A stretch of 64,000 bases of DNA from an uncultured Planctomycetales bacterium (GTDB taxonomy: Bacteria > Omnitrophota > Gorgyraeia > Gygaellales > Profunditerraquicolaceae), in NCBI GenBank assembly GCA_964579435.1, contig CAZOGI010000008.1:2096-66095 (forward strand). The letters are read 5' to 3'. The notes beneath the pieces are model-generated. The model was not told the origin of the DNA. It was given only the letters and a program-made list of their open reading frames with translations, and did no database searches. A program made the position numbers and the translations under genes. Position 1 is the first letter of the stretch. Each line of letters begins with the position of its first letter. Below, piece by piece: positions 1-64,000 of this stretch.

Positions 1-1
1 G

Positions 2-793
2 GTATCGGAGCCTTTTTCCCTCTACGCCAGGACGTTCCCGAACGTGGGAGCGTACGCCCTGACGGTCGTAAAGAACGTCTATGCGCTCGTCTTCTATATC
101 ATTCCCCAGCTCATCTGCGGGATTAATTTCCACGGGCCGACGCTGCCGGCGGTTATCCTCTCGGGGCTGACCGGCTTCGGCGCACTCATCTCCTGGCGGA
201 AATCCCGCCAGCCCGCAGAGCGCTATTGCCTCGTGTATACGGTAACGCTCCTGCTGTGGACGGCTACGGCAAGCAGGGGAGAACGCTACTTCTTCGCGCT
301 GCTGCCGTTTGCGCTCTTGTATTTCCTGCGGGGCAGCGGATTGCTGCTGGAATCCATCATCAGGAAAACCGCCGCTCGACAGAGCGTCGCGGCGCTCTTG
401 GCCGTTGCCCTTTTGATTTCCAATACCTTGGGTATCATGCGCCTGCGCCGGGAGCAGGAGGCGCGCGACGCACAAGCCGCTTCGCTAGTCGCCGCGGCCG
501 GATGGATCAAGGCAAACACCCCCCCGACGGCACTGATGATCAGCCTCGATCCGGCCGCGCTCTTTCTACTTACCGACCGTCTCAGCCGGCGCGATATCCT
601 GAAACCGTCGGGGAAGCCGGCAAAGGCTTTCCGCACCCTCAGCGACGGCTATCTTGTTGATTCGCCGCTCTTCGGGCCGTTTTTCCCCTTGAGGGAACTG
701 GCCAAAGAAGAACCTCACCGTTTTGTGCTACAATACAAACAGGGGGACGTTACGGTCTATCGTATCCGCAGGGCTTCTCGCGCCAAACACTAA
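2..793 (+). CDS. C-terminal fragment of an integral membrane protein (ORF open to window edge); possibly ArnT/PMT-like membrane glycosyltransferase
   Basis: Frame is open from position 2 through the annotated Met at 44. Several hydrophobic helices are followed by a soluble C-terminal domain. No diagnostic motif was seen, so the family is a guess. Confidence 0.35.
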   Translation, partial: VSEPFSLYARTFPNVGAYALTVVKNVYALVFYIIPQLICGINFHGPTLPAVILSGLTGFGALISWRKSRQPAERYCLVYTVTLLLWTATASRGERYFFALLPFALLYFLRGSGLLLESIIRKTAARQSVAALLAVALLISNTLGIMRLRREQEARDAQAASLVAAAGWIKANTPPTALMISLDPAALFLLTDRLSRRDILKPSGKPAKAFRTLSDGYLVDSPLFGPFFPLRELAKEEPHRFVLQYKQGDVTVYRIRRASRAKH

Positions 794-797
794 AACC

Positions 798-1970
798 ATG
801 TATACGCTCATTTGCTTTTCGGTCAACAATTGGGAGATGCGCATGGCGCGCAAACAGCAATTCATGCGCGCCCTCTCGCGGCACCCGAAAATCAACGCCG
901 TCCTCTACGTCGAACCGCCGTTCGGTTTCTTCTGGCTCTTTACCCGCCCCCGGGCGGAGCGCTGCCGGGAAGAGTTCATCCGCCGCGCACAGCGCGCGCT
1001 CTCGTTCAGGATCGAGTTGCTCGACGAAAGACTATCCCTCTTCACCCCGCTCTTCTTCATCCCGGGATCGTCCCGTTCCCAATGGATATACAACCTGAAT
1101 CTGCGGCTTGCCACGCTCATCCTGCGCCGGCGGCTAAAGCTCGCCCCGGAAGAAAAGATCATCCTGTGGCTCTACCATCCTTTCGATTATCCGCTCCTGG
1201 AGTATCTTCACCCACGCGCCCGCACCGTCTTCGACTGGGCGGAAGACTGGGCCGCGTATTTCACGGAATTGCCGCAGCGGCGCAGGCAGGAGGTGAGCCG
1301 CTGCGAAGAACGCATCATGCGATCCGTCGATACGGTTTTGCTCGTGCCCAATCCGCTTCTGCAGGAACGCGCCGTCTCGCTTAACCGCAGGACCTTTGTC
1401 GTCGCTGACGGGACCGACCCGGCAGTTTTCAATACCGGCCTTTCCGCGCCGCCGGAGCTGGACTCGATACCCGCGCCGCGCATCGGCTACTTCGGGACCG
1501 TTTCAAAACGTTTCGATACCCGGCTGCTGGAAACCCTGAGCCGGGAGATGCCGGACTGCTCTTTTCTCGTGGTCGGGACGATCCTGCGGGAATCCCGCGA
1601 AACCGGCCGGCTGAGGCAATGCACGAATATCCATTTCCTTCCCGCGCAACCCTACGCGCGGCTGGGCGGGTTTGCCGCCGCGTGCAAGGTACTCATCATG
1701 CCGTATCTGCCCGAGGAAACCCGCTCGCTGCCGACCAAGATATTCGACTACCTGGCCAGCGGCAAACCGATCGTCTCCACGGCGCTGCCGTCCCTGGAGC
1801 CGTACGCCGGGCTTATCCGGACCGCCTCGACGCCACAGGAATTTTCCGCGCAGGTCCGCGCCGCTTTAGCGCAGAACGATCCGGACCAGGAAACCGCGCG
1901 CAAGGCATGCGCGGCCCGCAACACCTGGCAGGAGCGGGCAGAGGAGATCATCAAGATACTCGAGCTGTAA
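798..1970 (+). CDS. Glycosyltransferase family 1 (GT4-like)
   Basis: C-terminal half carries the GT-B signature (GYFGTVSKRFD...LVVGT...E..LPTKIFDYLASGKPIVST). The start is ambiguous: the first ATG after the upstream stop is 798, and alternative ATGs lie at 837 and 843. Confidence 0.65.
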   Translation: MYTLICFSVNNWEMRMARKQQFMRALSRHPKINAVLYVEPPFGFFWLFTRPRAERCREEFIRRAQRALSFRIELLDERLSLFTPLFFIPGSSRSQWIYNLNLRLATLILRRRLKLAPEEKIILWLYHPFDYPLLEYLHPRARTVFDWAEDWAAYFTELPQRRRQEVSRCEERIMRSVDTVLLVPNPLLQERAVSLNRRTFVVADGTDPAVFNTGLSAPPELDSIPAPRIGYFGTVSKRFDTRLLETLSREMPDCSFLVVGTILRESRETGRLRQCTNIHFLPAQPYARLGGFAAACKVLIMPYLPEETRSLPTKIFDYLASGKPIVSTALPSLEPYAGLIRTASTPQEFSAQVRAALAQNDPDQETARKACAARNTWQERAEEIIKILEL

Positions 1971-1972
1971 CT

Positions 1973-3115
1973 ATGCAGAAAAAACGGATACTGATCATCC
2001 CGCATTCAACCAACCCCCATGTGCGCACGCGGCTCGGGGAGATCGGCGCGATCCTGGCGCGAACGCACGAGGTATTCTTTCTGCGCTGGCACGAAACGCC
2101 GGGGGGCGGATTCGGCTCCCGCGCCTGGGCGGCAGCCAAAGACCTGCTCTGCGCTCCTTTCGTGCGAACGGATTCCCCGGGCACGGCGTTGAGCGTAGCG
2201 CTCCTGCACCGGCCCCTTGCCGCCCTCAGGAGATTCAACGCGCTGCAGCTGCGACGACTGATCATCGAGCGCCGCATCGACACCCTGATCAACGGCACGC
2301 ACTATTTCTTTTTCACCCCCCCGCAAACGAAAACACGCTACACCCATATCTTCGACGTCAACGATCTGCCTGCAGAGGAAGAAAGATCGCCCCTGGGCAG
2401 ATTCGCCGCGGCTCACGCTTGTCACGAGATCGCCAAAGCCTCCGTCGTCACCACTTGTTCGCGCAGCCTCACCAGGTACCTCCAGGAGCGCTACCGGCGC
2501 AGCGTTCGTTTTATCCCCAACGGGGCGCACCTGAACGAATTCGGCGCCGGCACGGAAGCGGCGGCGCAGGCCGTCCGCAAACGCTTCGGCCTTGAAGGCA
2601 AGACGGTCTTCGGATACGTCGGTAACGTCGCTGCCTGGATAGACTTCGAACTGCTGCTGGATGCCTTCAAAAAACTGTGTGCCGCGTCACCGGCCGCCCG
2701 CCTTCTCATCGTCGGGGACGGACCGGAACTTCCCCGCCTGAAACAAAAGCACGACGGCCCCGCGGTCGTCTTTACCGGCGGGGTAACGCCCTCCGCCATC
2801 GCCGCATACCTGCAGGCAATCGATGTCGGCGTGCTGCCGTGCAAAAAAACCCTCTTTCAGGAAATGGCCTTCCATACCAAGCTCATCGATTACACGGCGG
2901 CACGCAAATGCTGCGTCGCCACCGATCTGGCCGAGATCAGGGAACTGGGCTTTCCTTCGATCCTGACCGTCCGGGGCAGCGCCGAGGAGTGGGCCGGGGC
3001 AATGCAAAACGCGATCGCAAAGACATGGGACCCCGAATGGGAAACGCTCCTTCGGCCGTACGACTGGGAACAGATCGCTGCTTCCTTTAACCGGATCATC
3101 GACGATGGATCATAG
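1973..3115 (+). CDS. Glycosyltransferase family 1 (GT4-like)
   Basis: GT-B C-terminal motifs are present (GYVGNV...LLIVGDGPE...FTGGV...KLIDYTAARKCCVATD). The ATG at 1973 immediately follows the stop of the upstream GT1. Confidence 0.7.
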   Translation: MQKKRILIIPHSTNPHVRTRLGEIGAILARTHEVFFLRWHETPGGGFGSRAWAAAKDLLCAPFVRTDSPGTALSVALLHRPLAALRRFNALQLRRLIIERRIDTLINGTHYFFFTPPQTKTRYTHIFDVNDLPAEEERSPLGRFAAAHACHEIAKASVVTTCSRSLTRYLQERYRRSVRFIPNGAHLNEFGAGTEAAAQAVRKRFGLEGKTVFGYVGNVAAWIDFELLLDAFKKLCAASPAARLLIVGDGPELPRLKQKHDGPAVVFTGGVTPSAIAAYLQAIDVGVLPCKKTLFQEMAFHTKLIDYTAARKCCVATDLAEIRELGFPSILTVRGSAEEWAGAMQNAIAKTWDPEWETLLRPYDWEQIAASFNRIIDDGS

Positions 3116-4238
3116 ACTGCGCACCCTGCTGCCGATACCGCTTGTCCGCCTGGCCCGCTTCCTGCGACACTTTAGCTACCGTCTCTTTGACGCCGCCGGC
3201 TCGCTCGTCTTTCGCCTCTTTCCGAAAAAGCCGGCGCGCGGCGGCCCGGTGCGCGCGATCCTGCTCATCCGCATTGACCGCATCGGGGATCTGGTCCTGA
3301 CGACGCCGGCACTGCATGCCGTCCGCACCGCTTTTCCCGGCGCCCGGATCGACCTCTTGCTGTCGGCCTACACCAAAGATCTGCTTGCCGCCTCAACGGA
3401 CTTTGACCGTCTGCTGATCGAAGGCAGGGACCGCATCAAGGGAGAGTACGATCTGGCGATCGCCTTCCTTCCGGGCATCAGGGCGAATTTTCGGGCCTTT
3501 CAGAGCAGAGCGGGGATGCGCATCGGTTACCGGGGGGCCGGCGGCTCCTTTTTCCTGACCCATCCAGTCACGGATGACCGCGCAAGACGCCTGCGCCACG
3601 AGGTCGAATCCGCACTCGAGCTGGCGCGTCTGGCCGGATGCTCAGGCGACGATACGCGGCTGCGCGTGCCCCTCTGCGCCGAGGGAGAATCGTTTGCCGA
3701 GGACTTCCTGCGCGCGCACGGCCTTATCGGCAAAACCCCCCTCGTCGCGATCCACCCGGGCGCGCGGCAGCGCTCTATCCGCTGGAAGAGCGAACGCTTT
3801 GCCGCGGTCGCCAATCGGCTCGCGGAAGAGCGGGAGGCATCGATCATCATCATCGGATCGGCACACGAAGAGGCATTAACCAAAGAGGTCGCCTCGCTCC
3901 TGCGCCGCCCGCCGGTGCTCGCGCTGGGGCTGCGCCTCGATGCGCTCGCCAGCCTCCTGAAGCGCTGCGATCTGTTTATCGGCAACTCGACCGGACCGAT
4001 GCATATCGCCGCTGCCTGCGGCGTGCCGGTGGTCGCCGTATTCGGCGCCCGCCATCCGCTCGACAGCGCGGCAGCATGGGGCCCCTGGAGGACGCGCGCG
4101 CGCATCGTCTCGGCTCAAATGCATTGCCCGCGCTGCCACCCGGGCGACTGCCGGCGCTACGACTGCATGGCCGCCGTAACGGCTGAAGCGGTATTCTTTG
4201 CAGCCGGGGCCCTGCTCGCCGAAACACGGACACCTTGA
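3105..4238 (+). CDS. Glycosyltransferase family 9 (heptosyltransferase-like, RfaF/WaaC fold)
   Basis: N-terminal ILLIRIDRIGDLVLTTPAL and C-terminal IGNSTGPMHIAAACGVPVVAVFG motifs are typical of GT9. Overlaps the upstream stop by 11 nt. Confidence 0.7.
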   Translation: MDHRLRTLLPIPLVRLARFLRHFSYRLFDAAGSLVFRLFPKKPARGGPVRAILLIRIDRIGDLVLTTPALHAVRTAFPGARIDLLLSAYTKDLLAASTDFDRLLIEGRDRIKGEYDLAIAFLPGIRANFRAFQSRAGMRIGYRGAGGSFFLTHPVTDDRARRLRHEVESALELARLAGCSGDDTRLRVPLCAEGESFAEDFLRAHGLIGKTPLVAIHPGARQRSIRWKSERFAAVANRLAEEREASIIIIGSAHEEALTKEVASLLRRPPVLALGLRLDALASLLKRCDLFIGNSTGPMHIAAACGVPVVAVFGARHPLDSAAAWGPWRTRARIVSAQMHCPRCHPGDCRRYDCMAAVTAEAVFFAAGALLAETRTP

Positions 4239-5281
4239 CCATGGATTACCGCTCGATACTGGTTATCAATTTGGGGGGGATCGGGGACGTGCTCCTCTCG
4301 ACGCCGGCCCTGCGCGCCCTCCACGAACGCTTCCCCCGGGCGCGCCTCGATCTGCTGGTCGTGCCGCGCTGCAGGGAACTGCTCAGCGGCCTCACCTACC
4401 TCAACGGCATCTACACCCTCGAGCGCTCGAACCCCGCGCGGCTCCTCGGCAACATCCTGACCCTGCGCGCGCTGCGCCAGCGGCGCTACGACCTTGGCCT
4501 GAACATGCGCACGCTCGTCACCAACAGAGGCGCACGATTCATCAAACTACTCCTGTCCGCGATCAGGCCATCCCTGACTGCCGGGAGAAACACCTGCGGA
4601 CGCGGGGTCTTCTTCAACATTTCGATCCCCGAAGAGCTGCCGGGAGAGCGCTTCGAAGCGGATTACGATCAGTCCCTCGTCGAATCCCTCGGGGCCGCGA
4701 TACGGGACCGCTCCCTTGATCTGACCATCGCCGCGCAACAGCACGCCAGGGCAGAAAAGATCATCCGTGCTTCGGCTCACCCCGAACGCATGAACATTGC
4801 CGTGCATCCGGGAGGCAAGCCGTCGCACCGCTGGCCGTTGGAACGTTTCGCGCTGCTCATGCGGCGCCTGGCGGAGCGTTTTGACGCGCGATTCTTTCTG
4901 ACCGGGGACCGCAATGAAAAAAAACTCTGCGCCGCTCTGGCGAGACGCTCGGCGGTACAGGCAACGGACCTTTCGGGCGCGCTTTCGCTCAAAGAGCTGG
5001 CGGCGCTGCTGCTGCGATGCCGGCTGCTCATTACCAACGACACCGGCACGATGCATTTGGCCGCTGCCCAATCCGTGCCCCTGGTCGCGATTTTCGGGCC
5101 CGGCTATCTCAAGCGCTACGACCCGCGCGTCCTTTCAGCGCAGAGTCGCGTCGTCTTTACCGAAACACCATGCGCCCCCTGCGACCGTACGGTCTGCGCA
5201 GACGCACGATGTCTGGGCGGGATCAGCGTAGAACAGGTCCTGAACGAAACACTGCGGGCCTTGGGGGAACCGCCACGATGA
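4235..5281 (+). CDS. Glycosyltransferase family 9 (heptosyltransferase-like)
   Basis: ILVINLGGIGDVLLSTPALRAL and ITNDTGTMHLAAAQSVPLVAIFGP motifs. ATGA overlap with the upstream gene. Confidence 0.7.
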   Translation: MTMDYRSILVINLGGIGDVLLSTPALRALHERFPRARLDLLVVPRCRELLSGLTYLNGIYTLERSNPARLLGNILTLRALRQRRYDLGLNMRTLVTNRGARFIKLLLSAIRPSLTAGRNTCGRGVFFNISIPEELPGERFEADYDQSLVESLGAAIRDRSLDLTIAAQQHARAEKIIRASAHPERMNIAVHPGGKPSHRWPLERFALLMRRLAERFDARFFLTGDRNEKKLCAALARRSAVQATDLSGALSLKELAALLLRCRLLITNDTGTMHLAAAQSVPLVAIFGPGYLKRYDPRVLSAQSRVVFTETPCAPCDRTVCADARCLGGISVEQVLNETLRALGEPPR

Positions 5282-5952
5282 GCGTGCTCAAAACCGCCTA
5301 TTACCGCCTGCGCACCAGATTCGCGCCCGACGAAGGCAGGGGAGAACCTTCCAGCGGCGCCTGGCAGGAAGCGGTGCGCGAAAAGGCGGCGTCGCTGACA
5401 ACACCGCTGCAGCCTGCAAGGCTCCTGGAAATCGGCTGCGGGGAAGGGCTCTTTCTGAAACGATTCCTCGGCAGATCGGCTGCGCCGGCCCTGACTGCCG
5501 GCATCGACCGCTCATGCGAGCAATTGAACCGGGCCGCCGGGCGCCTGCAGGCTCAAACACGGGGCACCTCAGCCCTCCTGAGGGCTGACGCGCTCAAACT
5601 GCCGTTCGCCGATTCTTCCTTCGACACGGTCGTCTGCCTGAATGTGCTCATGAACCTCCCGGCGCAAGAAAAAGCGGCGGCACTCATCGCCGAAGCTGCG
5701 CGCGTGCTGCGACCCGGAGGCAGGTTCCTCTTCGATATCCGCAACCGCCGCAACCTCCTCATCCGGATCAAATACCGCCTGGCCCCTTATTACGACGGAA
5801 CGATCGACCGGGCGCACCTGCGCGCCTACGACCAAAACGAGATCAAGAGCGCCCTTCGGGGGGCGGGACTGACGCTGGCGCGGCTGCACCCCCTTGGCTT
5901 TCCCGCAACTGCCGCGGCGCCGATACTGCTTTTTGAGACGGAGAAAAAATGA
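5278..5952 (+). CDS. Class I SAM-dependent methyltransferase
   Basis: Motif I LLEIGCGEGLF, an acidic loop, and motif post-II FDTVVCLNVLMNL...LRPGGRFLF. The ATG at 5278 overlaps the upstream stop (ATGA). Confidence 0.7.
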   Translation: MSVLKTAYYRLRTRFAPDEGRGEPSSGAWQEAVREKAASLTTPLQPARLLEIGCGEGLFLKRFLGRSAAPALTAGIDRSCEQLNRAAGRLQAQTRGTSALLRADALKLPFADSSFDTVVCLNVLMNLPAQEKAAALIAEAARVLRPGGRFLFDIRNRRNLLIRIKYRLAPYYDGTIDRAHLRAYDQNEIKSALRGAGLTLARLHPLGFPATAAAPILLFETEKK

Positions 5953-7133
5953 GCTTCGGCCCCTACCGCATACCGGTCGTCGGATATCCGTTTTGCGCGC
6001 GCGAGCTTTTTTTGATCCCCAAACCCCGGGCGCGGGAACGATTCGCCGCGTCCCTGAAGGCGTACCTGGGGATGGCATCCGCGCTCCTTCTCGACTCAGG
6101 GACCGCGGGGCTTCTGATCCTCTTAATGGCCCTGCGCAGGCTTTCGGCGAAAACCGAGGTCATCCTTCCGACCTATACCGCCGCCGGCGTCCTCTTTGCC
6201 GTGCGCAGCGCCGGACTCCAGCCGGTGCTCTGCGACTGTTCGCTCACCGATTTCAACCTGGACCCGGCAGACCTGCCGCGCCGGGTTAACGCCAACACCC
6301 TGGCGATCGTCGTCGCGCACATGTTCGGCATACCGATGGAGGAGACCCCAACGCTTAAGGCGCGCTTCCCCGAGACCTTCCTCATCGAAGACTGCTGCCA
6401 GGCGCTCGGCAGCAGGATCAAAACAGCTCCCGTCGGCTCTTTCTCCGATGCGGCGGTCTTAAGCTTTAATCGGGGCAAAAACATGCCGCTGGGCTGCGGC
6501 GGATGCGTCCTCGCCCGCGCGCAGGAAGTGGCCAAAGCACTGCAAGAAACCTACCGCAGGCAAGTCGGTGCCTGCACCATACCCATGCGACTGGCATCGC
6601 AAGCCCGGCTCCTGGCGCTCGCCGCGCTCATGCAGCCCCGGCTCTACGCACTCTGCAGCCCTGCCCTCGCCGGAATGCGCGAACGCATGCCTTCCCCGCA
6701 CATACAGCCGCACAGCCTGCCGCCGTTCCTGGCGGAAGCCGGAGACCGGATGATCGCTCGGCTCGACGAACTAAGCGCTGTTCGCAACCGCACCGGAAGC
6801 CGCCTGCTTGAGGCAGCCCGGCGCAATCCGCACTGCGACATCCCGCAGATACCCGCGACGAGCTTTACGGCGTTCAACCGCGTGCCGCTGCTGGTACGGG
6901 ACACGCGGATCCGGGAGACACTACAGGAGAAGCTGTCCGCAAAAGGGATCGAGACCTCGCCCATGTACGGGGCTACCCTCGACCGGCAATTCGGCCTCGC
7001 CTGCGCAGAAGGCGATCTGGAGAACGCCCATTCTTTCTGCGCACAGCTCCTGACCCTGCCGGCGCATCCGCTGCTCAGCCCCCGGATGGCCGATGAGATA
7101 TGCGCGGTCCTGGAAAGAGGAGACCGGGGATGA
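5949..7133 (+). CDS. DegT/DnrJ/EryC1/StrS-family PLP-dependent aminotransferase
   Basis: Family-typical layout: small-domain residues, IEDCCQALGS (equivalent to DAAHALG), and SFSDAAVLSFNRGKNMP carrying the PLP lysine. Confidence 0.7.
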   Translation: MSFGPYRIPVVGYPFCARELFLIPKPRARERFAASLKAYLGMASALLLDSGTAGLLILLMALRRLSAKTEVILPTYTAAGVLFAVRSAGLQPVLCDCSLTDFNLDPADLPRRVNANTLAIVVAHMFGIPMEETPTLKARFPETFLIEDCCQALGSRIKTAPVGSFSDAAVLSFNRGKNMPLGCGGCVLARAQEVAKALQETYRRQVGACTIPMRLASQARLLALAALMQPRLYALCSPALAGMRERMPSPHIQPHSLPPFLAEAGDRMIARLDELSAVRNRTGSRLLEAARRNPHCDIPQIPATSFTAFNRVPLLVRDTRIRETLQEKLSAKGIETSPMYGATLDRQFGLACAEGDLENAHSFCAQLLTLPAHPLLSPRMADEICAVLERGDRG

Positions 7134-8281
7134 TCCCGCTGCGCAACCTCAACCGTTTTCTGGGAAAAGCCCTGCGGCAACCGCGGTATGCCCTGCGTGT
7201 CCTGCGTAAACGCCTGCACGCGCAGCTGCTCTACCGCCGCACGGACGCACGCGCCGCAGCTCCCGAAGCGATCACCCTGTTTTTAACGCATCGCTGCAAC
7301 CTCCACTGCCGCATGTGCGGACAGTGGGGAGAATCCGGCGTCACCAAAAAAACCCATCCCGAACGGATTACCGAGGAAGCCGATGGCGCGCTCCTGGAAC
7401 AGCTGATCGATTCGGTTTCCCCCTTCGGCCCGTCGATCACGCTCTTCGGGGGGGAACCGCTCCTGTACCAGAACGTCCTCGGGCTTATCCGGCACATCAA
7501 AGAGAAGAAACTGCACTGCGTCCTGATCACCAACGGCTCGCTCCTGGAGAGGACGGCAGCCGGCCTGCTGGAGGCCGGGCTCGACGAACTCAATGTCTCG
7601 CTGGACGCCTACGGGACGCTGCACGACGAGATCCGCGGGATGAACGGGCTCTTCGAGCGCATCGCCCAAGGGCTCAAGGAAATCTCCCGTCTCAAGAAAG
7701 AGCGGAAAAGCGCCAAACCCCTGGTCAACCTCCAATGCACGATCACGCGCTACAACCTCGAAGCGCTCGAGGGGCTGCTGCGCGCGGCAGAGGAGACGCA
7801 TGCCGACTCCCTGACCTTCCATCACCAGATATTCCTCGACCGCGAGGCGCTGCGGCAACAGCGCCGGACCGATGAGCAGATCGGCGGCGATTCCGGCGAC
7901 TGGGAAGGGTTTGTCTGCGATCCCAAGATAGATCCCCAACGCCTCATGCAACGCATACACGCCATCCGCGCCCGGCGCACCTCATTCAGCGTCGACTTTT
8001 ACCCGAACTTCGGCGCGCGGCAGATGCAGCGCTACTACGCCCCGGCGTCTTACCGCCCGGCGCAACACTGCCGCTGCCTGAGCCCCTGGCTCGTCGCCTA
8101 CGTTTTTCCCGACGGCTCGGTGCGGCCTTGCCTCAACAGCACGTATTCATTCGGATCGCTCAAGGATAAGCCGTTTCTGTCCGTATGGAATTCACCCGCG
8201 GCGCTTGCCTACCGGCGCGCGCTCCGGGAGCGCGGGATCTTTCCGGCCTGCGTGCGCTGTACCGAACTCTACCGATACTGA
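7130..8281 (+). CDS. Radical SAM protein with C-terminal SPASM/twitch-type Cys-rich domain
   Basis: CxxxCxxC cluster motif THRCNLHCRMCGQWG, a SAM-binding GGEPLL motif, and C-terminal cysteines (CRCLSPW...RPCLNS...PACVRCTELY). The ATG overlaps the upstream stop (ATGA). Confidence 0.75.
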   Translation: MIPLRNLNRFLGKALRQPRYALRVLRKRLHAQLLYRRTDARAAAPEAITLFLTHRCNLHCRMCGQWGESGVTKKTHPERITEEADGALLEQLIDSVSPFGPSITLFGGEPLLYQNVLGLIRHIKEKKLHCVLITNGSLLERTAAGLLEAGLDELNVSLDAYGTLHDEIRGMNGLFERIAQGLKEISRLKKERKSAKPLVNLQCTITRYNLEALEGLLRAAEETHADSLTFHHQIFLDREALRQQRRTDEQIGGDSGDWEGFVCDPKIDPQRLMQRIHAIRARRTSFSVDFYPNFGARQMQRYYAPASYRPAQHCRCLSPWLVAYVFPDGSVRPCLNSTYSFGSLKDKPFLSVWNSPAALAYRRALRERGIFPACVRCTELYRY

Positions 8282-8284
8282 CCT

Positions 8285-9439
8285 ATGGGACGCATACGCA
8301 TCGCCCAGATCATCACGCGCATGGACTGGGGAGGATCCCCGGACATCGTACGCATCCTCTGCGAAAACCTCCTGCCGCAGGAATTCGAACTGACCCTGGT
8401 CATGGGCATGACCCGTAACCCGAGTGAGCGGACAAAGCGGTTCCTCGACTCTTTTGCCGGCGCCAGCGTCACCATCCCGGAACTGGTGCGCGAAGTGTCC
8501 CCGCGCAACGACTATGTTGCCTGGCGGAAACTGCGACAACTCTTTTCTTCGGCACGCTTCGACCTCATCCATACGCATACCACCAAGGCCGGGGCACTGG
8601 GCAGGCATGCGGCGCTGAGCGCCGGCTGCAAGCAGCTGGTGCATACCCCGCACGGCCATGTCTTTTACGGTTATTTCCATCCGCTCTTCACCGTCCCGCT
8701 CGCCGCCCTGGAGCGCACGCTCTGCCGCCGTACCCGCGCCCTCGTCGCGGTGACGCAGCTGGAAAAAGAGGATTATCTGCGCCTGCGGATCGCTCCTGCA
8801 GAGCGCATCCGGGTCATTCGCCACGGGCTGCTTTTTGCCGAAACCCCGCCGCAGGCACATCTGCGCAGGCGCGTGCGCGCGGAACTGGGCGTGCCGGAAG
8901 AAGCGTTGCTGGTGAGCATGATCTCCCGGCTGGAGCCGGTCAAAGGCCCGCAGTATTTCATCGAAGCGGCGCGCCTCCTCGCCGGATCCCTGCCGGAAGC
9001 CTATTTCCTCGTTGCCGGAGAGGGGAGCCTGCGCAGGCGGCTCCAGGAGCGACTGCGGCGACAGAGCTGGGGCAAACGGGTCATCTTCACCGGCTGGAGG
9101 CAGGATACCGCTGCGCTTCTTTCGGCGAGCGATATCCTGGTATTGCCCTCGCTCAACGAAGCCGCCGGGCTCATCCTCATCGAAGCCCAGGCACAGGCAG
9201 TGCCGGTCATCGCCTCCGCGGTCGGGGGCGTGCCTGAAATGATCAAGGACGCACAAACCGGCTTTCTCGTCCCGCCGGCGCAACCGCAGCGTATCGCCGA
9301 AAAGGTCCGCGTCCTGGCGGCCGATCCCGCAGGACGCCGCGCGATGGCAGGGCGGGCGCGGGAATGGGCCCGCTCGGTTTTTTGCGCCGAAGAAATGGTC
9401 GCCAAACACCGGATGCTCTACCATGAACTCTGCCGGTAA
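8285..9439 (+). CDS. Glycosyltransferase family 1 (GT4-like)
   Basis: FLVAGEGSLR...FTGWRQD...LPSLNEAAGLILIEAQAQAVPVIASAVGGVPE is a classic E-x7-E GT4 motif. Confidence 0.75.
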   Translation: MGRIRIAQIITRMDWGGSPDIVRILCENLLPQEFELTLVMGMTRNPSERTKRFLDSFAGASVTIPELVREVSPRNDYVAWRKLRQLFSSARFDLIHTHTTKAGALGRHAALSAGCKQLVHTPHGHVFYGYFHPLFTVPLAALERTLCRRTRALVAVTQLEKEDYLRLRIAPAERIRVIRHGLLFAETPPQAHLRRRVRAELGVPEEALLVSMISRLEPVKGPQYFIEAARLLAGSLPEAYFLVAGEGSLRRRLQERLRRQSWGKRVIFTGWRQDTAALLSASDILVLPSLNEAAGLILIEAQAQAVPVIASAVGGVPEMIKDAQTGFLVPPAQPQRIAEKVRVLAADPAGRRAMAGRAREWARSVFCAEEMVAKHRMLYHELCR

Positions 9440-10952
9440 CCGGATCTGGCTCTGCCTCCTCGGCATCATCCTCTGCGCCGGCGCAGTTGCCCGGGCGCAA
9501 GATGAGCTGCAGGTCCCCGTGGCGCTGCATCTGTCCTCGCGCCTCTCCGACGGAAACTACACCATCGCCCAGATCGCCCGGGCCGCCCGCGCCCAGGGGA
9601 TCGGCGCTTTGCTCCTGAGCGAGCGCGACCTCATGCGCTGGGAGTACGGCCTCTGGCCGCTGCGCACGCTCATCCGCAGGCGCGTCGAGACCGCTTCGAT
9701 CCTGCGCCTCGGCCCCGAACGCTACCTTGAAGAATGCGCGCGCAACGAATCGGAACAGCTGCTGATCATTCCCGGGACGGAATCGGCGCCGTTTTACCAC
9801 TGGGAAGGAAATCCCCTGACCGGGCTCAAACTCATCGGCTGGCACCGGCATATTCTCTGCCTGGGGCTGCGCCGGCCAAACGATTACCGGGACCTGCCGG
9901 TTATCGGCAACGCGCGCGCCATCCCTGCGCGCACCGGCCGGCAAAGCGTTCTGCTCGTCAGCCCCGCGCTCTTGATCGCTCTGGGGCTGATCCTGATGCG
10001 CCGTCGGCGCTTCTCCTACACCGACGCCGCGGGGAAAGAGTGGGGGCCGCCCTCGCGCCTCTGGACCGCTGCCGGCAGGATCATCGCCGCCCTGGGGATT
10101 CTCTGGACCGCCCACAACTTCCCGTTCCGGGAACCGCTCTTCGATCAGTACCGCGCCGAGACGGGAGAACGTGCGTACGAAAACTATATCCGTTACGCCA
10201 ACGACCGCGGCGGCCTTACCTTCTGGGTACACCCTGAAATCCGCAACAGCGAACGCTTCACCGGGGTGCTGGTGGAAACCATGCCGTACATCGAGGAACT
10301 TTCTGCCCTCGACGGATACACCGGACTGAGCCTCTTTCCCGACAGCTATGACGCGATCGGCAGGCCGGGCCGGGCATGGGACCGGCTGAACCTTGACTTC
10401 GTCGCGGGAAAACGCGGCGCCCCGGTCTGGGGTGTCGGGGGGATTGCCTTGGATACGGGCGAGCTCGATGCGGCGCTGCGCTACGTCTCCACCGTCGTGC
10501 TGGCAGAGCGCTACACGCATGCGGGGCTCCTGCAGGCCCTCGCGCGGGGAAAGGCATACCTGGTGCGCGGCAAGGATGCTTCGCGGGCGAGGCTGGAATC
10601 GTTCAGCGTCATCGATACCGCCCACCCGGCCGAACAGGCGCAGGCCGGGGAACAACTCTCCCTCAGCGGCGCGGCGGCCCTGCAGATCAGCGTGAGCGTC
10701 AAAGAGCCGCTGTCGCCGGAACTGACGCTGCGCGTCATCCGCAGCGGCCGGGTCATAGTCGAGGAACCCATACGCTGCCCCTTCAGCGGGATCGTGCGCG
10801 ACCCCGAAGCGCTGACGCAGGAGCGCGGCTTCTACCGCCTGGAGATCGAATCGGCCGATACGCTGATCGTGAGCAATCCGGTGTTTTACCGCATTCAAGG
10901 CACCAGGCGCCTAGCACCAGAGACAGGAGAAACAACGCGCCCTCGATCCTGA
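9423..10952 (+). CDS. Hypothetical exported/membrane protein with degenerate PHP-like (CpsB-like) N-terminal region
   Basis: Signal peptide (LCLLGIILCAGAVARA) and an internal TM segment (VLLVSPALLIALGLILM). Residues 30-70, VALHLSSRLSDGNYTIAQIARAARAQGIGALLLSE, follow the PHP/CpsB pattern (HxH...DG...A..A...GI...L..xxH) but the metal-binding histidines are substituted. Confidence 0.4.
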   Translation: MNSAGNRIWLCLLGIILCAGAVARAQDELQVPVALHLSSRLSDGNYTIAQIARAARAQGIGALLLSERDLMRWEYGLWPLRTLIRRRVETASILRLGPERYLEECARNESEQLLIIPGTESAPFYHWEGNPLTGLKLIGWHRHILCLGLRRPNDYRDLPVIGNARAIPARTGRQSVLLVSPALLIALGLILMRRRRFSYTDAAGKEWGPPSRLWTAAGRIIAALGILWTAHNFPFREPLFDQYRAETGERAYENYIRYANDRGGLTFWVHPEIRNSERFTGVLVETMPYIEELSALDGYTGLSLFPDSYDAIGRPGRAWDRLNLDFVAGKRGAPVWGVGGIALDTGELDAALRYVSTVVLAERYTHAGLLQALARGKAYLVRGKDASRARLESFSVIDTAHPAEQAQAGEQLSLSGAAALQISVSVKEPLSPELTLRVIRSGRVIVEEPIRCPFSGIVRDPEALTQERGFYRLEIESADTLIVSNPVFYRIQGTRRLAPETGETTRPRS

Positions 10953-11007
10953 CCGTTCAACGGCCTGTTTCGTGTGCCGTGTCTCTTGTATCGGGCAAGA
11001 CCCCTGT

Positions 11008-11036
11008 TTGACATTACGCGCGCGCTCATATACAAT
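11008..11036 (+). promoter_or_regulatory. Sigma70-like promoter TTGACA-17-TACAAT; predicted TSS coincides with the ATG at 11045 (leaderless)
   Basis: TTGACA at 11008-11013 and TACAAT at 11031-11036 with an exact 17-nt spacer. The -10 element ends 8 nt before the ATG, leaving no room for a Shine-Dalgarno sequence. Confidence 0.5.
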
Positions 11037-11044
11037 ACTCTACG

Positions 11045-11758
11045 ATGATACTGAGCGTCCACCAGCCCCAGTACATTCCCTGGCTGGGCTATCTCGACAA
11101 GATCGCCCGCAGCGACGCGTTTGTCTTCCTCGACTGCGTCCAGTACAAGGAACGCGAGTTCCAGAACCGCAACAAGATCCGTACGCGCGGCGGCTGGGCC
11201 TGGCTGACGGTCCCGGTCGTCTCCAAGGGCAAGGGGAGACAGCGCATCGACGCGGTGCTCATCGACAACCAGCGCCCCTGGAGACGCCAGCACCACAAAA
11301 GCCTCTGCACCTGGTACGCGCACGCCCCGTTCTTTGCGCGCTACGAGCCGTTCCTGGCCCAGACCTATGCCCGGGAATGGGTTCGGCTCATCGACCTGAA
11401 CGTGCACATCATCCGCTTCCTCCTGGAGGAATTCGGCATCGCCACACCGCTCTCCTTCGAATCGCAGTACGGCATCGCCGCGGCCAAGACCGAACGCATC
11501 ATCGCCCTCTGCGAAACCCTCGGCGCCGGCACCTACCTCTCGGGAGCAGGAGGCAGGGACTACCTCGATGAAGGCTCATTCGCCGCTCACGGCATCGCCC
11601 TGCAGTACCAGTCGTACCGGCATCCGCAGTACCGGCAGCAGTGGGGCGACGACGGGACCGGCTTTATCCCGAACCTCTCGGCGCTGGACCTGCTCTTCAA
11701 CGAAGGGCCGCAGTCCGGCGGGCATTTCCTGCATCCCCAACACACGGAGGCACTATGA
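11045..11758 (+). CDS. WbqC-like family protein (polysaccharide-locus associated)
   Basis: The N-terminus SVHQPQYIPWLGYLDKIARSDAFVFLDCVQY matches the WbqC-family consensus (HQPnYlPWlGYf.Ki). Confidence 0.6.
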   Translation: MILSVHQPQYIPWLGYLDKIARSDAFVFLDCVQYKEREFQNRNKIRTRGGWAWLTVPVVSKGKGRQRIDAVLIDNQRPWRRQHHKSLCTWYAHAPFFARYEPFLAQTYAREWVRLIDLNVHIIRFLLEEFGIATPLSFESQYGIAAAKTERIIALCETLGAGTYLSGAGGRDYLDEGSFAAHGIALQYQSYRHPQYRQQWGDDGTGFIPNLSALDLLFNEGPQSGGHFLHPQHTEAL

Positions 11759-12372
11759 ATATCCTGGCTATCGGCGCTCATCCTGACGACATCGAGTTCG
11801 GATGCGGCGGCACGCTCATCCAGTATGCGCGGGCCGGCCACCATGTCTTCCTCCTGGTCCTGACCGACGGCTGTTTCGGCGGCTCCTCCCAGGTACGCGT
11901 TGCCGAGCAGAAGAGCGCCGCCAATTACCTGGGCGCGCGCGAGCTCTTCTGGGGCAACCTCCAGGACACCGAGCTCGTCGATAACCGCGAGCTCATCCTC
12001 AAGATCGACGAGACCATCCATAAGACGGCGGCGGACACCGTCTTCATCAATTACCCGCACGACATCCATCAGGACCACCGCGCCCTTGCCGAAGCGGGGA
12101 TATCGGCTACCCGCTATGTCACCGAAGTCCTCTTTTACGAAGTCCCGACCACCCAGCATTTCGAACCCGACATCTTCATCGACATTGCCGCGGTCCTGGA
12201 CCAGAAGCTCAAGCTCCTGGAACTGCACGCCTCGCAGGTCGACCGCACGCGCGTACAGAACCTGACGATCCTGGAGAGCGCCCAGGCATGCGCGACGTTC
12301 CGCGGATTCCAGGGCAGGGTCAAGTTCGCCGAGGGATTCAAGGCGCTGCGCGTCCTGCGCAGGGCAGGCTAA
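11755..12372 (+). CDS. PIG-L family deacetylase (LmbE-like N-acetylglucosaminyl deacetylase)
   Basis: ILAIGAHPDDIEFGCGGTL ... HQDH match the LmbE-like metal-binding motifs. ATGA overlap with the upstream gene. Confidence 0.7.
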   Translation: MNILAIGAHPDDIEFGCGGTLIQYARAGHHVFLLVLTDGCFGGSSQVRVAEQKSAANYLGARELFWGNLQDTELVDNRELILKIDETIHKTAADTVFINYPHDIHQDHRALAEAGISATRYVTEVLFYEVPTTQHFEPDIFIDIAAVLDQKLKLLELHASQVDRTRVQNLTILESAQACATFRGFQGRVKFAEGFKALRVLRRAG

Positions 12373-12376
12373 ATAT

Positions 12377-13438
12377 ATGCGCTCGCTCCTGACCGTCCTT
12401 CTGTCGCTGGTGGTGACCGCCGCCGCAATGCCGCTGTGCATCGTCCTTTCCCGGAAGCTCAAGATCCTCGACCATCCCGGCGGCCGCAAAACCCATCTGC
12501 AACCGACCCCGCTTCTGGGCGGACTGGCGGTCTACCTGGGATTCCTGACCGGGTATCTCCTGAACACCCATGAGACCGGGTTCCTGACGCCGCTCTTTTG
12601 GAGCGCAACCCTGGTCTTTGCGGTGAGCCTCTTCAACGACATCCGGCCGCTCTCGGCGGCAGCGCGCCTGCTCGCGCAGCTCCTGGCAACCGGAATCCTC
12701 ATCGCCAACGGCTGGCGCATCAGCTTCCTGCCCGAGGTCTGGTGGGGCGACGCCTTCGAGATGCTCGTCACCGGCGTCTGGGTAACGGGCATCACCAACG
12801 CCTTTAACTACCTCGACGGAGTGGATGCCCTGGCGGCGGGATCCGCGGGGCTCAATTTTTTCGTCTTCTCGGTCATCCTCTTTTCCTCGGGACAGATCGG
12901 CCTGGCGGTCTTCGCGGTCTCGGCGATGGCTGCCTGCCTGGGCTTTATCCCTTTCAACGTGAGCCGCCGCTTCAAGATCTTCCTCGGGGATGCCGGAAGC
13001 ACCTTTCTAGGGTTCACCCTCGCGGGGATCTCCCTTGCCGGGAACTGGGCCCAGGCCAACGCAGTCAGGATCGTGATCCCGATACTGATCCTGGGGGTGC
13101 CTATCTTCGACATGACCTTTACCACGGTCATGCGCATCAAAGAGGGGAAGGTCCGCTCTCTCGGCGAATGGCTCGAATACGCGGGCCGCGACCACTTCCA
13201 CCATTACCTGCTCTCCCTGGGCCTGAAGCCCCTGCAAACGGTCCTCTTCATCTTCTTCGTCACGCTCTCCCTGGGAATAAGCGCGATCATGGTCTCCAAC
13301 GACCGGCCGTTCGAAGCGTTCTTGAGCGTCTCACAGGGCATCATCATCTTCAGCATAATCGGAACCCTGATCACCCTCGGGCAACAGCAGATCCGCCGGC
13401 AGGAGAAAGAATCGAAAACCATTGACAAATGCATTTAA
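12377..13438 (+). CDS. Glycosyltransferase family 4, polyprenyl-phosphate sugar-1-phosphate transferase (WecA/MraY superfamily)
   Basis: Multi-TM protein with ITNAFNYLDGVDALAAG and FLGDAGSTFLGF, which are MraY/WecA hallmark motifs. Confidence 0.75.
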   Translation: MRSLLTVLLSLVVTAAAMPLCIVLSRKLKILDHPGGRKTHLQPTPLLGGLAVYLGFLTGYLLNTHETGFLTPLFWSATLVFAVSLFNDIRPLSAAARLLAQLLATGILIANGWRISFLPEVWWGDAFEMLVTGVWVTGITNAFNYLDGVDALAAGSAGLNFFVFSVILFSSGQIGLAVFAVSAMAACLGFIPFNVSRRFKIFLGDAGSTFLGFTLAGISLAGNWAQANAVRIVIPILILGVPIFDMTFTTVMRIKEGKVRSLGEWLEYAGRDHFHHYLLSLGLKPLQTVLFIFFVTLSLGISAIMVSNDRPFEAFLSVSQGIIIFSIIGTLITLGQQQIRRQEKESKTIDKCI

Positions 13439-13457
13439 CATCTTACAATAAATAGAG

Positions 13458-14375
13458 ATGTATACTGCTTACTGGGGACTGACAGAAAAACCGTTCGAGA
13501 ACACCCCGGACCCGAAATTCCTCTTTCATTCGCAGCAGCACAACGAAGCGCTGGCTCGACTGCTTTATGTTGTGCATGAGCGAAAGGGCGCGGTGCTCTT
13601 AACAGGGGAGTATGGGAGCGGAAAAACTTTACTTACCCGTGTCCTCTGGCAAGAGCTGCAGCAGGAAAATATCTACCAGTCGGCCTTCATCCTCAATCCC
13701 CGTTTAAACGGCGTCGAATTCATCCAGGAGATCGTCAACCAGCTCAACGGCGCCGAAACCACCCCCAGCAAGATCAATCTTTTCCACAGCCTCCACAAGA
13801 TCCTCTATGCCAACTACAACGCCAAGAAACACACCATCATCATTATCGACGAAGCGCAGGCGATCAAGGATCCGGACATTTTCGAAGAGCTGCGGCTGCT
13901 CCTCAACTTCCAGCTCGACAACACCTTCCTGCTGACCATCGTGCTCATCGGACAGCCGGAGCTCAAGACCACCGTCAGGCAGCTACCCCAGCTCATGCAA
14001 CGGCTGGCCGTGCGCTACCACCTCAAAGCGCTCAACAAAAGCGAAGCGATCGATTACGTCCTGCACCGCCTGAAGGTATCCGGGGCGAAAGAGGAGATCT
14101 TCACCGCCGAAGCGCTCGCCGCGGTCTACAACTGCGCCGGCGGCATCCCGCGCAAAATCAACAATATCTGCGATTTGGCGCTGCTGGTGGCGTTCGGCAA
14201 CGGCCAGAAATCGATCGACGCGCGCGTCATCAACGAAGTCACCAAGGACCTGGAGATCGAGCTTCCCGAGAACACCCAGCACGTCGATTCCATCCAGAAA
14301 GAGCGCACCCCGCCGAGAGAACAGGAAAAGACCGTGCAAGAGGATGTTTCGCGGTCCGGGCCTTCTTCAAAATAA
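13458..14375 (+). CDS. ExeA/GspA-like AAA ATPase, PEP-CTERM/exosortase-locus type
   Basis: Walker A (LTGEYGSGKT) and Walker B (IIIIDEAQ). Overall layout matches ExeA-like ATPases associated with polysaccharide and exosortase loci. Confidence 0.6.
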   Translation: MYTAYWGLTEKPFENTPDPKFLFHSQQHNEALARLLYVVHERKGAVLLTGEYGSGKTLLTRVLWQELQQENIYQSAFILNPRLNGVEFIQEIVNQLNGAETTPSKINLFHSLHKILYANYNAKKHTIIIIDEAQAIKDPDIFEELRLLLNFQLDNTFLLTIVLIGQPELKTTVRQLPQLMQRLAVRYHLKALNKSEAIDYVLHRLKVSGAKEEIFTAEALAAVYNCAGGIPRKINNICDLALLVAFGNGQKSIDARVINEVTKDLEIELPENTQHVDSIQKERTPPREQEKTVQEDVSRSGPSSK

Positions 14376-14382
14376 CGTCCCC

Positions 14383-15411
14383 ATGGTCGACCTCTCCAAG
14401 ATACTCAGCAAAGCAAACCGGTTACCGCAACGCGGCGCCGAACCCACCCCGGCAACGGCGGGTGAGCCGAGAACAATCGGGGAGATCATCACCCGCGCCG
14501 CGCCGCAGCAGCTCAACAAGATTGACAACCCGGAGTCGGTCGCCCTTTACCAACAGGCATGCGCCGCCGCCGAGGCGATCTACGCCTCTCCCGCGCGGCA
14601 GGGCGCAGGAAACTTCCTGCCTTCGCTGACCGAGCTCATCTCGACCCTGGCGACGCGCCTCATGCAGGAAGACCGGACCCTGCTGAAACGCTGCCTGAGC
14701 GATTACGCACAGAACGGCTATTACCTGCCGCACCATGCAGTCAACGTCTGCCTCCTTTGCCTGGAACTGGGCATCGGCATGGGATATGACCGCGCCAAGC
14801 TCACCGAACTGGGAACCGGGGCGTTCCTGCACGATATCGGGCTCGTGCAGTTCGCCGAGCTCATTACCAAACCGGTCGTCTTCGACGAAAAAGAGCACGC
14901 GGTCATCCGCCAGCACTCGGCAACCGGCGTCTCGACGCTGCAATCGCTTTCCCCCGAGGTTCCGGCAGCCATCCTCTCGATCGTCGCCCAGGCGCACGAA
15001 CGCAAAGACGGCTCCGGCTATCCGGCGGGATTAAAGGACTCCGCGATCACCGAGTACGCCCAGATCGTCGGCATCGCCGACGTCTACGAAGGCTTCATCC
15101 ACACACGGCCCTACCGACCCAAGATCAATCCCCTGGAGGCGATCAAATTCATCCTCGACAACAAAAAAACCTTCGAACCGGCGATCGTCAAGGTGCTCCT
15201 GCACCGCATCGGCATCTATCCGCTCGGCTCGGTGGTGCGCCTCAACACCAAGGAGATCGGGGTCGTCACCGACAATAATTACGATTCTCCGCTGAGCCCG
15301 GTGGTCAGCGTCCTCTCCGACACCCAGCAAAAAGAGCTCCCGCAGCCCAAGATACTCAACCTGGCGGAAACCAGGGGGGTCATCTATATAGAGGATTGCC
15401 TCAACGCATGA
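14383..15411 (+). CDS. HD-GYP domain protein (c-di-GMP phosphodiesterase family)
   Basis: HD motif (HHAVNV...FLHDIGLV), HSATG, and AQAHERKDGSGYP (the GYP signature). An alternative upstream ATG at 14344 overlaps the preceding gene. Confidence 0.7.
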   Translation: MVDLSKILSKANRLPQRGAEPTPATAGEPRTIGEIITRAAPQQLNKIDNPESVALYQQACAAAEAIYASPARQGAGNFLPSLTELISTLATRLMQEDRTLLKRCLSDYAQNGYYLPHHAVNVCLLCLELGIGMGYDRAKLTELGTGAFLHDIGLVQFAELITKPVVFDEKEHAVIRQHSATGVSTLQSLSPEVPAAILSIVAQAHERKDGSGYPAGLKDSAITEYAQIVGIADVYEGFIHTRPYRPKINPLEAIKFILDNKKTFEPAIVKVLLHRIGIYPLGSVVRLNTKEIGVVTDNNYDSPLSPVVSVLSDTQQKELPQPKILNLAETRGVIYIEDCLNA

Positions 15412-16466
15412 AGACCTCTCCCCTGGAACAGACCGCTTTGCGCTGCCTGCCTGCGCTCCTCTGCGCGGCGCTGCTGCTGAGCATACCCCCGCAGCAGGGC
15501 TGCGCCGAAGAAGACACGCCCAAGCAGAGACAGGCGCAATTGCACTATATGATGGGCAACCGCCTGGTCCAGGAGAAACGCTACAAGGAAGCGCAGGAAG
15601 AATACCGTCTCGCGTTGAACCTCATCGAAGAGATCGACGATCTCTTGGAGCTGCCCTATGGCAGCTCCCTGGACCCGCAAACTTCGGTTGAAACGGATAT
15701 ACAACCGGCCGCCGCAGCCCCCGGGACGCATGCCTGGTCCCCGGTGCTCTCCGCGCCGCCCCCGTCGTCTTTGCCGCCGCTGCGGCCGCAAACACAAGAA
15801 CCCGCCGCTCTTTCGAGCGGAGACGCTGCTTTCGCGCCGCAGGCACCACCCGCCCCGGCAGCCGAGCGGCGCGCCGCGACCACGACCGGAATCTATCTCA
15901 TCGACGAAGGCGACGTCCTGCAGCTGTCCGTCTGGCAGAATCCGGACCTGGAGCAGGAAGTGATCGTGCGCCCCGACGGGAAAATATCCTGCGCCCTCAT
16001 CGGCGATGTCGATGCCTCGGGCCTGACGATCCCGGAGCTGGACGGGGCCATTACCGAACGCCTCAAGGAATACATACGCTCCCCCGAAGTCTCGCTCTCG
16101 CTCAAGAAATTTTCCGGCAAAAAAGTAATCGTCCTGGGAGAGGTCAAAGAGCCGGGCATTTATTCGGTTACCGGGGCGAAAACGATCCTGGAGGCGATCG
16201 GCCTTGCCGGAGGGCTGACCCAGGACTCGGTGGCATCGAGTGTCATCGTCATAAGCGGGGGCTTAAGCAACCCCAAACCCCGCCGGATCAACCTGACCAA
16301 AGCCCTGCACAAGGGGGACATGTCCAACAATCCGCCGCTACAGGCAGAAGATATCATCTTCGTCCCCAAGAAATTCATCGCCGATATCAATTACATCCTC
16401 ATGCAGGTGCTGGAGCCGCTTACCAAGGGGGCCCTCAACGTCAAGGAGCTCGAACGCATCTTTTAG
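15408..16466 (+). CDS. Polysaccharide export protein (Wza-like; Poly_export plus SLBB domains)
   Basis: IDEGDVLQLSVWQNPDLEQEVIVRPDGKISCALIGDVDASGLT matches the Poly_export motif (GDvL.i.vw...l...v.v..dG.i..P.iG.v.v.Glt). SLBB repeats lie downstream. N-terminal signal/lipoprotein-like region. ATGA overlap with the HD-GYP gene. Confidence 0.7.
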   Translation: MKTSPLEQTALRCLPALLCAALLLSIPPQQGCAEEDTPKQRQAQLHYMMGNRLVQEKRYKEAQEEYRLALNLIEEIDDLLELPYGSSLDPQTSVETDIQPAAAAPGTHAWSPVLSAPPPSSLPPLRPQTQEPAALSSGDAAFAPQAPPAPAAERRAATTTGIYLIDEGDVLQLSVWQNPDLEQEVIVRPDGKISCALIGDVDASGLTIPELDGAITERLKEYIRSPEVSLSLKKFSGKKVIVLGEVKEPGIYSVTGAKTILEAIGLAGGLTQDSVASSVIVISGGLSNPKPRRINLTKALHKGDMSNNPPLQAEDIIFVPKKFIADINYILMQVLEPLTKGALNVKELERIF

Positions 16467-16504
16467 CCCCTGCCGCCAACCGCCAACGCTTAAAAAAGTT
16501 CGCC

Positions 16505-16533
16505 TTGACAAAGAGAGACGATTCGATTATATT
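16505..16533 (+). promoter_or_regulatory. Sigma70-like promoter TTGACA-17-TATATT upstream of pgk
   Basis: TTGACA 16505-16510, TATATT 16528-16533, AAGGAG RBS at 16563-16568, pgk ATG at 16576. Confidence 0.55.
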
Positions 16534-16575
16534 GAAATTTCATTTCTTTTACCTCTGTTTTAAGGAGCTGACGAC

Positions 16576-17757
16576 ATGAACAAACTGACCGTACGAACGA
16601 TCGATTGCAAAGGAAAAACCGTGCTGATGCGCGCGGACTTCAACGTCCCGCAGGACGCGCAGCTGGCGATCACCGACGACACCCGCATCCGCGCGACCCT
16701 GCCCAGCATCCGGCTGCTCCTGGAGAAGGGGGCGGCAAAGGTGGTGCTGATGAGCCATCTGGGCCGGCCCGACGGAAAACCGATCGCCAAATACAGCCTC
16801 AAACCTGTCGCCGAACGCCTGGAGCAGCTGCTGGGGGAAAAAGTGCTCTTTTTGCCGGACTGTACCGGTGCGGCGATCCAACAGGGGATCAAGAGCGCTG
16901 CGCAACGGCTGATACTCCTGGAAAACTTGCGCTTTCACGCCGAGGAAGAGAAGAACGACCCCGCGTTCGCCCGGGAGCTTGCCTCCCTGGCCGATCTGTA
17001 CGTGAATGACGCTTTCGGCACCGCCCACCGCGCCCATGCCTCAACCGAAGGGGTTGCGCACCATCTGAAGGCTGCAGCCGGGCTGCTCCTGGAGAAAGAG
17101 ATCGAATACCTGGGAACTGCCGTCGCCAATCCGGCAAAACCCTTCATGGTCATCCTGGGAGGGGCAAAGGTCTCCGACAAGATCGCGGTTATCGACAACC
17201 TCCTGCCCCAATGCGACGCGATCCTCATCGGCGGCGGCATGGCCTACACCTTCCTGAAAGCGCAGGGCAAGGCGATCGGCAACTCAAAGCTCGAAAAAGA
17301 CAAGATCGAGGTCGCCCAGGGGATCCTGGCTAAAGCGGCGCAGCTGCACAAAGAGATCCTGCTGCCGGTGGACCATGTCATCGTCTCGACGATCGATGCG
17401 GCTGCCGCGACAGACATCGCGCAAGAGACGATCCCCGACGGCAAGATTGCGGTGGACATCGGGCCGGCGACGATCGAGCTCTTCCGCAAGAAACTCGCCG
17501 CGGCCAAGACCATCGTCTGGAACGGGCCGATGGGCATCTTCGAAATGAAACCCTTCAGCAACGGCACGCGGCGGATCATGGAGAGTATCGCCGCGGGAGC
17601 AGCGACCACGATCATCGGCGGAGGAGATACCGCCGCCGCTGCCGCCCAGTTCGGGCTCGAAGGGAAGATGAGCCATGTCTCAACCGGAGGCGGGGCAAGC
17701 CTGGAATACCTCGAAGGCAAAACCCTCCCGGGCATCGCCGCCCTCGCGGAGCGCTAA
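16576..17757 (+). CDS. pgk: Phosphoglycerate kinase
   Basis: Full-length PGK hallmarks: RADFNVP, LMSHLGRP, and FLLENLRFHAEEE. Confidence 0.95.
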   Translation: MNKLTVRTIDCKGKTVLMRADFNVPQDAQLAITDDTRIRATLPSIRLLLEKGAAKVVLMSHLGRPDGKPIAKYSLKPVAERLEQLLGEKVLFLPDCTGAAIQQGIKSAAQRLILLENLRFHAEEEKNDPAFARELASLADLYVNDAFGTAHRAHASTEGVAHHLKAAAGLLLEKEIEYLGTAVANPAKPFMVILGGAKVSDKIAVIDNLLPQCDAILIGGGMAYTFLKAQGKAIGNSKLEKDKIEVAQGILAKAAQLHKEILLPVDHVIVSTIDAAAATDIAQETIPDGKIAVDIGPATIELFRKKLAAAKTIVWNGPMGIFEMKPFSNGTRRIMESIAAGAATTIIGGGDTAAAAAQFGLEGKMSHVSTGGGASLEYLEGKTLPGIAALAER

Positions 17758-17760
17758 AAG

Positions 17761-18534
17761 ATGAGAAAAACCATCATTGCGGGGAACTGGAAGATGTATA
17801 AAACGATCGGCGAGGCGATCGAACTGGCCAACGGCCTGAAACGCCAGCTCTTCGAGCTGGACGCCGACACCGTCGAGGCCGTCCTCTGCCCGCCGTTCAT
17901 TGCCCTTGCCGACGTCGCCGAGACACTCGAAGAGAGCGCGATCGGCCTCGGGGGACAGAACGTCCATTGGCAGCCCGAAGGCGCCTTTACCGGCGAGATC
18001 TCCTGCGCGATGCTCAAGAGCGCCGGATGCGGCTACTGCATCATCGGGCACTCGGAACGCCGCCAGTACTTCGGCGAAACCAACGAAACCGTCAACCGCA
18101 AGCTGCTCGCGCTCCTGCAGAACGACCTTACCCCGATCGTCTGCGTCGGCGAAACCCTCGCCGAACGGGAAAAGGACCGCACGGAAGCGGTGCTCACCGA
18201 CCACGTCACCAACGGCCTCAAAGGACTCGACCGGCAGACCGCTTCGCGGCTGGTCATCGCCTACGAGCCGGTCTGGGCGATCGGAACCGGCAAGACCGCC
18301 ACGCCCCAGCAGGCGCAAGAAGCGCACCGTTTCATCCGCGCGCTGCTGGCGAAGCTCTTCGGCGAAGAGGCCGCGTCGGAAATACGCATCCAGTACGGCG
18401 GCAGCGTCAAACCGGAGAACATCACCGAACTCATGAGCCAGCCCGACGTCGACGGAGCTCTCGTCGGCGGGGCGAGCCTGACCGTCGCCTCCTTCGCCTC
18501 GATCGTCACCAAGGCGGCGGCCGTCAAAAAATGA
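17761..18534 (+). CDS. tpiA: Triosephosphate isomerase
   Basis: AGNWKM, CIIGHSERR, and AYEPVWAIGTGKTA are catalytic and signature TIM motifs. Confidence 0.95.
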   Translation: MRKTIIAGNWKMYKTIGEAIELANGLKRQLFELDADTVEAVLCPPFIALADVAETLEESAIGLGGQNVHWQPEGAFTGEISCAMLKSAGCGYCIIGHSERRQYFGETNETVNRKLLALLQNDLTPIVCVGETLAEREKDRTEAVLTDHVTNGLKGLDRQTASRLVIAYEPVWAIGTGKTATPQQAQEAHRFIRALLAKLFGEEAASEIRIQYGGSVKPENITELMSQPDVDGALVGGASLTVASFASIVTKAAAVKK

Positions 18535-18562
18535 CCCTCGCTTCAGCTTAAGGAGAAGTCGA

Positions 18563-18943
18563 ATGGAAATCGCGCTCATCGCCCTTCATGCCATCATCTG
18601 TATCTTGCTCATCCTCATCGTCCTCATCCAATCCGGCAGGGGAGGCGGGCTGCTGGAATCCCTCTCGGGAGTCGAGTCGATGTTCGGCACCAAGACCAAT
18701 GCCCTGCTGACACGCACGACCACGGTGCTCTCGACGCTTTTTTTCCTGACCTGCCTGAGCCTTGCCCTCTTCTCGGCGCACCAAAGCCAGTCGCTGCTCA
18801 AAAACGTCGTTGCGCCCGCGGCGCAGGCCGGCACTGCCGCAGCCCCGTCAGCGACCGAAGAGGCGACAGCCGCCGCGCCGCAAACCCCAACGGCAACTCC
18901 GGAAAAACCGGCTGCAGAACCACAAACACCGAAGGCCCCCTGA
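18563..18943 (+). CDS. secG: Preprotein translocase subunit SecG (with extended low-complexity A/P/T-rich C-terminal tail)
   Basis: LIVLIQSGRGGGL...GTKT motif. Its position after pgk-tpiA is conserved. A C-terminal tail of about 50 aa is rich in A, P, T and E. Confidence 0.85.
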   Translation: MEIALIALHAIICILLILIVLIQSGRGGGLLESLSGVESMFGTKTNALLTRTTTVLSTLFFLTCLSLALFSAHQSQSLLKNVVAPAAQAGTAAAPSATEEATAAAPQTPTATPEKPAAEPQTPKAP

Positions 18944-18950
18944 CACGCGC

Positions 18951-20576
18951 GTGACCGTACGGTCGTCTCTCTCTATACCGAACAAAATACTACCCCTCGC
19001 CGGGGTAGTTTTTTTGTGCCTCGCCGTTTTTCCGGCCGCAGCGGCGCAGGACTGCGGCGACGCGATCGTCTCCGCCTCGATCTCCGACGCACGCACCCTC
19101 ATTCCGCTCTTGGCATCGGATTCCGCTTCCGCGGATATCTGCGGCATGATCTATAACGGGCTCGTCAAGTACGACAAAGACCTCAACCTGGTCGGCGATC
19201 TCGCCGAACGCTGGGAGATACAGGACAACGGGCTGACGATCATCTTTTACCTGCGCAAGGACGTGCGCTGGCACGACGGAGCCCCTTTCAGCGCCGAGGA
19301 TGTAGCCTTTACCTTCAACGCCGTCATGGACCCGTTGGTCAAAACGCCCTACCGGGGGGACTTCGAGCGTGTGCGTTCACTGGAGGTCGTCGACCCCCTC
19401 ACGGTGCGGATAACCTATAAAGAGCCCTTTGCCCCGGCCCTCTCCAGCTGGGGAATGTCGATCTTGCCCAAGCACATCCTCGCGGGAAAAGACCTGAATA
19501 CGACGCCGCTCTCCCGCGCGCCCGTCGGCACCGGCCCCTACCGGCTCAAGAGCTGGAAAACCCAGCAGAAGATAGAACTGGTCTCTTTCCCGGGCTATTT
19601 CGAGAGACCGCCGTGTATCGGACGTACGGTCGCCCGCGTCATCCCCGACGCCGCGACCATATTCCTGGAGTTACAGACCCAGGGCATAGACAGCGCCGGC
19701 TTATCGCCCCTGCAGTACCGTCGCCAGACCGATTCCGCCTTCTTCGCGCAGCAGTACCGTAAATTCCGCTTCCCCAGTTTCAGCTACGTCTACATGGGCT
19801 ACAACCTGCGCTCGGAACTCTTCGCGGACATACGCGTGCGCCGGGCGATCAACGCGGCCGTCGACAAAGAAGAGATCATCTCGATGGTCCTGCTGGGGCT
19901 GGGCAGGGCTGCAACCGGCCCGTTCATCCCCGAATCCTGGGCCTTCAACGGCAGCGTCACGCCGGCCCCCTTTGACCCGGCGCTGGCGAAAAAACTCCTG
20001 GCAGAAGCGGGCTGGAAGGACACCGACGCCGACGGATGGCTCGAGCGCAACGGCAGGCGTTTTTCCTTCACCCTCATCTCCAACCAGGGCAACGAGGAGC
20101 GCTCCAAAACCGCCCAGATCATCCAGCGCCGCCTCAAGGAAGTCGGCATCGAAGTCAAGATACAGATCGTCGAATGGAGCGTTTTTTTGAGCGAGTACAT
20201 CGACAAACGCCGCTTCGATGCCGTGCTCCTGGGCTGGTCCCTGCCGCGGGAACCCGACAATTTCGACATCTGGCATTCTTCGAAAACGGGGGAGGGAGAG
20301 TTCAATTTCGTCTCGTACGCAAACCCCGAGGTCGACGAACTCCTGGAGCGCGCCCGGCGCACCTTTGAGCTTTCGGAGCGCGCCCGCTGTTACCGGCGCA
20401 TACATGCCATCCTCTACGAAGAGCAGCCGTATTTGTTCCTGTATGTCCCGGACAGCCTGCCGATACTGCACCGCCGCTTCCGGGGCGTGGAGCCGGCGCC
20501 GGCGGGGATAGGCTATAATTTTATCGAGTGGTGGGTCCCGAAAAACGAACAACGCTACAGCCGATTTCAGCCGTAG
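18951..20576 (+). CDS. ABC transporter substrate-binding protein, family 5 (OppA/DppA-like)
   Basis: Family-5 SBP core (DLAERWEIQDNGLTIIFYLRKDVRWHDGAPFSAEDVAFTF). The start is uncertain. The GTG at 18951 yields a good signal peptide (RSSLSIPNKILPLAGVVFLCLAVFPAAAA/QD), but the intrinsic-terminator hairpin at 18989-19015 then lies inside the coding region. Confidence 0.7.
   Translation: MTVRSSLSIPNKILPLAGVVFLCLAVFPAAAAQDCGDAIVSASISDARTLIPLLASDSASADICGMIYNGLVKYDKDLNLVGDLAERWEIQDNGLTIIFYLRKDVRWHDGAPFSAEDVAFTFNAVMDPLVKTPYRGDFERVRSLEVVDPLTVRITYKEPFAPALSSWGMSILPKHILAGKDLNTTPLSRAPVGTGPYRLKSWKTQQKIELVSFPGYFERPPCIGRTVARVIPDAATIFLELQTQGIDSAGLSPLQYRRQTDSAFFAQQYRKFRFPSFSYVYMGYNLRSELFADIRVRRAINAAVDKEEIISMVLLGLGRAATGPFIPESWAFNGSVTPAPFDPALAKKLLAEAGWKDTDADGWLERNGRRFSFTLISNQGNEERSKTAQIIQRRLKEVGIEVKIQIVEWSVFLSEYIDKRRFDAVLLGWSLPREPDNFDIWHSSKTGEGEFNFVSYANPEVDELLERARRTFELSERARCYRRIHAILYEEQPYLFLYVPDSLPILHRRFRGVEPAPAGIGYNFIEWWVPKNEQRYSRFQP
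18989..19015 (+). terminator. Rho-independent terminator-like hairpin (ACTACCCC-tcgcc-GGGGTAGT + T7) after secG
   Basis: An 8-bp GC-rich stem with a 5-nt loop is followed by TTTTTTT, 46 nt after the secG stop. It overlaps the signal-peptide codons of the downstream SBP gene. Confidence 0.5.
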
Positions 20577-20585
20577 GGAGAACTG

Positions 20586-21554
20586 ATGCTGCGCTACATC
20601 GCCGGCCGCTTGCTGGGCATGATCCCGCTCTTCTTCGGTATAACGATGCTGAGTTTCCTGGTCATCAAGCTGGCGCCCGGAAAATCAGTCATCCTGCAAC
20701 AGGCCCTCAATCCCCGGATATCGGCGCAGGAGCTGGCGCGCCTGGAAAAACTGGAAGGGGAGGACAAGCCGGTCCTGGTGCAGTACCTCAACTGGCTGCG
20801 CAACATCGCGACTTTCAGTTTCGGCACCTCTTTTTCCGACGGCCGTCCGGTCGCAGAAAAAATTATCGAGCGCATCCCGCTGACCCTGGGAATCAACCTC
20901 GCCTCGCTGCTGCTGATCTGCCTCATCGCGCTGCCCCTGGGCATCTACACCGCCCTGCGCGCGGACAGCGGCATCGACCACGGCATTACCGTCATCGGAT
21001 TCCTGATCCTCTCGGCGCCGGCGTTCTGGCTGGCGCTGTTGTGCATGCAGCTGTTCTCGATCCGGCTGGGGCTGCTGCCCCTCTCGGGGGTCACCTCGCT
21101 TGATTTCGAATACTTCAGCCTCCCGGAAAAGATCATCGACGTCATCCGCCACCTGCTGCTGCCGGTGCTCATATCGGGGTTCGGCGGCTTTGTCGGCCTC
21201 TACCGCTATATGCGCTCCAGCATGATCGAAACCCTCAGAGCCCCGTACATCACCGCCGCGCGCGCCAAAGGGCTGCCGGAGCGCACCGTCATCCTCACGC
21301 ACGCCCTGCGCAACGCCGCGCTGCCGGTCATCACGATCCTGGGGCTCTCGCTCCCGGGACTCCTGGGAGGCAGCGTCCTCTTTGAATCGGTCTTCGCCAT
21401 CCCCGGCCTCGGACAGCTCTTTTACGAAGCGGCGATGATGCGCGACAAAAACCTGATCATGGCCGAGGTCGTACTCGTGGCGGTACTGACGATGCTGGGG
21501 AATCTCCTGGCAGACGTCGCCTACCGCCTCGTCGACCCGCGGATACGCACGTGA
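20586..21554 (+). CDS. ABC transporter permease (OppB/DppB-like)
   Basis: BPD_transp_1-type permease with conserved EAA-like loop (MRSSMIETLRAPYITAARAKGL). Confidence 0.85.
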   Translation: MLRYIAGRLLGMIPLFFGITMLSFLVIKLAPGKSVILQQALNPRISAQELARLEKLEGEDKPVLVQYLNWLRNIATFSFGTSFSDGRPVAEKIIERIPLTLGINLASLLLICLIALPLGIYTALRADSGIDHGITVIGFLILSAPAFWLALLCMQLFSIRLGLLPLSGVTSLDFEYFSLPEKIIDVIRHLLLPVLISGFGGFVGLYRYMRSSMIETLRAPYITAARAKGLPERTVILTHALRNAALPVITILGLSLPGLLGGSVLFESVFAIPGLGQLFYEAAMMRDKNLIMAEVVLVAVLTMLGNLLADVAYRLVDPRIRT

Positions 21555-22345
21555 AACGCGCCAACGTTCTGCTTGTAACCGGCATCGCTCTGATCGCGCT
21601 CCTGATCGTCCTGGCGCTGGCTGCGCCGCTTGTATCCCCGGCTGACCCCGCTTCGATCGACAAGGACAACCTCCTCATGCCGCCCTCGCGCGCTCACCCC
21701 TTCGGCACCGATTCCCTCGGGCGCGATATCTACAGCCGGATCCTCTACGGGGCGCGGGTATCGCTGGGTATCGGCCTTATCGCCGTCGGACTTTCGACGC
21801 TGATCGGGGTGGCGCTGGGCGCCCTGGCCGGCTATTACGGCGGCTTCCTCGATTCCCTGATCATGCGCGCGGTGGACATCATGCTCTGTTTTCCCACCTT
21901 CTACCTGATCCTGGCGGTCGTGGCCCTGACCGGGCCCTCGGTCTTCAACATCATGGCGATCATCGGCTGCACCAGCTGGATGGGAACCGCGCGCCTTATC
22001 CGCGGGGAGATCCTCTCCCTGCGCGAACGCGAATTCATCCAGGCCGCCCGGGCAATCGGCGCCTCACCGGCCCGCATCATCGCACGCCACCTGGTACCCA
22101 ACGCCATCGGCCCGGTCATCGTACAGGCAACCCTGGGCATCGGGGGTGCGATTTTGCTCGAATCGGGATTGAGTTTTTTGGGCCTGGGGGTACAGCCGCC
22201 GACCCCCAGCTGGGGCAATATCCTCATCGAATCGAAAGCGACGCTCGGCGTTGCCTGGTGGATAACCGTTTTCCCGGGGTTGAGCATCGTCCTGACCGTC
22301 GTCAGTTTTAATTTCGTCGCCGAAGGGCTCAAGAAAAAATGGTAA
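21551..22345 (+). CDS. ABC transporter permease (OppC/DppC-like)
   Basis: Permease with a C-terminal EAA motif region (EFIQAARAIGAS). ATGA-type overlap with the upstream permease. Confidence 0.85.
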   Translation: MKRANVLLVTGIALIALLIVLALAAPLVSPADPASIDKDNLLMPPSRAHPFGTDSLGRDIYSRILYGARVSLGIGLIAVGLSTLIGVALGALAGYYGGFLDSLIMRAVDIMLCFPTFYLILAVVALTGPSVFNIMAIIGCTSWMGTARLIRGEILSLREREFIQAARAIGASPARIIARHLVPNAIGPVIVQATLGIGGAILLESGLSFLGLGVQPPTPSWGNILIESKATLGVAWWITVFPGLSIVLTVVSFNFVAEGLKKKW

Positions 22346-23151
22346 ACGGATCCTGCGCAGCGCTCCTGGAAGTCCGCGGCCTCACCGTTCGCTTCCGGCA
22401 CGACACCGGGATGCTGCCGGCAGTCGAAGACATCTCTTTTTCTATAGGCAGGAAGGAAACCGTGGTGCTGGCAGGGGAATCGGGCTCGGGCAAGACCGTG
22501 ACCGCCCTGGCGTTGTGCGCGTTGCTTCCTGCCAACGCCGTGATCGAAAGCGGCTCGGCGCTCATGGAAAATACCCAGCTTATCGGCGCCTCTGCCTCAA
22601 CCCTGGTCAGGGTCAGGGGAAAGAAGATAGCCTATATTTTTCAGGAACCCACGGCATACCTGAACCCGGTGATGACCGTTGCCGAGCAGATAATCGAGGT
22701 TATGCGCAACGATCACCCGCAGACCACGCCGGCGCAATGCCGCGCCGAAGCGTTGCAGCTACTGGAGCGCGTCCGGATCGCCTCGCCGCAACGCGTTCTG
22801 GCGCAGTATCCGCACCAGCTCTCAGGCGGGATGAACCAGCGCATAAGTTTGGCGATCGCCCTGGCGTGCAGGCCGCAGCTGCTGATCGCGGACGAACCGA
22901 CGACGGCGCTGGACGTCACCACGGAACACCAGATCCTGCTGCTGCTGAAGGAACTGCAGGCTTGCCTGGGGTTCTCGATGCTTTTTATAACCCACAACCT
23001 GGGTATCGCCCGGCGCATAGCCGCGCGCATCTGCGTGATGCACCGCGGCCGCCTCGTCGAAGAGAACGCCACCGAAGAGCTCTTTGCCCGGCCCCGGCAT
23101 GAGCATACGCGGGAGCTGGTGCGCGCGTACGAACGGATCGGAACCCTATGA
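22339..23151 (+). CDS. ABC transporter ATP-binding protein (OppD/DppD-like)
   Basis: Walker A (GESGSGKT), ABC signature (LSGGMNQR), and Walker B (LLIADEPTTALD). Confidence 0.85.
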   Translation: MVNGSCAALLEVRGLTVRFRHDTGMLPAVEDISFSIGRKETVVLAGESGSGKTVTALALCALLPANAVIESGSALMENTQLIGASASTLVRVRGKKIAYIFQEPTAYLNPVMTVAEQIIEVMRNDHPQTTPAQCRAEALQLLERVRIASPQRVLAQYPHQLSGGMNQRISLAIALACRPQLLIADEPTTALDVTTEHQILLLLKELQACLGFSMLFITHNLGIARRIAARICVMHRGRLVEENATEELFARPRHEHTRELVRAYERIGTL

Positions 23152-23915
23152 TTCTGCGAGCGGAAAACATCACCAAACTTTTTCCCCTCTGGCGCAACAC
23201 GTTTTTGCCCAACGCTTCCGTCCAAAGGGCCCTTGCGGGAGTAAGCTTCTCGGTCCGGCAGGATACGACCCTGGGCATCGTGGGGGAGTCCGGCTGCGGG
23301 AAGACCACGCTGGCAAAGATACTCCTGGGGCTGGTACCCGCAACGAGCGGCACGGTCTGGTTCGACCCCGATCGTATCAGAAATTTCCGTAAAGACGTGC
23401 AGATCGTCTTTCAGAATCCCTATAACAGCCTCGATCCGCGCATGCGCATCGCCGCTACCCTCGGTGAGCCGCTGGCGATCCACCGCATCGGATCAGTTCG
23501 TGACTATCGCAGACGCGCAGCCGAACTCCTGGAAATGGTCGGCTTGCGGGCAGACTCGCTGGGACGGTTTCCCGCCGAATTCTCCGGAGGACAGCGCCAG
23601 CGTATCTGCATCGCCCGGGCCCTGGCCTGCGAACCGAAAATCCTGGTCCTGGATGAACCGATATCATCGCTGGACCTGACGGTCCAAGTAGAGATGCTGG
23701 AGCTCTTTGAGCGCCTTAAAAAAGAGCTGCATCTGACGTATCTGTTTATCAGCCATAATCTTGCCGTCATAAAAAGCATCGCGGATGAGGTGATCGTGAT
23801 GAAAGACGGAGTCATTGTCGAAAAAAACAGTTGCAGCGGAATATTTTCTTCTGCCCAGCATCCCTATACCAAAGCATTGCTGGAAGCGGGAAGGTACAAT
23901 AATAATCTACCATAA
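23148..23915 (+). CDS. ABC transporter ATP-binding protein (OppF/DppF-like)
   Basis: Walker A (GESGCGKTT), signature (FSGGQRQR), and Walker B (ILVLDEPISSLD). Confidence 0.85.
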   Translation: MILRAENITKLFPLWRNTFLPNASVQRALAGVSFSVRQDTTLGIVGESGCGKTTLAKILLGLVPATSGTVWFDPDRIRNFRKDVQIVFQNPYNSLDPRMRIAATLGEPLAIHRIGSVRDYRRRAAELLEMVGLRADSLGRFPAEFSGGQRQRICIARALACEPKILVLDEPISSLDLTVQVEMLELFERLKKELHLTYLFISHNLAVIKSIADEVIVMKDGVIVEKNSCSGIFSSAQHPYTKALLEAGRYNNNLP

Positions 23916-23956
23916 ATTATATAATTATTGATTATGGTAGATAAAGATGCTATACT
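23907..23956 (+). promoter_or_regulatory. Palindromic operator (CTACCATAA-N16-TTATGGTAG) overlapping a TTGATT-17-TGcTATACT promoter upstream of the first pseudopilin gene
   Basis: Perfect 9-bp inverted repeat at 23907-23915 and 23932-23940. The -35 TTGATT (23928-33) lies inside the palindrome. An extended -10 TGCTATACT sits at 23948-23956. A near-identical module recurs at 26009-26057. Confidence 0.45.
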
Positions 23957-23973
23957 TTTTACAGAGGCTGCCC

Positions 23974-24378
23974 ATGCGTACATCCTTTGACCGGGGAGTA
24001 ACCTTAGTTGAAGTCATGCTGGCCGCGGGGATACTGATCTTTGCCCTGAGCGGGATGCTGGCGCTTTTCATACATTGCATGAACCTTAACCAAGCGTCCC
24101 GCCATACCGCAGAGGCAAGCAGCCATGCCCAGATGATCGTTGAACAGATCCGGACAACGAATTTCGGGGCGATCGAGGGCAATATCACGCAGTGGAATCT
24201 CACGACCAGCCAGTTGCAGTCGTCTCCGTACAGCCTCAATACGCTCACCAACGAAACAGCCATTACCAACGTCACCATCTCCGGGAATCCCCTCGGGATC
24301 TCGGTAACGGTGGCCTGGGACGAAAGGGGGAGCCGGTCGATGTCCACGCGCGTGGACACGCTCCTGACCGACTACTGA
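23974..24378 (+). CDS. Prepilin-type N-terminal cleavage/methylation domain protein (pseudopilin / minor pilin)
   Basis: MRTSFDRG|VTLVEVMLAAGILIF has a short basic leader, a glycine at the cleavage site, glutamate at +5 and a hydrophobic helix. The ORF-track start at 23947 falls inside the promoter, so 23974 is preferred. Confidence 0.6.
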   Translation: MRTSFDRGVTLVEVMLAAGILIFALSGMLALFIHCMNLNQASRHTAEASSHAQMIVEQIRTTNFGAIEGNITQWNLTTSQLQSSPYSLNTLTNETAITNVTISGNPLGISVTVAWDERGSRSMSTRVDTLLTDY

Positions 24379-24380
24379 GT

Positions 24381-24845
24381 ATGCGCGGATTCACCCTGTT
24401 GGAGCTGCTGGCCGGAGCGCTCATCACCACCATCCTGGCGGCGGCGGTCTTTTTGGTGCTGTCTTCCGGCGACGCGACGTTCCGCATGGACGCAGGCTGG
24501 GTTGACCTGCAGCAGGAAGCGCGCCGCGGCATAAACGCGATGGTGTCGCCCCTGCGAGAAGCATCCGGCGTGGTCATCACCAGCGACGATGCCAGTTCCG
24601 ACCGGATCACCTTCAACACGACCGTGCAGAGCGGGATCGTGATCTACCGCGACAGCGACGCGCGCCAGATCATACGCACCGCCGCGACAGGAACGCCCCA
24701 GGTGCTGGCAAACGACAATGATGCCCTTAATATAACGCTCTCCGGCGACGTCCTGCGGATCGCGGTGCAGCACTCCCGGTCCGTTTACTCCCGGCCGACG
24801 CTCACCTTTAACCTGACAGAAAGGATCGTGCTGAGAAATGAATAA
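24381..24845 (+). CDS. Prepilin-type N-terminal domain protein (pseudopilin / minor pilin)
   Basis: MRG|FTLLELLAGALITTIL is the canonical GFTLLE class III signal peptide. It begins 3 nt after the upstream stop. Confidence 0.6.
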   Translation: MRGFTLLELLAGALITTILAAAVFLVLSSGDATFRMDAGWVDLQQEARRGINAMVSPLREASGVVITSDDASSDRITFNTTVQSGIVIYRDSDARQIIRTAATGTPQVLANDNDALNITLSGDVLRIAVQHSRSVYSRPTLTFNLTERIVLRNE

Positions 24846-25863
24846 CCGGGGATTTGCGCTCATCTTCGGATTCACGATCATCGCGGTGCTGGCGATCCTT
24901 GCCGGGGCAACGCTCTCGCGCAGCATAAGCGAGGTCCGCCTGACGCAGGAGTATACCGAATCCAACCAGGCGTTCTGGCTGGCGGAAGCCGGGCTCGCCC
25001 AGGTCCTGGCGACGCTGCGCAATGACTCTTCCGTCACCTCGATCAGCGCGACCCCGTTGGGCAGCGGCGGCTATTCGGCGGCGATCTCCGGAAGCGGCAC
25101 CTCGCGGACCGTTATCGGCTCGGGCTTCTTGCCGTACACAAGCCCCCGCCTCACGCGTTCGATCCAGGTCACGATGGTGCGCCATGTCCCGCCTGATTTT
25201 TACGACAATGCCATCTATTCCGCGGAGAACGTGGACCTCAAAGGCACCACCTATATAGTCAACGGGAACGTGACCTATGCCACCAACATCACCAATACCG
25301 GCAACATAAACGGCACCATTGAACAGGATGCCTCGATCTCGCCGCTGGCGCGGCTGGACTTCCAGCAGTTGCGCACGATCAGCGTCGCGCAGGGGAATCT
25401 GTATGTCGTCAGCGGCAGCAAACTCGTCAACCAGGCAACCGGCCTGGAAGGATTCCCCGCATCGTTCTGGTACTCGGCGCCGACGAACTCCTCCGACCCC
25501 ACGACCGGCACGCCCAACATCGTCTATATCGAGGGGGACCTGACGCTCAACGGCAACATCGGGACCATCGGCGGATTCTTCGTCGTCGCCGGAGACGTCA
25601 TCAACACCCCGGATATCACCCAGGATGCCACGATCAACGGCATCGGGATGGTCGAAGGGGCGATATACACGCGCGGTGAGTTCCGGATAAACGGGGGAGG
25701 AGGCAACCTCAACGTCAACGGCGGGGTCTGGTCCGGGGACCAGGCACGGCTCAACGGCAACGCCCAGGTCGACTACAACGCAACGATCATGGGAGCGATC
25801 GAAGGGCTCGGCCTCTCCGGAACGTTCCAGATATCCAATTGGCACGACCTGGCCAATAACTAA
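24838..25863 (+). CDS. PilX N-terminal domain-like pilus assembly protein with N/G/T-rich repetitive C-terminal region
   Basis: N-terminus NRGFALIFGFTIIAVLAIL...AFWLAEAGL follows the PilX_N pattern (hydrophobic helix plus an AEAGL-like motif). The C-terminal 200 aa are rich in N, G and T, resembling a beta-solenoid (NGNVTYATNITNTGNINGT...). Confidence 0.5.
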   Translation: MNNRGFALIFGFTIIAVLAILAGATLSRSISEVRLTQEYTESNQAFWLAEAGLAQVLATLRNDSSVTSISATPLGSGGYSAAISGSGTSRTVIGSGFLPYTSPRLTRSIQVTMVRHVPPDFYDNAIYSAENVDLKGTTYIVNGNVTYATNITNTGNINGTIEQDASISPLARLDFQQLRTISVAQGNLYVVSGSKLVNQATGLEGFPASFWYSAPTNSSDPTTGTPNIVYIEGDLTLNGNIGTIGGFFVVAGDVINTPDITQDATINGIGMVEGAIYTRGEFRINGGGGNLNVNGGVWSGDQARLNGNAQVDYNATIMGAIEGLGLSGTFQISNWHDLANN

Positions 25864-25905
25864 GACACCAGACACCCGAGACAAGGCACCAGAGACCAGG
25901 GGCAA
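25864..25905 (+). repeat. CA-rich tandem heptamer array (ACCAGAC-like units), member of a dispersed intergenic repeat family
   Basis: GACACCAGACACCCGAGACAAGGCACCAGAGACCAGGGG starts one nt after the stop codon. It has the same 7-nt periodicity as the other family members. Confidence 0.5.
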
Positions 25906-26008
25906 CAAAAAATTATAAGAAGACAGGCTATACCCCTCTTCTCATTCCACACTTCAAATCCCCCCTAAAGCTTCTGTTTTAGCGCTGCTGATCAGCACCT
26001 CATTTATT

Positions 26009-26057
26009 CTACCAAAAATTCTTATTTATTTAATTTTGGTAGTTTTTATGCTATACT
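26009..26057 (+). promoter_or_regulatory. Second copy of palindromic operator (CTACCAAAA-N16-TTTTGGTAG) with TGcTATACT extended -10, upstream of the second pseudopilin sub-operon
   Basis: 9-bp inverted repeat at 26009-26017 and 26034-26042 with a 16-nt AT-rich loop. ATGCTATACTT at 26048-26058 is identical to the string at 23947-23957. GGAGGAGG RBS, ATG at 26082. Confidence 0.45.
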
Positions 26058-26081
26058 TGTTTTGGGAGGAGGCGACGGGGT

Positions 26082-26495
26082 ATGCGCAGATACCTAAAGA
26101 AAAAGGGCACAACCCTGGTTGAACTGCTGATCGCCAGCATGATCCTGGTGGTCGCCTTCGGCGGACTCTGCAGCAGCCTGGCGGCAACGGTCTTTATAAT
26201 CGATACCGCCCGGGACGAAACACAGGCAATTACCGACCTGCGCAACATCATGGAACGCATCCGCTCGACGCCGCTCTCTAATATCGTCTCGCTGTTTCCC
26301 CATAACGTCGCAAACGGCCCCGGCAGCAACCCGTACAGCGCCATCGTCGGAGGCTTTCAGCTTACCGCGGAGGCCATCACCATATCGTACCAGGATCCCA
26401 ACAGCGATCCCCTAAAGATCTGCGCCCAAGTACAGTGGCAGGATCGCCGGGGCACGCTCAGGAGCATGCTCCTGAGTACCGCAAAAACGCGCTGA
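26082..26495 (+). CDS. Prepilin-type N-terminal domain protein (pseudopilin)
   Basis: MRRYLKKKG|TTLVELLIASMILVVAF. Confidence 0.6.
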   Translation: MRRYLKKKGTTLVELLIASMILVVAFGGLCSSLAATVFIIDTARDETQAITDLRNIMERIRSTPLSNIVSLFPHNVANGPGSNPYSAIVGGFQLTAEAITISYQDPNSDPLKICAQVQWQDRRGTLRSMLLSTAKTR

Positions 26496-26497
26496 CC

Positions 26498-27097
26498 ATG
26501 AAAAACTCACCGGTTAACAGAGATGCTCGTCGCGGGTTCTCGCTTTTCGAAACGCTCCTCGCCTGCACTCTCACCTGCATCATCGCCGCTGCCGTGTACC
26601 AGATGCAGATCGCCGGATGCACCGGCATCGAACACGGCAAAATCAGGGCGGACCTGCAGGCACAGGCGCGCAATACCCTGGCGCGGATACAGGCGGAGCT
26701 CTCGGCTGCCACGCGCGCGCAGGCAAACACTCCCCCCAACATTTCGATTCCCTCGGCCCCCGGCAACACGACGATCACCTTCTATCTGCCGACCTACACC
26801 TTTTCGGGCAACCGGATTACCGGAGTGGTCATGGATACCGACGGCGCGATAGTCTGGGACGTGAATAATCCGGTGAGCTTCGAATACGATCAGTCTAACC
26901 GTCAAATACTACGCCGCCAAGGAGCCTCTGCCAGCGTCATCGCAACGCACGTCTCAGGCGTCACCTTCACGGACAGCGTCATCGATCCGGCCCTGGCGCT
27001 GGATGAAGTCCGGCTTGAGGTACAATTAGAGATGCAGACAACCCAAGGCAGAACGGTCCAGATCAGCCTGCCCTGCCTTATCCGGCTGCGCAACTAA
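26498..27097 (+). CDS. Prepilin-type N-terminal domain protein (pseudopilin)
   Basis: MKNSPVNRDARRG|FSLFETLLACTLTCIIAAAV. The ATG lies 3 nt after the upstream stop. Confidence 0.6.
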   Translation: MKNSPVNRDARRGFSLFETLLACTLTCIIAAAVYQMQIAGCTGIEHGKIRADLQAQARNTLARIQAELSAATRAQANTPPNISIPSAPGNTTITFYLPTYTFSGNRITGVVMDTDGAIVWDVNNPVSFEYDQSNRQILRRQGASASVIATHVSGVTFTDSVIDPALALDEVRLEVQLEMQTTQGRTVQISLPCLIRLRN

Positions 27098-27112
27098 AAC
27101 AGGGAGGCACCC

Positions 27113-28747
27113 ATGCGCCCGGTCACGCGCGGACCAAACAGACGAAAAGGACAAGCCCTGATCGCGGCATACCTGGCGATAACCGCGCTGCTTGCCCTGG
27201 CGGCGACGATCTCGACGAAAGCCATCTCCGAACGCAACACCGCAGCCCATCGGCAGATGCACTCCCAGATCTTTTATCTCGCCGAAGGGGGGATGGAAGA
27301 GACCCTGGCGGCATTCGCCTCGCAGATCGCTGATTACCAGATCAGCCCGGAGACCGACACCTTCAGCTGGAACTCGACCTTCGCTCCCTTCTCCAACGCC
27401 AGCGTCCGTTCCGAAATAACGCCGATAGACTCCGCAAGCAGCATGATCAGCGAATCCGACACCAATATCCTGGTGCGCCGCTATCTCATCAACTCAACCG
27501 TCACTCATCCCGACAACCCGGCACTGACCATCACCATCCACCAGATATTCGTCCGGCGCCTCATCCCAACGTTCCAGCATTCGGTCTTCTATGACCAGGA
27601 CCTGGAGATGCTCCCCGGACCGAACATGACTCTCACCGGACGCATCCATTCAAACCAGGACATATACCTCGATTCCCATAATGCCTTTACCATCAATTCG
27701 ACGTATCTTCACTCTGCAGGCAACATCTACAACAACCGCAAAGACGACTCAAGCGTGCTGGGAGGGGATGTTTACATACGCATCAACGCAACGAGCCCAA
27801 TACAGTGGGCGGCCATGAACAACCTCGATTGCGACAACGCCAACTGGACCAGCGCCGCCCTCGCGCGCTGGAACTCAACCGTCATGAGCAGCGTCCACGG
27901 CGTGCGGCGCATCAGCGCACCATCGGTTGCCTCCGTGCAACCGGGCGGTTACTACGATACCGCGGCAAACGTCAAGATCATCGACGATAACATCTATCGG
28001 GGCGGGGTACTCCTGAGCGAAGGAACCGATTATCCCGCCGGCACCATCACCGCCAACAATACCTTCTACAATAACCGCGAAGGCCGCAGGGTGCGTATGA
28101 CTACTATCGACCTGCGCAAGCTCGCCGGCTTCAGCAGCGCCAACGCTACCGCAGCCGATTTTCCCAACAACCTGCCGTCAAACGGACTGCTCTTCGCCAG
28201 CCGCAGCAGCGTACCGACCGGAGAGCAGGCGGGGATACGGCTGGCCAACGGCTCCGAGATACACCGCAGCGGCGGCCTCACCGTCGTCACCAACGACCCC
28301 CTCTATATCCAAGGGGATTACAACACCGTCAATGAGAAACCCACCAGCGTCATCTGCGATGCGGTCAACCTCCTCTCCAACTCCTGGAGCGACACCGCAA
28401 GCACCCTGACCCTGACCAGCCGTATCCCCTCGGCAACCAGCGTCATCTGTGCCTTTATCGCCGGAGTCGACGAAACGACTTCCGGCCAATATAACGGGGG
28501 ACTGGAGAATTACCCTCGCCTGCACGAAAAATGGGACAACCGGCAGTTGGCGATCAAAGGTTCTTTCGTCAGCCTGTGGGAAAGCCAGGTCGCAACCGGC
28601 AGCTGGGTCTATGGCGGCACCCAGTATACCGCACCGACGCGAAGCTGGCAGTATAATACCGCCTTCAACAACCCCGCCAATCTTCCGCCGTTCACCCCCT
28701 GGGCGGTGGAGACCCGACGCATCGCCTGGTGGGTAGAGAATTCTTAA
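27113..28747 (+). CDS. Large PilX_N-like pilus-associated protein (544 aa), N/T/S-rich; candidate tip/adhesin component
   Basis: N-terminal hydrophobic helix (ALIAAYLAITALLALAATI) is followed by QIFYLAEGGMEETLA, the PilX_N AEAGL-like motif. The remainder is rich in N, T and S with many N-x-T/S sequons. Confidence 0.5.
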   Translation: MRPVTRGPNRRKGQALIAAYLAITALLALAATISTKAISERNTAAHRQMHSQIFYLAEGGMEETLAAFASQIADYQISPETDTFSWNSTFAPFSNASVRSEITPIDSASSMISESDTNILVRRYLINSTVTHPDNPALTITIHQIFVRRLIPTFQHSVFYDQDLEMLPGPNMTLTGRIHSNQDIYLDSHNAFTINSTYLHSAGNIYNNRKDDSSVLGGDVYIRINATSPIQWAAMNNLDCDNANWTSAALARWNSTVMSSVHGVRRISAPSVASVQPGGYYDTAANVKIIDDNIYRGGVLLSEGTDYPAGTITANNTFYNNREGRRVRMTTIDLRKLAGFSSANATAADFPNNLPSNGLLFASRSSVPTGEQAGIRLANGSEIHRSGGLTVVTNDPLYIQGDYNTVNEKPTSVICDAVNLLSNSWSDTASTLTLTSRIPSATSVICAFIAGVDETTSGQYNGGLENYPRLHEKWDNRQLAIKGSFVSLWESQVATGSWVYGGTQYTAPTRSWQYNTAFNNPANLPPFTPWAVETRRIAWWVENS

Positions 28748-28870
28748 GCGCACGGGAGCACCAGGAACAAGAACACAAGAATGAAGCAATCAGACAGTGC
28801 GCTCGAACAGCAAGCGCGACACCCGCGCCATTCTGATTAACGCGGAGTGTTTGTGCCCCTGTGCACCGGT
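28748..28870 (+). repeat. Intergenic CA-rich repeat (GCACCAGGAACAAGAACACAAG) plus degenerate inverted copy (GTGTTTGTGCCCCTGTGCACC)
   Basis: Forward heptamer-like array at 28748-28786 and an inverted degenerate copy at 28845-28870. It belongs to the same family as the 32456, 38611 and 62694 loci. Confidence 0.4.
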
Positions 28871-28891
28871 ACGTTTGTAACCACGCACCCC

Positions 28892-28920
28892 TTGCGCTTG
28901 CCTGTCTTTTCCTCTATAAT
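28892..28920 (+). promoter_or_regulatory. Sigma70-like promoter TTGCGC-17-TATAAT; ATG of marC at predicted +1 (leaderless)
   Basis: TATAAT at 28915-28920, and the ATG at 28928 lies 7 nt downstream. The -35 is TTGCGC at 28892-97. Confidence 0.4.
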
Positions 28921-28927
28921 AATCGTC

Positions 28928-29518
28928 ATGCTTAAACTCCTTGAACCTTATATAGTAGCGTTCATCCCGCTCTTTGTGGCGGTCGATGCCTTCGGCAATA
29001 TACCGCTTTATATCTCGCTGGTGGAGCATCTGGGCAAAAAACAGCGCGAGCGGATCGTCTCGGTCGCCGTCTCTACCGCCACGGTCGTCGCGCTCCTGTT
29101 CGTCTTCATCGGCAAAGCGGTCTTCCATCTCATCGGGATATCCATCTCCGACTTCCAGATCGCCGGAGGCGCCCTGCTCTTCGTCATCGCCATGCGCCTG
29201 CTCCTTCCCGGATCGGCAAAGGCGATCTATGTCGCCGACAACAGCAAGGATATCGGCGTATTCCCCCTGGGCACCCCGCTCATCACCGGACCGGCGGTCC
29301 TGACCACCACGCTGATGATGCTGGACTCCCACGGCAAAGCGGCAACCCTCATCTCGCTGCTGCTGAACATGCTCATCGTCTGGGTGACGCTGGCCAAAGC
29401 GGAATTTTTTCTGCGGGTCATGGGGGAGAACGGCGCCCGCGCGTTCGCCAAGATCATGTACGTGCTTTTGGCGGCGATCGGGGTGATGATGATCCGCCGC
29501 GGCATCGGCGCGCCATGA
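28928..29518 (+). CDS. MarC family integral membrane protein (UPF0056)
   Basis: Six-TM small membrane protein with FIPLFVAVDAFGNIPLYISL, the MarC-family N-terminal motif. Confidence 0.7.
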   Translation: MLKLLEPYIVAFIPLFVAVDAFGNIPLYISLVEHLGKKQRERIVSVAVSTATVVALLFVFIGKAVFHLIGISISDFQIAGGALLFVIAMRLLLPGSAKAIYVADNSKDIGVFPLGTPLITGPAVLTTTLMMLDSHGKAATLISLLLNMLIVWVTLAKAEFFLRVMGENGARAFAKIMYVLLAAIGVMMIRRGIGAP

Positions 29519-30741
29519 AACGCGACGTCCTTACCTTTATTATGGCCGGGGGCAAAGGGGAACGGCTCTGGCCGCTCACCAAAGACCGCACCAAACCCGC
29601 GGTCCCGTTCGGCGGGATATACCGCATCATCGACTTTACCCTGAGCAACTGCATCAACTCGGGCCTGCGGCAGATCTACGTGCTGACCCAGTACAAATCC
29701 GCCTCGCTGCACCGGCACGTGCGCCTGGGCTGGAGCATCCTTTCCTCGGACCTGGGCGAATACATCGAGTTGCTGCCTGCCCAGCAGCGGCTGGGGGAGA
29801 GCTGGTACCAGGGGACCGCCGACGCCATTTTCCAGAACATCTATACCGCTGAGTCGGAAAAACCGGAAACGGTCCTCATCCTGGCCGGCGACCACGTCTA
29901 CAAGATGAATTACTCCTCGATGATCTCCTTCCACCGCAATACCGGCGCGGACATGACCATCAGCGTGATCGAGGTGCCGCGGGAATACGCGCCGCAGCTG
30001 GGGGTCATCGAAGTCGATTCGATCGGCCGCGTCCAGGGATTCCAGGAGAAACCAACGGCACCCAAAACGATAGGCGAACGTCCGGACCGGATTTACGCTT
30101 CAATGGGGATCTACGCCTTCAGCCGCGCGGCACTGGAAGCCCTGCTGATGGAAGACGCGCATAACGAGTATTCGAAGCACGATTTCGGCAGGGACATCAT
30201 ACCCTTGATGCTTAAGAAAGGCATGAAAATTGCCGCCTACCATTTCATAGACGAAAACCGTAAAGAGACGCCGTACTGGCGGGACATCGGCACCATCGAC
30301 GCCTACTATGAAGCGAACATGGACCTCATCCAGATCGACCCGGTCTTCAACCTCTACGACACCGAATGGCCGGTCCGCACCTGCCAGGAACAGAGCCCGC
30401 CCGCCAAAACCGTTTTTTCGGGTGAGGAGATCGGCGGGCGCATCGGGCTGGTCCTGGACGCACTCGTCTCCAACGGATGCATCATCAGCGGCGGCAAGGT
30501 CCAGCGTTCGATCCTCTCCCAGAACGTACGTATCAACAGCTTCTCCCAGGTCCAGGACTCCATACTCATGGAAGGCGTAGAGATCAGCCGCCATGCCAGG
30601 ATCCGCCGCGCGATAATCGACAAGGAAGTCACCATACCGCCAGGGATGGTCATCGGTTACGATCCCGAGGAGGACCGCAAACGCTTCCTGGTGACCGAAT
30701 CGGGGGTCGTGGTCGTCGCAAAAGGGACGGAGATAAAATGA
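29515..30741 (+). CDS. glgC: Glucose-1-phosphate adenylyltransferase
   Basis: AFIMAGGKGERLWPLTKDRTKPAVPFGGIYRIIDFTLSNCINSG is the GlgC N-terminal signature. A left-handed beta-helix is C-terminal. Confidence 0.9.
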   Translation: MKRDVLTFIMAGGKGERLWPLTKDRTKPAVPFGGIYRIIDFTLSNCINSGLRQIYVLTQYKSASLHRHVRLGWSILSSDLGEYIELLPAQQRLGESWYQGTADAIFQNIYTAESEKPETVLILAGDHVYKMNYSSMISFHRNTGADMTISVIEVPREYAPQLGVIEVDSIGRVQGFQEKPTAPKTIGERPDRIYASMGIYAFSRAALEALLMEDAHNEYSKHDFGRDIIPLMLKKGMKIAAYHFIDENRKETPYWRDIGTIDAYYEANMDLIQIDPVFNLYDTEWPVRTCQEQSPPAKTVFSGEEIGGRIGLVLDALVSNGCIISGGKVQRSILSQNVRINSFSQVQDSILMEGVEISRHARIRRAIIDKEVTIPPGMVIGYDPEEDRKRFLVTESGVVVVAKGTEIK

Positions 30742-31205
30742 AAAAACCGGTTGAGTTGCTGCGCAAGGCCCGCATCGCCGACGTTAAAGATATCCAGACC
30801 CTCATCCACTCTTTCGCCCAGGCGGACCTGATGCTGCCGCGCTCTCTCAACGAGCTCTTCGACCATCTGCGCGACTACTGGGTCTGCGAGCGCGCCGGCA
30901 AGATCATCGGCTGCTGCGCGCTGCACGTCTGCTGGCAGGACCTGGCCGAGATCAAATCACTCGCCGTCGAACGCAGGCTCCAATGCAAAGGCATCGGCAC
31001 CCGGTTGGTGGAGGCCTGCATGAACGAAGCAAAAACGATGGGGGCCAAGCGCGTCTTCGTCCTGACCTACCAGCCCGATTTCTTCAAACGGTTCGGGTTC
31101 CGCAGGGTTACCCACGCCTCGCTGCCCCATAAGGTGTGGGCCGAATGCATCAATTGCCCGAAATTCCCCGATTGCCGGGAAATCGCACTGTTAAAAACCT
31201 TGTAA
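30738..31205 (+). CDS. GNAT family N-acetyltransferase (short ArgA-like with C-terminal Cys motif)
   Basis: GNAT motif A (LAVERRLQCKGIGTRLVE) and C-terminal KVWAECINCPKFPDCRE. ATGA overlap with glgC. Confidence 0.7.
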   Translation: MKKPVELLRKARIADVKDIQTLIHSFAQADLMLPRSLNELFDHLRDYWVCERAGKIIGCCALHVCWQDLAEIKSLAVERRLQCKGIGTRLVEACMNEAKTMGAKRVFVLTYQPDFFKRFGFRRVTHASLPHKVWAECINCPKFPDCREIALLKTL

Positions 31206-31292
31206 AAAAACCGATTTGTGGTAAGATATTTTTTTTGTACGGCAGCCGCCGGTCGGGGGCTGCGGATAACCACCATCCGTAAGGAGGCAGGA

Positions 31293-32444
31293 ATGGATTA
31301 TCTGTTTTCGGAAGAACAAAAAATGATCCGCGACCTCGCGCACAAGATTGCCGAGGAGAAGATACGTCCGGTCGCCGCCAAGTACGACCAGAGCGAGGAA
31401 TACCCCTGGGAGGTCATCAAGGTCATCGCCGAATCGGACCTGTTCGGGCTCTTCATCCCGGAAGAGTACGGCGGAATGGGGGTCAACGTACTGAACCTGT
31501 GTTTGGCGACCGAGGAATTTTCGCGCGCCTGCGGCGGTATCGCGGTCTGCTATGCCGCCTCGGCCCTGGGGACGTTCCCGATCGTGCTCTTCGGCAACGA
31601 CGCCCAGAAGAAAAAGTACCTGCCGGCCCTGGCCAAGGGAACGAAGGTCGCCGCCTTCGGCATAACCGAGCCGGAAGCCGGCTCCGATGCCTCGGCGATC
31701 AAGACGACCGCGCGCAAAGAGGGCGACCACTACGTCCTCAATGGTCTGAAACATTTCATCACCAACGGCGGCGACGCGGAAACCTACGTCGTCATCGCCA
31801 TGACCAACAAAACAAAAGGGGCGCGCGGGGCATCGGCGTTCATCGTCGAAAAAGGCACCCCGGGCTTTACCTTCGGCAAGAAGGAGGACAAGTTCGGCAT
31901 CCGCGCCTCCTCGACCCGGGAGCTCATCTTCACCGACTGCAAGATCCCCAAGGAAAATTTGTTGGCGAAGGAAGGCATGGGCTTTATCGTCACGATGCGC
32001 ACTTTCGACATGTCGCGTCCGGGCGTTGCGGCGCAGGCGCTGGGGATCGCCCAGGGAGCGCTGGAGCTGGCGGTCAAATACGCCAAGGAGCGCCACCAGT
32101 TCGGCAAATCGATCTCCAGCTTCCAGGGAATCCAATGGATGCTCGCCGACATGGCGACCGAGATCGAGGCGGCGCGCGCGCTGGTCTATGCAACCGCCCG
32201 GGCGGTCGATGCCGGCTCCAAAGACGTCTCCAAGGAATCCGCCATGGCCAAGATGTACGCCTCGGACGTGGCGATGAAGGTGACGGTAGAGGCCCTGCAG
32301 ATCTTCGGCGGGTACGGATACATGAAGGAGTATCCGATCGAGAAGTACATGCGCGACGCCAAGATCACCCAGATCTACGAAGGCACCAACCAGATCCAGC
32401 GCAACATCATCGCGCTGCAGCTGATCAAGGAGCTGGCGAAATAG
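31293..32444 (+). CDS. Acyl-CoA dehydrogenase (short-chain/butyryl-CoA dehydrogenase-like)
   Basis: Length (383 aa) and motifs (GITEPEAGSDA, catalytic region YEGTNQIQRNIIA) fit the family. AAGGAGG RBS lies 6 nt upstream of the ATG. Confidence 0.85.
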   Translation: MDYLFSEEQKMIRDLAHKIAEEKIRPVAAKYDQSEEYPWEVIKVIAESDLFGLFIPEEYGGMGVNVLNLCLATEEFSRACGGIAVCYAASALGTFPIVLFGNDAQKKKYLPALAKGTKVAAFGITEPEAGSDASAIKTTARKEGDHYVLNGLKHFITNGGDAETYVVIAMTNKTKGARGASAFIVEKGTPGFTFGKKEDKFGIRASSTRELIFTDCKIPKENLLAKEGMGFIVTMRTFDMSRPGVAAQALGIAQGALELAVKYAKERHQFGKSISSFQGIQWMLADMATEIEAARALVYATARAVDAGSKDVSKESAMAKMYASDVAMKVTVEALQIFGGYGYMKEYPIEKYMRDAKITQIYEGTNQIQRNIIALQLIKELAK

Positions 32445-32455
32445 GTCACGACCTC

Positions 32456-32506
32456 CAAACACACAAGACACAAGACACCAGACACAAGACACATGACACA
32501 AGAAAA
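32456..32506 (+). repeat. CA-rich tandem heptamer array (ACAAGAC ACAAGAC ACCAGAC ACAAGAC ACATGAC ACAAG)
   Basis: About six clean 7-nt units sit 12 nt after the acyl-CoA dehydrogenase stop and 57 nt before etfB. Both flanking genes are on the same strand. Confidence 0.5.
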
Positions 32507-32562
32507 GCGCATCGAACGCTGAGAGACGAAAACAGGAGAAGACGCGTCCCTCCCTCAATCCC

Positions 32563-33345
32563 ATGAACATACTCGTCTGCATCAAACAGGTTCCCGAAAC
32601 AACCGACGTGCGGATCAACCCCGAAACTAATACCCTGATCCGCGAAGGCGTCAAATCGATCATCAACCCCTTCGACCTGTACGCGATCGAAGAGGGGGTG
32701 CGCCTTAAGGAAAAGAACACCGGCACCGTCACGGTCATCACCATGGGGCCACCGCAGGCCGAAGGCGCGCTGCGAGAGGCCATTTCCATGGGAGCCGACG
32801 CCGGGATTCTGGTTTGCGACCGCGCCTTTGCCGGCAGCGACACCTGGGCAACCAGCTATACCCTGGCCGGGGCGATACGCAAGATCGGCTCTTTCGACCT
32901 GATCATCTGCGGCAAACAGGCATCCGACGGAGATACGGCGCAGGTCGGGCCGGGTATCGCCACCCACCTGGACATCCCGCAGGTCACCTACGTCAAGAAG
33001 ATCGAGGAAGTAAAAAACGGAAAAATGCGCGTGGAGCGGATGATGGAAGAGGGTTTCGAGATCATCGAGCTGCCGCTGCCGGGGCTCATCACCGTCGTCA
33101 AGGAGATCAACGAACCCCGCATCCCTTCGCTCAAAGGGATGATGCGCGCAAAATCGGCCCCGATAACCACCTGGACGCAGAAAGACCTGAACCTGGACCC
33201 CAACTCCATCGGATTGTGCGGCTCGCCGACCCAGGTCGTCAAGATCTTCTCGCCCCCGCAGCGCAGCGGCGGAGAGATCCTCAAAGGCGAACCTGCCGAG
33301 GTCGCCTCAAGACTGGTCCAGCTGCTCAAAGACGAGGTCCATTGA
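32563..33345 (+). CDS. etfB: Electron transfer flavoprotein beta subunit
   Basis: MNILVCIKQVPETTDVRINPETNTLIREGV...INPFDLYAIEEGVRLKE is the EtfB consensus. Confidence 0.85.
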   Translation: MNILVCIKQVPETTDVRINPETNTLIREGVKSIINPFDLYAIEEGVRLKEKNTGTVTVITMGPPQAEGALREAISMGADAGILVCDRAFAGSDTWATSYTLAGAIRKIGSFDLIICGKQASDGDTAQVGPGIATHLDIPQVTYVKKIEEVKNGKMRVERMMEEGFEIIELPLPGLITVVKEINEPRIPSLKGMMRAKSAPITTWTQKDLNLDPNSIGLCGSPTQVVKIFSPPQRSGGEILKGEPAEVASRLVQLLKDEVH

Positions 33346-33348
33346 TCC

Positions 33349-34551
33349 ATGCCCATACAGATCCTGGTTGAAAAATGCACCGGCTGCACCCTCTGCGTCA
33401 AGGCCTGCCCGTTCGACGCCATCCGCATGATGGACAAAAAGGCGCAGATCGATTTCAACAAATGCACCCTCTGCGGCGCATGCGTCTCGGCCTGTAAATT
33501 CAAAGCGGTGCTCCTGGAAAAAACGCCGCTCAAATGCGACCTGCCCGGGATAAAAGACTATGCGGGGATATGGGTCTTTATCGAACAGAAGAACGGGAAG
33601 GTCCAGTCGGTCGCGTATGAGCTCCTGGGCAAGGCGCGGGAGCTGGCGGAAAAACGCGGCTGTTCGGTCGCCGCGGTAGTGATCGGCAACCAGATGGACG
33701 AATCGCTGGATGAGATCATCTGGCACGGGGCGGACACCGTCTATCTGGTCCAGGCCCCGGAGATCGCCCATTTCCAGGACGAGCCCTACACCAACATCCT
33801 CTGCGGCCTCATTCGCACATACAAGCCCGAGATACTCCTCTGCGGCGCGACCTCGATCGGCCGCTCGCTCATCGCACGGGTCGCCATCAAGGTGAACGCC
33901 GGGCTCACGGCGGACTGCACCGGCCTGGACATCGACCCGCAGAAGAAGATACTCCTGCAGACGCGCCCTGCCTTCGGCGGCAACATCATGGCGACGATCA
34001 TCAGTCCGAACCACCGCCCGCAGATGGCGACCGTGCGCCACAAGGTTTTCCAGCCGCTGGCGCCGGACAAAAAACGCAAAGGAACCGTCATCCGCGAGAC
34101 ATTCGGCGCCGAGGCGCTGGCTTCGCGCACCCGGCTTCTGGATATCGTCGAAGAAGTCGAGAACCTTGTCAATATCGCGGAGGCTGACATCATCGTCTCC
34201 GGAGGAAGGGGCATGGGAGGAGGGGAACAGTTCAAGCTGCTGGAAGAGCTGGCCCACACCCTCGGCGCCGCGATCGGCGCTTCGCGCGCGGCAGTCGATT
34301 CCGGCTGGATGCCGTACTCGCACCAGGTCGGCCAGACCGGGCGCACCGTCGCGCCGAAGCTGTATATCGCCTGCGGGATCTCCGGGCAGATCCAGCACTT
34401 CGTCGGCATGTCTTCCTCCAAGATCATCGTCGCCATCAATAAAGATCCCGATGCGCCCATTTTCAAATTCGCCACCTACGGCATCGTCGGAGATCTCTTC
34501 CAGGTGATCCCGGAACTGACCAAGCGTTTCAAGGAGACCCTTAAACGCTAA
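33349..34551 (+). CDS. etfA: Electron transfer flavoprotein alpha subunit with N-terminal 2x[4Fe-4S] ferredoxin domain
   Basis: The N-terminal region has two CxxCxxCxxxCP motifs (CTGCTLCVKACP and CTLCGACVSACKF). EtfA FAD-binding motifs (GISGQIQHFVGM, AINKDPDAPIF) lie C-terminally. Confidence 0.85.
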   Translation: MPIQILVEKCTGCTLCVKACPFDAIRMMDKKAQIDFNKCTLCGACVSACKFKAVLLEKTPLKCDLPGIKDYAGIWVFIEQKNGKVQSVAYELLGKARELAEKRGCSVAAVVIGNQMDESLDEIIWHGADTVYLVQAPEIAHFQDEPYTNILCGLIRTYKPEILLCGATSIGRSLIARVAIKVNAGLTADCTGLDIDPQKKILLQTRPAFGGNIMATIISPNHRPQMATVRHKVFQPLAPDKKRKGTVIRETFGAEALASRTRLLDIVEEVENLVNIAEADIIVSGGRGMGGGEQFKLLEELAHTLGAAIGASRAAVDSGWMPYSHQVGQTGRTVAPKLYIACGISGQIQHFVGMSSSKIIVAINKDPDAPIFKFATYGIVGDLFQVIPELTKRFKETLKR

Positions 34552-34569
34552 CCGAGGAGACAGCGCCCT

Positions 34570-34938
34570 ATGGATGCGTCGGATAAACGCAAGTACCCGC
34601 GGCTCTTCTTCAACGTCAAGATCGATTACCAGAAGGTCGACGCCAACGCCCTGCCCCTGGCCAACACCTACAGCAAGAACATCGGGGGAGGCGGCATCTG
34701 CATGTTCTCGCTGGAGAAATTGGAGACGGGCACCGGGATCAAGCTGACCTTCACGCTGCCCGACCATAACAAGACCGTCGAAGCGCTCGGCAAGGTCGTC
34801 TGGGTTGACCGCTTCAGCATCGAGGACCGCCAGAACGAGACCGCCTACGAAGCCGGCATCGAGTTCGTTGATATCAACGACAAAGACCGCGCCCTCATCC
34901 AAACCTATGTCCTGGGGATCATGAAACAACCCTCCTAA
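34570..34938 (+). CDS. PilZ domain protein (putative c-di-GMP receptor)
   Basis: RKYPRLFF (the RxxxR-like motif) and NIGGGGICM (DxSxxG-like) are the PilZ signature pair. Single-domain protein of 122 aa. Confidence 0.6.
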   Translation: MDASDKRKYPRLFFNVKIDYQKVDANALPLANTYSKNIGGGGICMFSLEKLETGTGIKLTFTLPDHNKTVEALGKVVWVDRFSIEDRQNETAYEAGIEFVDINDKDRALIQTYVLGIMKQPS

Positions 34939-35111
34939 GAATCCTCGGAAACGCCACGCTCCTTTTCAGTAAAATATCCATAACTGTCTGGAAAATTTAT
35001 AATTACGTTAATCTCAATCTTCATTCTTTAGCACTGTTTCTCAATCATATGTCAAGAAATGTAAAGATTCTCCTTGACAAATCGTTTCCCTTTGGTACAA
35101 TTGCAGTTAAG

Positions 35112-35306
35112 ATGAACATGAAAGAACCTTCCGCTGCAGGCCTTCTCACCATCGACGAGCTTTCGCTCTACCTGAAAGTCACCCGCAGGACCATTTACGA
35201 CTGGCTCAAACACAATAAGATCCCGGCGATCAAACTCGTCGGACAGTGGCGTTTCCGCAAAGAAACCATCGACGCCTGGATCGAGCACAACTCAAAAGCG
35301 CAATGA
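35112..35306 (+). CDS. Helix-turn-helix DNA-binding protein, excisionase/MerR-like HTH_17 family (64 aa)
   Basis: LLTIDELSLYLKVTRRTIYDWLKHNKIPAIKLVGQWRF. Preferred start is the ATG at 35112 after a TTGACA-15-TACAAT promoter at 35075-35101. The track's 35049 start lies inside an AT-rich putative regulatory region. Confidence 0.5.
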   Translation: MNMKEPSAAGLLTIDELSLYLKVTRRTIYDWLKHNKIPAIKLVGQWRFRKETIDAWIEHNSKAQ

Positions 35307-35363
35307 CCGGCCTTTCTGAAACAGTGAAACGCTCCCGATTGCCCCTCAAAGGAGGCGCCCCCT

Positions 35364-38300
35364 ATGTATTTTAAACAACTCCAGATCGTCGGCTTTAAAT
35401 CATTCTTCAACAAGACGACCCTCGATTTCGAGCCGGGGATGACCGCCATTGTCGGGCCCAACGGCTGCGGCAAATCAAACATCTTCGACTCGATCCGATG
35501 GGTGCTGGGCGAACAATCGGTCAAAGCCATGCGCGGCGCCCAAATGGAGGACGTCATCTTCAACGGCACCGAGAACAAGGAAGCCCTCGGCATGGCCGAA
35601 GTCTCCCTCACCTTCGACAATTCGCAACGATTCTTCCCGATGGACCACCCGGAGGTGGTCATTACCCGCAGGCTTTTCCGTTCGGGGGAGAGCGAATACC
35701 TGCTCAATAAACAGCTCGTGCGCCTCAAGGATATCAACGACATCCTGATGGGGACCGGCATCGGCGCCGAAAGTTATTCGCTCGTGCAGCAGGGCAAGAT
35801 CGACCTCGTCTTAAGCTCCCGCCCCGAAGACCGCCGCCTCGTCTTCGACGAAGCATCGGGGATCAGCAAGTACAAGGCGCAGAAACGCGAGACCGCGCGC
35901 AAGCTCGAGGACACCGAGCAGAACCTGCTGCGCGTCAACGATATCATCCAGGAGGTCAAACGCCAGATCACCTCGCTGGAACGCCAGGCGAGCAAAGCCC
36001 GGCGCTACAAAGAAGCGTTCGAGCAACTGCAGGCAAAGGAAGTCAGCCTTGCGGTCATCCAGAAGAAAAAATTCGTCGCCCAGAAAACCGCGCTCATCAA
36101 GACGATCGATGAGCTGCAGGAACAGGAAACCTCCCTCGGCGAGCGCATCAAGGAGCTCCAGCAGCAGATCGCCGCGCGCCAGGCGCAGATAAAATCCCTC
36201 GAGGAGCAGATCGCGCGCCTCAAGAACGAACTCTTGGCCGTGCAGGGCCGCATTACGCGCAACGAAGAATACATCGTCTTCAACGAAGAACGCCTGGCGG
36301 AGCTGGAAGAAACGCGCGCGCAGCTGAGCGCGCAGCGCGAAGAGACAAAAACGCGCCTGGTCGCCGACGAAGAACAGTTGGCGCTCATGCAGCGGGAATA
36401 CGATTCTCTGGAGCAGGCGCTGCGTGAAAAGCAGGAACTCCTCTCCCGTCAGGAAGGGGAGCTGGCGACCATCTCACACCTCATCAAAGAGGCGCACGAG
36501 CAGATCGCTCAGGCCAAGAGCGGCATCATGGACATCACCGCGCGCATGACCGCCGCCCGCAACGAGATCGTCTCCATATCCTCCCAGCAGCAGGTCAAGA
36601 CCGCCCGGCAGAAGAGGCTGGAGCTGGAAAAAGCAAAGATCCGGGAGGAATCCGCTTCGGTAGAGACGAGTTTGGAGGCGGTTTCCCGGGAGCTCGGCAA
36701 CCTCGAGGCGGCCTTCGGTGAGATTTCCGGCCGCATCAACGCGACGAAAGAGCGCCTCCAGGGCGAAGAGGCGGCCTGCGAACGCCTGACGGCTGCCCGG
36801 GCAGAGCTGGAGAAACAGAAACTCTCGCTGGAATCACAGCGGGAATTCATCGCGCAGCTGCGCACCAAATACGAAGACATCAACGAAGTCATGAACGCGG
36901 TCATCTACCTGGACAAGCCCTTCACCGAGAACACCTCCGGTTTGGTGGTCAAGATACGCGCCTACCAGCCCGGACAGATCCAGCTGCACCCCGAACAGAT
37001 GGTCGCCCTGGCCAAGATTTCCGGCGAGGCGAAGCCGATCGACCTGGACGCAACGCGCATCGGCGAACGAATCGCCCAGATCGAACAGGAGATCCTCGCT
37101 TTGAGCGGGGAGGTCGGCGCCAAACAGAAGATTATTCAGACCCTCAAATCCGAGACAAACCGGCTGCAGGATGAAGCGCGCGGCCAGGAGATCACCCTCG
37201 CCAATAAACGCGCCCACCAGCAGAACGTCAGCGAACAGCTCCAGAAGATACGCCAGGAAGAGGAGATCATCGACCTGGAGCTGGCCGACGTCAATACCGA
37301 AATGGAAACGCTGGCGCAGAACCTGCAGAAACAGCACGCGCTCCTCTCGGATACGGAAAACGAACACCGCAGGCTCGAGGAATCGATCGCCGCTTCCCAG
37401 GCGAACATCGCCCAGGAGAACAGCCGCAAAGAGGGGACCTTGGTGGCGATCACCCAAACGCGCACCGAATGCGAAGAGCTGAAACGGCGCATCGCATCGG
37501 ACGGGGCGACCCTGCAGATCATCCGGGACACCTGCGCAAAAGACCGCGACGCGATCGAGCGCCTCAGCGCCCAGATCGAAGAAACGGGGCTCAAGCGCAC
37601 GGCGACCGAGAACGAAATCGAGAGCCTCAAGCGCCAAATAGTTCAAGCAGAGCAGGAGATCATCGCCCGCGACGAGGAGCTGCGCCGCAGCGAATCCGAC
37701 CTTTCCGCTTTCAACAACAGCATCGCCGAAGAGGTCTCCCGCATATCCGCCGACCAGTCGGAACTGGAAACGCTCAAGAACCGGCTCTACGAGCTGCAGA
37801 TGGAAGGCAAAGATATCGATTTCAGGTATCTGGGCATCAAGGAACGGATACTGCAGGGTTACAAGACCGACATCGACACCATCTCCGACCTCACCGAGGA
37901 GCTCAACGAGGAAACCCTCGCCCAGGAGATCCAGGGGCTCAAGAGCAAGGTCGATTCCTACGGCTCGGTCAATCTGGTCGCCATCGAAGAATACGACGAA
38001 CTCAAGGTCCGCTTCGACTTCCTCAACCAGCAGCAGACCGACCTTTTGACGGCGAAGGAATCGCTGCACGAGGCGATCCTGAAGATCAACCGCACCACCC
38101 GCAAGATGTTCATGGAAACTTTCGAGCGCATCCGGGAGGAGTTCAAGAACCATTTCCGCCTGCTCTTTAACGGCGGCGACGCCCAGATCTATCTGCTCGA
38201 CGAACAGGACCCGCTGGAATCCGGCATCGAGATCATCTGCCGGCCCCCGGGAAAGAAACTGCAGAACATCCTGCTGCTTTCGGGCGGAGAAAAATCGATG

Positions 38301-38597
38301 TCGGCGATCGCCCTGATCTTCGCGATCTTCCGCGTGAAACCGACCCCGTTCTGCGTGCTGGACGAGATCGACGCGGCGCTGGACGAAGCCAACGTCGACC
38401 GTTTCAGCCGGATGCTGCAGGAATTCACCAAAGAATCGCAATTCATCGTCATCACGCACAACAAAAAGACGATCGCCAATGCCGACGTGATGTACGGCAT
38501 CACGATGGAGGAGTCCGGGGTTTCCAAGATCGTTTCGGTCAAATTCGGGCAGAAGAAGCTCGCCGCCGAAAACACGCTCGAACCGGCAGCGGCATAG
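35364..38597 (+). CDS. smc: SMC-family chromosome segregation ATPase with unusually short hinge segment
   Basis: N-terminal Walker A (IVGPNGCGKSN), and C-terminal signature LSGGEKSMSAIALIFAIF with Walker B (FCVLDEIDAALD). Long coiled coils are interrupted only by a non-coiled segment of about 70 aa (YLDKPFTENTSGLVVKIRAYQPG...IDLDATRIG) where a hinge of about 150 aa is expected. Confidence 0.85.
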   Translation: MYFKQLQIVGFKSFFNKTTLDFEPGMTAIVGPNGCGKSNIFDSIRWVLGEQSVKAMRGAQMEDVIFNGTENKEALGMAEVSLTFDNSQRFFPMDHPEVVITRRLFRSGESEYLLNKQLVRLKDINDILMGTGIGAESYSLVQQGKIDLVLSSRPEDRRLVFDEASGISKYKAQKRETARKLEDTEQNLLRVNDIIQEVKRQITSLERQASKARRYKEAFEQLQAKEVSLAVIQKKKFVAQKTALIKTIDELQEQETSLGERIKELQQQIAARQAQIKSLEEQIARLKNELLAVQGRITRNEEYIVFNEERLAELEETRAQLSAQREETKTRLVADEEQLALMQREYDSLEQALREKQELLSRQEGELATISHLIKEAHEQIAQAKSGIMDITARMTAARNEIVSISSQQQVKTARQKRLELEKAKIREESASVETSLEAVSRELGNLEAAFGEISGRINATKERLQGEEAACERLTAARAELEKQKLSLESQREFIAQLRTKYEDINEVMNAVIYLDKPFTENTSGLVVKIRAYQPGQIQLHPEQMVALAKISGEAKPIDLDATRIGERIAQIEQEILALSGEVGAKQKIIQTLKSETNRLQDEARGQEITLANKRAHQQNVSEQLQKIRQEEEIIDLELADVNTEMETLAQNLQKQHALLSDTENEHRRLEESIAASQANIAQENSRKEGTLVAITQTRTECEELKRRIASDGATLQIIRDTCAKDRDAIERLSAQIEETGLKRTATENEIESLKRQIVQAEQEIIARDEELRRSESDLSAFNNSIAEEVSRISADQSELETLKNRLYELQMEGKDIDFRYLGIKERILQGYKTDIDTISDLTEELNEETLAQEIQGLKSKVDSYGSVNLVAIEEYDELKVRFDFLNQQQTDLLTAKESLHEAILKINRTTRKMFMETFERIREEFKNHFRLLFNGGDAQIYLLDEQDPLESGIEIICRPPGKKLQNILLLSGGEKSMSAIALIFAIFRVKPTPFCVLDEIDAALDEANVDRFSRMLQEFTKESQFIVITHNKKTIANADVMYGITMEESGVSKIVSVKFGQKKLAAENTLEPAAA

Positions 38598-38610
38598 AGC
38601 AGATACAGGA

Positions 38611-38674
38611 AACAGGGCACCAGGAACAAGGAGTGACCGGTAACTCTTTGTCTCTGGTGCCCTGTCTTTTTGTT
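38611..38674. terminator. Long imperfect hairpin (22-bp arms, 10-nt loop containing ACCGGT) followed by T-rich tract, between convergent smc and GGDEF genes; built from CA-rich repeat-family sequence
   Basis: Left arm ACAGGGCACCAGGAACAAGGAG (38612-33), loop TGACCGGTAA, right arm CTCTTTGTCTCTGGTGCCCTGT (38644-65). 19 of 22 positions pair, and CTTTTTGTT follows. Confidence 0.45.
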
Positions 38675-38680
38675 GCCTGT

Positions 38681-39898
38681 TTAAGAATTAAAGGCGAGCA
38701 GACAGCAGGTGGTATTCTTGCCGCTGTGTTTGGCTTGATAGAGCGTTTTATCGGCAAAACTGAGGAGTTCCGCAGGGGTTTTGCCGTCCTCAGGATAAGT
38801 ACTCACCCCCAGGCTGGCGGTCAGTTTCTGATGCGGCATGATCTCTTCGTGGATAAACGCATGCTTGCCGATATCCTCCCGCAGGCGCTCCGCGATCAGG
38901 AATGCCTCGCGCTTGTCGGTCTGCGGCAGGATGACCATGAATTCCTCGCCGCCGTAGCGGGAGACGAAATCCATCTTGCGGGAATGGCTCTTGAGCAACT
39001 GGGCCAGGTCTTTGAGGATCGTATCGCCGGCCTGATGCCCGAACGTGTCGTTATACACCTTAAAATCGTCTATATCCAGCGCGATCAGGCTGACCGGGAC
39101 TTTAACCGCCTTTGCCTTCTCCAGCTCCTCCTGCAGGGTAAACTGGAAATAGCCGTGGTTCCACAGCCCGGTGAGGGAATCCTGGTGGGTGCGGATAACC
39201 GTTTTTTCGTACAGATGCGAATTCTCGATCGCCAGGCCCGCCTGGTTGGCGAGCATGATGAGCATGCGCAGGTCGCTGTTGGTGATCGATTTTTTGGTGA
39301 TGAAGTTGTCGGCCAAAATGATGCCGTTGACCTTGTCCTTGGCTTTCAGCGGCACGACCGCCAGCTCCTCGGCCTTGAGCAGCTGGATGACCGGGTCGTT
39401 GGCGTAACGGCCGATCGCCTCTTTATTCAGATGCAGCGGCATCCCGTCCAGCACGCAAAGGGACAGGAGGCTCTCGGCGTTCTCCTTCAGGGAAACCTTT
39501 ACGTGCTTGACCTGACGGTTGAAAGAGGTCTCGGGCGCTCCGTTCAGAGCCTTGTAGGCGCCGATAAGCTCCTCGAGGCTTTTGCGCTCCTGCTCGATCT
39601 GCTTCCAGATGCGGTTCGCCTCATCGCCGCTTTCGGGACCGATAGCCATCTTGCCTTCGATCAAACCTTCTTTTTCGTTAACCAAAAAGAGGATGGAGCG
39701 GTTGAAGCCGAGGCCGATGTGTGCGGTGACGCCGGTGAGGATGATATAGAGGATTTCATCGAGCTTGAGGGTGGTACGCATGGCGTTGGAGACCTCGTAG
39801 AGAACCGTCAACTCGGTCTTCGTGCGCTCAAGCTCTGCTTTTATCCGATCCAGCTCCTGCTTGAACTCTTCAGGAACAGGGTGTTTTTCGATGGTCAT
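38681..39898 (-). CDS. Diguanylate cyclase (GGDEF) with N-terminal GAF-like sensory domain(s)
   Basis: The minus-strand ORF translation contains RYGGEEFMVILPQTDKREA (the GGEEF active site), the inhibitory-site-like LDIDDFKVYND, and upstream GAF-like segments. Confidence 0.8.
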   Translation of the reverse strand: MTIEKHPVPEEFKQELDRIKAELERTKTELTVLYEVSNAMRTTLKLDEILYIILTGVTAHIGLGFNRSILFLVNEKEGLIEGKMAIGPESGDEANRIWKQIEQERKSLEELIGAYKALNGAPETSFNRQVKHVKVSLKENAESLLSLCVLDGMPLHLNKEAIGRYANDPVIQLLKAEELAVVPLKAKDKVNGIILADNFITKKSITNSDLRMLIMLANQAGLAIENSHLYEKTVIRTHQDSLTGLWNHGYFQFTLQEELEKAKAVKVPVSLIALDIDDFKVYNDTFGHQAGDTILKDLAQLLKSHSRKMDFVSRYGGEEFMVILPQTDKREAFLIAERLREDIGKHAFIHEEIMPHQKLTASLGVSTYPEDGKTPAELLSFADKTLYQAKHSGKNTTCCLLAFNS

Positions 39899-40039
39899 AA
39901 GTCATCCCGGCGCCTTTCTTGCCCTTTGGGGTTAACCCCGGGGCTCTCTGCCGAGGGATTTATAGGAAATGTAGCACATTTTTGCCCTTCTGTCAAGCAG
40001 CGGTACGCTCCTTGACGCAGCGCCGCAGCGGATTCACCA

Positions 40040-40068
40040 TTGCACTAACCGATTGATTATGCTATAGT
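40040..40068 (+). promoter_or_regulatory. Sigma70-like promoter TTGCAC-17-TGcTATAGT; ATG at 40075 at predicted +1 (leaderless)
   Basis: TTGCAC 40040-45, TATAGT 40063-68 with an upstream TG, ATG at 40075. Confidence 0.45.
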
Positions 40069-40074
40069 TAACGC

Positions 40075-41862
40075 ATGAACACCCTACGGTTTCTGCGCCG
40101 CGGCCTAATTTACTGCCTCTTCCTGCTCCTGGCGATCACCGCCGCAGACTTTATCCTCTACCGCATCTACTGTTTTCGCAACAAAATCCCTCCCCGTTTC
40201 ACCCCCTGCATCGGCCTCTCCGATCTTTCCCGGCTTACCGGCCCCCTCAGCAGGGATAAGAAGAGCGGGTACTGGAATGCATCTTTCCGCAAAGATCCGG
40301 GGATCATCCGAATCGGTTGTTTCGGGGATTCCTTTACGCAAGGAGACGAGGTCAATCAGACCCTCGACTACCCGTCTCTCCTGCAAAACCTCCTGGACCA
40401 ACGAGGATTGAGCCGCGTGCAGATACTCAATTTCGGCAATAGCTGGCACGGTTTCCATCAAGCCTACCTCGTATGGAAAGAGCTTGCCGCAGACTACCAG
40501 CTCGACGGGGTATTGATCGGCCCCCGGGGCTTTTGGCAGGAGCGCGACTCACGATTCAATCATGCCTTCCCGGAACTGCCGCTTCCCGGGACAACCGCCT
40601 CGCTCCATGCCCGCTTTATCCTGGACAAACAGGGGGTGCGCCTGCTTTCGCCTGTCGGAAAAAACGTCTGCCAGCTCTCCCGGGCCTACGTGCGGTTCAT
40701 CCCCGCCTGGAGATACCTGCGCTACGACACCGGCGAACCGTTTTTCCTCAAAGCGCCGATCGAGCTCTTTACCCCGAACAGGTCCCTGCGCAACGGGAAC
40801 CCTTTTTATTACCGCAAAGACATCCCGCAGGAGATGGGGCTGATCTACCGCGCGCTCCTCAACGATATCGCGCAGCGCACCCCCTGGGTATTCCTGGGCA
40901 ATTACGAACGGCAGATACTGGAAACCGCCAAAACGATCCGGCGGGACAATTTTTCCTGCTCGTTGCTTTTGCGGCCGCACCATTTCCCGTATCAAGCCTT
41001 CGGCGGTCACAACGGCCCCCTCGGGAACCTGGTTTTGGCGCAGCAGATGCTGAAAGTCCTGTTGGGCGAAACCGAATGCACCTTGACCATCCTCAAGACC
41101 GAAAACCTTGCCGGCGCCGCCGGGACCCCTGCGATGCCGCAGCGTCCTGAACCGCTCGGCTATTATGACGAAGCGGCTTTCCTGATCCGCGGACAGCGTA
41201 TCGGCTCGCTCTTTCGCCGGCACCCGATCTGGCCGGTCTATTGCTGCGGGCCCGAATGCGCCCCGATACAAAAACCGCTCCAGGACATACACGCGCTTCT
41301 CTACCTGCGCCGGGAGGGGCAAAGCTCCCTTCTCGACGATGATTTCATCAACATACCTTTTGACCTTCGGGAAGGGATGCCGGCGCTCATCCGCACCCGC
41401 GCGCAGGGGCGCTGGCAGGACCGCCCGCTGGGCACCGTCTCGCTCCTGCATCCGGGCAGCAACATCGGCAGCATCGAGCCGCCGCAGGAGCTGCCGACCG
41501 TCTCTTTCTCCTGCGAAGCGGCAGGGCTGCGCGCGGCACACAAGGCCTGGCGCGTCAAAAACAAGGAGAGCGCCCTTTTGCTCATCGACGGCAAAGTGGT
41601 CGCGTACGGAAGAGTCGACACCCGCTCAATCACGTTCTTCGTGCCGCAGGAGCAGATGGTGATCGCGCGCGCCAGCGGCGTCGATTTACCGGATATCGAT
41701 TCGTTCCCCGAGGAAGGAACGATCGAACTGGCGCTGCGCAAGGGGAAAGAGGCCGGGCACGAATTCTCCTGCGCGCGCTGGCGAAAGACGAAGGTCACCG
41801 TTTCGCTGGAGCCGCCGGGGAGGAGATTGATCAAAAACAGTGAACCCTCGTGCGCTCGATAA
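40075..41862 (+). CDS. Hypothetical N-terminally membrane-anchored protein with SGNH/GDSL-hydrolase-like block I motif
   Basis: N-terminal TM helix (LIYCLFLLLAITAADFILY). IRIGCFGDSFTQGDE resembles the GDS(L) block I of SGNH hydrolases. No other confident motifs were seen in the remaining 400 aa. Confidence 0.4.
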   Translation: MNTLRFLRRGLIYCLFLLLAITAADFILYRIYCFRNKIPPRFTPCIGLSDLSRLTGPLSRDKKSGYWNASFRKDPGIIRIGCFGDSFTQGDEVNQTLDYPSLLQNLLDQRGLSRVQILNFGNSWHGFHQAYLVWKELAADYQLDGVLIGPRGFWQERDSRFNHAFPELPLPGTTASLHARFILDKQGVRLLSPVGKNVCQLSRAYVRFIPAWRYLRYDTGEPFFLKAPIELFTPNRSLRNGNPFYYRKDIPQEMGLIYRALLNDIAQRTPWVFLGNYERQILETAKTIRRDNFSCSLLLRPHHFPYQAFGGHNGPLGNLVLAQQMLKVLLGETECTLTILKTENLAGAAGTPAMPQRPEPLGYYDEAAFLIRGQRIGSLFRRHPIWPVYCCGPECAPIQKPLQDIHALLYLRREGQSSLLDDDFINIPFDLREGMPALIRTRAQGRWQDRPLGTVSLLHPGSNIGSIEPPQELPTVSFSCEAAGLRAAHKAWRVKNKESALLLIDGKVVAYGRVDTRSITFFVPQEQMVIARASGVDLPDIDSFPEEGTIELALRKGKEAGHEFSCARWRKTKVTVSLEPPGRRLIKNSEPSCAR

Positions 41863-41864
41863 TC

Positions 41865-41893
41865 CTGTACTTTGAGGCCGGTTCTGCTATAAT
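41865..41893 (+). promoter_or_regulatory. Extended -10 promoter (TGcTATAAT) with weak -35, upstream of glucan phosphorylase gene
   Basis: TGCTATAAT 41885-41893. AAGGAG RBS at 41924-29 and ATG at 41942. Confidence 0.4.
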
Positions 41894-41941
41894 GAACCGT
41901 TGAAAAACGCCCGAGCACCCCACAAGGAGACGACGCATCCC

Positions 41942-43984
41942 ATGGAGCACAACCGCACCGCTGCCGCAGCGCATACAGCCGCGCTTTCGCCGTTAGAGGA
42001 ATTCCTGACGCTGGTCGATATAGCCGGATACGAGCCGATCTACAAACAGGAGATCACCAACGAATCCTACTTCGGGATGCCCCTGGCCAGCATCCTGAAG
42101 GCGGAGAAACGGCTGCGCACCGCCCAGGAACGGACGATCGCCTACTTCTCGATGGAGTACGGGCTGGCCTCCAGCTTCTACAACCGCTTCAACAGCGTCC
42201 GGGAGATCTCCGCCCATAACCGTAACCAGGAGTACGAGATCTTCTCCAATTTCCGCCTCGCCGACTATTTTTTCACGGTCAAGACCGAGAACATCATCGA
42301 CATCCCGCTCTACAGCGGCGGCCTCGGGGTACTGGCCGGGGATACGGTCAAGACCATGGCTGACTACAAACTGCCGGCGGTTGCCGTCGGGATGCTCTGG
42401 AACAGCGGCTATTTCAACCAGAAATTCTGGTTTAAGTTCGGGCAATTGCCCGAGAAGACGTACTGGGATTTCTACACCTATCCCGGCCTCATCCCGCTGC
42501 GCAACAAGATCAAGATCTCCCTCGCGCACGAAGACGTCTACCTGCGCCTGTGGAAATATTACGTCTACAGCTACACCCACGATTACGCCATCCCCCTCAT
42601 CCTGCTCGACGCCAATGTCGAGCCCAACAGCGACAAGACCCGCCAGCTCACCGATCAGCTCTACCGCAGCGACAACGTCTGGATCAAGATCATGCAGCGG
42701 CTCATCCTGGGCATGGGAGGAGTGGAGGCGCTCTCGGCGCTCGGCTATGCCCCGGATATCTATCACCTCAACGAAGGCCACGCGGTCTTCTCCTACATCC
42801 AGCGCGCCCGCGGGCTCTCGCCAGAGGAAAAACAGGAACTCAAGAAGCACTTCGTCTACACCTGCCACACGCCCGTGGAAGCCGGTCACGACCGTTTCTC
42901 CCCGCATGACCTGGTGCTGGTCCTCAAAAAAGAGGACTACGACACCGCCGAGGAGTTCGGCAGGGATTCTACCGGCGCGATAAACCTGACGCTTCTGTCG
43001 ATGAATGTCTCCTCAAGCGTCAATGCCGTCTCCCGGAAGCACCAGCGGGTGATGCAGCTGCAATTCCCCCTCTACCGCGAGCGCATCCAGTGCGTCACCA
43101 ACGGCGTGCACCCGCACACCTGGATGTCGGGGCCGATCATGCAGCTGATGGAGCGCTACGCCTCGGTCTTCGAGGACATCCAGGCAAACCCCATGGCGCT
43201 GATCAAGACCAAAGCGCTCAAGGAAGACGAGCAGTTCCGCAAAGAGCTCTGGCAGGCCCACCAGGAAAACAAGAACAGGCTCTGCAGCCTCCTGGGAAAA
43301 TGGAACCTCAACCCCAACGCGCTGACCATCTGCTGGGCGCGGCGCATCGCCGCGTACAAACGGCCCAGCCTGCTGCTCAAAGACGTCACGCGCCTGATCG
43401 AGATCGCGAAAAAATACGGCCCCCTGCAGATCATCTTTGCCGGCAAAGCCCACCCCAACGACAACCTCGGTTTCACCTATTTCAACGAAATGTTCGACAA
43501 GGTCGACGCCCTGACCCAGTCGTTCGAGTCGCTGCGCTTCATCATGATGGAGAATTACGACATCTCCCTCGGCAAACTGCTGACCTCCAGCGTTGACGTC
43601 TGGCTCAACACCCCGCTGCCTCCGTTCGAGGCCTCCGGCACCAGCGGCATGAAGGCGATCCTCAACGGCGTCCTGCAGATCAGCACCCTCGACGGATGGG
43701 TCGTCGAGGCGGAAGACCGCAACATCGGCAAGATATTCGGCTACCGCAGCGACACGGACAAGATCGGCAGCGAATACGAACTGCACATAAGCGACGACGC
43801 CCAGAAACTGTACGCGGCGCTGGAAGAGACCGCCGGCCTGTACTACGCCTGCAATCGCAACGGATCCATCGACCTGTCTTGCCCCTGGATAGACACGATG
43901 ATCGACTGCCTTGCGGCCGGTTCGGAGTTCAATACCTACCGGATGCTGGACCAGTACAAGAAAATGGTCTGGGGCATCCCGTAA
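41942..43984 (+). CDS. Alpha-glucan phosphorylase (GT35; glycogen/maltodextrin phosphorylase-like, GlgP family)
   Basis: YFSMEYGL, SGGLGVLAGD (the GT35 glycine-rich loop), and TCHTPVEAGHDRF. The start at ATG 41942 has a good RBS. The track's 41900 is a TTG. Confidence 0.8.
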   Translation: MEHNRTAAAAHTAALSPLEEFLTLVDIAGYEPIYKQEITNESYFGMPLASILKAEKRLRTAQERTIAYFSMEYGLASSFYNRFNSVREISAHNRNQEYEIFSNFRLADYFFTVKTENIIDIPLYSGGLGVLAGDTVKTMADYKLPAVAVGMLWNSGYFNQKFWFKFGQLPEKTYWDFYTYPGLIPLRNKIKISLAHEDVYLRLWKYYVYSYTHDYAIPLILLDANVEPNSDKTRQLTDQLYRSDNVWIKIMQRLILGMGGVEALSALGYAPDIYHLNEGHAVFSYIQRARGLSPEEKQELKKHFVYTCHTPVEAGHDRFSPHDLVLVLKKEDYDTAEEFGRDSTGAINLTLLSMNVSSSVNAVSRKHQRVMQLQFPLYRERIQCVTNGVHPHTWMSGPIMQLMERYASVFEDIQANPMALIKTKALKEDEQFRKELWQAHQENKNRLCSLLGKWNLNPNALTICWARRIAAYKRPSLLLKDVTRLIEIAKKYGPLQIIFAGKAHPNDNLGFTYFNEMFDKVDALTQSFESLRFIMMENYDISLGKLLTSSVDVWLNTPLPPFEASGTSGMKAILNGVLQISTLDGWVVEAEDRNIGKIFGYRSDTDKIGSEYELHISDDAQKLYAALEETAGLYYACNRNGSIDLSCPWIDTMIDCLAAGSEFNTYRMLDQYKKMVWGIP

Positions 43985-44010
43985 GGCGCGCCGGGACAGA
44001 AACTCCCCCG

Positions 44011-44868
44011 ATGAAACTGCCGATCAGCGCAATCATCCTCACCCTGAACGAGGAAAACGCGGTCGGCGATGCCCTCAGGAGCATCGCCGCATGGGCAGGG
44101 GAGATATTCGTCGTCGATTCGGGCTCCCGCGACCGTACCCAGGAAATCGTCTCCGGCTTCACCCCGCATTTCATCCGCCATCCCTTCGAGAACTACGCCG
44201 CCCAGCGCAACTGGGCGCAGGATCATCTGCCGCTCACGTACGAATGGGTTTTCCACCTTGACGCCGACGAACGCGCCAGCGCCGAGCTGAGCGCGGAGAT
44301 TGCCGGGCTCTTCGCCGCGGGCGCGCCGCGGCAGGACGGCTTCCTCTTTGCGCGCCGGACCGTTTTCGCCGGGACATGGATCCGGCACGGCGGCCATTAT
44401 CCGGTCTATCATCTGCGGCTCTTCAAACGAGCCAACGGCAGGTGCGAAGAGCGACTCTATGACCAGCACTTCTATACGAGCGGAACGCTTCTGCAATGCC
44501 GGGGCGACATTATCAACGTCATCAACGACGACGTCGCCGCGCTCAAAGATCGGCACCGCCGCTGGGCAAAGATGGAGGCGCAGGAGCTGCGCACCAAAGG
44601 CCTGCTCGGCAGCAAGACGCTCAACCGCGATTCCCCCATAGCCTGGCGGAGAAACCTGCGCTACGGCCTGTATTACCGACTGCCGCCCTTCGCGCGCGTC
44701 TTTTTCTACTTCTTCGTGCGCCTCATCCTGCTGGGTGGATTCCTCGACGGGATAAACGGCATGCGTTTCCATTACCTGCACGGCTTCTGGTACCGCATGC
44801 AGATAGATACGCAACTCCTGCGCCTGAAGCTGCAGGCGCCAGAAAGCCCGGACCGAAAACGTGCCTGA
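44011..44868 (+). CDS. Glycosyltransferase family 2
   Basis: ISAIILTLNEE...FVVDSGSRDRT...LDADE form a DxD-type GT-A fold. Confidence 0.7.
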   Translation: MKLPISAIILTLNEENAVGDALRSIAAWAGEIFVVDSGSRDRTQEIVSGFTPHFIRHPFENYAAQRNWAQDHLPLTYEWVFHLDADERASAELSAEIAGLFAAGAPRQDGFLFARRTVFAGTWIRHGGHYPVYHLRLFKRANGRCEERLYDQHFYTSGTLLQCRGDIINVINDDVAALKDRHRRWAKMEAQELRTKGLLGSKTLNRDSPIAWRRNLRYGLYYRLPPFARVFFYFFVRLILLGGFLDGINGMRFHYLHGFWYRMQIDTQLLRLKLQAPESPDRKRA

Positions 44869-45691
44869 GCTGACGCCGCTTCAATCCCCTGCGAACGCGC
44901 CGTATCCCCAATACCGCCAGTGGAAAACGCCCCGCGCGCACTCCTGCGCCCTCCTCATCCACGGACTGGGCGCGCACAGCGGCAGGTGGGAATACCTCGC
45001 GGGGCGGCTCACCGCCGAGGGGATAGAAGGCTTCGCCGTCGAACTGAGGGGGTTTGGGGAATCCAGCGCCCCGGCAGGCGACATCGATTCCTTCCGGACC
45101 TATCGAAACGACCTGCTGCGGCTGCTCTCGATCATGACCGGGCAACCCGGCGGCGAGCACATCTTCGTTATCGCAGAGAGCATGGGTGCGCTCCTGGCCC
45201 TTTCTCTTGCGGCAGAACTGCCGCCCCAGTGCAGAGGACTGGCCTGCATGGCACCCGCGTTCAAAAGCCGACTTCCGTTCTCCTGGCGCGCACGCGCCGG
45301 CTTCCTGCTCAGCTGCCTGCTCAACCCGCTGCAGCGATTCGGACTGCCGATCAAAAGCGCCGAATGCACACGCGACCCGCTCATGCGCGCTCGCATGGAC
45401 CAGGATCCGAGGGAAAAACGCAGCGTCTCGGCGCGACAGCTGCGGGAGGTCCTGCGCCTGCAGCGGTACGCGGCGGCATGCGGCCCTGCGCTGTCGGTAC
45501 CGGTGCTCTTTCAGCTTGCGGGAGACGACCACATCATCGACTCCGCGGCGGCGCGGCGTTTCTTCTCCCGGCAATCCTGGCCCGACAAAGAACTCATCGA
45601 ATATCCGCAGATGGCCCATGTGCTGGCAATCGACCAAGGCAAGGAACGCGTCGCCGACGACCTTCTCGGCTGGATCAAGCGGCACCGGTAG
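44861..45691 (+). CDS. Alpha/beta hydrolase (lysophospholipase / monoacylglycerol-lipase-like)
   Basis: HGLGAHSGRWEY (the HG oxyanion motif), the nucleophile elbow IAESMGALLA (GxSxG variant AESMG), and C-terminal D and H residues. Confidence 0.7.
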   Translation: MPELTPLQSPANAPYPQYRQWKTPRAHSCALLIHGLGAHSGRWEYLAGRLTAEGIEGFAVELRGFGESSAPAGDIDSFRTYRNDLLRLLSIMTGQPGGEHIFVIAESMGALLALSLAAELPPQCRGLACMAPAFKSRLPFSWRARAGFLLSCLLNPLQRFGLPIKSAECTRDPLMRARMDQDPREKRSVSARQLREVLRLQRYAAACGPALSVPVLFQLAGDDHIIDSAAARRFFSRQSWPDKELIEYPQMAHVLAIDQGKERVADDLLGWIKRHR

Positions 45692-45704
45692 GAGGGACAT
45701 CCGT

Positions 45705-47177
45705 ATGCGCACGATCGTCGCGATCGATCAGGGAACGACCGGAAGCAGAGCGCTGGCGTACAATGCACACGGGGCCTGCGTGGCCAGCGCCTACCAGGAA
45801 TTCAGACAGCATTTTCCCCGGCCCGGCTGGGTTGAGCATGACCCGCGGGATATCGCTGAGAGCGTCCAAAGCTGCCTGGCGCGCCTGACGAAGAAGATAC
45901 CGGCCCGCTCCATCGCAGCGATCGGCATCACCAACCAGAGGGAAACGACCGTCCTCTGGGAACGCTCCACGGGCAGGCCGATAGCCAATGCGATCGTCTG
46001 GCAGTGCCGCCGGACCGCTCCCCGCTGCGCATCGCTCCAGAAAGACGCGCGGCTGGCCGCGGTTGTGCGCGAGAAGACCGGGCTGCCGATCGACGCCTAT
46101 TTTTCGGCGACCAAGATCGAATGGCTCCTCAGGAATACCCCCGGCGCCCTTGAGCGCGCGCGCAGGGGAGAGCTCTGTTTCGGCACCACCGACAGCTGGG
46201 TCCTCTGGAACCTCACCGCAGGCAAGAGCCATGCCACCGATCTCACCAACGCTTCACGCACCATGCTCTTTGATATCAACCGCCTGCGCTGGGATGCGGG
46301 CCTTTTGAGCCTTTTCTCCATACCGCAGGCGCTCCTGCCGCAGGCGCTGCCGTCTTCGGGGAACTTCGGCATCACCGCCAAGACCAAGGCGCTGCCCGCA
46401 GGCATACCGATAACCGGGATCGCCGGCGACCAACAGGCCGCGCTCTTCGGGCAGGCCTGCTTTGCTCCGGGACAGATGAAAAACACCTACGGAACCGGCA
46501 GTTTCATCCTGCTCAATACCGGCAGAAAACGCGTGCGCTCACGCCACGGGCTCATCACCACCCTGGGCTGCGCGGCGCAGACAGAAGCGGTATATGTGCT
46601 GGAAGGCTCGGTCTTCATCGCCGGAGCGGCGATCCAATGGCTGCGCGACGGGCTCAAGATCATCAACGCCGCCCCGGAAACCGAACAACTCGCCCGCAGC
46701 ATCGAGGGAAACGACGGCGTGTATTTCGTCCCCGCTCTCGTCGGCCTGGGCGCGCCCCACTGGAACCCGCAGGCGCGGGGGCTGATCTGCGGGATCACCC
46801 GCGGAACAAACCGGGCGCATTTGGCGCGCGCGGCGCTGGAGGCGATCTGCTACCAGACCAGGGACGTGCTGGAGGCGATGCGCAAGGACAGCGGCTTGAA
46901 GCTCGATCGCCTCAAGATCGACGGAGGAGCGGCAGCCAACGATTTCCTCTGCCAGTTCCAGGCGGATATCCTCGGCATTCCCGTGGTCCGACCCACGATC
47001 ATCGAAACGACCGCTCGGGGCGCCGCATACCTGGCCGGGCTGGGAAGCGGATATTGGGAAAACATCTCCCGGATCGGGCGCTTCGGGCAGCAAAACCGTA
47101 CGTTCATTCCGCGCATGAAGAAAAACCGGGCAGACGAACTGTACCGCGGCTGGAAAACAGCCGTCGGCAAAACCTGA
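45705..47177 (+). CDS. glpK: Glycerol kinase
   Basis: AIDQGTTGSRA, ITNQRETTVLW and GTTDSWVLWNLTAG are FGGY-family GlpK signatures. GGAGGGA RBS upstream. Confidence 0.9.
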   Translation: MRTIVAIDQGTTGSRALAYNAHGACVASAYQEFRQHFPRPGWVEHDPRDIAESVQSCLARLTKKIPARSIAAIGITNQRETTVLWERSTGRPIANAIVWQCRRTAPRCASLQKDARLAAVVREKTGLPIDAYFSATKIEWLLRNTPGALERARRGELCFGTTDSWVLWNLTAGKSHATDLTNASRTMLFDINRLRWDAGLLSLFSIPQALLPQALPSSGNFGITAKTKALPAGIPITGIAGDQQAALFGQACFAPGQMKNTYGTGSFILLNTGRKRVRSRHGLITTLGCAAQTEAVYVLEGSVFIAGAAIQWLRDGLKIINAAPETEQLARSIEGNDGVYFVPALVGLGAPHWNPQARGLICGITRGTNRAHLARAALEAICYQTRDVLEAMRKDSGLKLDRLKIDGGAAANDFLCQFQADILGIPVVRPTIIETTARGAAYLAGLGSGYWENISRIGRFGQQNRTFIPRMKKNRADELYRGWKTAVGKT

Positions 47178-47180
47178 CTT

Positions 47181-47984
47181 TTGACAATGAACCCCGACCG
47201 AGCGACCGGCGCTCCCGAGGCATCCCGGCACAGAGGCGTCTCGCTCTTCATCCCCGTCTATAACGCCGCGCACCTGCTCAACGACACCGTGCAGGCATGC
47301 GCCGCCTCCCTCGCCGGACTTGGGGAGGCCTGTGAGATCGTCATTGTAGACGACAATTCAACCGACGCGTCGCGTCAGCGGGCGCGTCTGCTCCAGGACC
47401 AATACCGGCACACGGGTATCCCGCTGCGTTGCCTCTCCTATACCCTTGGCCCGACCCGCCGGGAGAATTTGGCGCAATCGCTGCGGCTGGCGCGCCACGA
47501 AACGATCGGTTTCCTGGACGCCGATCGTTCCTGCGAAGCCTCTTTTCTGGTGAAGGCGATCCGGCTGCTTGAGACGGAACGCTGGGATATCGTCGTCGGA
47601 AGCCGTTATATCCCCGGCTCGACGCTCAAACGCCGCAAGGCACGGCGGATCATGAGCTTCTTTTACAACGCCACGGTCAGGCTGGTTTTCAAGAGCCGGA
47701 TACGGGACCACCAGTGCGGGCTGAAGGTATTCGATAAGCGCACCGTCATGCCCGTCATCGAAGAGATGGGCTTCGACGAAACCCTCACCCGGGGATGGTT
47801 CTGGGACGCGGAGCTCCTGATCCGCGCCCAGCGCAAGGGACTGACGATAAAAGAGATGCCTGTTGATTGGACGTATGCGGACACCAGCACCTTCGAGCTG
47901 AAACGCGAGCTGCGGTGCCTGAAGGCGATCCTGCGCCTATGGCGCACCCTGCGCAGCGCCAAAATTCCGGAGCCGTCTTGCTGA
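47181..47984 (+). CDS. Glycosyltransferase family 2, polyprenol-phosphate sugar transferase-like (DPM/GtrB-type)
   Basis: SLFIPVYNAA...IVIVDDNSTDAS...FLDADRS form the GT-A DxD pattern. GSRY...QCGLKVFDKR resembles GtrB/DPM1-type enzymes. Confidence 0.7.
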   Translation: MTMNPDRATGAPEASRHRGVSLFIPVYNAAHLLNDTVQACAASLAGLGEACEIVIVDDNSTDASRQRARLLQDQYRHTGIPLRCLSYTLGPTRRENLAQSLRLARHETIGFLDADRSCEASFLVKAIRLLETERWDIVVGSRYIPGSTLKRRKARRIMSFFYNATVRLVFKSRIRDHQCGLKVFDKRTVMPVIEEMGFDETLTRGWFWDAELLIRAQRKGLTIKEMPVDWTYADTSTFELKRELRCLKAILRLWRTLRSAKIPEPSC

Positions 47985-49012
47985 AATCACCCCTGTACCG
48001 TCTCCTCGCCGTTCTCCTGGGCGCGCTCCTGCCCTTGCTGCTCTTTGAGGCCTATATGAGCCTGGCGCTGCGCTTTCCCGTCCTGTGCACGAGAGCGACG
48101 CTGAAGTTTGCCGGATATATCTATTATTGGGGGTACCGGGAAGAGATCCAATTCAAACCCGAATGCGCCCGATACGATCCCGAACTCACCTATACGCTCA
48201 AGCCGGGGGCCTGCTCCTTTAAAGGGTCGGAGTTCGAAACCACCGTAGCGGTCAACAGCGCCGGCCTGCGCGACGACGAAAATTCCCTCGTCAAGCCGGA
48301 TATCATCGTGCTGGGCGACTCGATAGCGATGGGCTGGGGGGTAGACCAGGACGAAACCTATGCGCAGCTGATCGAAAAAAACGGCACGATGAAAGTCCTC
48401 AATGCCGGGATCGCATCGTACGGCACGGTACGGGAAATGCGCCTGCTCGATCGGCTCGATACATCGAACCTGAAATACCTCCTCATCCACTATATGTGGA
48501 ACGACGGCCGGGAGAACAAGGCATTCGCCATGAACCGGAACTCCCTCACTATCAGCAGCCAAGACGAATACCTGCGCGTGCGATCGCTCCACTTCCGCCG
48601 CAGGCGATACTTCCCCTTCAAATACACGCTCCTGAGTTTGTATTATCCGATACGCGGGATCAAAGCGCGGATACACCAAAAACTCAACGGCGCGCCGCAG
48701 CGCCCGGCAGAACAGGATGAATCCCCGTCGAGCGAAGCGCGATTGTTCCTCAATGCGCTGCTGCATGCCTCACGGACCGATCTGACGGGAGTCAGGGTAG
48801 CGGTCATTTCCCATGAAGAATATTTTTTGACGGCGCTCAAAGAAGAGCTGGCCACCGGAGACTATCCCGATCATATCAGGGAGATGACCATTATCCCCAT
48901 CCACGCGGCGTTAACGGGCAAAACTCAATTCTTTCTGGATGACCACCTCCGGGCCGAAGGGCACCGGATAATCGCCGCACAGATACACAAAACCCTCCCC
49001 CAAACCCGATGA
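47978..49012 (+). CDS. SGNH/GDSL hydrolase family protein with N-terminal TM anchor
   Basis: TM helix (LLAVLLGALLPLLLF), block I (IIVLGDSIAMGWG), block III-like (LNAGIASYGT). The start is uncertain: TTG at 47978 with GGAG 6 nt upstream, or the ATG at 47867 overlapping the upstream gene. Confidence 0.5.
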   Translation: MLKSPLYRLLAVLLGALLPLLLFEAYMSLALRFPVLCTRATLKFAGYIYYWGYREEIQFKPECARYDPELTYTLKPGACSFKGSEFETTVAVNSAGLRDDENSLVKPDIIVLGDSIAMGWGVDQDETYAQLIEKNGTMKVLNAGIASYGTVREMRLLDRLDTSNLKYLLIHYMWNDGRENKAFAMNRNSLTISSQDEYLRVRSLHFRRRRYFPFKYTLLSLYYPIRGIKARIHQKLNGAPQRPAEQDESPSSEARLFLNALLHASRTDLTGVRVAVISHEEYFLTALKEELATGDYPDHIREMTIIPIHAALTGKTQFFLDDHLRAEGHRIIAAQIHKTLPQTR

Positions 49013-49034
49013 GACACCCACAGGCAGGGGAACG

Positions 49035-50462
49035 ATGAGCACGCATGACCTGATCATAATCGGCGCCGGGATCACCGGGGCATCCGTCGCCCGCGAACTC
49101 TCGCGCTACCGCCTCAAGATCCTGGTCCTGGAACGGGAAGAAGAGCCGGCGTTCGGCGTCTCCAAATCCAACAGCGGCATCATCCATCCCGGTATTCAGA
49201 ATCCTCCCGGTTCGCTCAAAGGCCGTCTCTGCGTCGCCGGCAACCGGCTCGTGCGCACCCTCGCGCGCGAGCTGGGGGTCGATTTCAAAGAGGTCGGCGA
49301 GCTCGTCGTTGCCTTTACCGAGGCCGACCTGCGGCGCCTGCGCCAGATCGAGCGGGAGGGCATTGCCCTCGGCGTCCCGCGCCTGCGCATGGTCGACCGG
49401 GAGTGGCTGCGCCGAAACGAACCGAACCTGAACCGGGAGATCATCGGCGCGCTCCTGGCGCCCAGCGCCGGCATCATCAGCCCGTACCGCTTCGTCTACG
49501 ATCTCTGCGAGAACGCCGCGCGCAACGGCGTGCGCATCGAAACCGGCGCCCGGGTAGAGGCAATCGGGAGGACCGGCGGCGGTTTTGAGGTCTCCACCTC
49601 CCGCGGGATTTTCCGCAGCCGCTTTATCGCCAACTGCGCCGGGCTCTTTGCCGACGAGATCGCGCGCATGGTCGGGATCTTGGATTTCTCCGTCCGTGCG
49701 CGCAAGGGCGAGGAATTCCTGCTGGACAAAAAACGCCAGTACCTGACAAACCGGCTTATCTTTCCGCTCCCGCAGCAGAACTCCAAGGGCATCCTCATCA
49801 TCAAGACCGCGGACGGCAACCCGATGATCGGGCCGACGGCGCATGAAACCGACGACAAAAACGACCTCTCCACCAGCGACGCGGGATTGCGCGAAGTGCT
49901 GGATGCCGCCCGACGCCTGGTGCCGTCAATCGACGCAAAGGACATCATCGCGTATTTCGCCGGCCTAAGGCCGACAGTGGGGGAGGATTTCCTTATCCGC
50001 AGGGAGCCTGCGGTCCCCGGCATGATCACCGTCGCCGGGATACAATCCCCCGGGCTCACCGCGGCCTCGGCGATCGCGCCGCTGGTCGCCGGACTGCTGA
50101 GAGAAGCGGGGCTGCGGCTGCGCCGCAAGATCGTCTTTTACGCACACCGCCCACGATCGATCCACCTCTTCTCGATACCGCCCAACCGGACAAAAGCGCT
50201 GGTCGAAAAGGACCCGGCGTACGGCGATATCGTCTGCCGCTGCGAGATGGTCTCGGCTCAGGAGGTGCGCGATGCGATCCGCCGCGGGGCACGCACCCTC
50301 GACGGGATAAAATTCCGGACCCGCGCCCAGGCAGGACGCTGCCACGGCGGCTTCTGCACCACCCGCCTGATGAAAATCCTTGCCGAAGAGCTTTCGATTC
50401 CGGTCACTGCCGTCACCAAACGGGGGGCGGGGTCGCAGATCGTCACCGGAGGCCCGCTCTAG
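49035..50462 (+). CDS. FAD-dependent oxidoreductase, anaerobic glycerol-3-phosphate dehydrogenase-like, with C-terminal BFD-like [2Fe-2S] domain
   Basis: N-terminal FAD motif (DLIIIGAGITGASVAREL) and the C-terminal Cys pattern (CRCEMV...GRCHGGFC) typical of BFD-like domains in GlpA-type enzymes. Confidence 0.75.
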   Translation: MSTHDLIIIGAGITGASVARELSRYRLKILVLEREEEPAFGVSKSNSGIIHPGIQNPPGSLKGRLCVAGNRLVRTLARELGVDFKEVGELVVAFTEADLRRLRQIEREGIALGVPRLRMVDREWLRRNEPNLNREIIGALLAPSAGIISPYRFVYDLCENAARNGVRIETGARVEAIGRTGGGFEVSTSRGIFRSRFIANCAGLFADEIARMVGILDFSVRARKGEEFLLDKKRQYLTNRLIFPLPQQNSKGILIIKTADGNPMIGPTAHETDDKNDLSTSDAGLREVLDAARRLVPSIDAKDIIAYFAGLRPTVGEDFLIRREPAVPGMITVAGIQSPGLTAASAIAPLVAGLLREAGLRLRRKIVFYAHRPRSIHLFSIPPNRTKALVEKDPAYGDIVCRCEMVSAQEVRDAIRRGARTLDGIKFRTRAQAGRCHGGFCTTRLMKILAEELSIPVTAVTKRGAGSQIVTGGPL

Positions 50463-51457
50463 TGCGCAGACGCCAGTTGGTGATCGTCGGAGCCGGACCC
50501 GCGGGCATGGCCGCCGCACTCGCTGCCCGCGCCGAGGGCATCGAGGATATCCTGATGATCGAACGCGACCAGTTTCCCGGCGGCATCCTCAACCAGTGCA
50601 TCCACACCGGATTCGGGATCTTCCATTTCAGGGAAACCCTCACCGGTCCCGAATACGCCCAGCGCTTCATCGACCGGATCGAGCAAACCCCGGGCATCGA
50701 GATCAGCCTGCGCTCCTTCGCCGTGAAGCTTTCGCGCGAACGCGTCCTCACCTATCTGAAACCGGGCCGGATGGAAGAAGTGCGGGCAGAGGCATTGATC
50801 ATGGCCACCGGATGCAGGGAGCGCACGCGCGAGATGGTGCACCTCGCCGGCTCCCGGCCGGCGGGAGTCTTTCCTGCCGGCCTGGCCCAGAAACTGATCA
50901 ACTGCGAAGGGCTCCTGCCGGGAAGAAGCGTCGTTATTGTCGGGTCAGGTGATATCGGCCTGATCATGGCGCGCCGCTTCTCGCTCGAGGGCGCGGCGGT
51001 TAAAGCGGCCATCGAGATACTCCCCGAGCCGCGCGGCCTGGCGCGCAATATCGCTCAGTGCCTGGATGATTTCCGGATCCCCCTGTACCTGAGCCACCGG
51101 GTGAGCGCCATCCGGGGCGCTCAGCGCGTCCAGGGGGTGAGGGTGTGCCGGGTGGATGCCGACTGTACTGACGTGCCGGGAACGGAATTCGAGATGGAGT
51201 GCGACACGGTGCTCGTTTCGGTCGGCCTCATTCCGGAAAACGAGCTCCTGGAAATGGCCGGGGCGCAGATCGACCCGGCGAGCAACTGTCCCGTAACCAC
51301 CAATCCCCACGCCACCACTATCCCGGGGGTCTTTGTCTGCGGCAATGCCGCGCGGGTATATGATCTGGTGGACTGGGTTACCCGCGATAGCGCCAAGGCG
51401 GGGACAGAGGCGGCGCGCTATTTGAGGGGAGAGCAACAGAACGCCATTTCTGCATGA
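50462..51457 (+). CDS. NAD(P)/FAD-dependent oxidoreductase (pyridine nucleotide-disulfide oxidoreductase family)
   Basis: Two Rossmann motifs (LVIVGAGPAGMAAA and VVIVGSGDIGLIMA). The GTG start overlaps the upstream stop by 1 nt. Confidence 0.75.
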   Translation: MRRRQLVIVGAGPAGMAAALAARAEGIEDILMIERDQFPGGILNQCIHTGFGIFHFRETLTGPEYAQRFIDRIEQTPGIEISLRSFAVKLSRERVLTYLKPGRMEEVRAEALIMATGCRERTREMVHLAGSRPAGVFPAGLAQKLINCEGLLPGRSVVIVGSGDIGLIMARRFSLEGAAVKAAIEILPEPRGLARNIAQCLDDFRIPLYLSHRVSAIRGAQRVQGVRVCRVDADCTDVPGTEFEMECDTVLVSVGLIPENELLEMAGAQIDPASNCPVTTNPHATTIPGVFVCGNAARVYDLVDWVTRDSAKAGTEAARYLRGEQQNAISA

Positions 51458-51819
51458 AAAAAACATTCGTATGCATCGAATGCCCCAAGGGATGCCGCCT
51501 GCTCGCGGAGAGCGAGGGCAGCCGGCTGATCTCGGTCAGCGGACAGCAGTGCCCGCGGGGAGAAACCTATGCCCGCGCTGAAACCGAAAATCCTCAGCGC
51601 TTCGTCACCGGCACCGTACGCTGCGAAGGGCTGAACCTCAAACGGCTTCCGGTGCGTACCGACCGACCGGTCCCCAAAGACCGCGTCGCGCCGATCATGC
51701 ACGAGCTGCGCACGATCGTCATTACGCAGCCGCTGGGCTGCGGCGCGATCGTTCAAGAACGCATCCTGGGGCTGGAAGCGAACCTGGTCGCGACGCGACG
51801 CATCCAAAAGGCAGAATAG
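51454..51819 (+). CDS. DUF1667 domain protein (small Cys-containing subunit of the three-gene G3P-dehydrogenase-like cluster)
   Basis: CIECPKGC...CPRG cysteine motifs, 121 aa, and a position immediately after the two flavoprotein genes. Confidence 0.65.
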   Translation: MKKTFVCIECPKGCRLLAESEGSRLISVSGQQCPRGETYARAETENPQRFVTGTVRCEGLNLKRLPVRTDRPVPKDRVAPIMHELRTIVITQPLGCGAIVQERILGLEANLVATRRIQKAE

Positions 51820-51844
51820 GGCATTGCGGGTCGCCGCCGGCTGA

Positions 51845-51883
51845 ACTGTCCTTGTGTCCTGTGTCTTGTGTCTTTGTAATACC
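51845..51883 (-). repeat. CA-rich heptamer repeat array in reverse orientation (GTCTTGT-type on + strand)
   Basis: The + strand reads CTGTCCTTGTGTCCTGTGTCTTGTGTCTTTGT, which is the reverse complement of ACAAAGACACAAGACACAGGACACAAGGACAG. Confidence 0.45.
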
Positions 51884-51893
51884 TCCTCATCCT

Positions 51894-51920
51894 TGCACAA
51901 CGCCGATTCCGTGCTACAAT
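51894..51920 (+). promoter_or_regulatory. Candidate promoter TTGCAC-15-TGcTACAAT upstream of STAS gene
   Basis: TTGCAC 51894-99 and an extended -10 TGCTACAAT at 51912-20. The spacer is short at 15 nt. Confidence 0.3.
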
Positions 51921-51952
51921 AGAACACGCGTCCCAACGAAAACCGCCAAACG

Positions 51953-52309
51953 ATGAAGATCTCCTGGGAAGAAAAAAAAGGAATCGCGCTCTGTAGCCTG
52001 AAAGGGGAGCTGACCATCGATACGGCAGACCAGCTCAAGAAGGAGCTTTCGGCCCTGAGCGCGCCGCCGCGCAGCGTGATCATCAACTGCACGGGCCTGA
52101 CGTACCTCGACAGCACCGGGATCGCCACGATCCTGGGCCTCGCCAAAACCCTGGAGGAGGCGGCAGCAAAGATGTTCCTGTGCTGCCTTTCCCCGAAACT
52201 GCGCACGGTACTGAGAATCACCAGGCTGGACTCGGTGCTGGCGATCTGTGACTCGCAACAGGAGGCGTTGCAACAATGCCTGAACCCGCCGCAACGGCAG
52301 CAGGAGTGA
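51953..52309 (+). CDS. STAS domain protein (anti-sigma factor antagonist, SpoIIAA/RsbV-like)
   Basis: INCTGLTYLDSTGIATILGLAK contains the conserved phosphorylatable-serine-region motif (DSxG). Confidence 0.7.
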   Translation: MKISWEEKKGIALCSLKGELTIDTADQLKKELSALSAPPRSVIINCTGLTYLDSTGIATILGLAKTLEEAAAKMFLCCLSPKLRTVLRITRLDSVLAICDSQQEALQQCLNPPQRQQE

Positions 52310-53004
52310 AAACCAGCAAGATATTCGAGTACGAGAAGAAGGTGCGCCAGACCTACGGAAAACTCAAAGCAGCGTACGCCGAGATCAAGGAATCGTACTC
52401 GGAGATGATCTTCCGCTTTGCCCTTGCGGCGGAATACAAGGACGAGTCCACCGGCACGCACCTGGTGCGCATCGCCGACTACTGCACCGAGATCGGCAAA
52501 GGCCTGAAGCTGCCGCGGCGCGCGCTGGAGACCCTGCGCTACGCCAGCCCCATGCACGACATCGGCAAGCTGGTCATACCGGACGCGATCCTCAAGAAAC
52601 CCGCGGGGCTGACCCCCGAGGAGCGGGAAGTCGTCAAAAAGCATACCACCCTCGGCGCCGATATCTTCAAAAGCTCCTCCTCCTCGATCCTCAAGGCCGC
52701 CGGGGAGATCAGCCTGACGCACCACGAACGCTACGACGGCACCGGTTATCCCCGCGGCCTGCGGGGGGACGCGATCCCGCTCTTCGGCAGGATCACCGCC
52801 CTGGCCGACGTTTTCGACGCGCTGACCACCAAAAGGCCGTACAAAGACGCGTACGACTTTCCGCACGCCTGCCGTATCATCGCGCACGAAGCGGGGAGCC
52901 ACTTTGACCCGCGCATCGTCTCGGTCTTCCTCGCGCGCAAAAAACGCATCCGCGAGATCCTCAAAGCCACCCAGGACATCGAACACTTCATTGAAGGACA
53001 CTGA
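52276..53004 (+). CDS. HD-GYP domain protein (c-di-GMP phosphodiesterase family)
   Basis: HD (MHDIGKL), HTTLGADI, HHERYDGTGYPRGL (GYP), and ADVFDALTTKRPYK. Overlaps the STAS gene by 34 nt. Confidence 0.75.
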   Translation: MPEPAATAAGVKTSKIFEYEKKVRQTYGKLKAAYAEIKESYSEMIFRFALAAEYKDESTGTHLVRIADYCTEIGKGLKLPRRALETLRYASPMHDIGKLVIPDAILKKPAGLTPEEREVVKKHTTLGADIFKSSSSSILKAAGEISLTHHERYDGTGYPRGLRGDAIPLFGRITALADVFDALTTKRPYKDAYDFPHACRIIAHEAGSHFDPRIVSVFLARKKRIREILKATQDIEHFIEGH

Positions 53005-53011
53005 CACCACC

Positions 53012-53437
53012 ATGCCCCCGGACACGACCCTTGTGCATCAAGAGCTGCCTTCGACGCTTGAAGCGGTCACCGCCTTCGCCGACGCATGCATCCAGAAGCT
53101 GCAGAAGGCGGGCATCGACCAGGATAAACTCTTCTCGATCAAACTGGCGCTGGGAGAAGCCCTCGCCAACGCCGTCAAACACGGCAATAGATTCGACCCC
53201 GCGCTCACCGTGACCGTCTCGATCGAACGGCGGGAAGACGCCCTGCAGATCTCGGTCCGCGACCAGGGCTCGGGTTTCGACAGCGCCGTCGTCCCCGACC
53301 CGACTCACCCGGAGAATCTCCTGAAAACCTCCGGCCGCGGCATTTTTTTGATCCGCTCGATCATGGACCGGGTCGAATTTTTGGATTGTGGCCGTCAGGT
53401 AAAGATGGTAAAATTACTCAATCACCGGGAGGACTGA
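53012..53437 (+). CDS. Anti-sigma regulatory factor-like serine protein kinase (RsbW/SpoIIAB-type GHKL ATPase)
   Basis: LALGEALANAVKHGN is the N-box (E..NA..HG). The G1/G2 region is VRDQGSGFD...SGRGIFLIRSIMD. Length 141 aa. Confidence 0.65.
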   Translation: MPPDTTLVHQELPSTLEAVTAFADACIQKLQKAGIDQDKLFSIKLALGEALANAVKHGNRFDPALTVTVSIERREDALQISVRDQGSGFDSAVVPDPTHPENLLKTSGRGIFLIRSIMDRVEFLDCGRQVKMVKLLNHRED

Positions 53438-53769
53438 TGGACATACGCGAAGAAAAACTCAACGACACCGTCGTCTGCTCCCTGGACGGGGAGGTCAACA
53501 TCAACAACTCCCCCGAACTGCGCAAATACTTCGACACGCTCGTCAAACGCAGCGAGAAGAAGGTGGTCGTCGATTTCGCGCGCGTTCCCTACATCGACAG
53601 CTCGGGCCTGGCCACCCTCATCGAAATGCTCCAGCGGCTCAAGCGCATCGGCGGGGAACTGCGTTTCTGCACCCTCGCACAAAAGGTCCAGGATGTCATA
53701 GAGGTGACGAAGCTCAACCGCCTCTTCTCCATATTCGACACGCGCGAAGCGGCGCTGAAAGATTTTTAA
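53437..53769 (+). CDS. STAS domain protein (anti-sigma antagonist-like; positioned as MlaB-like partner of the downstream Mla transporter)
   Basis: VDFARVPYIDSSGLATLIEM with the conserved serine. Its ATG overlaps the RsbW-like stop, and it sits directly upstream of mlaE. Confidence 0.65.
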   Translation: MDIREEKLNDTVVCSLDGEVNINNSPELRKYFDTLVKRSEKKVVVDFARVPYIDSSGLATLIEMLQRLKRIGGELRFCTLAQKVQDVIEVTKLNRLFSIFDTREAALKDF

Positions 53770-54558
53770 ATGGTAGAACGCCTCGGGCGCTTTGTCATCG
53801 AATACCTGCAGTGGCTCCTGGGCCTCGCCAGGCTCCTGAGAGAAATCCTCTTCTGGACCTTCATCGGCCCCTTCAAAGGCAAGGCCGCGCACCGGCAGAG
53901 CATCATGCAGCAGATGATCTTCGTCGGGATCCGTTCCACCCTCATCGTCTTTTTCGTCGATATCTTCACCGGCATCGTCCTGGCGATGCAATCGGCGTAC
54001 CAGCTGGAAAAAATGGGGGCGACCATCTACGTCGCCTCGCTGGTGGCGATCTCCGCCTGCCGCGAGCTGAGCCCCGTGCTCACCGCCCTCGTCGTCGCCG
54101 GGCGCACCGGCTCGGCCATCGCCGCGGAGCTGGGGACGATGCGCGTCACCGAACAGATCGAAGCCCTGGAGACGATGTCGATCAACCCGGTGCGCTTCCT
54201 GGCGGTCCCGCGGTTTCTGGCCCTCCTCTTCATGCTCCCGGCCCTGACGGTCGTGGGAAATTTGAGCGCCATACTCGGCGGCTTCATCGTCGGAACCGGC
54301 AGCCTCAGCATCAACCCGGATCTCTATATGCATACGACCTTCAAATTCCTGGCGATCAAGGACGTCACGACCGGGCTCTTCAAGGCATTCATCTTCGGCA
54401 TGATCATCGCCCTCATCGGCTGTTACGAAGGGCTCAACACCCGGGGCGGGGCGGAGGGCGTCGGCAAGAGCACCACGCGCAGCGTCGTGATCAGCTTTAT
54501 CCTGGTGATCCTGGCTGACTGCGTGATGACCACCATTTTCTACTTCTCCAACGTATGA
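53770..54558 (+). CDS. mlaE: MlaE-family ABC transporter permease
   Basis: MlaE/Ttg2B-type permease. The motif GRTGSAIAAELGTMRVTEQIEALETMSINP is strongly conserved in the family. Confidence 0.8.
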   Translation: MVERLGRFVIEYLQWLLGLARLLREILFWTFIGPFKGKAAHRQSIMQQMIFVGIRSTLIVFFVDIFTGIVLAMQSAYQLEKMGATIYVASLVAISACRELSPVLTALVVAGRTGSAIAAELGTMRVTEQIEALETMSINPVRFLAVPRFLALLFMLPALTVVGNLSAILGGFIVGTGSLSINPDLYMHTTFKFLAIKDVTTGLFKAFIFGMIIALIGCYEGLNTRGGAEGVGKSTTRSVVISFILVILADCVMTTIFYFSNV

Positions 54559-55385
54559 CGCAAACACAGAATAAAAACGGGCCGATCATCTCGGTACGCA
54601 ACGTCACGAAATCCTTTCAGGGCAAAAAGACCATCGACAACATCAGCCTCGATATCTATCCCGGGGAGACCTTCGTGATCATGGGCTGCTCCGGCTCCGG
54701 CAAGAGCACGCTCCTGCGCCTGATGACCGGGGCGATAAAACCCGACTCGGGCAGCATCATCATCAAGGGCAAAGACATCGCCCACGCCAGCGCCGAAGAG
54801 CTCAACGACATCCGCAAATCCTACGGCATGCTCTTCCAGTACTCCGCGCTCCTGGATTCCCTCGACGTCGAGGAGAACGTGGCGCTGCCGCTGCGGGAAC
54901 ACACGAAACTGGCGGATGAGATCATCGGGATCATCATCAAGATGAAACTCTCCCTCGTCGGGCTGCGCGGCTACGAGAAACATTTGCCTTCCCAGATCTC
55001 CGGCGGCATGCGCAAACGGGTGGGGCTGGCGCGGGCAATCGCCCTGGACCCGGACATCGTCTTCTACGATGAGCCGACCTCCGGCCTCGACCCGGTCGTC
55101 GGCGGCGTCATCGACAAGCTCATCAAGGACTTAAGCGAAAAACTCATGATCACCTCGGTCGTCGTCACTCACGACATGCAGAGCGTCTTCAACATCGGCG
55201 ACCGCATCGCGATGGTGCATAAAGGCACGATCGTCCAGATCGGGACGCGCGAGGAGATCCGCAGCTCCTCCAATCCCTATATCCAGCAGTTCATCCACGG
55301 CAGCCACGAAGGCCCCATCGATTTCTTCAAAGAGAACGCCTTCGCCGAAGAAACAGCCAATCAGAAGGAGACAAGAGCCCCATGA
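54555..55385 (+). CDS. mlaF: MlaF-family ABC transporter ATP-binding protein
   Basis: Walker A (GCSGSGKST), signature (ISGGMRKR), Walker B (IVFYDEPTSGLD). ATGA overlap with the upstream gene. Confidence 0.85.
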   Translation: MTQTQNKNGPIISVRNVTKSFQGKKTIDNISLDIYPGETFVIMGCSGSGKSTLLRLMTGAIKPDSGSIIIKGKDIAHASAEELNDIRKSYGMLFQYSALLDSLDVEENVALPLREHTKLADEIIGIIIKMKLSLVGLRGYEKHLPSQISGGMRKRVGLARAIALDPDIVFYDEPTSGLDPVVGGVIDKLIKDLSEKLMITSVVVTHDMQSVFNIGDRIAMVHKGTIVQIGTREEIRSSSNPYIQQFIHGSHEGPIDFFKENAFAEETANQKETRAP

Positions 55386-56002
55386 AGAAATTCACCAACG
55401 AGATCAAGGTCGGTACCTTCGCCCTCCTGTGCCTGGCCGGATTCGCCTACCTGATCGTCTCCACCGGCAAGCTCGACTTCAAGAAAGAAGGCTACTTCCT
55501 CTCGGTGGTCTTCAACGACGCCGCGGGTCTCGAGAAAAAAGCCCCGGTCATGCTCAACGGCCTGGAGATCGGCAAAGTCGAAGAGGTCTTCACCGATTAT
55601 TCCGACGACCAGACGCGCGTGGTCCTGAAACTGTGGATAGACGCAAAAACCAAGATCCGCTCCAACCCCACGGTCTCGATCAAGACGCTGGGGCTGATGG
55701 GGGAGAAGTTCGTGCAGATCACCTCGCACAAAGGGCCGACGTTCGTGGAGCCGGGGACGGTGCTGGAGGGCAGGCCCTACCTCGATATGGACGCGCTCCT
55801 GGAACAGGCCCAAACCATGACCCAGGAGATCACCACGCAGCTCAACACCCTCATAGCCCAGCTCAACGGCACGGTCGCGGAGAACAAGAGCTCCATCACC
55901 CAGATCGTCCAGAACCTGGAATCGACGACCCAGAACCTCGATGAGCTCAGCGCCGACGTCAAGGCGCACCCCTGGAAGCTGCTTTTTAAAGGAAAAGAAT
56001 AG
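55382..56002 (+). CDS. mlaD: MlaD-like MCE domain protein
   Basis: N-terminal TM helix (IKVGTFALLCLAGFAYLIV) followed by an MCE domain (APVMLNGLEIGKVEEV). Confidence 0.75.
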   Translation: MKKFTNEIKVGTFALLCLAGFAYLIVSTGKLDFKKEGYFLSVVFNDAAGLEKKAPVMLNGLEIGKVEEVFTDYSDDQTRVVLKLWIDAKTKIRSNPTVSIKTLGLMGEKFVQITSHKGPTFVEPGTVLEGRPYLDMDALLEQAQTMTQEITTQLNTLIAQLNGTVAENKSSITQIVQNLESTTQNLDELSADVKAHPWKLLFKGKE

Positions 56003-56055
56003 ACCCGCACCAAGCGAGCACCACTTCCCGCCCGCATCCCTTGTAGTCTGGACCG

Positions 56056-57117
56056 GTGGTGATGCAAGAAATACCAAAGACCTCGGGCATGGGACAAAAA
56101 ACACTCAAGGTTAAACTGTTTCCGTACAGCGTCGGCGTAGGCACCGTTTTTTTGGCGACCCTCCTGGGAGAACTGGTCAAACGCAGGCTCGACCCGACCA
56201 ACATCGTCATGTTTTACCTGTTGGCCGTCGTGGTCGTTTCGATCCGCTGCGGACAGGGGCCCTCGATCATGACGGCTGTCCTGAGCGTGCTCGCTTTCGA
56301 TTTCTTCCTTATACCGCCCTACCTGACGCTCTCCATTGACGACCTTGAATACCTCTTCACCTTCGCGGCATTCCTGGCGGTAGGCATCACCGTCAGCACC
56401 CTTACCTCGAAGGTACGAACGCAGATTCTCCAACGGCAGACCGAAAAACTCCATTCTGCACTCCTTAACTCGCTCTCCCATGATCTGAAAACACCCCTCG
56501 TTTCGATCACCGGGGCACTCAGCGCCCTGCTAGCGAGCGGTATGAAACTCACCCCCCAGCAGAATGAAAAACTGCTCATCACCGCCTACGGGGAATCCGA
56601 AAGGTTGACGCATCTGGTGAATAATTTGCTGGAGATGACCAGGACGGAATCGGGGGTTCTGCGCATTGCCAGAAAGCCGTGCGACCTGCAGGACTTCCTG
56701 GGCGCCTGCTTCGAACAATTCAAGAACAAAATCGGCAGCCGGCACATAACGATAAACATCCCCCCGGAGACACCCGAAGTTGCCGTTGATTTTCCGTATC
56801 TGCTCAAGGCTTTCACGAATATCATCGATAATGCCATCAAATATTCCCCCGAAGGTTCCCCGATCGAGATCACGGCCGCCGCGGCGGGTGCACGGATCCG
56901 CATCTCGGTGCGCGATCACGGCTGTGGGATAGGCAAAAACGACCTCACGCGCATCTTTGAAAAATTCTACCGGGTGCAGAACCCCCACAACGTGTCGGGA
57001 ACCGGCCTCGGCTTGAGCATTGCGAAAAACATCATTGAGGCTCATGGCGGCAGGATCAGCGCCGAGAGCGCCCCCGGAAATGGTGCCACCTTTCTCGTCG
57101 AGCTCCCGCTCACCTAA
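56056..57117 (+). CDS. Sensor histidine kinase, KdpD C-terminal-type (4 TM plus HisKA plus HATPase) lacking the N-terminal KdpD/Usp sensor domains
   Basis: Four TM helices are followed directly by the H-box (LSHDLKTPL), N-box (DNAIKYSPEG), G1 (VRDHGCGIG) and G2 (GTGLGLSI). At 353 aa it is far shorter than full-length KdpD (about 890 aa). Confidence 0.7.
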   Translation: MVMQEIPKTSGMGQKTLKVKLFPYSVGVGTVFLATLLGELVKRRLDPTNIVMFYLLAVVVVSIRCGQGPSIMTAVLSVLAFDFFLIPPYLTLSIDDLEYLFTFAAFLAVGITVSTLTSKVRTQILQRQTEKLHSALLNSLSHDLKTPLVSITGALSALLASGMKLTPQQNEKLLITAYGESERLTHLVNNLLEMTRTESGVLRIARKPCDLQDFLGACFEQFKNKIGSRHITINIPPETPEVAVDFPYLLKAFTNIIDNAIKYSPEGSPIEITAAAAGARIRISVRDHGCGIGKNDLTRIFEKFYRVQNPHNVSGTGLGLSIAKNIIEAHGGRISAESAPGNGATFLVELPLT

Positions 57118-57121
57118 AACC

Positions 57122-57823
57122 ATGACAGAACAGGCGAAACTGCGCATCCTGGTTGTTGACGACGAAAGGGCAATCCGGGACTTCCTTAAAACCTCTCTTT
57201 CGGCCCATGGATACATCGTTTTCGAGGCAGCGGGAGGAAAAGAGGCCTTGGCCGGCTCGATCGAAACGCATCCCGATGCCATCATACTCGACTTGGGTCT
57301 AGCGGACAAAGACGGCAAAGAGATCATCGTTAAGGTGCGCAAACGCGCAGAAACACCGATCATTGTCCTCTCGGTCCGGGATGATCCCGACGAAAAAATA
57401 GCCGCTCTGGATGCCGGAGCCGACGACTATCTCACCAAACCATTTTCCGTCGGTGAACTCCTGGCGCGCTTAAAAGCGGTCATGCGGCGCCTGGCACCCG
57501 CGGGAGGACAAGAACGTCTCACTTGCGGGAAACTGACTTTGGATATCATCAACCGCCGGGTGACGCTCGACGGCAGAGAGATCGCGCTTTCGCCGACCGA
57601 ATACACCATGCTCCAATTACTGATGACAAACGCCGGCAAAGTACTCACCCATAAACAGATCCTCCGCCGGGTATGGGACAAAACCGAGGATTTCGAGGGG
57701 ATCCTGCACCTCCTGCGCGTCACCATAAGCAATCTCCGCAGCAAGATCGAACCGAACCCCGGCAGGCCGACCTACCTCCTCACCGAACCGGGCGTAGGCT
57801 ACCGCCTACACACAGACGACTAG
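57122..57823 (+). CDS. kdpE: OmpR-family response regulator, KdpE-like
   Basis: Receiver domain (LVVDDE, phospho-accepting aspartate in IILDLGLAD, conserved lysine in YLTKPF) plus a winged-helix (LTPTEYTMLQLLMTNAGKVLTHKQI). Confidence 0.8.
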   Translation: MTEQAKLRILVVDDERAIRDFLKTSLSAHGYIVFEAAGGKEALAGSIETHPDAIILDLGLADKDGKEIIVKVRKRAETPIIVLSVRDDPDEKIAALDAGADDYLTKPFSVGELLARLKAVMRRLAPAGGQERLTCGKLTLDIINRRVTLDGREIALSPTEYTMLQLLMTNAGKVLTHKQILRRVWDKTEDFEGILHLLRVTISNLRSKIEPNPGRPTYLLTEPGVGYRLHTDD

Positions 57824-57997
57824 GCGGTTTTGACCTTTTTTTGACTTGTCTCCGCCCCCCCATCAGGGTATCCTAAAAAACCGAATCAACGCTTGATACA
57901 CACGCTCTCCGGAGAAATCCCACTCTCTGGGTTTTTTATGCTTGCCGACACCCCTGCACGGGGACCGTGCGGGACACGAAACAAGCGCGCCGAACCG

Positions 57998-58117
57998 ATG
58001 AAGAAAAACAGACTCCTCTGCAATGCCGCATTGGGGATCCTGGTCGAGATTGTATTCGCGCTCTTGATCATCATCCTCGGGCTGGCCCTTGCGCAGGGAA
58101 TAAACGCGTCACGATGA
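57998..58117 (+). CDS. Possible small single-TM membrane protein (39 aa) translationally coupled to trkH
   Basis: MKKNRLLCNAALGILVEIVFALLIIILGLALAQGINASR. Its stop TGA overlaps the trkH ATG (ATGA). No obvious Shine-Dalgarno sequence, so this is speculative. Confidence 0.25.
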   Translation: MKKNRLLCNAALGILVEIVFALLIIILGLALAQGINASR

Positions 58118-59619
58118 TGCTCAGACCGCAAAGATCGGACATCCAAAGCGTCGGTTATTACCTGGGTAGGATCATACTTGGCCTCGGCCTCACCATGTAT
58201 CTGCCGTTCATTGCCGGTCTCGTGCTTTTCAAGGAAGCCGGACCGGCCCTCGACTTCCTGATCAGCGCCAATATCTCGGTGTGCCTCGGCTTACTGCTGG
58301 ACTGGCTCTGCAAGACCGAACACGATCTGCGCGCCGGACCCGCAATGGTCGTTATCGGCCTCGCCTGGCTGGCGGCGATGACACTCAGTGCCCTCCCGCT
58401 GTTCTGGAGTTGCCACTTCAAATCGTTTCTCGATGCCTGCTTCGAGACGATGTCAGGCTTCACGACCACCGGATTGACCCTGGTGCAGGATCTGGACCAT
58501 CTTTCGCTGACCCATAACCTGTGGCGCCACCTGGGACCGTTCTTGGGAGGGCAGGGGATAGCGATCATCGCGATTTCATTCCTCGTCGGAAACCCCAGCG
58601 GCTCGCTCAACCTGTACCTGGGAGAAGGCCGCGACGAAAAACTGGTTCCCAACGTCATCCACACGGCGCGCTTCATCTGGGGCATCAGCGTCACCTATTT
58701 GATCCTCGGCACACTCCTCCTGGGCCTGGCGGGACTGTCTATCGGCCTCCCGCCTCGAAGCGCCTTCTTCCACGCGGTCTGCATCTTTATGGCAGGATTC
58801 GACACCGCAGGATTCGCTCCAACATCACCCAATATTCTTTACTACCACAGCCTTCTGTATGAGATGCTCACGATATGTTTCATGGTCATCGGCTCCTTTA
58901 ATTTCAATCTGCACTACCGGATCTGGAACGGAGATTTCAAGGAGATCGGCAAAAACATCGAGACTCGCTCATTGCTTCTCATCGTGACGCTCGTTTCTCT
59001 CGTCGTTCTCTCGGGACTCGTTCAGGCAGGCGTTTATCCGAACGGAATAATCCTGTTCCGCAAGGGATTCTATCATATTATTTCGGGCCAAACCACGACC
59101 GGGTACATGACGATCTATGCTCAACAGTTCATCAACGACTGGGGAGGACTGGCTCTGACGGGGCTCATCGTTGCCATGGGTTTGGGCGGATGCGCGTGTT
59201 CCACCGCAGGCGGCATCAAGATGCTGCGCGTCGGGATTATCGCAAAGGCATTCGCGCAGGATATGCGAAGCTTTCTATTGCCCTCCCGGGCGATAGTGAC
59301 ACAACGATTCCATCACATGAAGACAATGTTCGTTGAAGACAGACACGTGCGTACCGTGCTGATCATTACCATAGGATACCTCCTCCTTTACGCGGCCGGC
59401 ACCCTGGCGGGGCTGGCGTCGGGCTACCCTCTTCTTGAATCCTTGTTTGAGTCTACGTCTGCGGCGGGCAACGTCGGACTTTCCTGCGGAATAACCGATG
59501 CGGCCATGCCCGCAGGGCTTAAAATCGTCTATATCATCGAGATGTGGGCGGGCAGGCTTGAACTCCTCTCCGTCTTCGCGCTCTTTGGGTTTTTCGTCTC
59601 TCTCTTCAGGGGCAAATAA
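58114..59619 (+). CDS. trkH: TrkH/KtrB-family potassium transporter membrane subunit
   Basis: Multiple M-P-M repeats with a selectivity-filter-like glycine motif (GFTTTGLT...). About 500 aa, as in the TrkH family. Confidence 0.85.
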   Translation: MMLRPQRSDIQSVGYYLGRIILGLGLTMYLPFIAGLVLFKEAGPALDFLISANISVCLGLLLDWLCKTEHDLRAGPAMVVIGLAWLAAMTLSALPLFWSCHFKSFLDACFETMSGFTTTGLTLVQDLDHLSLTHNLWRHLGPFLGGQGIAIIAISFLVGNPSGSLNLYLGEGRDEKLVPNVIHTARFIWGISVTYLILGTLLLGLAGLSIGLPPRSAFFHAVCIFMAGFDTAGFAPTSPNILYYHSLLYEMLTICFMVIGSFNFNLHYRIWNGDFKEIGKNIETRSLLLIVTLVSLVVLSGLVQAGVYPNGIILFRKGFYHIISGQTTTGYMTIYAQQFINDWGGLALTGLIVAMGLGGCACSTAGGIKMLRVGIIAKAFAQDMRSFLLPSRAIVTQRFHHMKTMFVEDRHVRTVLIITIGYLLLYAAGTLAGLASGYPLLESLFESTSAAGNVGLSCGITDAAMPAGLKIVYIIEMWAGRLELLSVFALFGFFVSLFRGK

Positions 59620-59621
59620 CT

Positions 59622-60146
59622 ATGCGCCGATTACCATGGGCGATCGCCGGTTTCGCTGCGCTGACCCTTACCTGTTCGAGGGCACACGGGCAGGAACGTT
59701 CGAACCTGGAGTTGCTCAACAATACCACGAAGCATGACGGACAAAACCTGATATGCAGAGGAGAAGTAATAGGAGATATTATGCGGCGCGGTGACCACGC
59801 CTGGATACACCTCAATGACGGGACAGCAACGATCGGCATATGGGCGGCAGCCGATGATGTCCGGTCAATAGCCACAACCGGTAGTTACGGGAGGAGAGGA
59901 GACACCGTTGAGATAAACGGAACGCTCCACCGCAGCTGCCCCGAACACGCAGGAGATCTCGATATACACGCTCAGAGCCTCATAGTCCTGAGCCCCGGCT
60001 CGACTCTTGCCACCTCGGTCAGCGTGAAAAAGCGTTTCGCAGGTACCGTTTCTTTCTTCCTCGTCCTTGTATCCTACGCGCTCAAACGCATGCTTCGGCG
60101 AACCGGCTCCGGGCATACGCCCTCTGCCAACCGGCAGCCGCGGTAA
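59622..60146 (+). CDS. Hypothetical exported protein with C-terminal hydrophobic anchor
   Basis: Signal peptide (AIAGFAALTLTCSRAHG) and C-terminal TM (VSFFLVLVSYAL). No recognizable domain. Confidence 0.35.
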   Translation: MRRLPWAIAGFAALTLTCSRAHGQERSNLELLNNTTKHDGQNLICRGEVIGDIMRRGDHAWIHLNDGTATIGIWAAADDVRSIATTGSYGRRGDTVEINGTLHRSCPEHAGDLDIHAQSLIVLSPGSTLATSVSVKKRFAGTVSFFLVLVSYALKRMLRRTGSGHTPSANRQPR

Positions 60147-60168
60147 TTATTCCCCGCCCAGTTTACGG

Positions 60169-60197
60169 TTGACACCGCCGGTTTTCGGTGTTATATT
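60169..60197 (+). promoter_or_regulatory. Sigma70-like promoter TTGACA-17-TATATT upstream of rpsU
   Basis: TTGACA 60169-74 and TATATT 60192-97, followed by a 5' UTR of about 70 nt with an AAAGGAG RBS at 60253-59. Confidence 0.5.
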
Positions 60198-60268
60198 TTA
60201 ACCCTGCGCTTGCAGTACCCATCACCGCTTCCGCTTCCATTTTTAGCGCATGAAAGGAGTTGATCACC

Positions 60269-60427
60269 GTGCCGCACATAGAAGTCAAACGTGACGAGCC
60301 ATTCGAGGCTGCCCTGCGCCGCTTCAAGAAAAAGATCGAGCAGGAAGGCATCTTAAAAGAGGTCCGTAACCGCAAGCACTACGAAAAACCCAGCGAACGC
60401 AAGCGCAAGAAGTCGCGCCGCCGCTGA
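60269..60427 (+). CDS. rpsU: 30S ribosomal protein S21 (52 aa, GTG start)
   Basis: Translated by hand: [52 protein letters not shown]. This is the S21 consensus. It is below the 60-aa cutoff of the ORF track. The RBS lies 9 nt upstream of the GTG. Confidence 0.85.
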
Positions 60428-60444
60428 TAAGGGCACTGCGCGCA

Positions 60445-61347
60445 ATGCCCCTGGGTCTGTCTACTTCGTGGAATGCAGCGCTCCATTCCGACGGGGCGCG
60501 CATGCTCAAGGAACTCACTGAGCAAACCGGCTTTGCCTCCTTCGAGCTGAGCTTCAACCTCACCCGCTCCATGGTCGAGGGAATCGAGGCGGCTCATGCC
60601 GATGTCTTAAGCGTCCACAACTACTGTCCGATACCCGAAGGTTTCGCGCGCCCCGAGGCGCTGCCCGACTGCTACGCGCTCTCCGCGCCCGATGAAGAAC
60701 AGCGCGAGCGCGCGGTGCGCTACACGAGACGCACGATCGAAACCGCCGGCAGGCTCGGCGCGCGGGCGGTAGTCCTGCATTGCGGCAGGGTCGAGATACC
60801 CGATCGCACGCACCAGCTGATCTCGCTCTTTGAATCCGGGGAAAGTCACGGCGCGCGCTTCCGGCAGTTGCGCCAGGAGCACCTTGCGCAGCGACGTGAA
60901 TGCGCAGGCGTTTTCTTAACCCAGGCCTGCGCGAGCCTCCAGGAACTCATCCCCGCCGCCCAGAAAGAGGGGATCTTCCTGGGCATTGAAAACCGCTTCT
61001 ATATCCGGGAAATCCCTTCTTTCGAAGAGACCGCCCTGATCCTAAAGCGGTTTGCCGGCGCCCCGCTGCGCTACTGGCACGACACCGGCCACGCGTTCAT
61101 ACAGGAGCGCCTGGGGCTCAACCCCCACCTGGAGTGGCTCAAACGCTACGGTCCGTCCCTGGGCGGCATGCACCTGCACGACGTCGTCGGCCTCGACGAC
61201 CACCGTGCCCCCGGCACGGGCATAATCGATTTTGGGTCCTTTGCGCCCTTCCGGCGTAAAGACACCCTCATGATCGTCGAGACGCACCGTCCGGCCGCCG
61301 CCGCAGAGATCCGCGCAAGCCGCGCGCTGTTTGAAAAAACCGCATAA
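60445..61347 (+). CDS. Sugar phosphate isomerase/epimerase (xylose-isomerase-like TIM barrel, AP endonuclease 2 fold)
   Basis: GFASFELSF, VLSVHNYCP, AVVLHCG and LGIEN are the COG1082-type metal-binding motif series. Confidence 0.55.
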   Translation: MPLGLSTSWNAALHSDGARMLKELTEQTGFASFELSFNLTRSMVEGIEAAHADVLSVHNYCPIPEGFARPEALPDCYALSAPDEEQRERAVRYTRRTIETAGRLGARAVVLHCGRVEIPDRTHQLISLFESGESHGARFRQLRQEHLAQRRECAGVFLTQACASLQELIPAAQKEGIFLGIENRFYIREIPSFEETALILKRFAGAPLRYWHDTGHAFIQERLGLNPHLEWLKRYGPSLGGMHLHDVVGLDDHRAPGTGIIDFGSFAPFRRKDTLMIVETHRPAAAAEIRASRALFEKTA

Positions 61348-61351
61348 CACC

Positions 61352-62164
61352 ATGCACACCCCCGTGCGTAAAGCCGTCGTTGCAGGACAATTCTATCCCG
61401 CATCCGAACGGGACCTGCGCGCGACCATCAAAAGTTTCTTGGGCCGGCCGCGTACGGCCCGGGCGGTTAAAAGTTGCCTGCTGCCGCACGCGGGATACGC
61501 CTACTCCGGGGCAGTCGCCGCGCGCACCCTGCAGCGCTGCGTCATCCCGGAGACCGCGCTCCTGCTGGGGCCGAACCATACGGGCCAGGGCGCTCTCTTC
61601 AGCGTCGCCGATCGGGGATCATGGCAGACTCCGCTGGGGGAGGTCCCGATAGACGAACCCCTGGCGGCGGCGCTCCTGAAACGCTCGCGCGCGCTGCGCA
61701 GTGACAGCCTTGCCCAGCGTAACGAACACTCCCTTGAAGTCCTGGTGCCGCTGCTGCAGTATCTGCGCCCCGATATCCGGATCGTACCGGTGACGCTCTT
61801 TTCGCAACAAGCCCAGGAGCTCGCCCGCCTCGGGGAAGATATCGCCGAAGAGGTAGAGCGGCATTGCGGCGGGGTCCTGATCGTTGCCAGCTCGGATATG
61901 ACCCATTACGAGCCGCAGGAACGGGCAACCGCCAAAGACGCCGAGGCGATCAAAGCCCTCGAGGCATTGGACCCCGACGCGCTGGTCTCGGCGGTCTGCG
62001 ATCTCAAGATCACGATGTGCGGGACCGCGCCGGCCCTGGCGATGCTTTCGGCAGCCAGGAAACTCGGCGCCCGGGAAGGAAAACTGATAGAATATACGAC
62101 CAGCGGCTCCGCCACCGGCGACTACGCCAGCGTCGTCGGGTACGCGGGAATGATCTTTTATTGA
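61352..62164 (+). CDS. MEMO1-family protein (AmmeMemoRadiSam system protein B)
   Basis: VRKAVVAGQFYP, LLPHAGYAYSGAVAA and HSLEVLVP...SSDMTHY. These family motifs are clear. Confidence 0.75.
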   Translation: MHTPVRKAVVAGQFYPASERDLRATIKSFLGRPRTARAVKSCLLPHAGYAYSGAVAARTLQRCVIPETALLLGPNHTGQGALFSVADRGSWQTPLGEVPIDEPLAAALLKRSRALRSDSLAQRNEHSLEVLVPLLQYLRPDIRIVPVTLFSQQAQELARLGEDIAEEVERHCGGVLIVASSDMTHYEPQERATAKDAEAIKALEALDPDALVSAVCDLKITMCGTAPALAMLSAARKLGAREGKLIEYTTSGSATGDYASVVGYAGMIFY

Positions 62165-62181
62165 GAAAGGCGGGTTGAGTG

Positions 62182-62541
62182 ATGGACCAGGAACAGCAGA
62201 AGCACGTCGACGAAAGCTGGAAAGAGGCGGTCGCCAAGGAGAAAGAACGCCAGGGCAAAGAGGGAACCTTCGTCCCCCCGGACCCGGATTTCTCCTTCTT
62301 TGTGACGACCCTGGCCCTGCAGGCCTCGATCTCCCTGGGGGTCGTCGCCAACCCGGGGACGAACCAGAAGGAAGAGAACCTGGCCCAGGCAAAATTCATG
62401 ATCGACACCCTTTCGCTGCTGCAGGAAAAGACAAAAGGCAACCTTACCGAAGACGAAGGCAAACTCCTGGAGAATATCCTCTACGAACTGCGCATGCAAT
62501 TCATCGAGAAAAGCAAAAAAGGAGACCTGAATGCTCGATAA
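62182..62541 (+). CDS. DUF1844 domain protein
   Basis: PDPDFSFFVTTLALQASISLG matches the DUF1844 core. Confidence 0.55.
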   Translation: MDQEQQKHVDESWKEAVAKEKERQGKEGTFVPPDPDFSFFVTTLALQASISLGVVANPGTNQKEENLAQAKFMIDTLSLLQEKTKGNLTEDEGKLLENILYELRMQFIEKSKKGDLNAR

Positions 62542-62686
62542 AGAGTTGCTGGAGATACTGGCCTGCCCGGCATGCAGGGGAGACGTTGAACTGAAAGAAG
62601 ACAAAATAGTTTGCAAGAAATGCGCTAAAAAGTACCCGGTCCGCGACGGCATCCCGGTTATGCTGATCGATGAGGCACAGGAGTGA
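62531..62686 (+). CDS. Trm112-family small protein (DUF343; zinc-ribbon-like)
   Basis: Hand-translated: MLDKELLEILACPACRGDVELKEDKIVCKKCAKKYPVRDGIPVMLIDEAQE. The LLxILxCPxC...YPIxDGIPxLL motif is present. Overlaps the DUF1844 stop by 11 nt. Confidence 0.6.
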   Translation: MLDKELLEILACPACRGDVELKEDKIVCKKCAKKYPVRDGIPVMLIDEAQE

Positions 62687-62693
62687 TGCGCAT

Positions 62694-62731
62694 GGCACCA
62701 GACACCAGACACATGACACATGACACAAAAA
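62694..62731 (+). repeat. CA-rich tandem heptamer array (ACCAGAC ACCAGAC ACATGAC ACATGAC ACAA)
   Basis: Starts 8 nt after the Trm112-like stop and lies 35 nt before aroQ. Confidence 0.45.
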
Positions 62732-62765
62732 TAACTCATCCAGCGGCGGCTTGTTTTTGCCTGAG

Positions 62766-63269
62766 ATGAAAACCACTCGTCGCATCCTTATAATCCACGG
62801 CCCCAACCTGCATCTGCTGGGAACACGGGAGCCCCAGGTATACGGAAAAACCACCCTTGCCCAGATCAACCGCATGCTGCAGGCGATCGCCAAGAGACGC
62901 AAGGCCGCCCTCACCATATGCCAGTCCAACCACGAAGGCCGGATCGTCGATCTGATTACGGAGGCCCCGGGCCGCTATGCCGGACTCCTGATCAACCCTG
63001 CCGCATACACCCATACCAGCGTCGCACTCAGGGACGCAATCGCCGCCGCAGGGCTGCTGACCATCGAGGTACATCTCTCCAACATCCATGCCCGGGAAGA
63101 GTTCAGGCGCCAATCACTGATCACGCCGGTTGCCAAAGGCACGATCATGGGCTTCGGGGCGAAAAGTTACGCGCTGGGCTTAGAGACACTAATAGACCTG
63201 ATCGAACAGGCACCGGCAACAGAACAGAAGAGGTCAAAACCGCGCCGGGCGCCGTATCAGCGAAGTTAG
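62766..63269 (+). CDS. aroQ: 3-dehydroquinate dehydratase, type II
   Basis: [37 protein letters not shown] and [15 protein letters not shown] are the type II DHQase signatures. Confidence 0.85.
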
Positions 63270-63273
63270 AGAC

Positions 63274-63420
63274 TTGACACATGACACCAGTAAAAGCAAA
63301 AAAAGACTACAGATCTTTCGTAACGTTGCGTTAAAAGACGTATCCGAGCCGCCGCTGGAAGAATTACTCTTGTATCATGTGCCTTGTGTCTGGTGTCTTG
63401 TGCCCTGTGTCTTATAACAC
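63274..63420. repeat. Inverted pair of CA-rich heptamer repeats flanking a ~90-bp spacer
   Basis: Forward copy TTGACACATGACACCAG at 63274-90. The reverse copy at 63375-63420 has reverse complement GTGTTATAAGACACAGGGCACAAGACACCAGACACAAGGCACATGA. Confidence 0.45.
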
Positions 63421-63421
63421 T

Positions 63422-64000
63422 ATGCCCCTCAACTCACTCCTGGAAGCCAATAAACTCGACGCGCTGCTGCTGACCTCCTCAGCCAACGTCTCTTACCTGA
63501 CCGGGACGCAAAGCCGCGATTCGTTCCTTCTGGAGACCGCCTCGCGGACCTACTACCTGACCGATTCCCGCTATACCGCAGAGGCCCGAAAGACCCTGAA
63601 AGCTTCGATCACGGTCAAACAGGTCAAAGCCGACCACTGGAAAACCGTATTCGGGCTCTGCGCGCGCTTAAAAGTGAAGCGATTGGGCTTCGAAGAAAGC
63701 GCGCTCTCCTATGCGGGCTTCCGCAGGCTCCGCCAAACCCTCGGGAAAGATATCCGGCTCATCCCCACTTCCGGCCTGGTCGAACGCCTGCGCCGCATAA
63801 AAACCCCCCCGGAAATCGCCAAAATACGCACGGCCACCGAGATCGCGGTAAAAGCCTACCGGTATATCCGGCCGCGGCTGGACCCCGGCAAAAGCGAAAG
63901 AGAGATTGAAGGAGAGCTCCAACTCTTTATGAGAAAAGAGGGTGCGACCCCTGCCTTCGACATAATCGTCGCCTCCGGGCCAAACGGCAGCTACCCCCAT
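63422..64000 (+). CDS. pepP: Xaa-Pro aminopeptidase / M24 family peptidase, N-terminal part (continues past window end)
   Basis: Hand-translated N-terminal creatinase/prolidase domain (LDALLLTSSANVSYLTG...RLRRIKTPPEIAKIRTA...ASGPNGSYPH). Absent from the ORF track because it is open at the 3' end. Confidence 0.7.
   Translation, partial: MPLNSLLEANKLDALLLTSSANVSYLTGTQSRDSFLLETASRTYYLTDSRYTAEARKTLKASITVKQVKADHWKTVFGLCARLKVKRLGFEESALSYAGFRRLRQTLGKDIRLIPTSGLVERLRRIKTPPEIAKIRTATEIAVKAYRYIRPRLDPGKSEREIEGELQLFMRKEGATPAFDIIVASGPNGSYPH

Follow-up and report, generated by a model that had tools for sequence, protein, structure and literature searches.

Gene content and organisation of the locus

The window, i.e. 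the whole stretch of DNA analysed here, is 64 kb long, and all coordinates given are positions within it. Seven genes on the + strand are arranged in close succession. The first encodes the single-domain protein STAS1 (51953..52309; 118 aa; Pfam STAS PF01740, E 2e-19) and is followed by the gene for a stand-alone HD-GYP phosphodiesterase-type protein of 242 aa (52276..53004; HD_5, E 1.8e-36). Next come an RsbW/SpoIIAB-type GHKL serine kinase (53012..53437; 141 aa; HATPase_c_2, E 1.4e-28) and a second STAS protein, the SpoIIAA/RsbV-type STAS2 (53437..53769; 110 aa; PF01740, E 3.2e-21). These run into genes for the MlaE permease (53770..54558; 262 aa; PF02405, E 2.4e-80), the MlaF ABC ATPase (54555..55385; 276 aa; ABC_tran, E 1.8e-32) and the MCE-domain protein MlaD (55382..56002; 206 aa; PF02470, E 9.9e-18).

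From STAS1 to MlaD, the junctions read from the sequence are -34, +7, -1, 0, -4 and -4 nt. STAS1 and the HD-GYP gene therefore overlap by 34 nt, the kinase stop and the STAS2 start overlap by 1 nt, and mlaE begins immediately after the STAS2 stop. Genes called independently on a Logan contig from the same organism gave identical products of 118, 242, 141 and 110 aa. The seven genes, coordinates and overlaps listed in the initial annotation of this DNA were all recovered (ORFs, Pfam, junctions), and the tight packing is compatible with a single transcription unit for all seven; a scan of the region for consensus promoters and terminators was uninformative.

The initial annotation had also grouped the first four genes into a single partner-switching module. 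This grouping does not stand, as STAS1 and the HD-GYP gene form a separate conserved pair, found without a kinase or mla genes in other Omnitrophota genomes. The region is made up of two conserved Omnitrophota modules placed head to tail: module A (51953-53004; STAS1 and HD-GYP) and module B (53012-56002; kinase, STAS2 and mlaEFD).

The best PDB matches of MlaF are the MlaF proteins of A. baumannii (1.5e-72), P. aeruginosa and E. coli, then mycobacterial MceG, and a C-terminal extension is present after the QQFIxGxxEGPI motif. MlaE shares 59-77% identity with 80 metagenome relatives, and the N-terminal stretch of MlaD is hydrophobic and resembles a membrane anchor.

Pfam scans of the window covered 67 ORF translations, including all large + strand ORFs, and among these there was no match to a sigma factor, a PP2C phosphatase, periplasmic MlaC or outer-membrane MlaA (VacJ). 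Searches of the 64-kb window by phmmer with two different SpoIIE phosphatases gave no PP2C match, and jackhmmer with SigF and RpoE queries found no sigma-70-family ORF in the window and no sigma gene within 6-8 kb in ~75 Mla-linked loci. The earlier claim that sigma factor and PP2C are absent is therefore correct for the whole window. For PP2C it does not extend to the family, since relatives normally carry a CHASE2-SpoIIE gene after mlaD; the lack of PP2C is a peculiarity of the present window. A sigma factor or another target of the kinase could sit elsewhere in the genome.

Two further genes follow mlaD on the + strand, encoding a DUF4118-HisKA-HATPase histidine kinase (56056-57117) and an OmpR-type response regulator (57122-57823), both assigned from their translations by Pfam. 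They probably lie outside module B, and no homologs of the pair were present after mlaD in any related locus. They fill the position that is held in relatives by FecR-like, barrel-like and CHASE2-PP2C genes.

Module A

STAS1 carries Ser54 in a Y-L-D-S-T-G motif, and the D-S motif with Ser54 is kept across the STAS1 family. STAS genes orthologous to STAS1 immediately precede an HD-GYP ortholog in five further cases (L166, L167/168, L171/172, L173 and L107), and the pairs are mostly found elsewhere in the genome, away from any kinase. Orthologs of the HD-GYP protein number >100 at 60-72% identity, the named ones all belonging to Candidatus Omnitrophota/Omnitrophica. The protein matches the active HD-GYP protein PmGH of Persephonella marina (PDB 4mcw) at E 2e-52, with 181 bits over the catalytic domain. 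In the alignment to PmGH its HD_5 domain keeps both the HD and the HHERYDGTGYP (HHExxDGxGYP) motifs, which agrees with its initial description as catalytic-looking. It differs from PmGH in having a ~50-residue N-terminal helix instead of a sensor domain, and in being paired with a STAS gene. HsbA-HsbD is a precedent for such pairing of STAS proteins with c-di-GMP enzymes.

Module A adjoins the mla module at only two loci, the present window and L107. The proposal that c-di-GMP gates Mla has this adjacency in its favour and no further support.

Conservation of module B

All relatives considered are MAGs or metagenome contigs. Module B is the core of the cluster in 56 non-redundant relatives (90% MlaE identity), of which the named ones are mostly Candidatus Omnitrophota. 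Of the metagenome loci in which a related mlaE is preceded by 1 kb or more of sequence (56 in all), 48 have a STAS gene directly upstream, and 46 of these also have the kinase; in a 47th locus with kinase (L096), kinase and STAS2 are fused into one ORF. The gap between STAS2 and mlaE is ≤5 nt in 40/56 clusters. Seen from the kinase, the picture is the same, its closest homologs sitting in kinase-STAS-MlaE-MlaF-MlaD strings. Among species-representative genomes this string surrounds five of the six best kinase matches (four Omnitrophota MAGs and one labelled Planctomycetia), and the lower-ranked matches L066 and L084 have it too. The sixth (L010, Omnitrophota) is a kinase-PP2C-STAS-STAS module without mla, and distant homologs in Acidobacteriota and Planctomycetes have the kinase with a low-scoring STAS only, again without mla. 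The linkage of kinase, STAS2 and mlaEFD is thus no local accident.

After mlaD, relatives usually continue with a FecR-like gene, a barrel-like gene and a CHASE2-PP2C phosphatase, often with an Ion_trans_2 channel. CHASE2-SpoIIE was present in 16 of ~20 STAS-positive loci with sufficient downstream DNA (hand count from the locus table); the phosphatase of L107 is a 7TM-GAF-SpoIIE protein. Within the family, therefore, a full set of genes for a predicted phospho-cycle is present.

Some relatives lack the STAS gene. In all eight of these with enough upstream DNA and an abutting gene, which belong to a sister clade, a stand-alone receiver domain occupies the STAS2 slot, abutting mlaE; in a ninth with enough upstream DNA (L154), mlaE is preceded by no STAS gene and no receiver gene. 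The length of the MlaF tail goes with the presence of STAS2, being 13-16 aa in 48/52 STAS-linked MlaFs and 4-5 aa in three of the STAS-less relatives, a side of the comparison that comprises four complete MlaFs only, one of which (L134) keeps 12 residues.

The kinase and STAS2

The assignment of the kinase as an anti-sigma-factor-type serine kinase is borne out by its HATPase_c_2 domain, in which the N, G1 and G2 boxes are kept (E49, N53, D84xGxG, G108xG110). RsbW (6m36, E 2e-9) and SpoIIAB (1th8, E 2e-7) are both among its top PDB matches, and residues E49, N53, G58, D84, G86, G88, G108 and G110 are each kept in 95% or more of the 59 orthologs linked to Mla.

The conserved serine is present in both STAS proteins (Ser54 of STAS1, Ser55 of STAS2). 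In alignments, Ser55 falls on the phospho-Ser of TM1442 and SpoIIAA and, in profile comparison, on Thr52 of E. coli MlaB. Its surroundings are strictly conserved: the YxDSSGLATLxE helix occurs in 78/78 sequences, with Y52, D54, S55, S56, G57, A59, T60 and E63 invariant.

MlaB is the STAS subunit of the MlaF ATPase in the MlaFEDB complex (Thong et al., 2016, PMC5016091; Kolich et al., 2020, PMC7367683), which has been described in E. coli, A. baumannii and P. aeruginosa. Module B resembles MlaFEDB in its MlaE, MlaF and MlaD homologs, in a small STAS protein within the operon, in the hydroxyl residue at the position of Thr52 and in the MlaF C-terminal extension. It differs in that the STAS gene stands before mlaE and not at the operon end, in the absence of mlaC and mlaA from the window, and in having a dedicated RsbW-type kinase, with a PP2C in relatives, whereas no kinase is known for E. 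coli MlaB (Kolich et al., 2020, PMC7367683). The STAS proteins themselves also differ. The STAS2 profile gives E 2e-19 for TM1442 vs 1e-3 to 2e-3 for MlaB, and the match of the single sequence to MlaB is marginal (E 0.18; profile 1.8e-3). The AF2 model of STAS2 (pLDDT 93.5) has a predicted fold with TM ~0.9 to TM1442, RsbV and SpoIIAA in Foldseek, and MlaB is not in the Foldseek top 50. STAS2 is a SpoIIAA/RsbV-type STAS protein, outside the MlaB family by sequence or fold. Features that speak for a role like that of MlaB are the STAS gene abutting mlaE in 56 clusters, the correspondence of Ser55 to Thr52 and the co-variation of the MlaF tail with STAS. We propose STAS2 as a candidate MlaB-equivalent regulatory subunit.

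Since the similarity of STAS2 to anti-sigma antagonists far exceeds its similarity to MlaB, it could still have a classical anti-anti-sigma role. The kinase would then be an anti-sigma factor or inhibitor with an unlinked target, STAS2 its antagonist, and mlaEFD would only share the operon; for example, the switch could control an envelope-stress regulon including mlaEFD, with no post-translational control of the transporter. Both proteins are ordinary SpoIIAA/RsbV and SpoIIAB/RsbW relatives by sequence and fold, and the mla-free kinase-STAS pairs of Acidobacteriota and Planctomycetes, like L010, fit this reading. We nevertheless regard it as fairly unlikely, given the lack of a sigma gene in the window and near the Mla-linked loci, the tight spacing of STAS2 and mlaE, and the fact that Mla-linked STAS2 proteins form a distinct clade (126-165 bits vs 40-65 bits for other STAS). 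The receiver domain in the same slot and the co-variation of the MlaF tail would also be hard to explain by co-expression alone.

Alternatively, STAS2 could be a constitutive structural MlaB-like subunit and the kinase could serve another substrate, e.g. STAS1 acting on HD-GYP, leaving the transporter without phospho-control. E. coli MlaB does function without a known kinase (PMC7367683), and in the window STAS1, with its acceptor serine, sits just upstream of the kinase gene. However, STAS1 and HD-GYP genes are missing from the neighbourhood of most kinase-STAS2-mla loci, and STAS1-HD-GYP pairs are as a rule not close to a kinase. Ser55 is also invariant together with its flanking motif, and kinase and STAS2 occur as a fusion, all of which makes this very unlikely.

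A candidate phosphorylation switch on Mla

We lean towards module B being a sigma-factor-free switch of the partner-switching type whose output is an Mla-like ABC lipid transporter. Gene context and motifs are the grounds on which we infer that phosphate passes from the kinase to STAS2, that STAS2 binds MlaF, and which way the effect runs. Unphosphorylated STAS2 would act like MlaB, docking on MlaF via the helical subdomain and C-terminal tail of the latter, and this docking would license assembly or ATPase activity. The RsbW-type kinase would phosphorylate Ser55, the equivalent of Thr52, which lies in the middle of the contact between MlaF and MlaB in E. coli; STAS2 would then be released and the transporter turned down. 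Substitution T52E in E. coli MlaB weakens MlaF binding, and phosphoregulation of MlaB has been raised as an open question (Kolich et al., 2020, PMC7367683). A PP2C phosphatase would reset the switch, in most relatives the membrane CHASE2-SpoIIE protein encoded after mlaD. For the present organism it would be encoded elsewhere or missing; the PP2C-less window counts against the switch, which may not be reversible in this organism. The switch probably responds to a signal from the envelope, because CHASE2-SpoIIE is encoded beside FecR-like and barrel-like proteins. Module A may be a second STAS-effector pair, and because it directly precedes the kinase, the same kinase may set the state of STAS1 and hence c-di-GMP hydrolysis.

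The canonical logic of the kinase family is different, as SpoIIAB binds sigma F. By that logic the kinase itself would bind and inhibit MlaF, and dephosphorylated STAS2 would remove the kinase without ever touching the transporter. The kinase-STAS-target order and the conserved linkage fit this wiring and the switch through STAS2 docking equally well. We consider it distinctly improbable, since the E. coli STAS protein binds MlaF directly, with Thr52 at the interface (PMC7367683), the gene that abuts mlaE and that the receiver domain replaces is the STAS gene, and in L087 and L088 an ion-channel gene parts the kinase from STAS2-mlaE.

Relation to other partner-switching systems

Module B shares its protein families, acceptor serine and kinase boxes with SpoIIAA/SpoIIAB/SpoIIE and RsbV/RsbW/RsbU of Bacillus, and its relatives also have a SpoIIE-family phosphatase with a sensor domain. 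It differs in having no sigma factor in the locus and in its kinase-STAS-transporter gene order, and the phosphatase sensor of the relatives is an extracytoplasmic CHASE2 domain, encoded beside FecR-like and barrel-like genes. Sigma-independent partner-switching-like modules include HsbR/HsbA of Pseudomonas, which acts on the diguanylate cyclase HsbD, and BtrU/V/W of Bordetella. Others are HenR/STAS of Anabaena, which acts on a glycosyltransferase (PMC13555669), and SypE/SypA of V. fischeri (PMC10120452). All four resemble the proposed switch in having a phosphorylated STAS protein and an enzyme or machine, not a sigma factor, as output. In the literature searched, we found neither an ABC transporter ATPase as output nor an Mla/MCE link for these modules, and no description of a kinase/STAS phospho-layer on Mla. 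The initial claim that such a layer is undescribed can be kept to that extent, but the idea of MlaB phosphoregulation is older (Kolich et al., 2020, PMC7367683); what is new here is a dedicated kinase and phosphatase linked to Mla. With its own kinase, a phosphorylatable STAS protein and a linkage found in dozens of related genomes, this Mla operon of an Omnitrophota-like bacterium lends itself naturally to testing whether phosphorylation switches Mla transporters.

A wider scheme is possible, although we doubt that all its parts hold together. An outer-membrane barrel and a periplasmic FecR-like protein would signal to CHASE2-PP2C, which would oppose the kinase in setting the STAS subunit and so turn Mla on or off. 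This kinase and phosphatase would, in addition, drive the STAS1/HD-GYP and STAS/Ion_trans_2 channel pairs, so that Omnitrophota would have a partner-switching network with several outputs, acting on membrane machines directly and needing no sigma factor. In sister lineages, a receiver domain phosphorylated on Asp would have taken the place of the STAS protein phosphorylated on Ser.

Gene array and its conservation

Seven open reading frames occupy 51953-56002 on the forward strand and encode, in order, STAS1 (118 aa), an HD-GYP protein (242 aa, start ATG at 52276), a HATPase_c_2 kinase (141 aa, 53012-53437), STAS2 (110 aa), MlaE, MlaF and MlaD. Read from the sequence, the gaps between successive ORFs are -34, +7, -1, 0, -4 and -4 nt, and gene calling done independently on a Logan contig from this organism yields products identical to those of the window, so the overlapping seven-gene array described in the initial annotation is borne out. 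The 34-nt overlap between STAS1 and the HD-GYP gene is supported by an AGGAGG located 10 nt 5' of the HD-GYP ATG. Scanning for sigma-70 promoters and terminators gave counts at or near the level of shuffled sequence, which is uninformative on the operon limits. An exact look-up of the kinase matched a single record, a 2.9-kb Logan contig, and that of MlaE matched none. Of the 32 2-kb bins into which the window was divided, all but one show negative GC skew (31 bins), and long ORFs with coding-like GC3 are nearly all on the forward strand.

The best matches of the kinase, STAS2, the HD-GYP protein and MlaE all indicate Candidatus Omnitrophota, at 77% identity or less. The window's own proteins are present in the protein database, and the next relatives of the kinase are 47-50% identical. 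Both of the two closest are encoded in kinase-STAS-MlaE-ABC-MlaD strings, one followed by FecR, a BBP2-like protein and CHASE2-SpoIIE, the other preceded by STAS and an Ion_trans_2 protein. When species-representative genomes were scanned with a kinase alignment and the loci annotated locally by phmmer, five of the six best matches were Mla-linked (the Candidatus Omnitrophota MAGs L006-L009, and L011, a MAG labelled Planctomycetia). The remaining one, L010 (Omnitrophota), has a kinase-PP2C-STAS-STAS module without mla genes. Mla linkage recurs in two lower-ranked matches, L066 (Omnitrophota) and the uncultured TARA MAG L084. The roughly 70 kinases that are more distant come from Acidobacteriota and Planctomycetes; beside them lies no more than a STAS gene, which scores 40-65 bits compared with 126-165 bits for Mla-linked STAS2.

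The reverse approach, a scan of metagenomes with an MlaE alignment, counted the loci in which the sequence upstream of mlaE is 1 kb or longer. STAS lies directly upstream of mlaE in 48 of 56 such loci, with the kinase as well in 46 of 56, and a kinase-STAS2 fusion adds one more. Removing redundancy at 90% MlaE identity left 56 STAS-linked clusters, with the kinase in view in 43 and a gap between STAS2 and mlaE of 5 nt or less in 40. The proposed linkage of STAS, kinase and mlaEFD is thus found in other genomes, and these counts and spacings led us to reject chance juxtaposition of kinase, STAS2 and mla genes. The fusion is one 249-aa ORF directly upstream of mlaE (L096:2666-3415), the only one found, and is either natural or an assembly frameshift. 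No STAS-MlaE or STAS-MlaF fusions occur among the STAS2 homologs listed, all of which are ~110 aa.

The kinase and STAS2

The kinase retains its N box (E49, N53), G1 box (D84-x-G86-x-G88) and G2 box (G108-x-G110). Its nearest solved structure is PDB 9qih (E 3e-14), whose 304-aa chain bears the deposited name 'SenB'; RsbW and SpoIIAB come next. No description of this 'SenB' was found in the literature; the published SenB is an unrelated selenoneine Se-glycosyltransferase.

STAS2 carries the motif Y-I-D-S55-S-G-L, in which Ser55 aligns with the phosphorylated serine of TM1442 and SpoIIAA. The same D-S motif is found in STAS1 at Ser54, and the conserved serine sought in both STAS proteins is therefore present. 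Across 78 of 78 sequences, Y52, D54, S55, S56, G57, A59, T60 and E63 of STAS2 are invariant. More than 120 STAS2 orthologs are in the protein database; those named are called only 'STAS domain-containing protein' or 'anti-sigma B factor antagonist', and come from Candidatus Omnitrophota or Aceula.

The AF2 model of STAS2 (pLDDT 93.5) superposes on TM1442, RsbV and SpoIIAA with a TM score of ~0.9, and no MlaB chain is among its Foldseek top 50. The STAS2 family profile matches anti-sigma antagonists at E 2e-19 to 4e-13, and MlaB at 9e-4 (P. aeruginosa) and 1.8e-3 (E. coli). On this basis STAS2 is rejected as an MlaB ortholog in the sense of family assignment, and the likeness is retained as a functional analogy. 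Profile positions 44-89 pair with E. coli MlaB residues 41-86, so that Ser55 corresponds to MlaB residue 52, taken to be Thr52.

In E. coli, MlaB Thr52 occupies the middle of the interface with MlaF, and binding is weakened by the T52E substitution; phosphoregulation was raised as a possibility, for which the authors had 'no experimental evidence' and no kinase (Kolich et al., 2020; PMC7367683). The present operons belong to a widespread natural lineage in which a kinase, STAS2 and usually a sensor phosphatase are encoded together with the transporter.

A model for transporter control

From gene order and sequence motifs, we favour STAS2 as a functional equivalent of MlaB that would be switched at Ser55 by the kinase and a PP2C, and would thereby control MlaF; on balance we consider this probable. 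Unphosphorylated STAS2 would dock on MlaF and support its assembly or ATPase activity, and phosphorylation of Ser55 by the kinase would release it. In answer to an envelope signal, a PP2C would reverse the phosphorylation, by way of the CHASE2 sensor in relatives and by another route in the window.

Given the resemblance of STAS2 to anti-sigma antagonists, a classical switch, whose target would be an unlinked sigma factor or another protein, has also to be weighed, and we regard it as unlikely. Pfam scans of 67 ORF translations from the 64-kb window, including all large forward-strand ORFs, found neither a sigma factor nor a PP2C. A phmmer search of the 64-kb window with two SpoIIE queries gave no match to a SpoIIE-type phosphatase, and jackhmmer with SigF and RpoE gave no sigma factor match there. 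The earlier statement that both are lacking thus extends to the whole 64-kb window. The wiring might also be inverted, with the kinase itself binding MlaF. We hold this to be a little less probable than the classical switch; it is STAS that adjoins mlaE.

Loci lacking STAS also bear on whether the small protein before mlaE acts on the transporter. Nine STAS-less loci in the MlaE scan had enough upstream DNA, and in eight, which form a sister clade of mla operons, a stand-alone response-regulator receiver of 120-134 aa (Pfam E 1e-24 to 1e-28) occupies the STAS2 slot directly upstream of mlaE (L134:3174-3536, L136:5576-5962, L151:4481-4873, L152:1586-1990, L159:46-438, L163:762-1145, L164:5582-5974 and L165:5589-5975). 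At the remaining locus, L154, mlaE is preceded by neither a STAS nor a receiver gene. The best solved relatives of the window's MlaF are MlaF proteins, and the alignment spans the C-terminal QQF-x-G-xx-EGP-I-x-F extension. Counted past the GP[ILV] motif, the MlaF tail of the window is 21 residues long. Of 52 STAS-linked MlaF proteins, 48 have a tail of 13-16 residues, compared with 4-5 in three of the four complete receiver-linked proteins and 12 in the fourth. The corresponding tail in E. coli lies packed against MlaB (PMC7367683). A small phosphorylatable protein before mlaE, matched by changes in MlaF, would indicate an action on the transporter beyond mere co-expression, which with four proteins in the STAS-less class is suggestive only. 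The parallel swap of STAS for a receiver suggests that a small phosphorylatable subunit before mlaE is a general design.

STAS1 and the HD-GYP protein

Both HD and HHERYDGTGYP are intact in the HD-GYP protein, which aligns with the active enzyme PmGH at E 2e-52. Its orthologs number more than 100 (60-72% identity), and those named are all from Omnitrophota. In six of seven distinct contexts (the complete 1.8-Mb genome L166, the loci L167/168, L171/172, L173 and L107, and the window) a STAS gene of ~113 aa lies directly upstream, abutting or overlapping. Where genes were called (four loci), the junction ranges between a gap of 12 nt and an overlap of 11 nt; in the window the overlap is 34 nt. 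The seventh, L169/170, has an HD-GYP ortholog without a STAS gene. No kinase or mla gene is near the pair in L166, L167/168, L171/172 or L173; only in the window and L107 does it adjoin the kinase-STAS2-mla module, and in L107 an operon of STAS, HD-GYP and 7TM/GAF/SpoIIE is divergent from that module.

Since the pair stands without kinase or mla genes elsewhere, the four-gene partner-switching module initially proposed does not hold, and the unit resolves into two modules (51953-53004 and 53012-56002). With adjacency in two loci only, the position of STAS1-HD-GYP beside the kinase is possibly a chance juxtaposition, and any input of c-di-GMP to Mla would be a local feature at most. That STAS2 is a constitutive subunit while the kinase serves STAS1 is very unlikely; STAS1 does have its own Ser54, and the kinase keeps company with STAS2 in loci of other genomes.

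Other c-di-GMP components in the window are a PilZ-domain protein (34570-34938, forward strand, E 2.9e-12), a GAF-GGDEF cyclase (38681-39898, reverse strand) and a second HD_5 protein (14344-15411, forward strand). PilZ genes adjoin the STAS-HD-GYP pair in L171, and follow mlaD in L107.

Genes beyond mlaD

The stretch beyond mlaD in relatives holds FecR-like genes in one to three copies (30 loci), a gene for a ~337-aa protein whose BBP2 barrel signal is weak (24 loci) and a CHASE2-SpoIIE phosphatase gene (16 of ~20 STAS-positive loci with enough downstream DNA, counted from the locus table), with an Ion_trans_2 channel gene as a frequent companion (10 loci). With CHASE2-SpoIIE in these clusters, the predicted cycle of kinase, substrate and phosphatase, with an extracytoplasmic sensor, is complete in the family. 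Conserved in the interval from mlaD to the CHASE2-PP2C gene (L125:8191-10041, L007:5427-9076 and L084:10974-14031), the FecR-like genes (with DUF7354, 1-3 copies) and the barrel-like gene (weak BBP2_2) could encode a sensor input or the portion of the transporter that lies in the periplasm and outer membrane.

None of these four gene types is in the window, where mlaD is followed by a DUF4118-HisKA (KdpD-C-like) histidine kinase, an OmpR-type regulator and TrkH (56056-59619), a set found after mlaD in none of the related loci. The K+-channel-like Ion_trans_2 gene recurs in the Mla/kinase cluster (L125:11917-12645, and L008, L009, L066, L087, L088, L091, L092, L096 and L099), and together with the KdpD-C-like kinase, OmpR-type regulator and TrkH of the window points to a possible potassium theme. 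It lies between the kinase and STAS2 in L087 and L088, and on the contig of P0002 it is flanked by a STAS gene and the kinase, at the place taken by HD-GYP in the window.

Relation to known systems

HsbR/HsbA acting on HsbD is partner switching without a sigma output. Other sigma-independent examples are Anabaena HenR/STAS, which acts on a glycosyltransferase (PMC13555669), and SypE/SypA (PMC10120452). The proposal that this regulatory layer is undescribed for Mla agrees with our search, which found no description of a kinase-linked Mla system in the full-text literature available without subscription. Such a system does not amount to a wholly new category, as there are precedents for each of its parts and for the idea behind it. 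If the favoured reading is true, an ABC transporter would join the short list of non-sigma partner-switching outputs. As the operon carries a kinase, a phospho-acceptor STAS and usually a sensor phosphatase, the phosphorylation idea for post-translational control of Mla/MCE lipid transporters becomes directly testable here with a handful of recombinant proteins.

Other genes in the window

Five consecutive ORFs at 24192-28747 (forward strand; 217, 341, 137, 220 and 544 aa) have no Pfam match at E 1e-4, and neither do the ORFs of 509 aa at 9423-10952, 595 aa at 40075-41862 and 174 aa at 59622-60146. A glycerol-type catabolic set on the forward strand (45186-51819) encodes an FGGY kinase, a DAO/BFD flavoprotein resembling glycerol-3-phosphate dehydrogenase, Pyr_redox_2 and DUF1667; it is interleaved with GT2 and GDSL-like genes and ends with a 133-nt gap before STAS1. 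An envelope polysaccharide/LPS-type cluster (723-16466, forward strand) contains two GT9 heptosyltransferases, GT4, GT1, a DegT aminotransferase, WbqC, PIG-L, a WecA-like GT4 and a Poly_export/SLBB protein. The GT9 heptosyltransferases are consistent with an LPS-bearing outer membrane.
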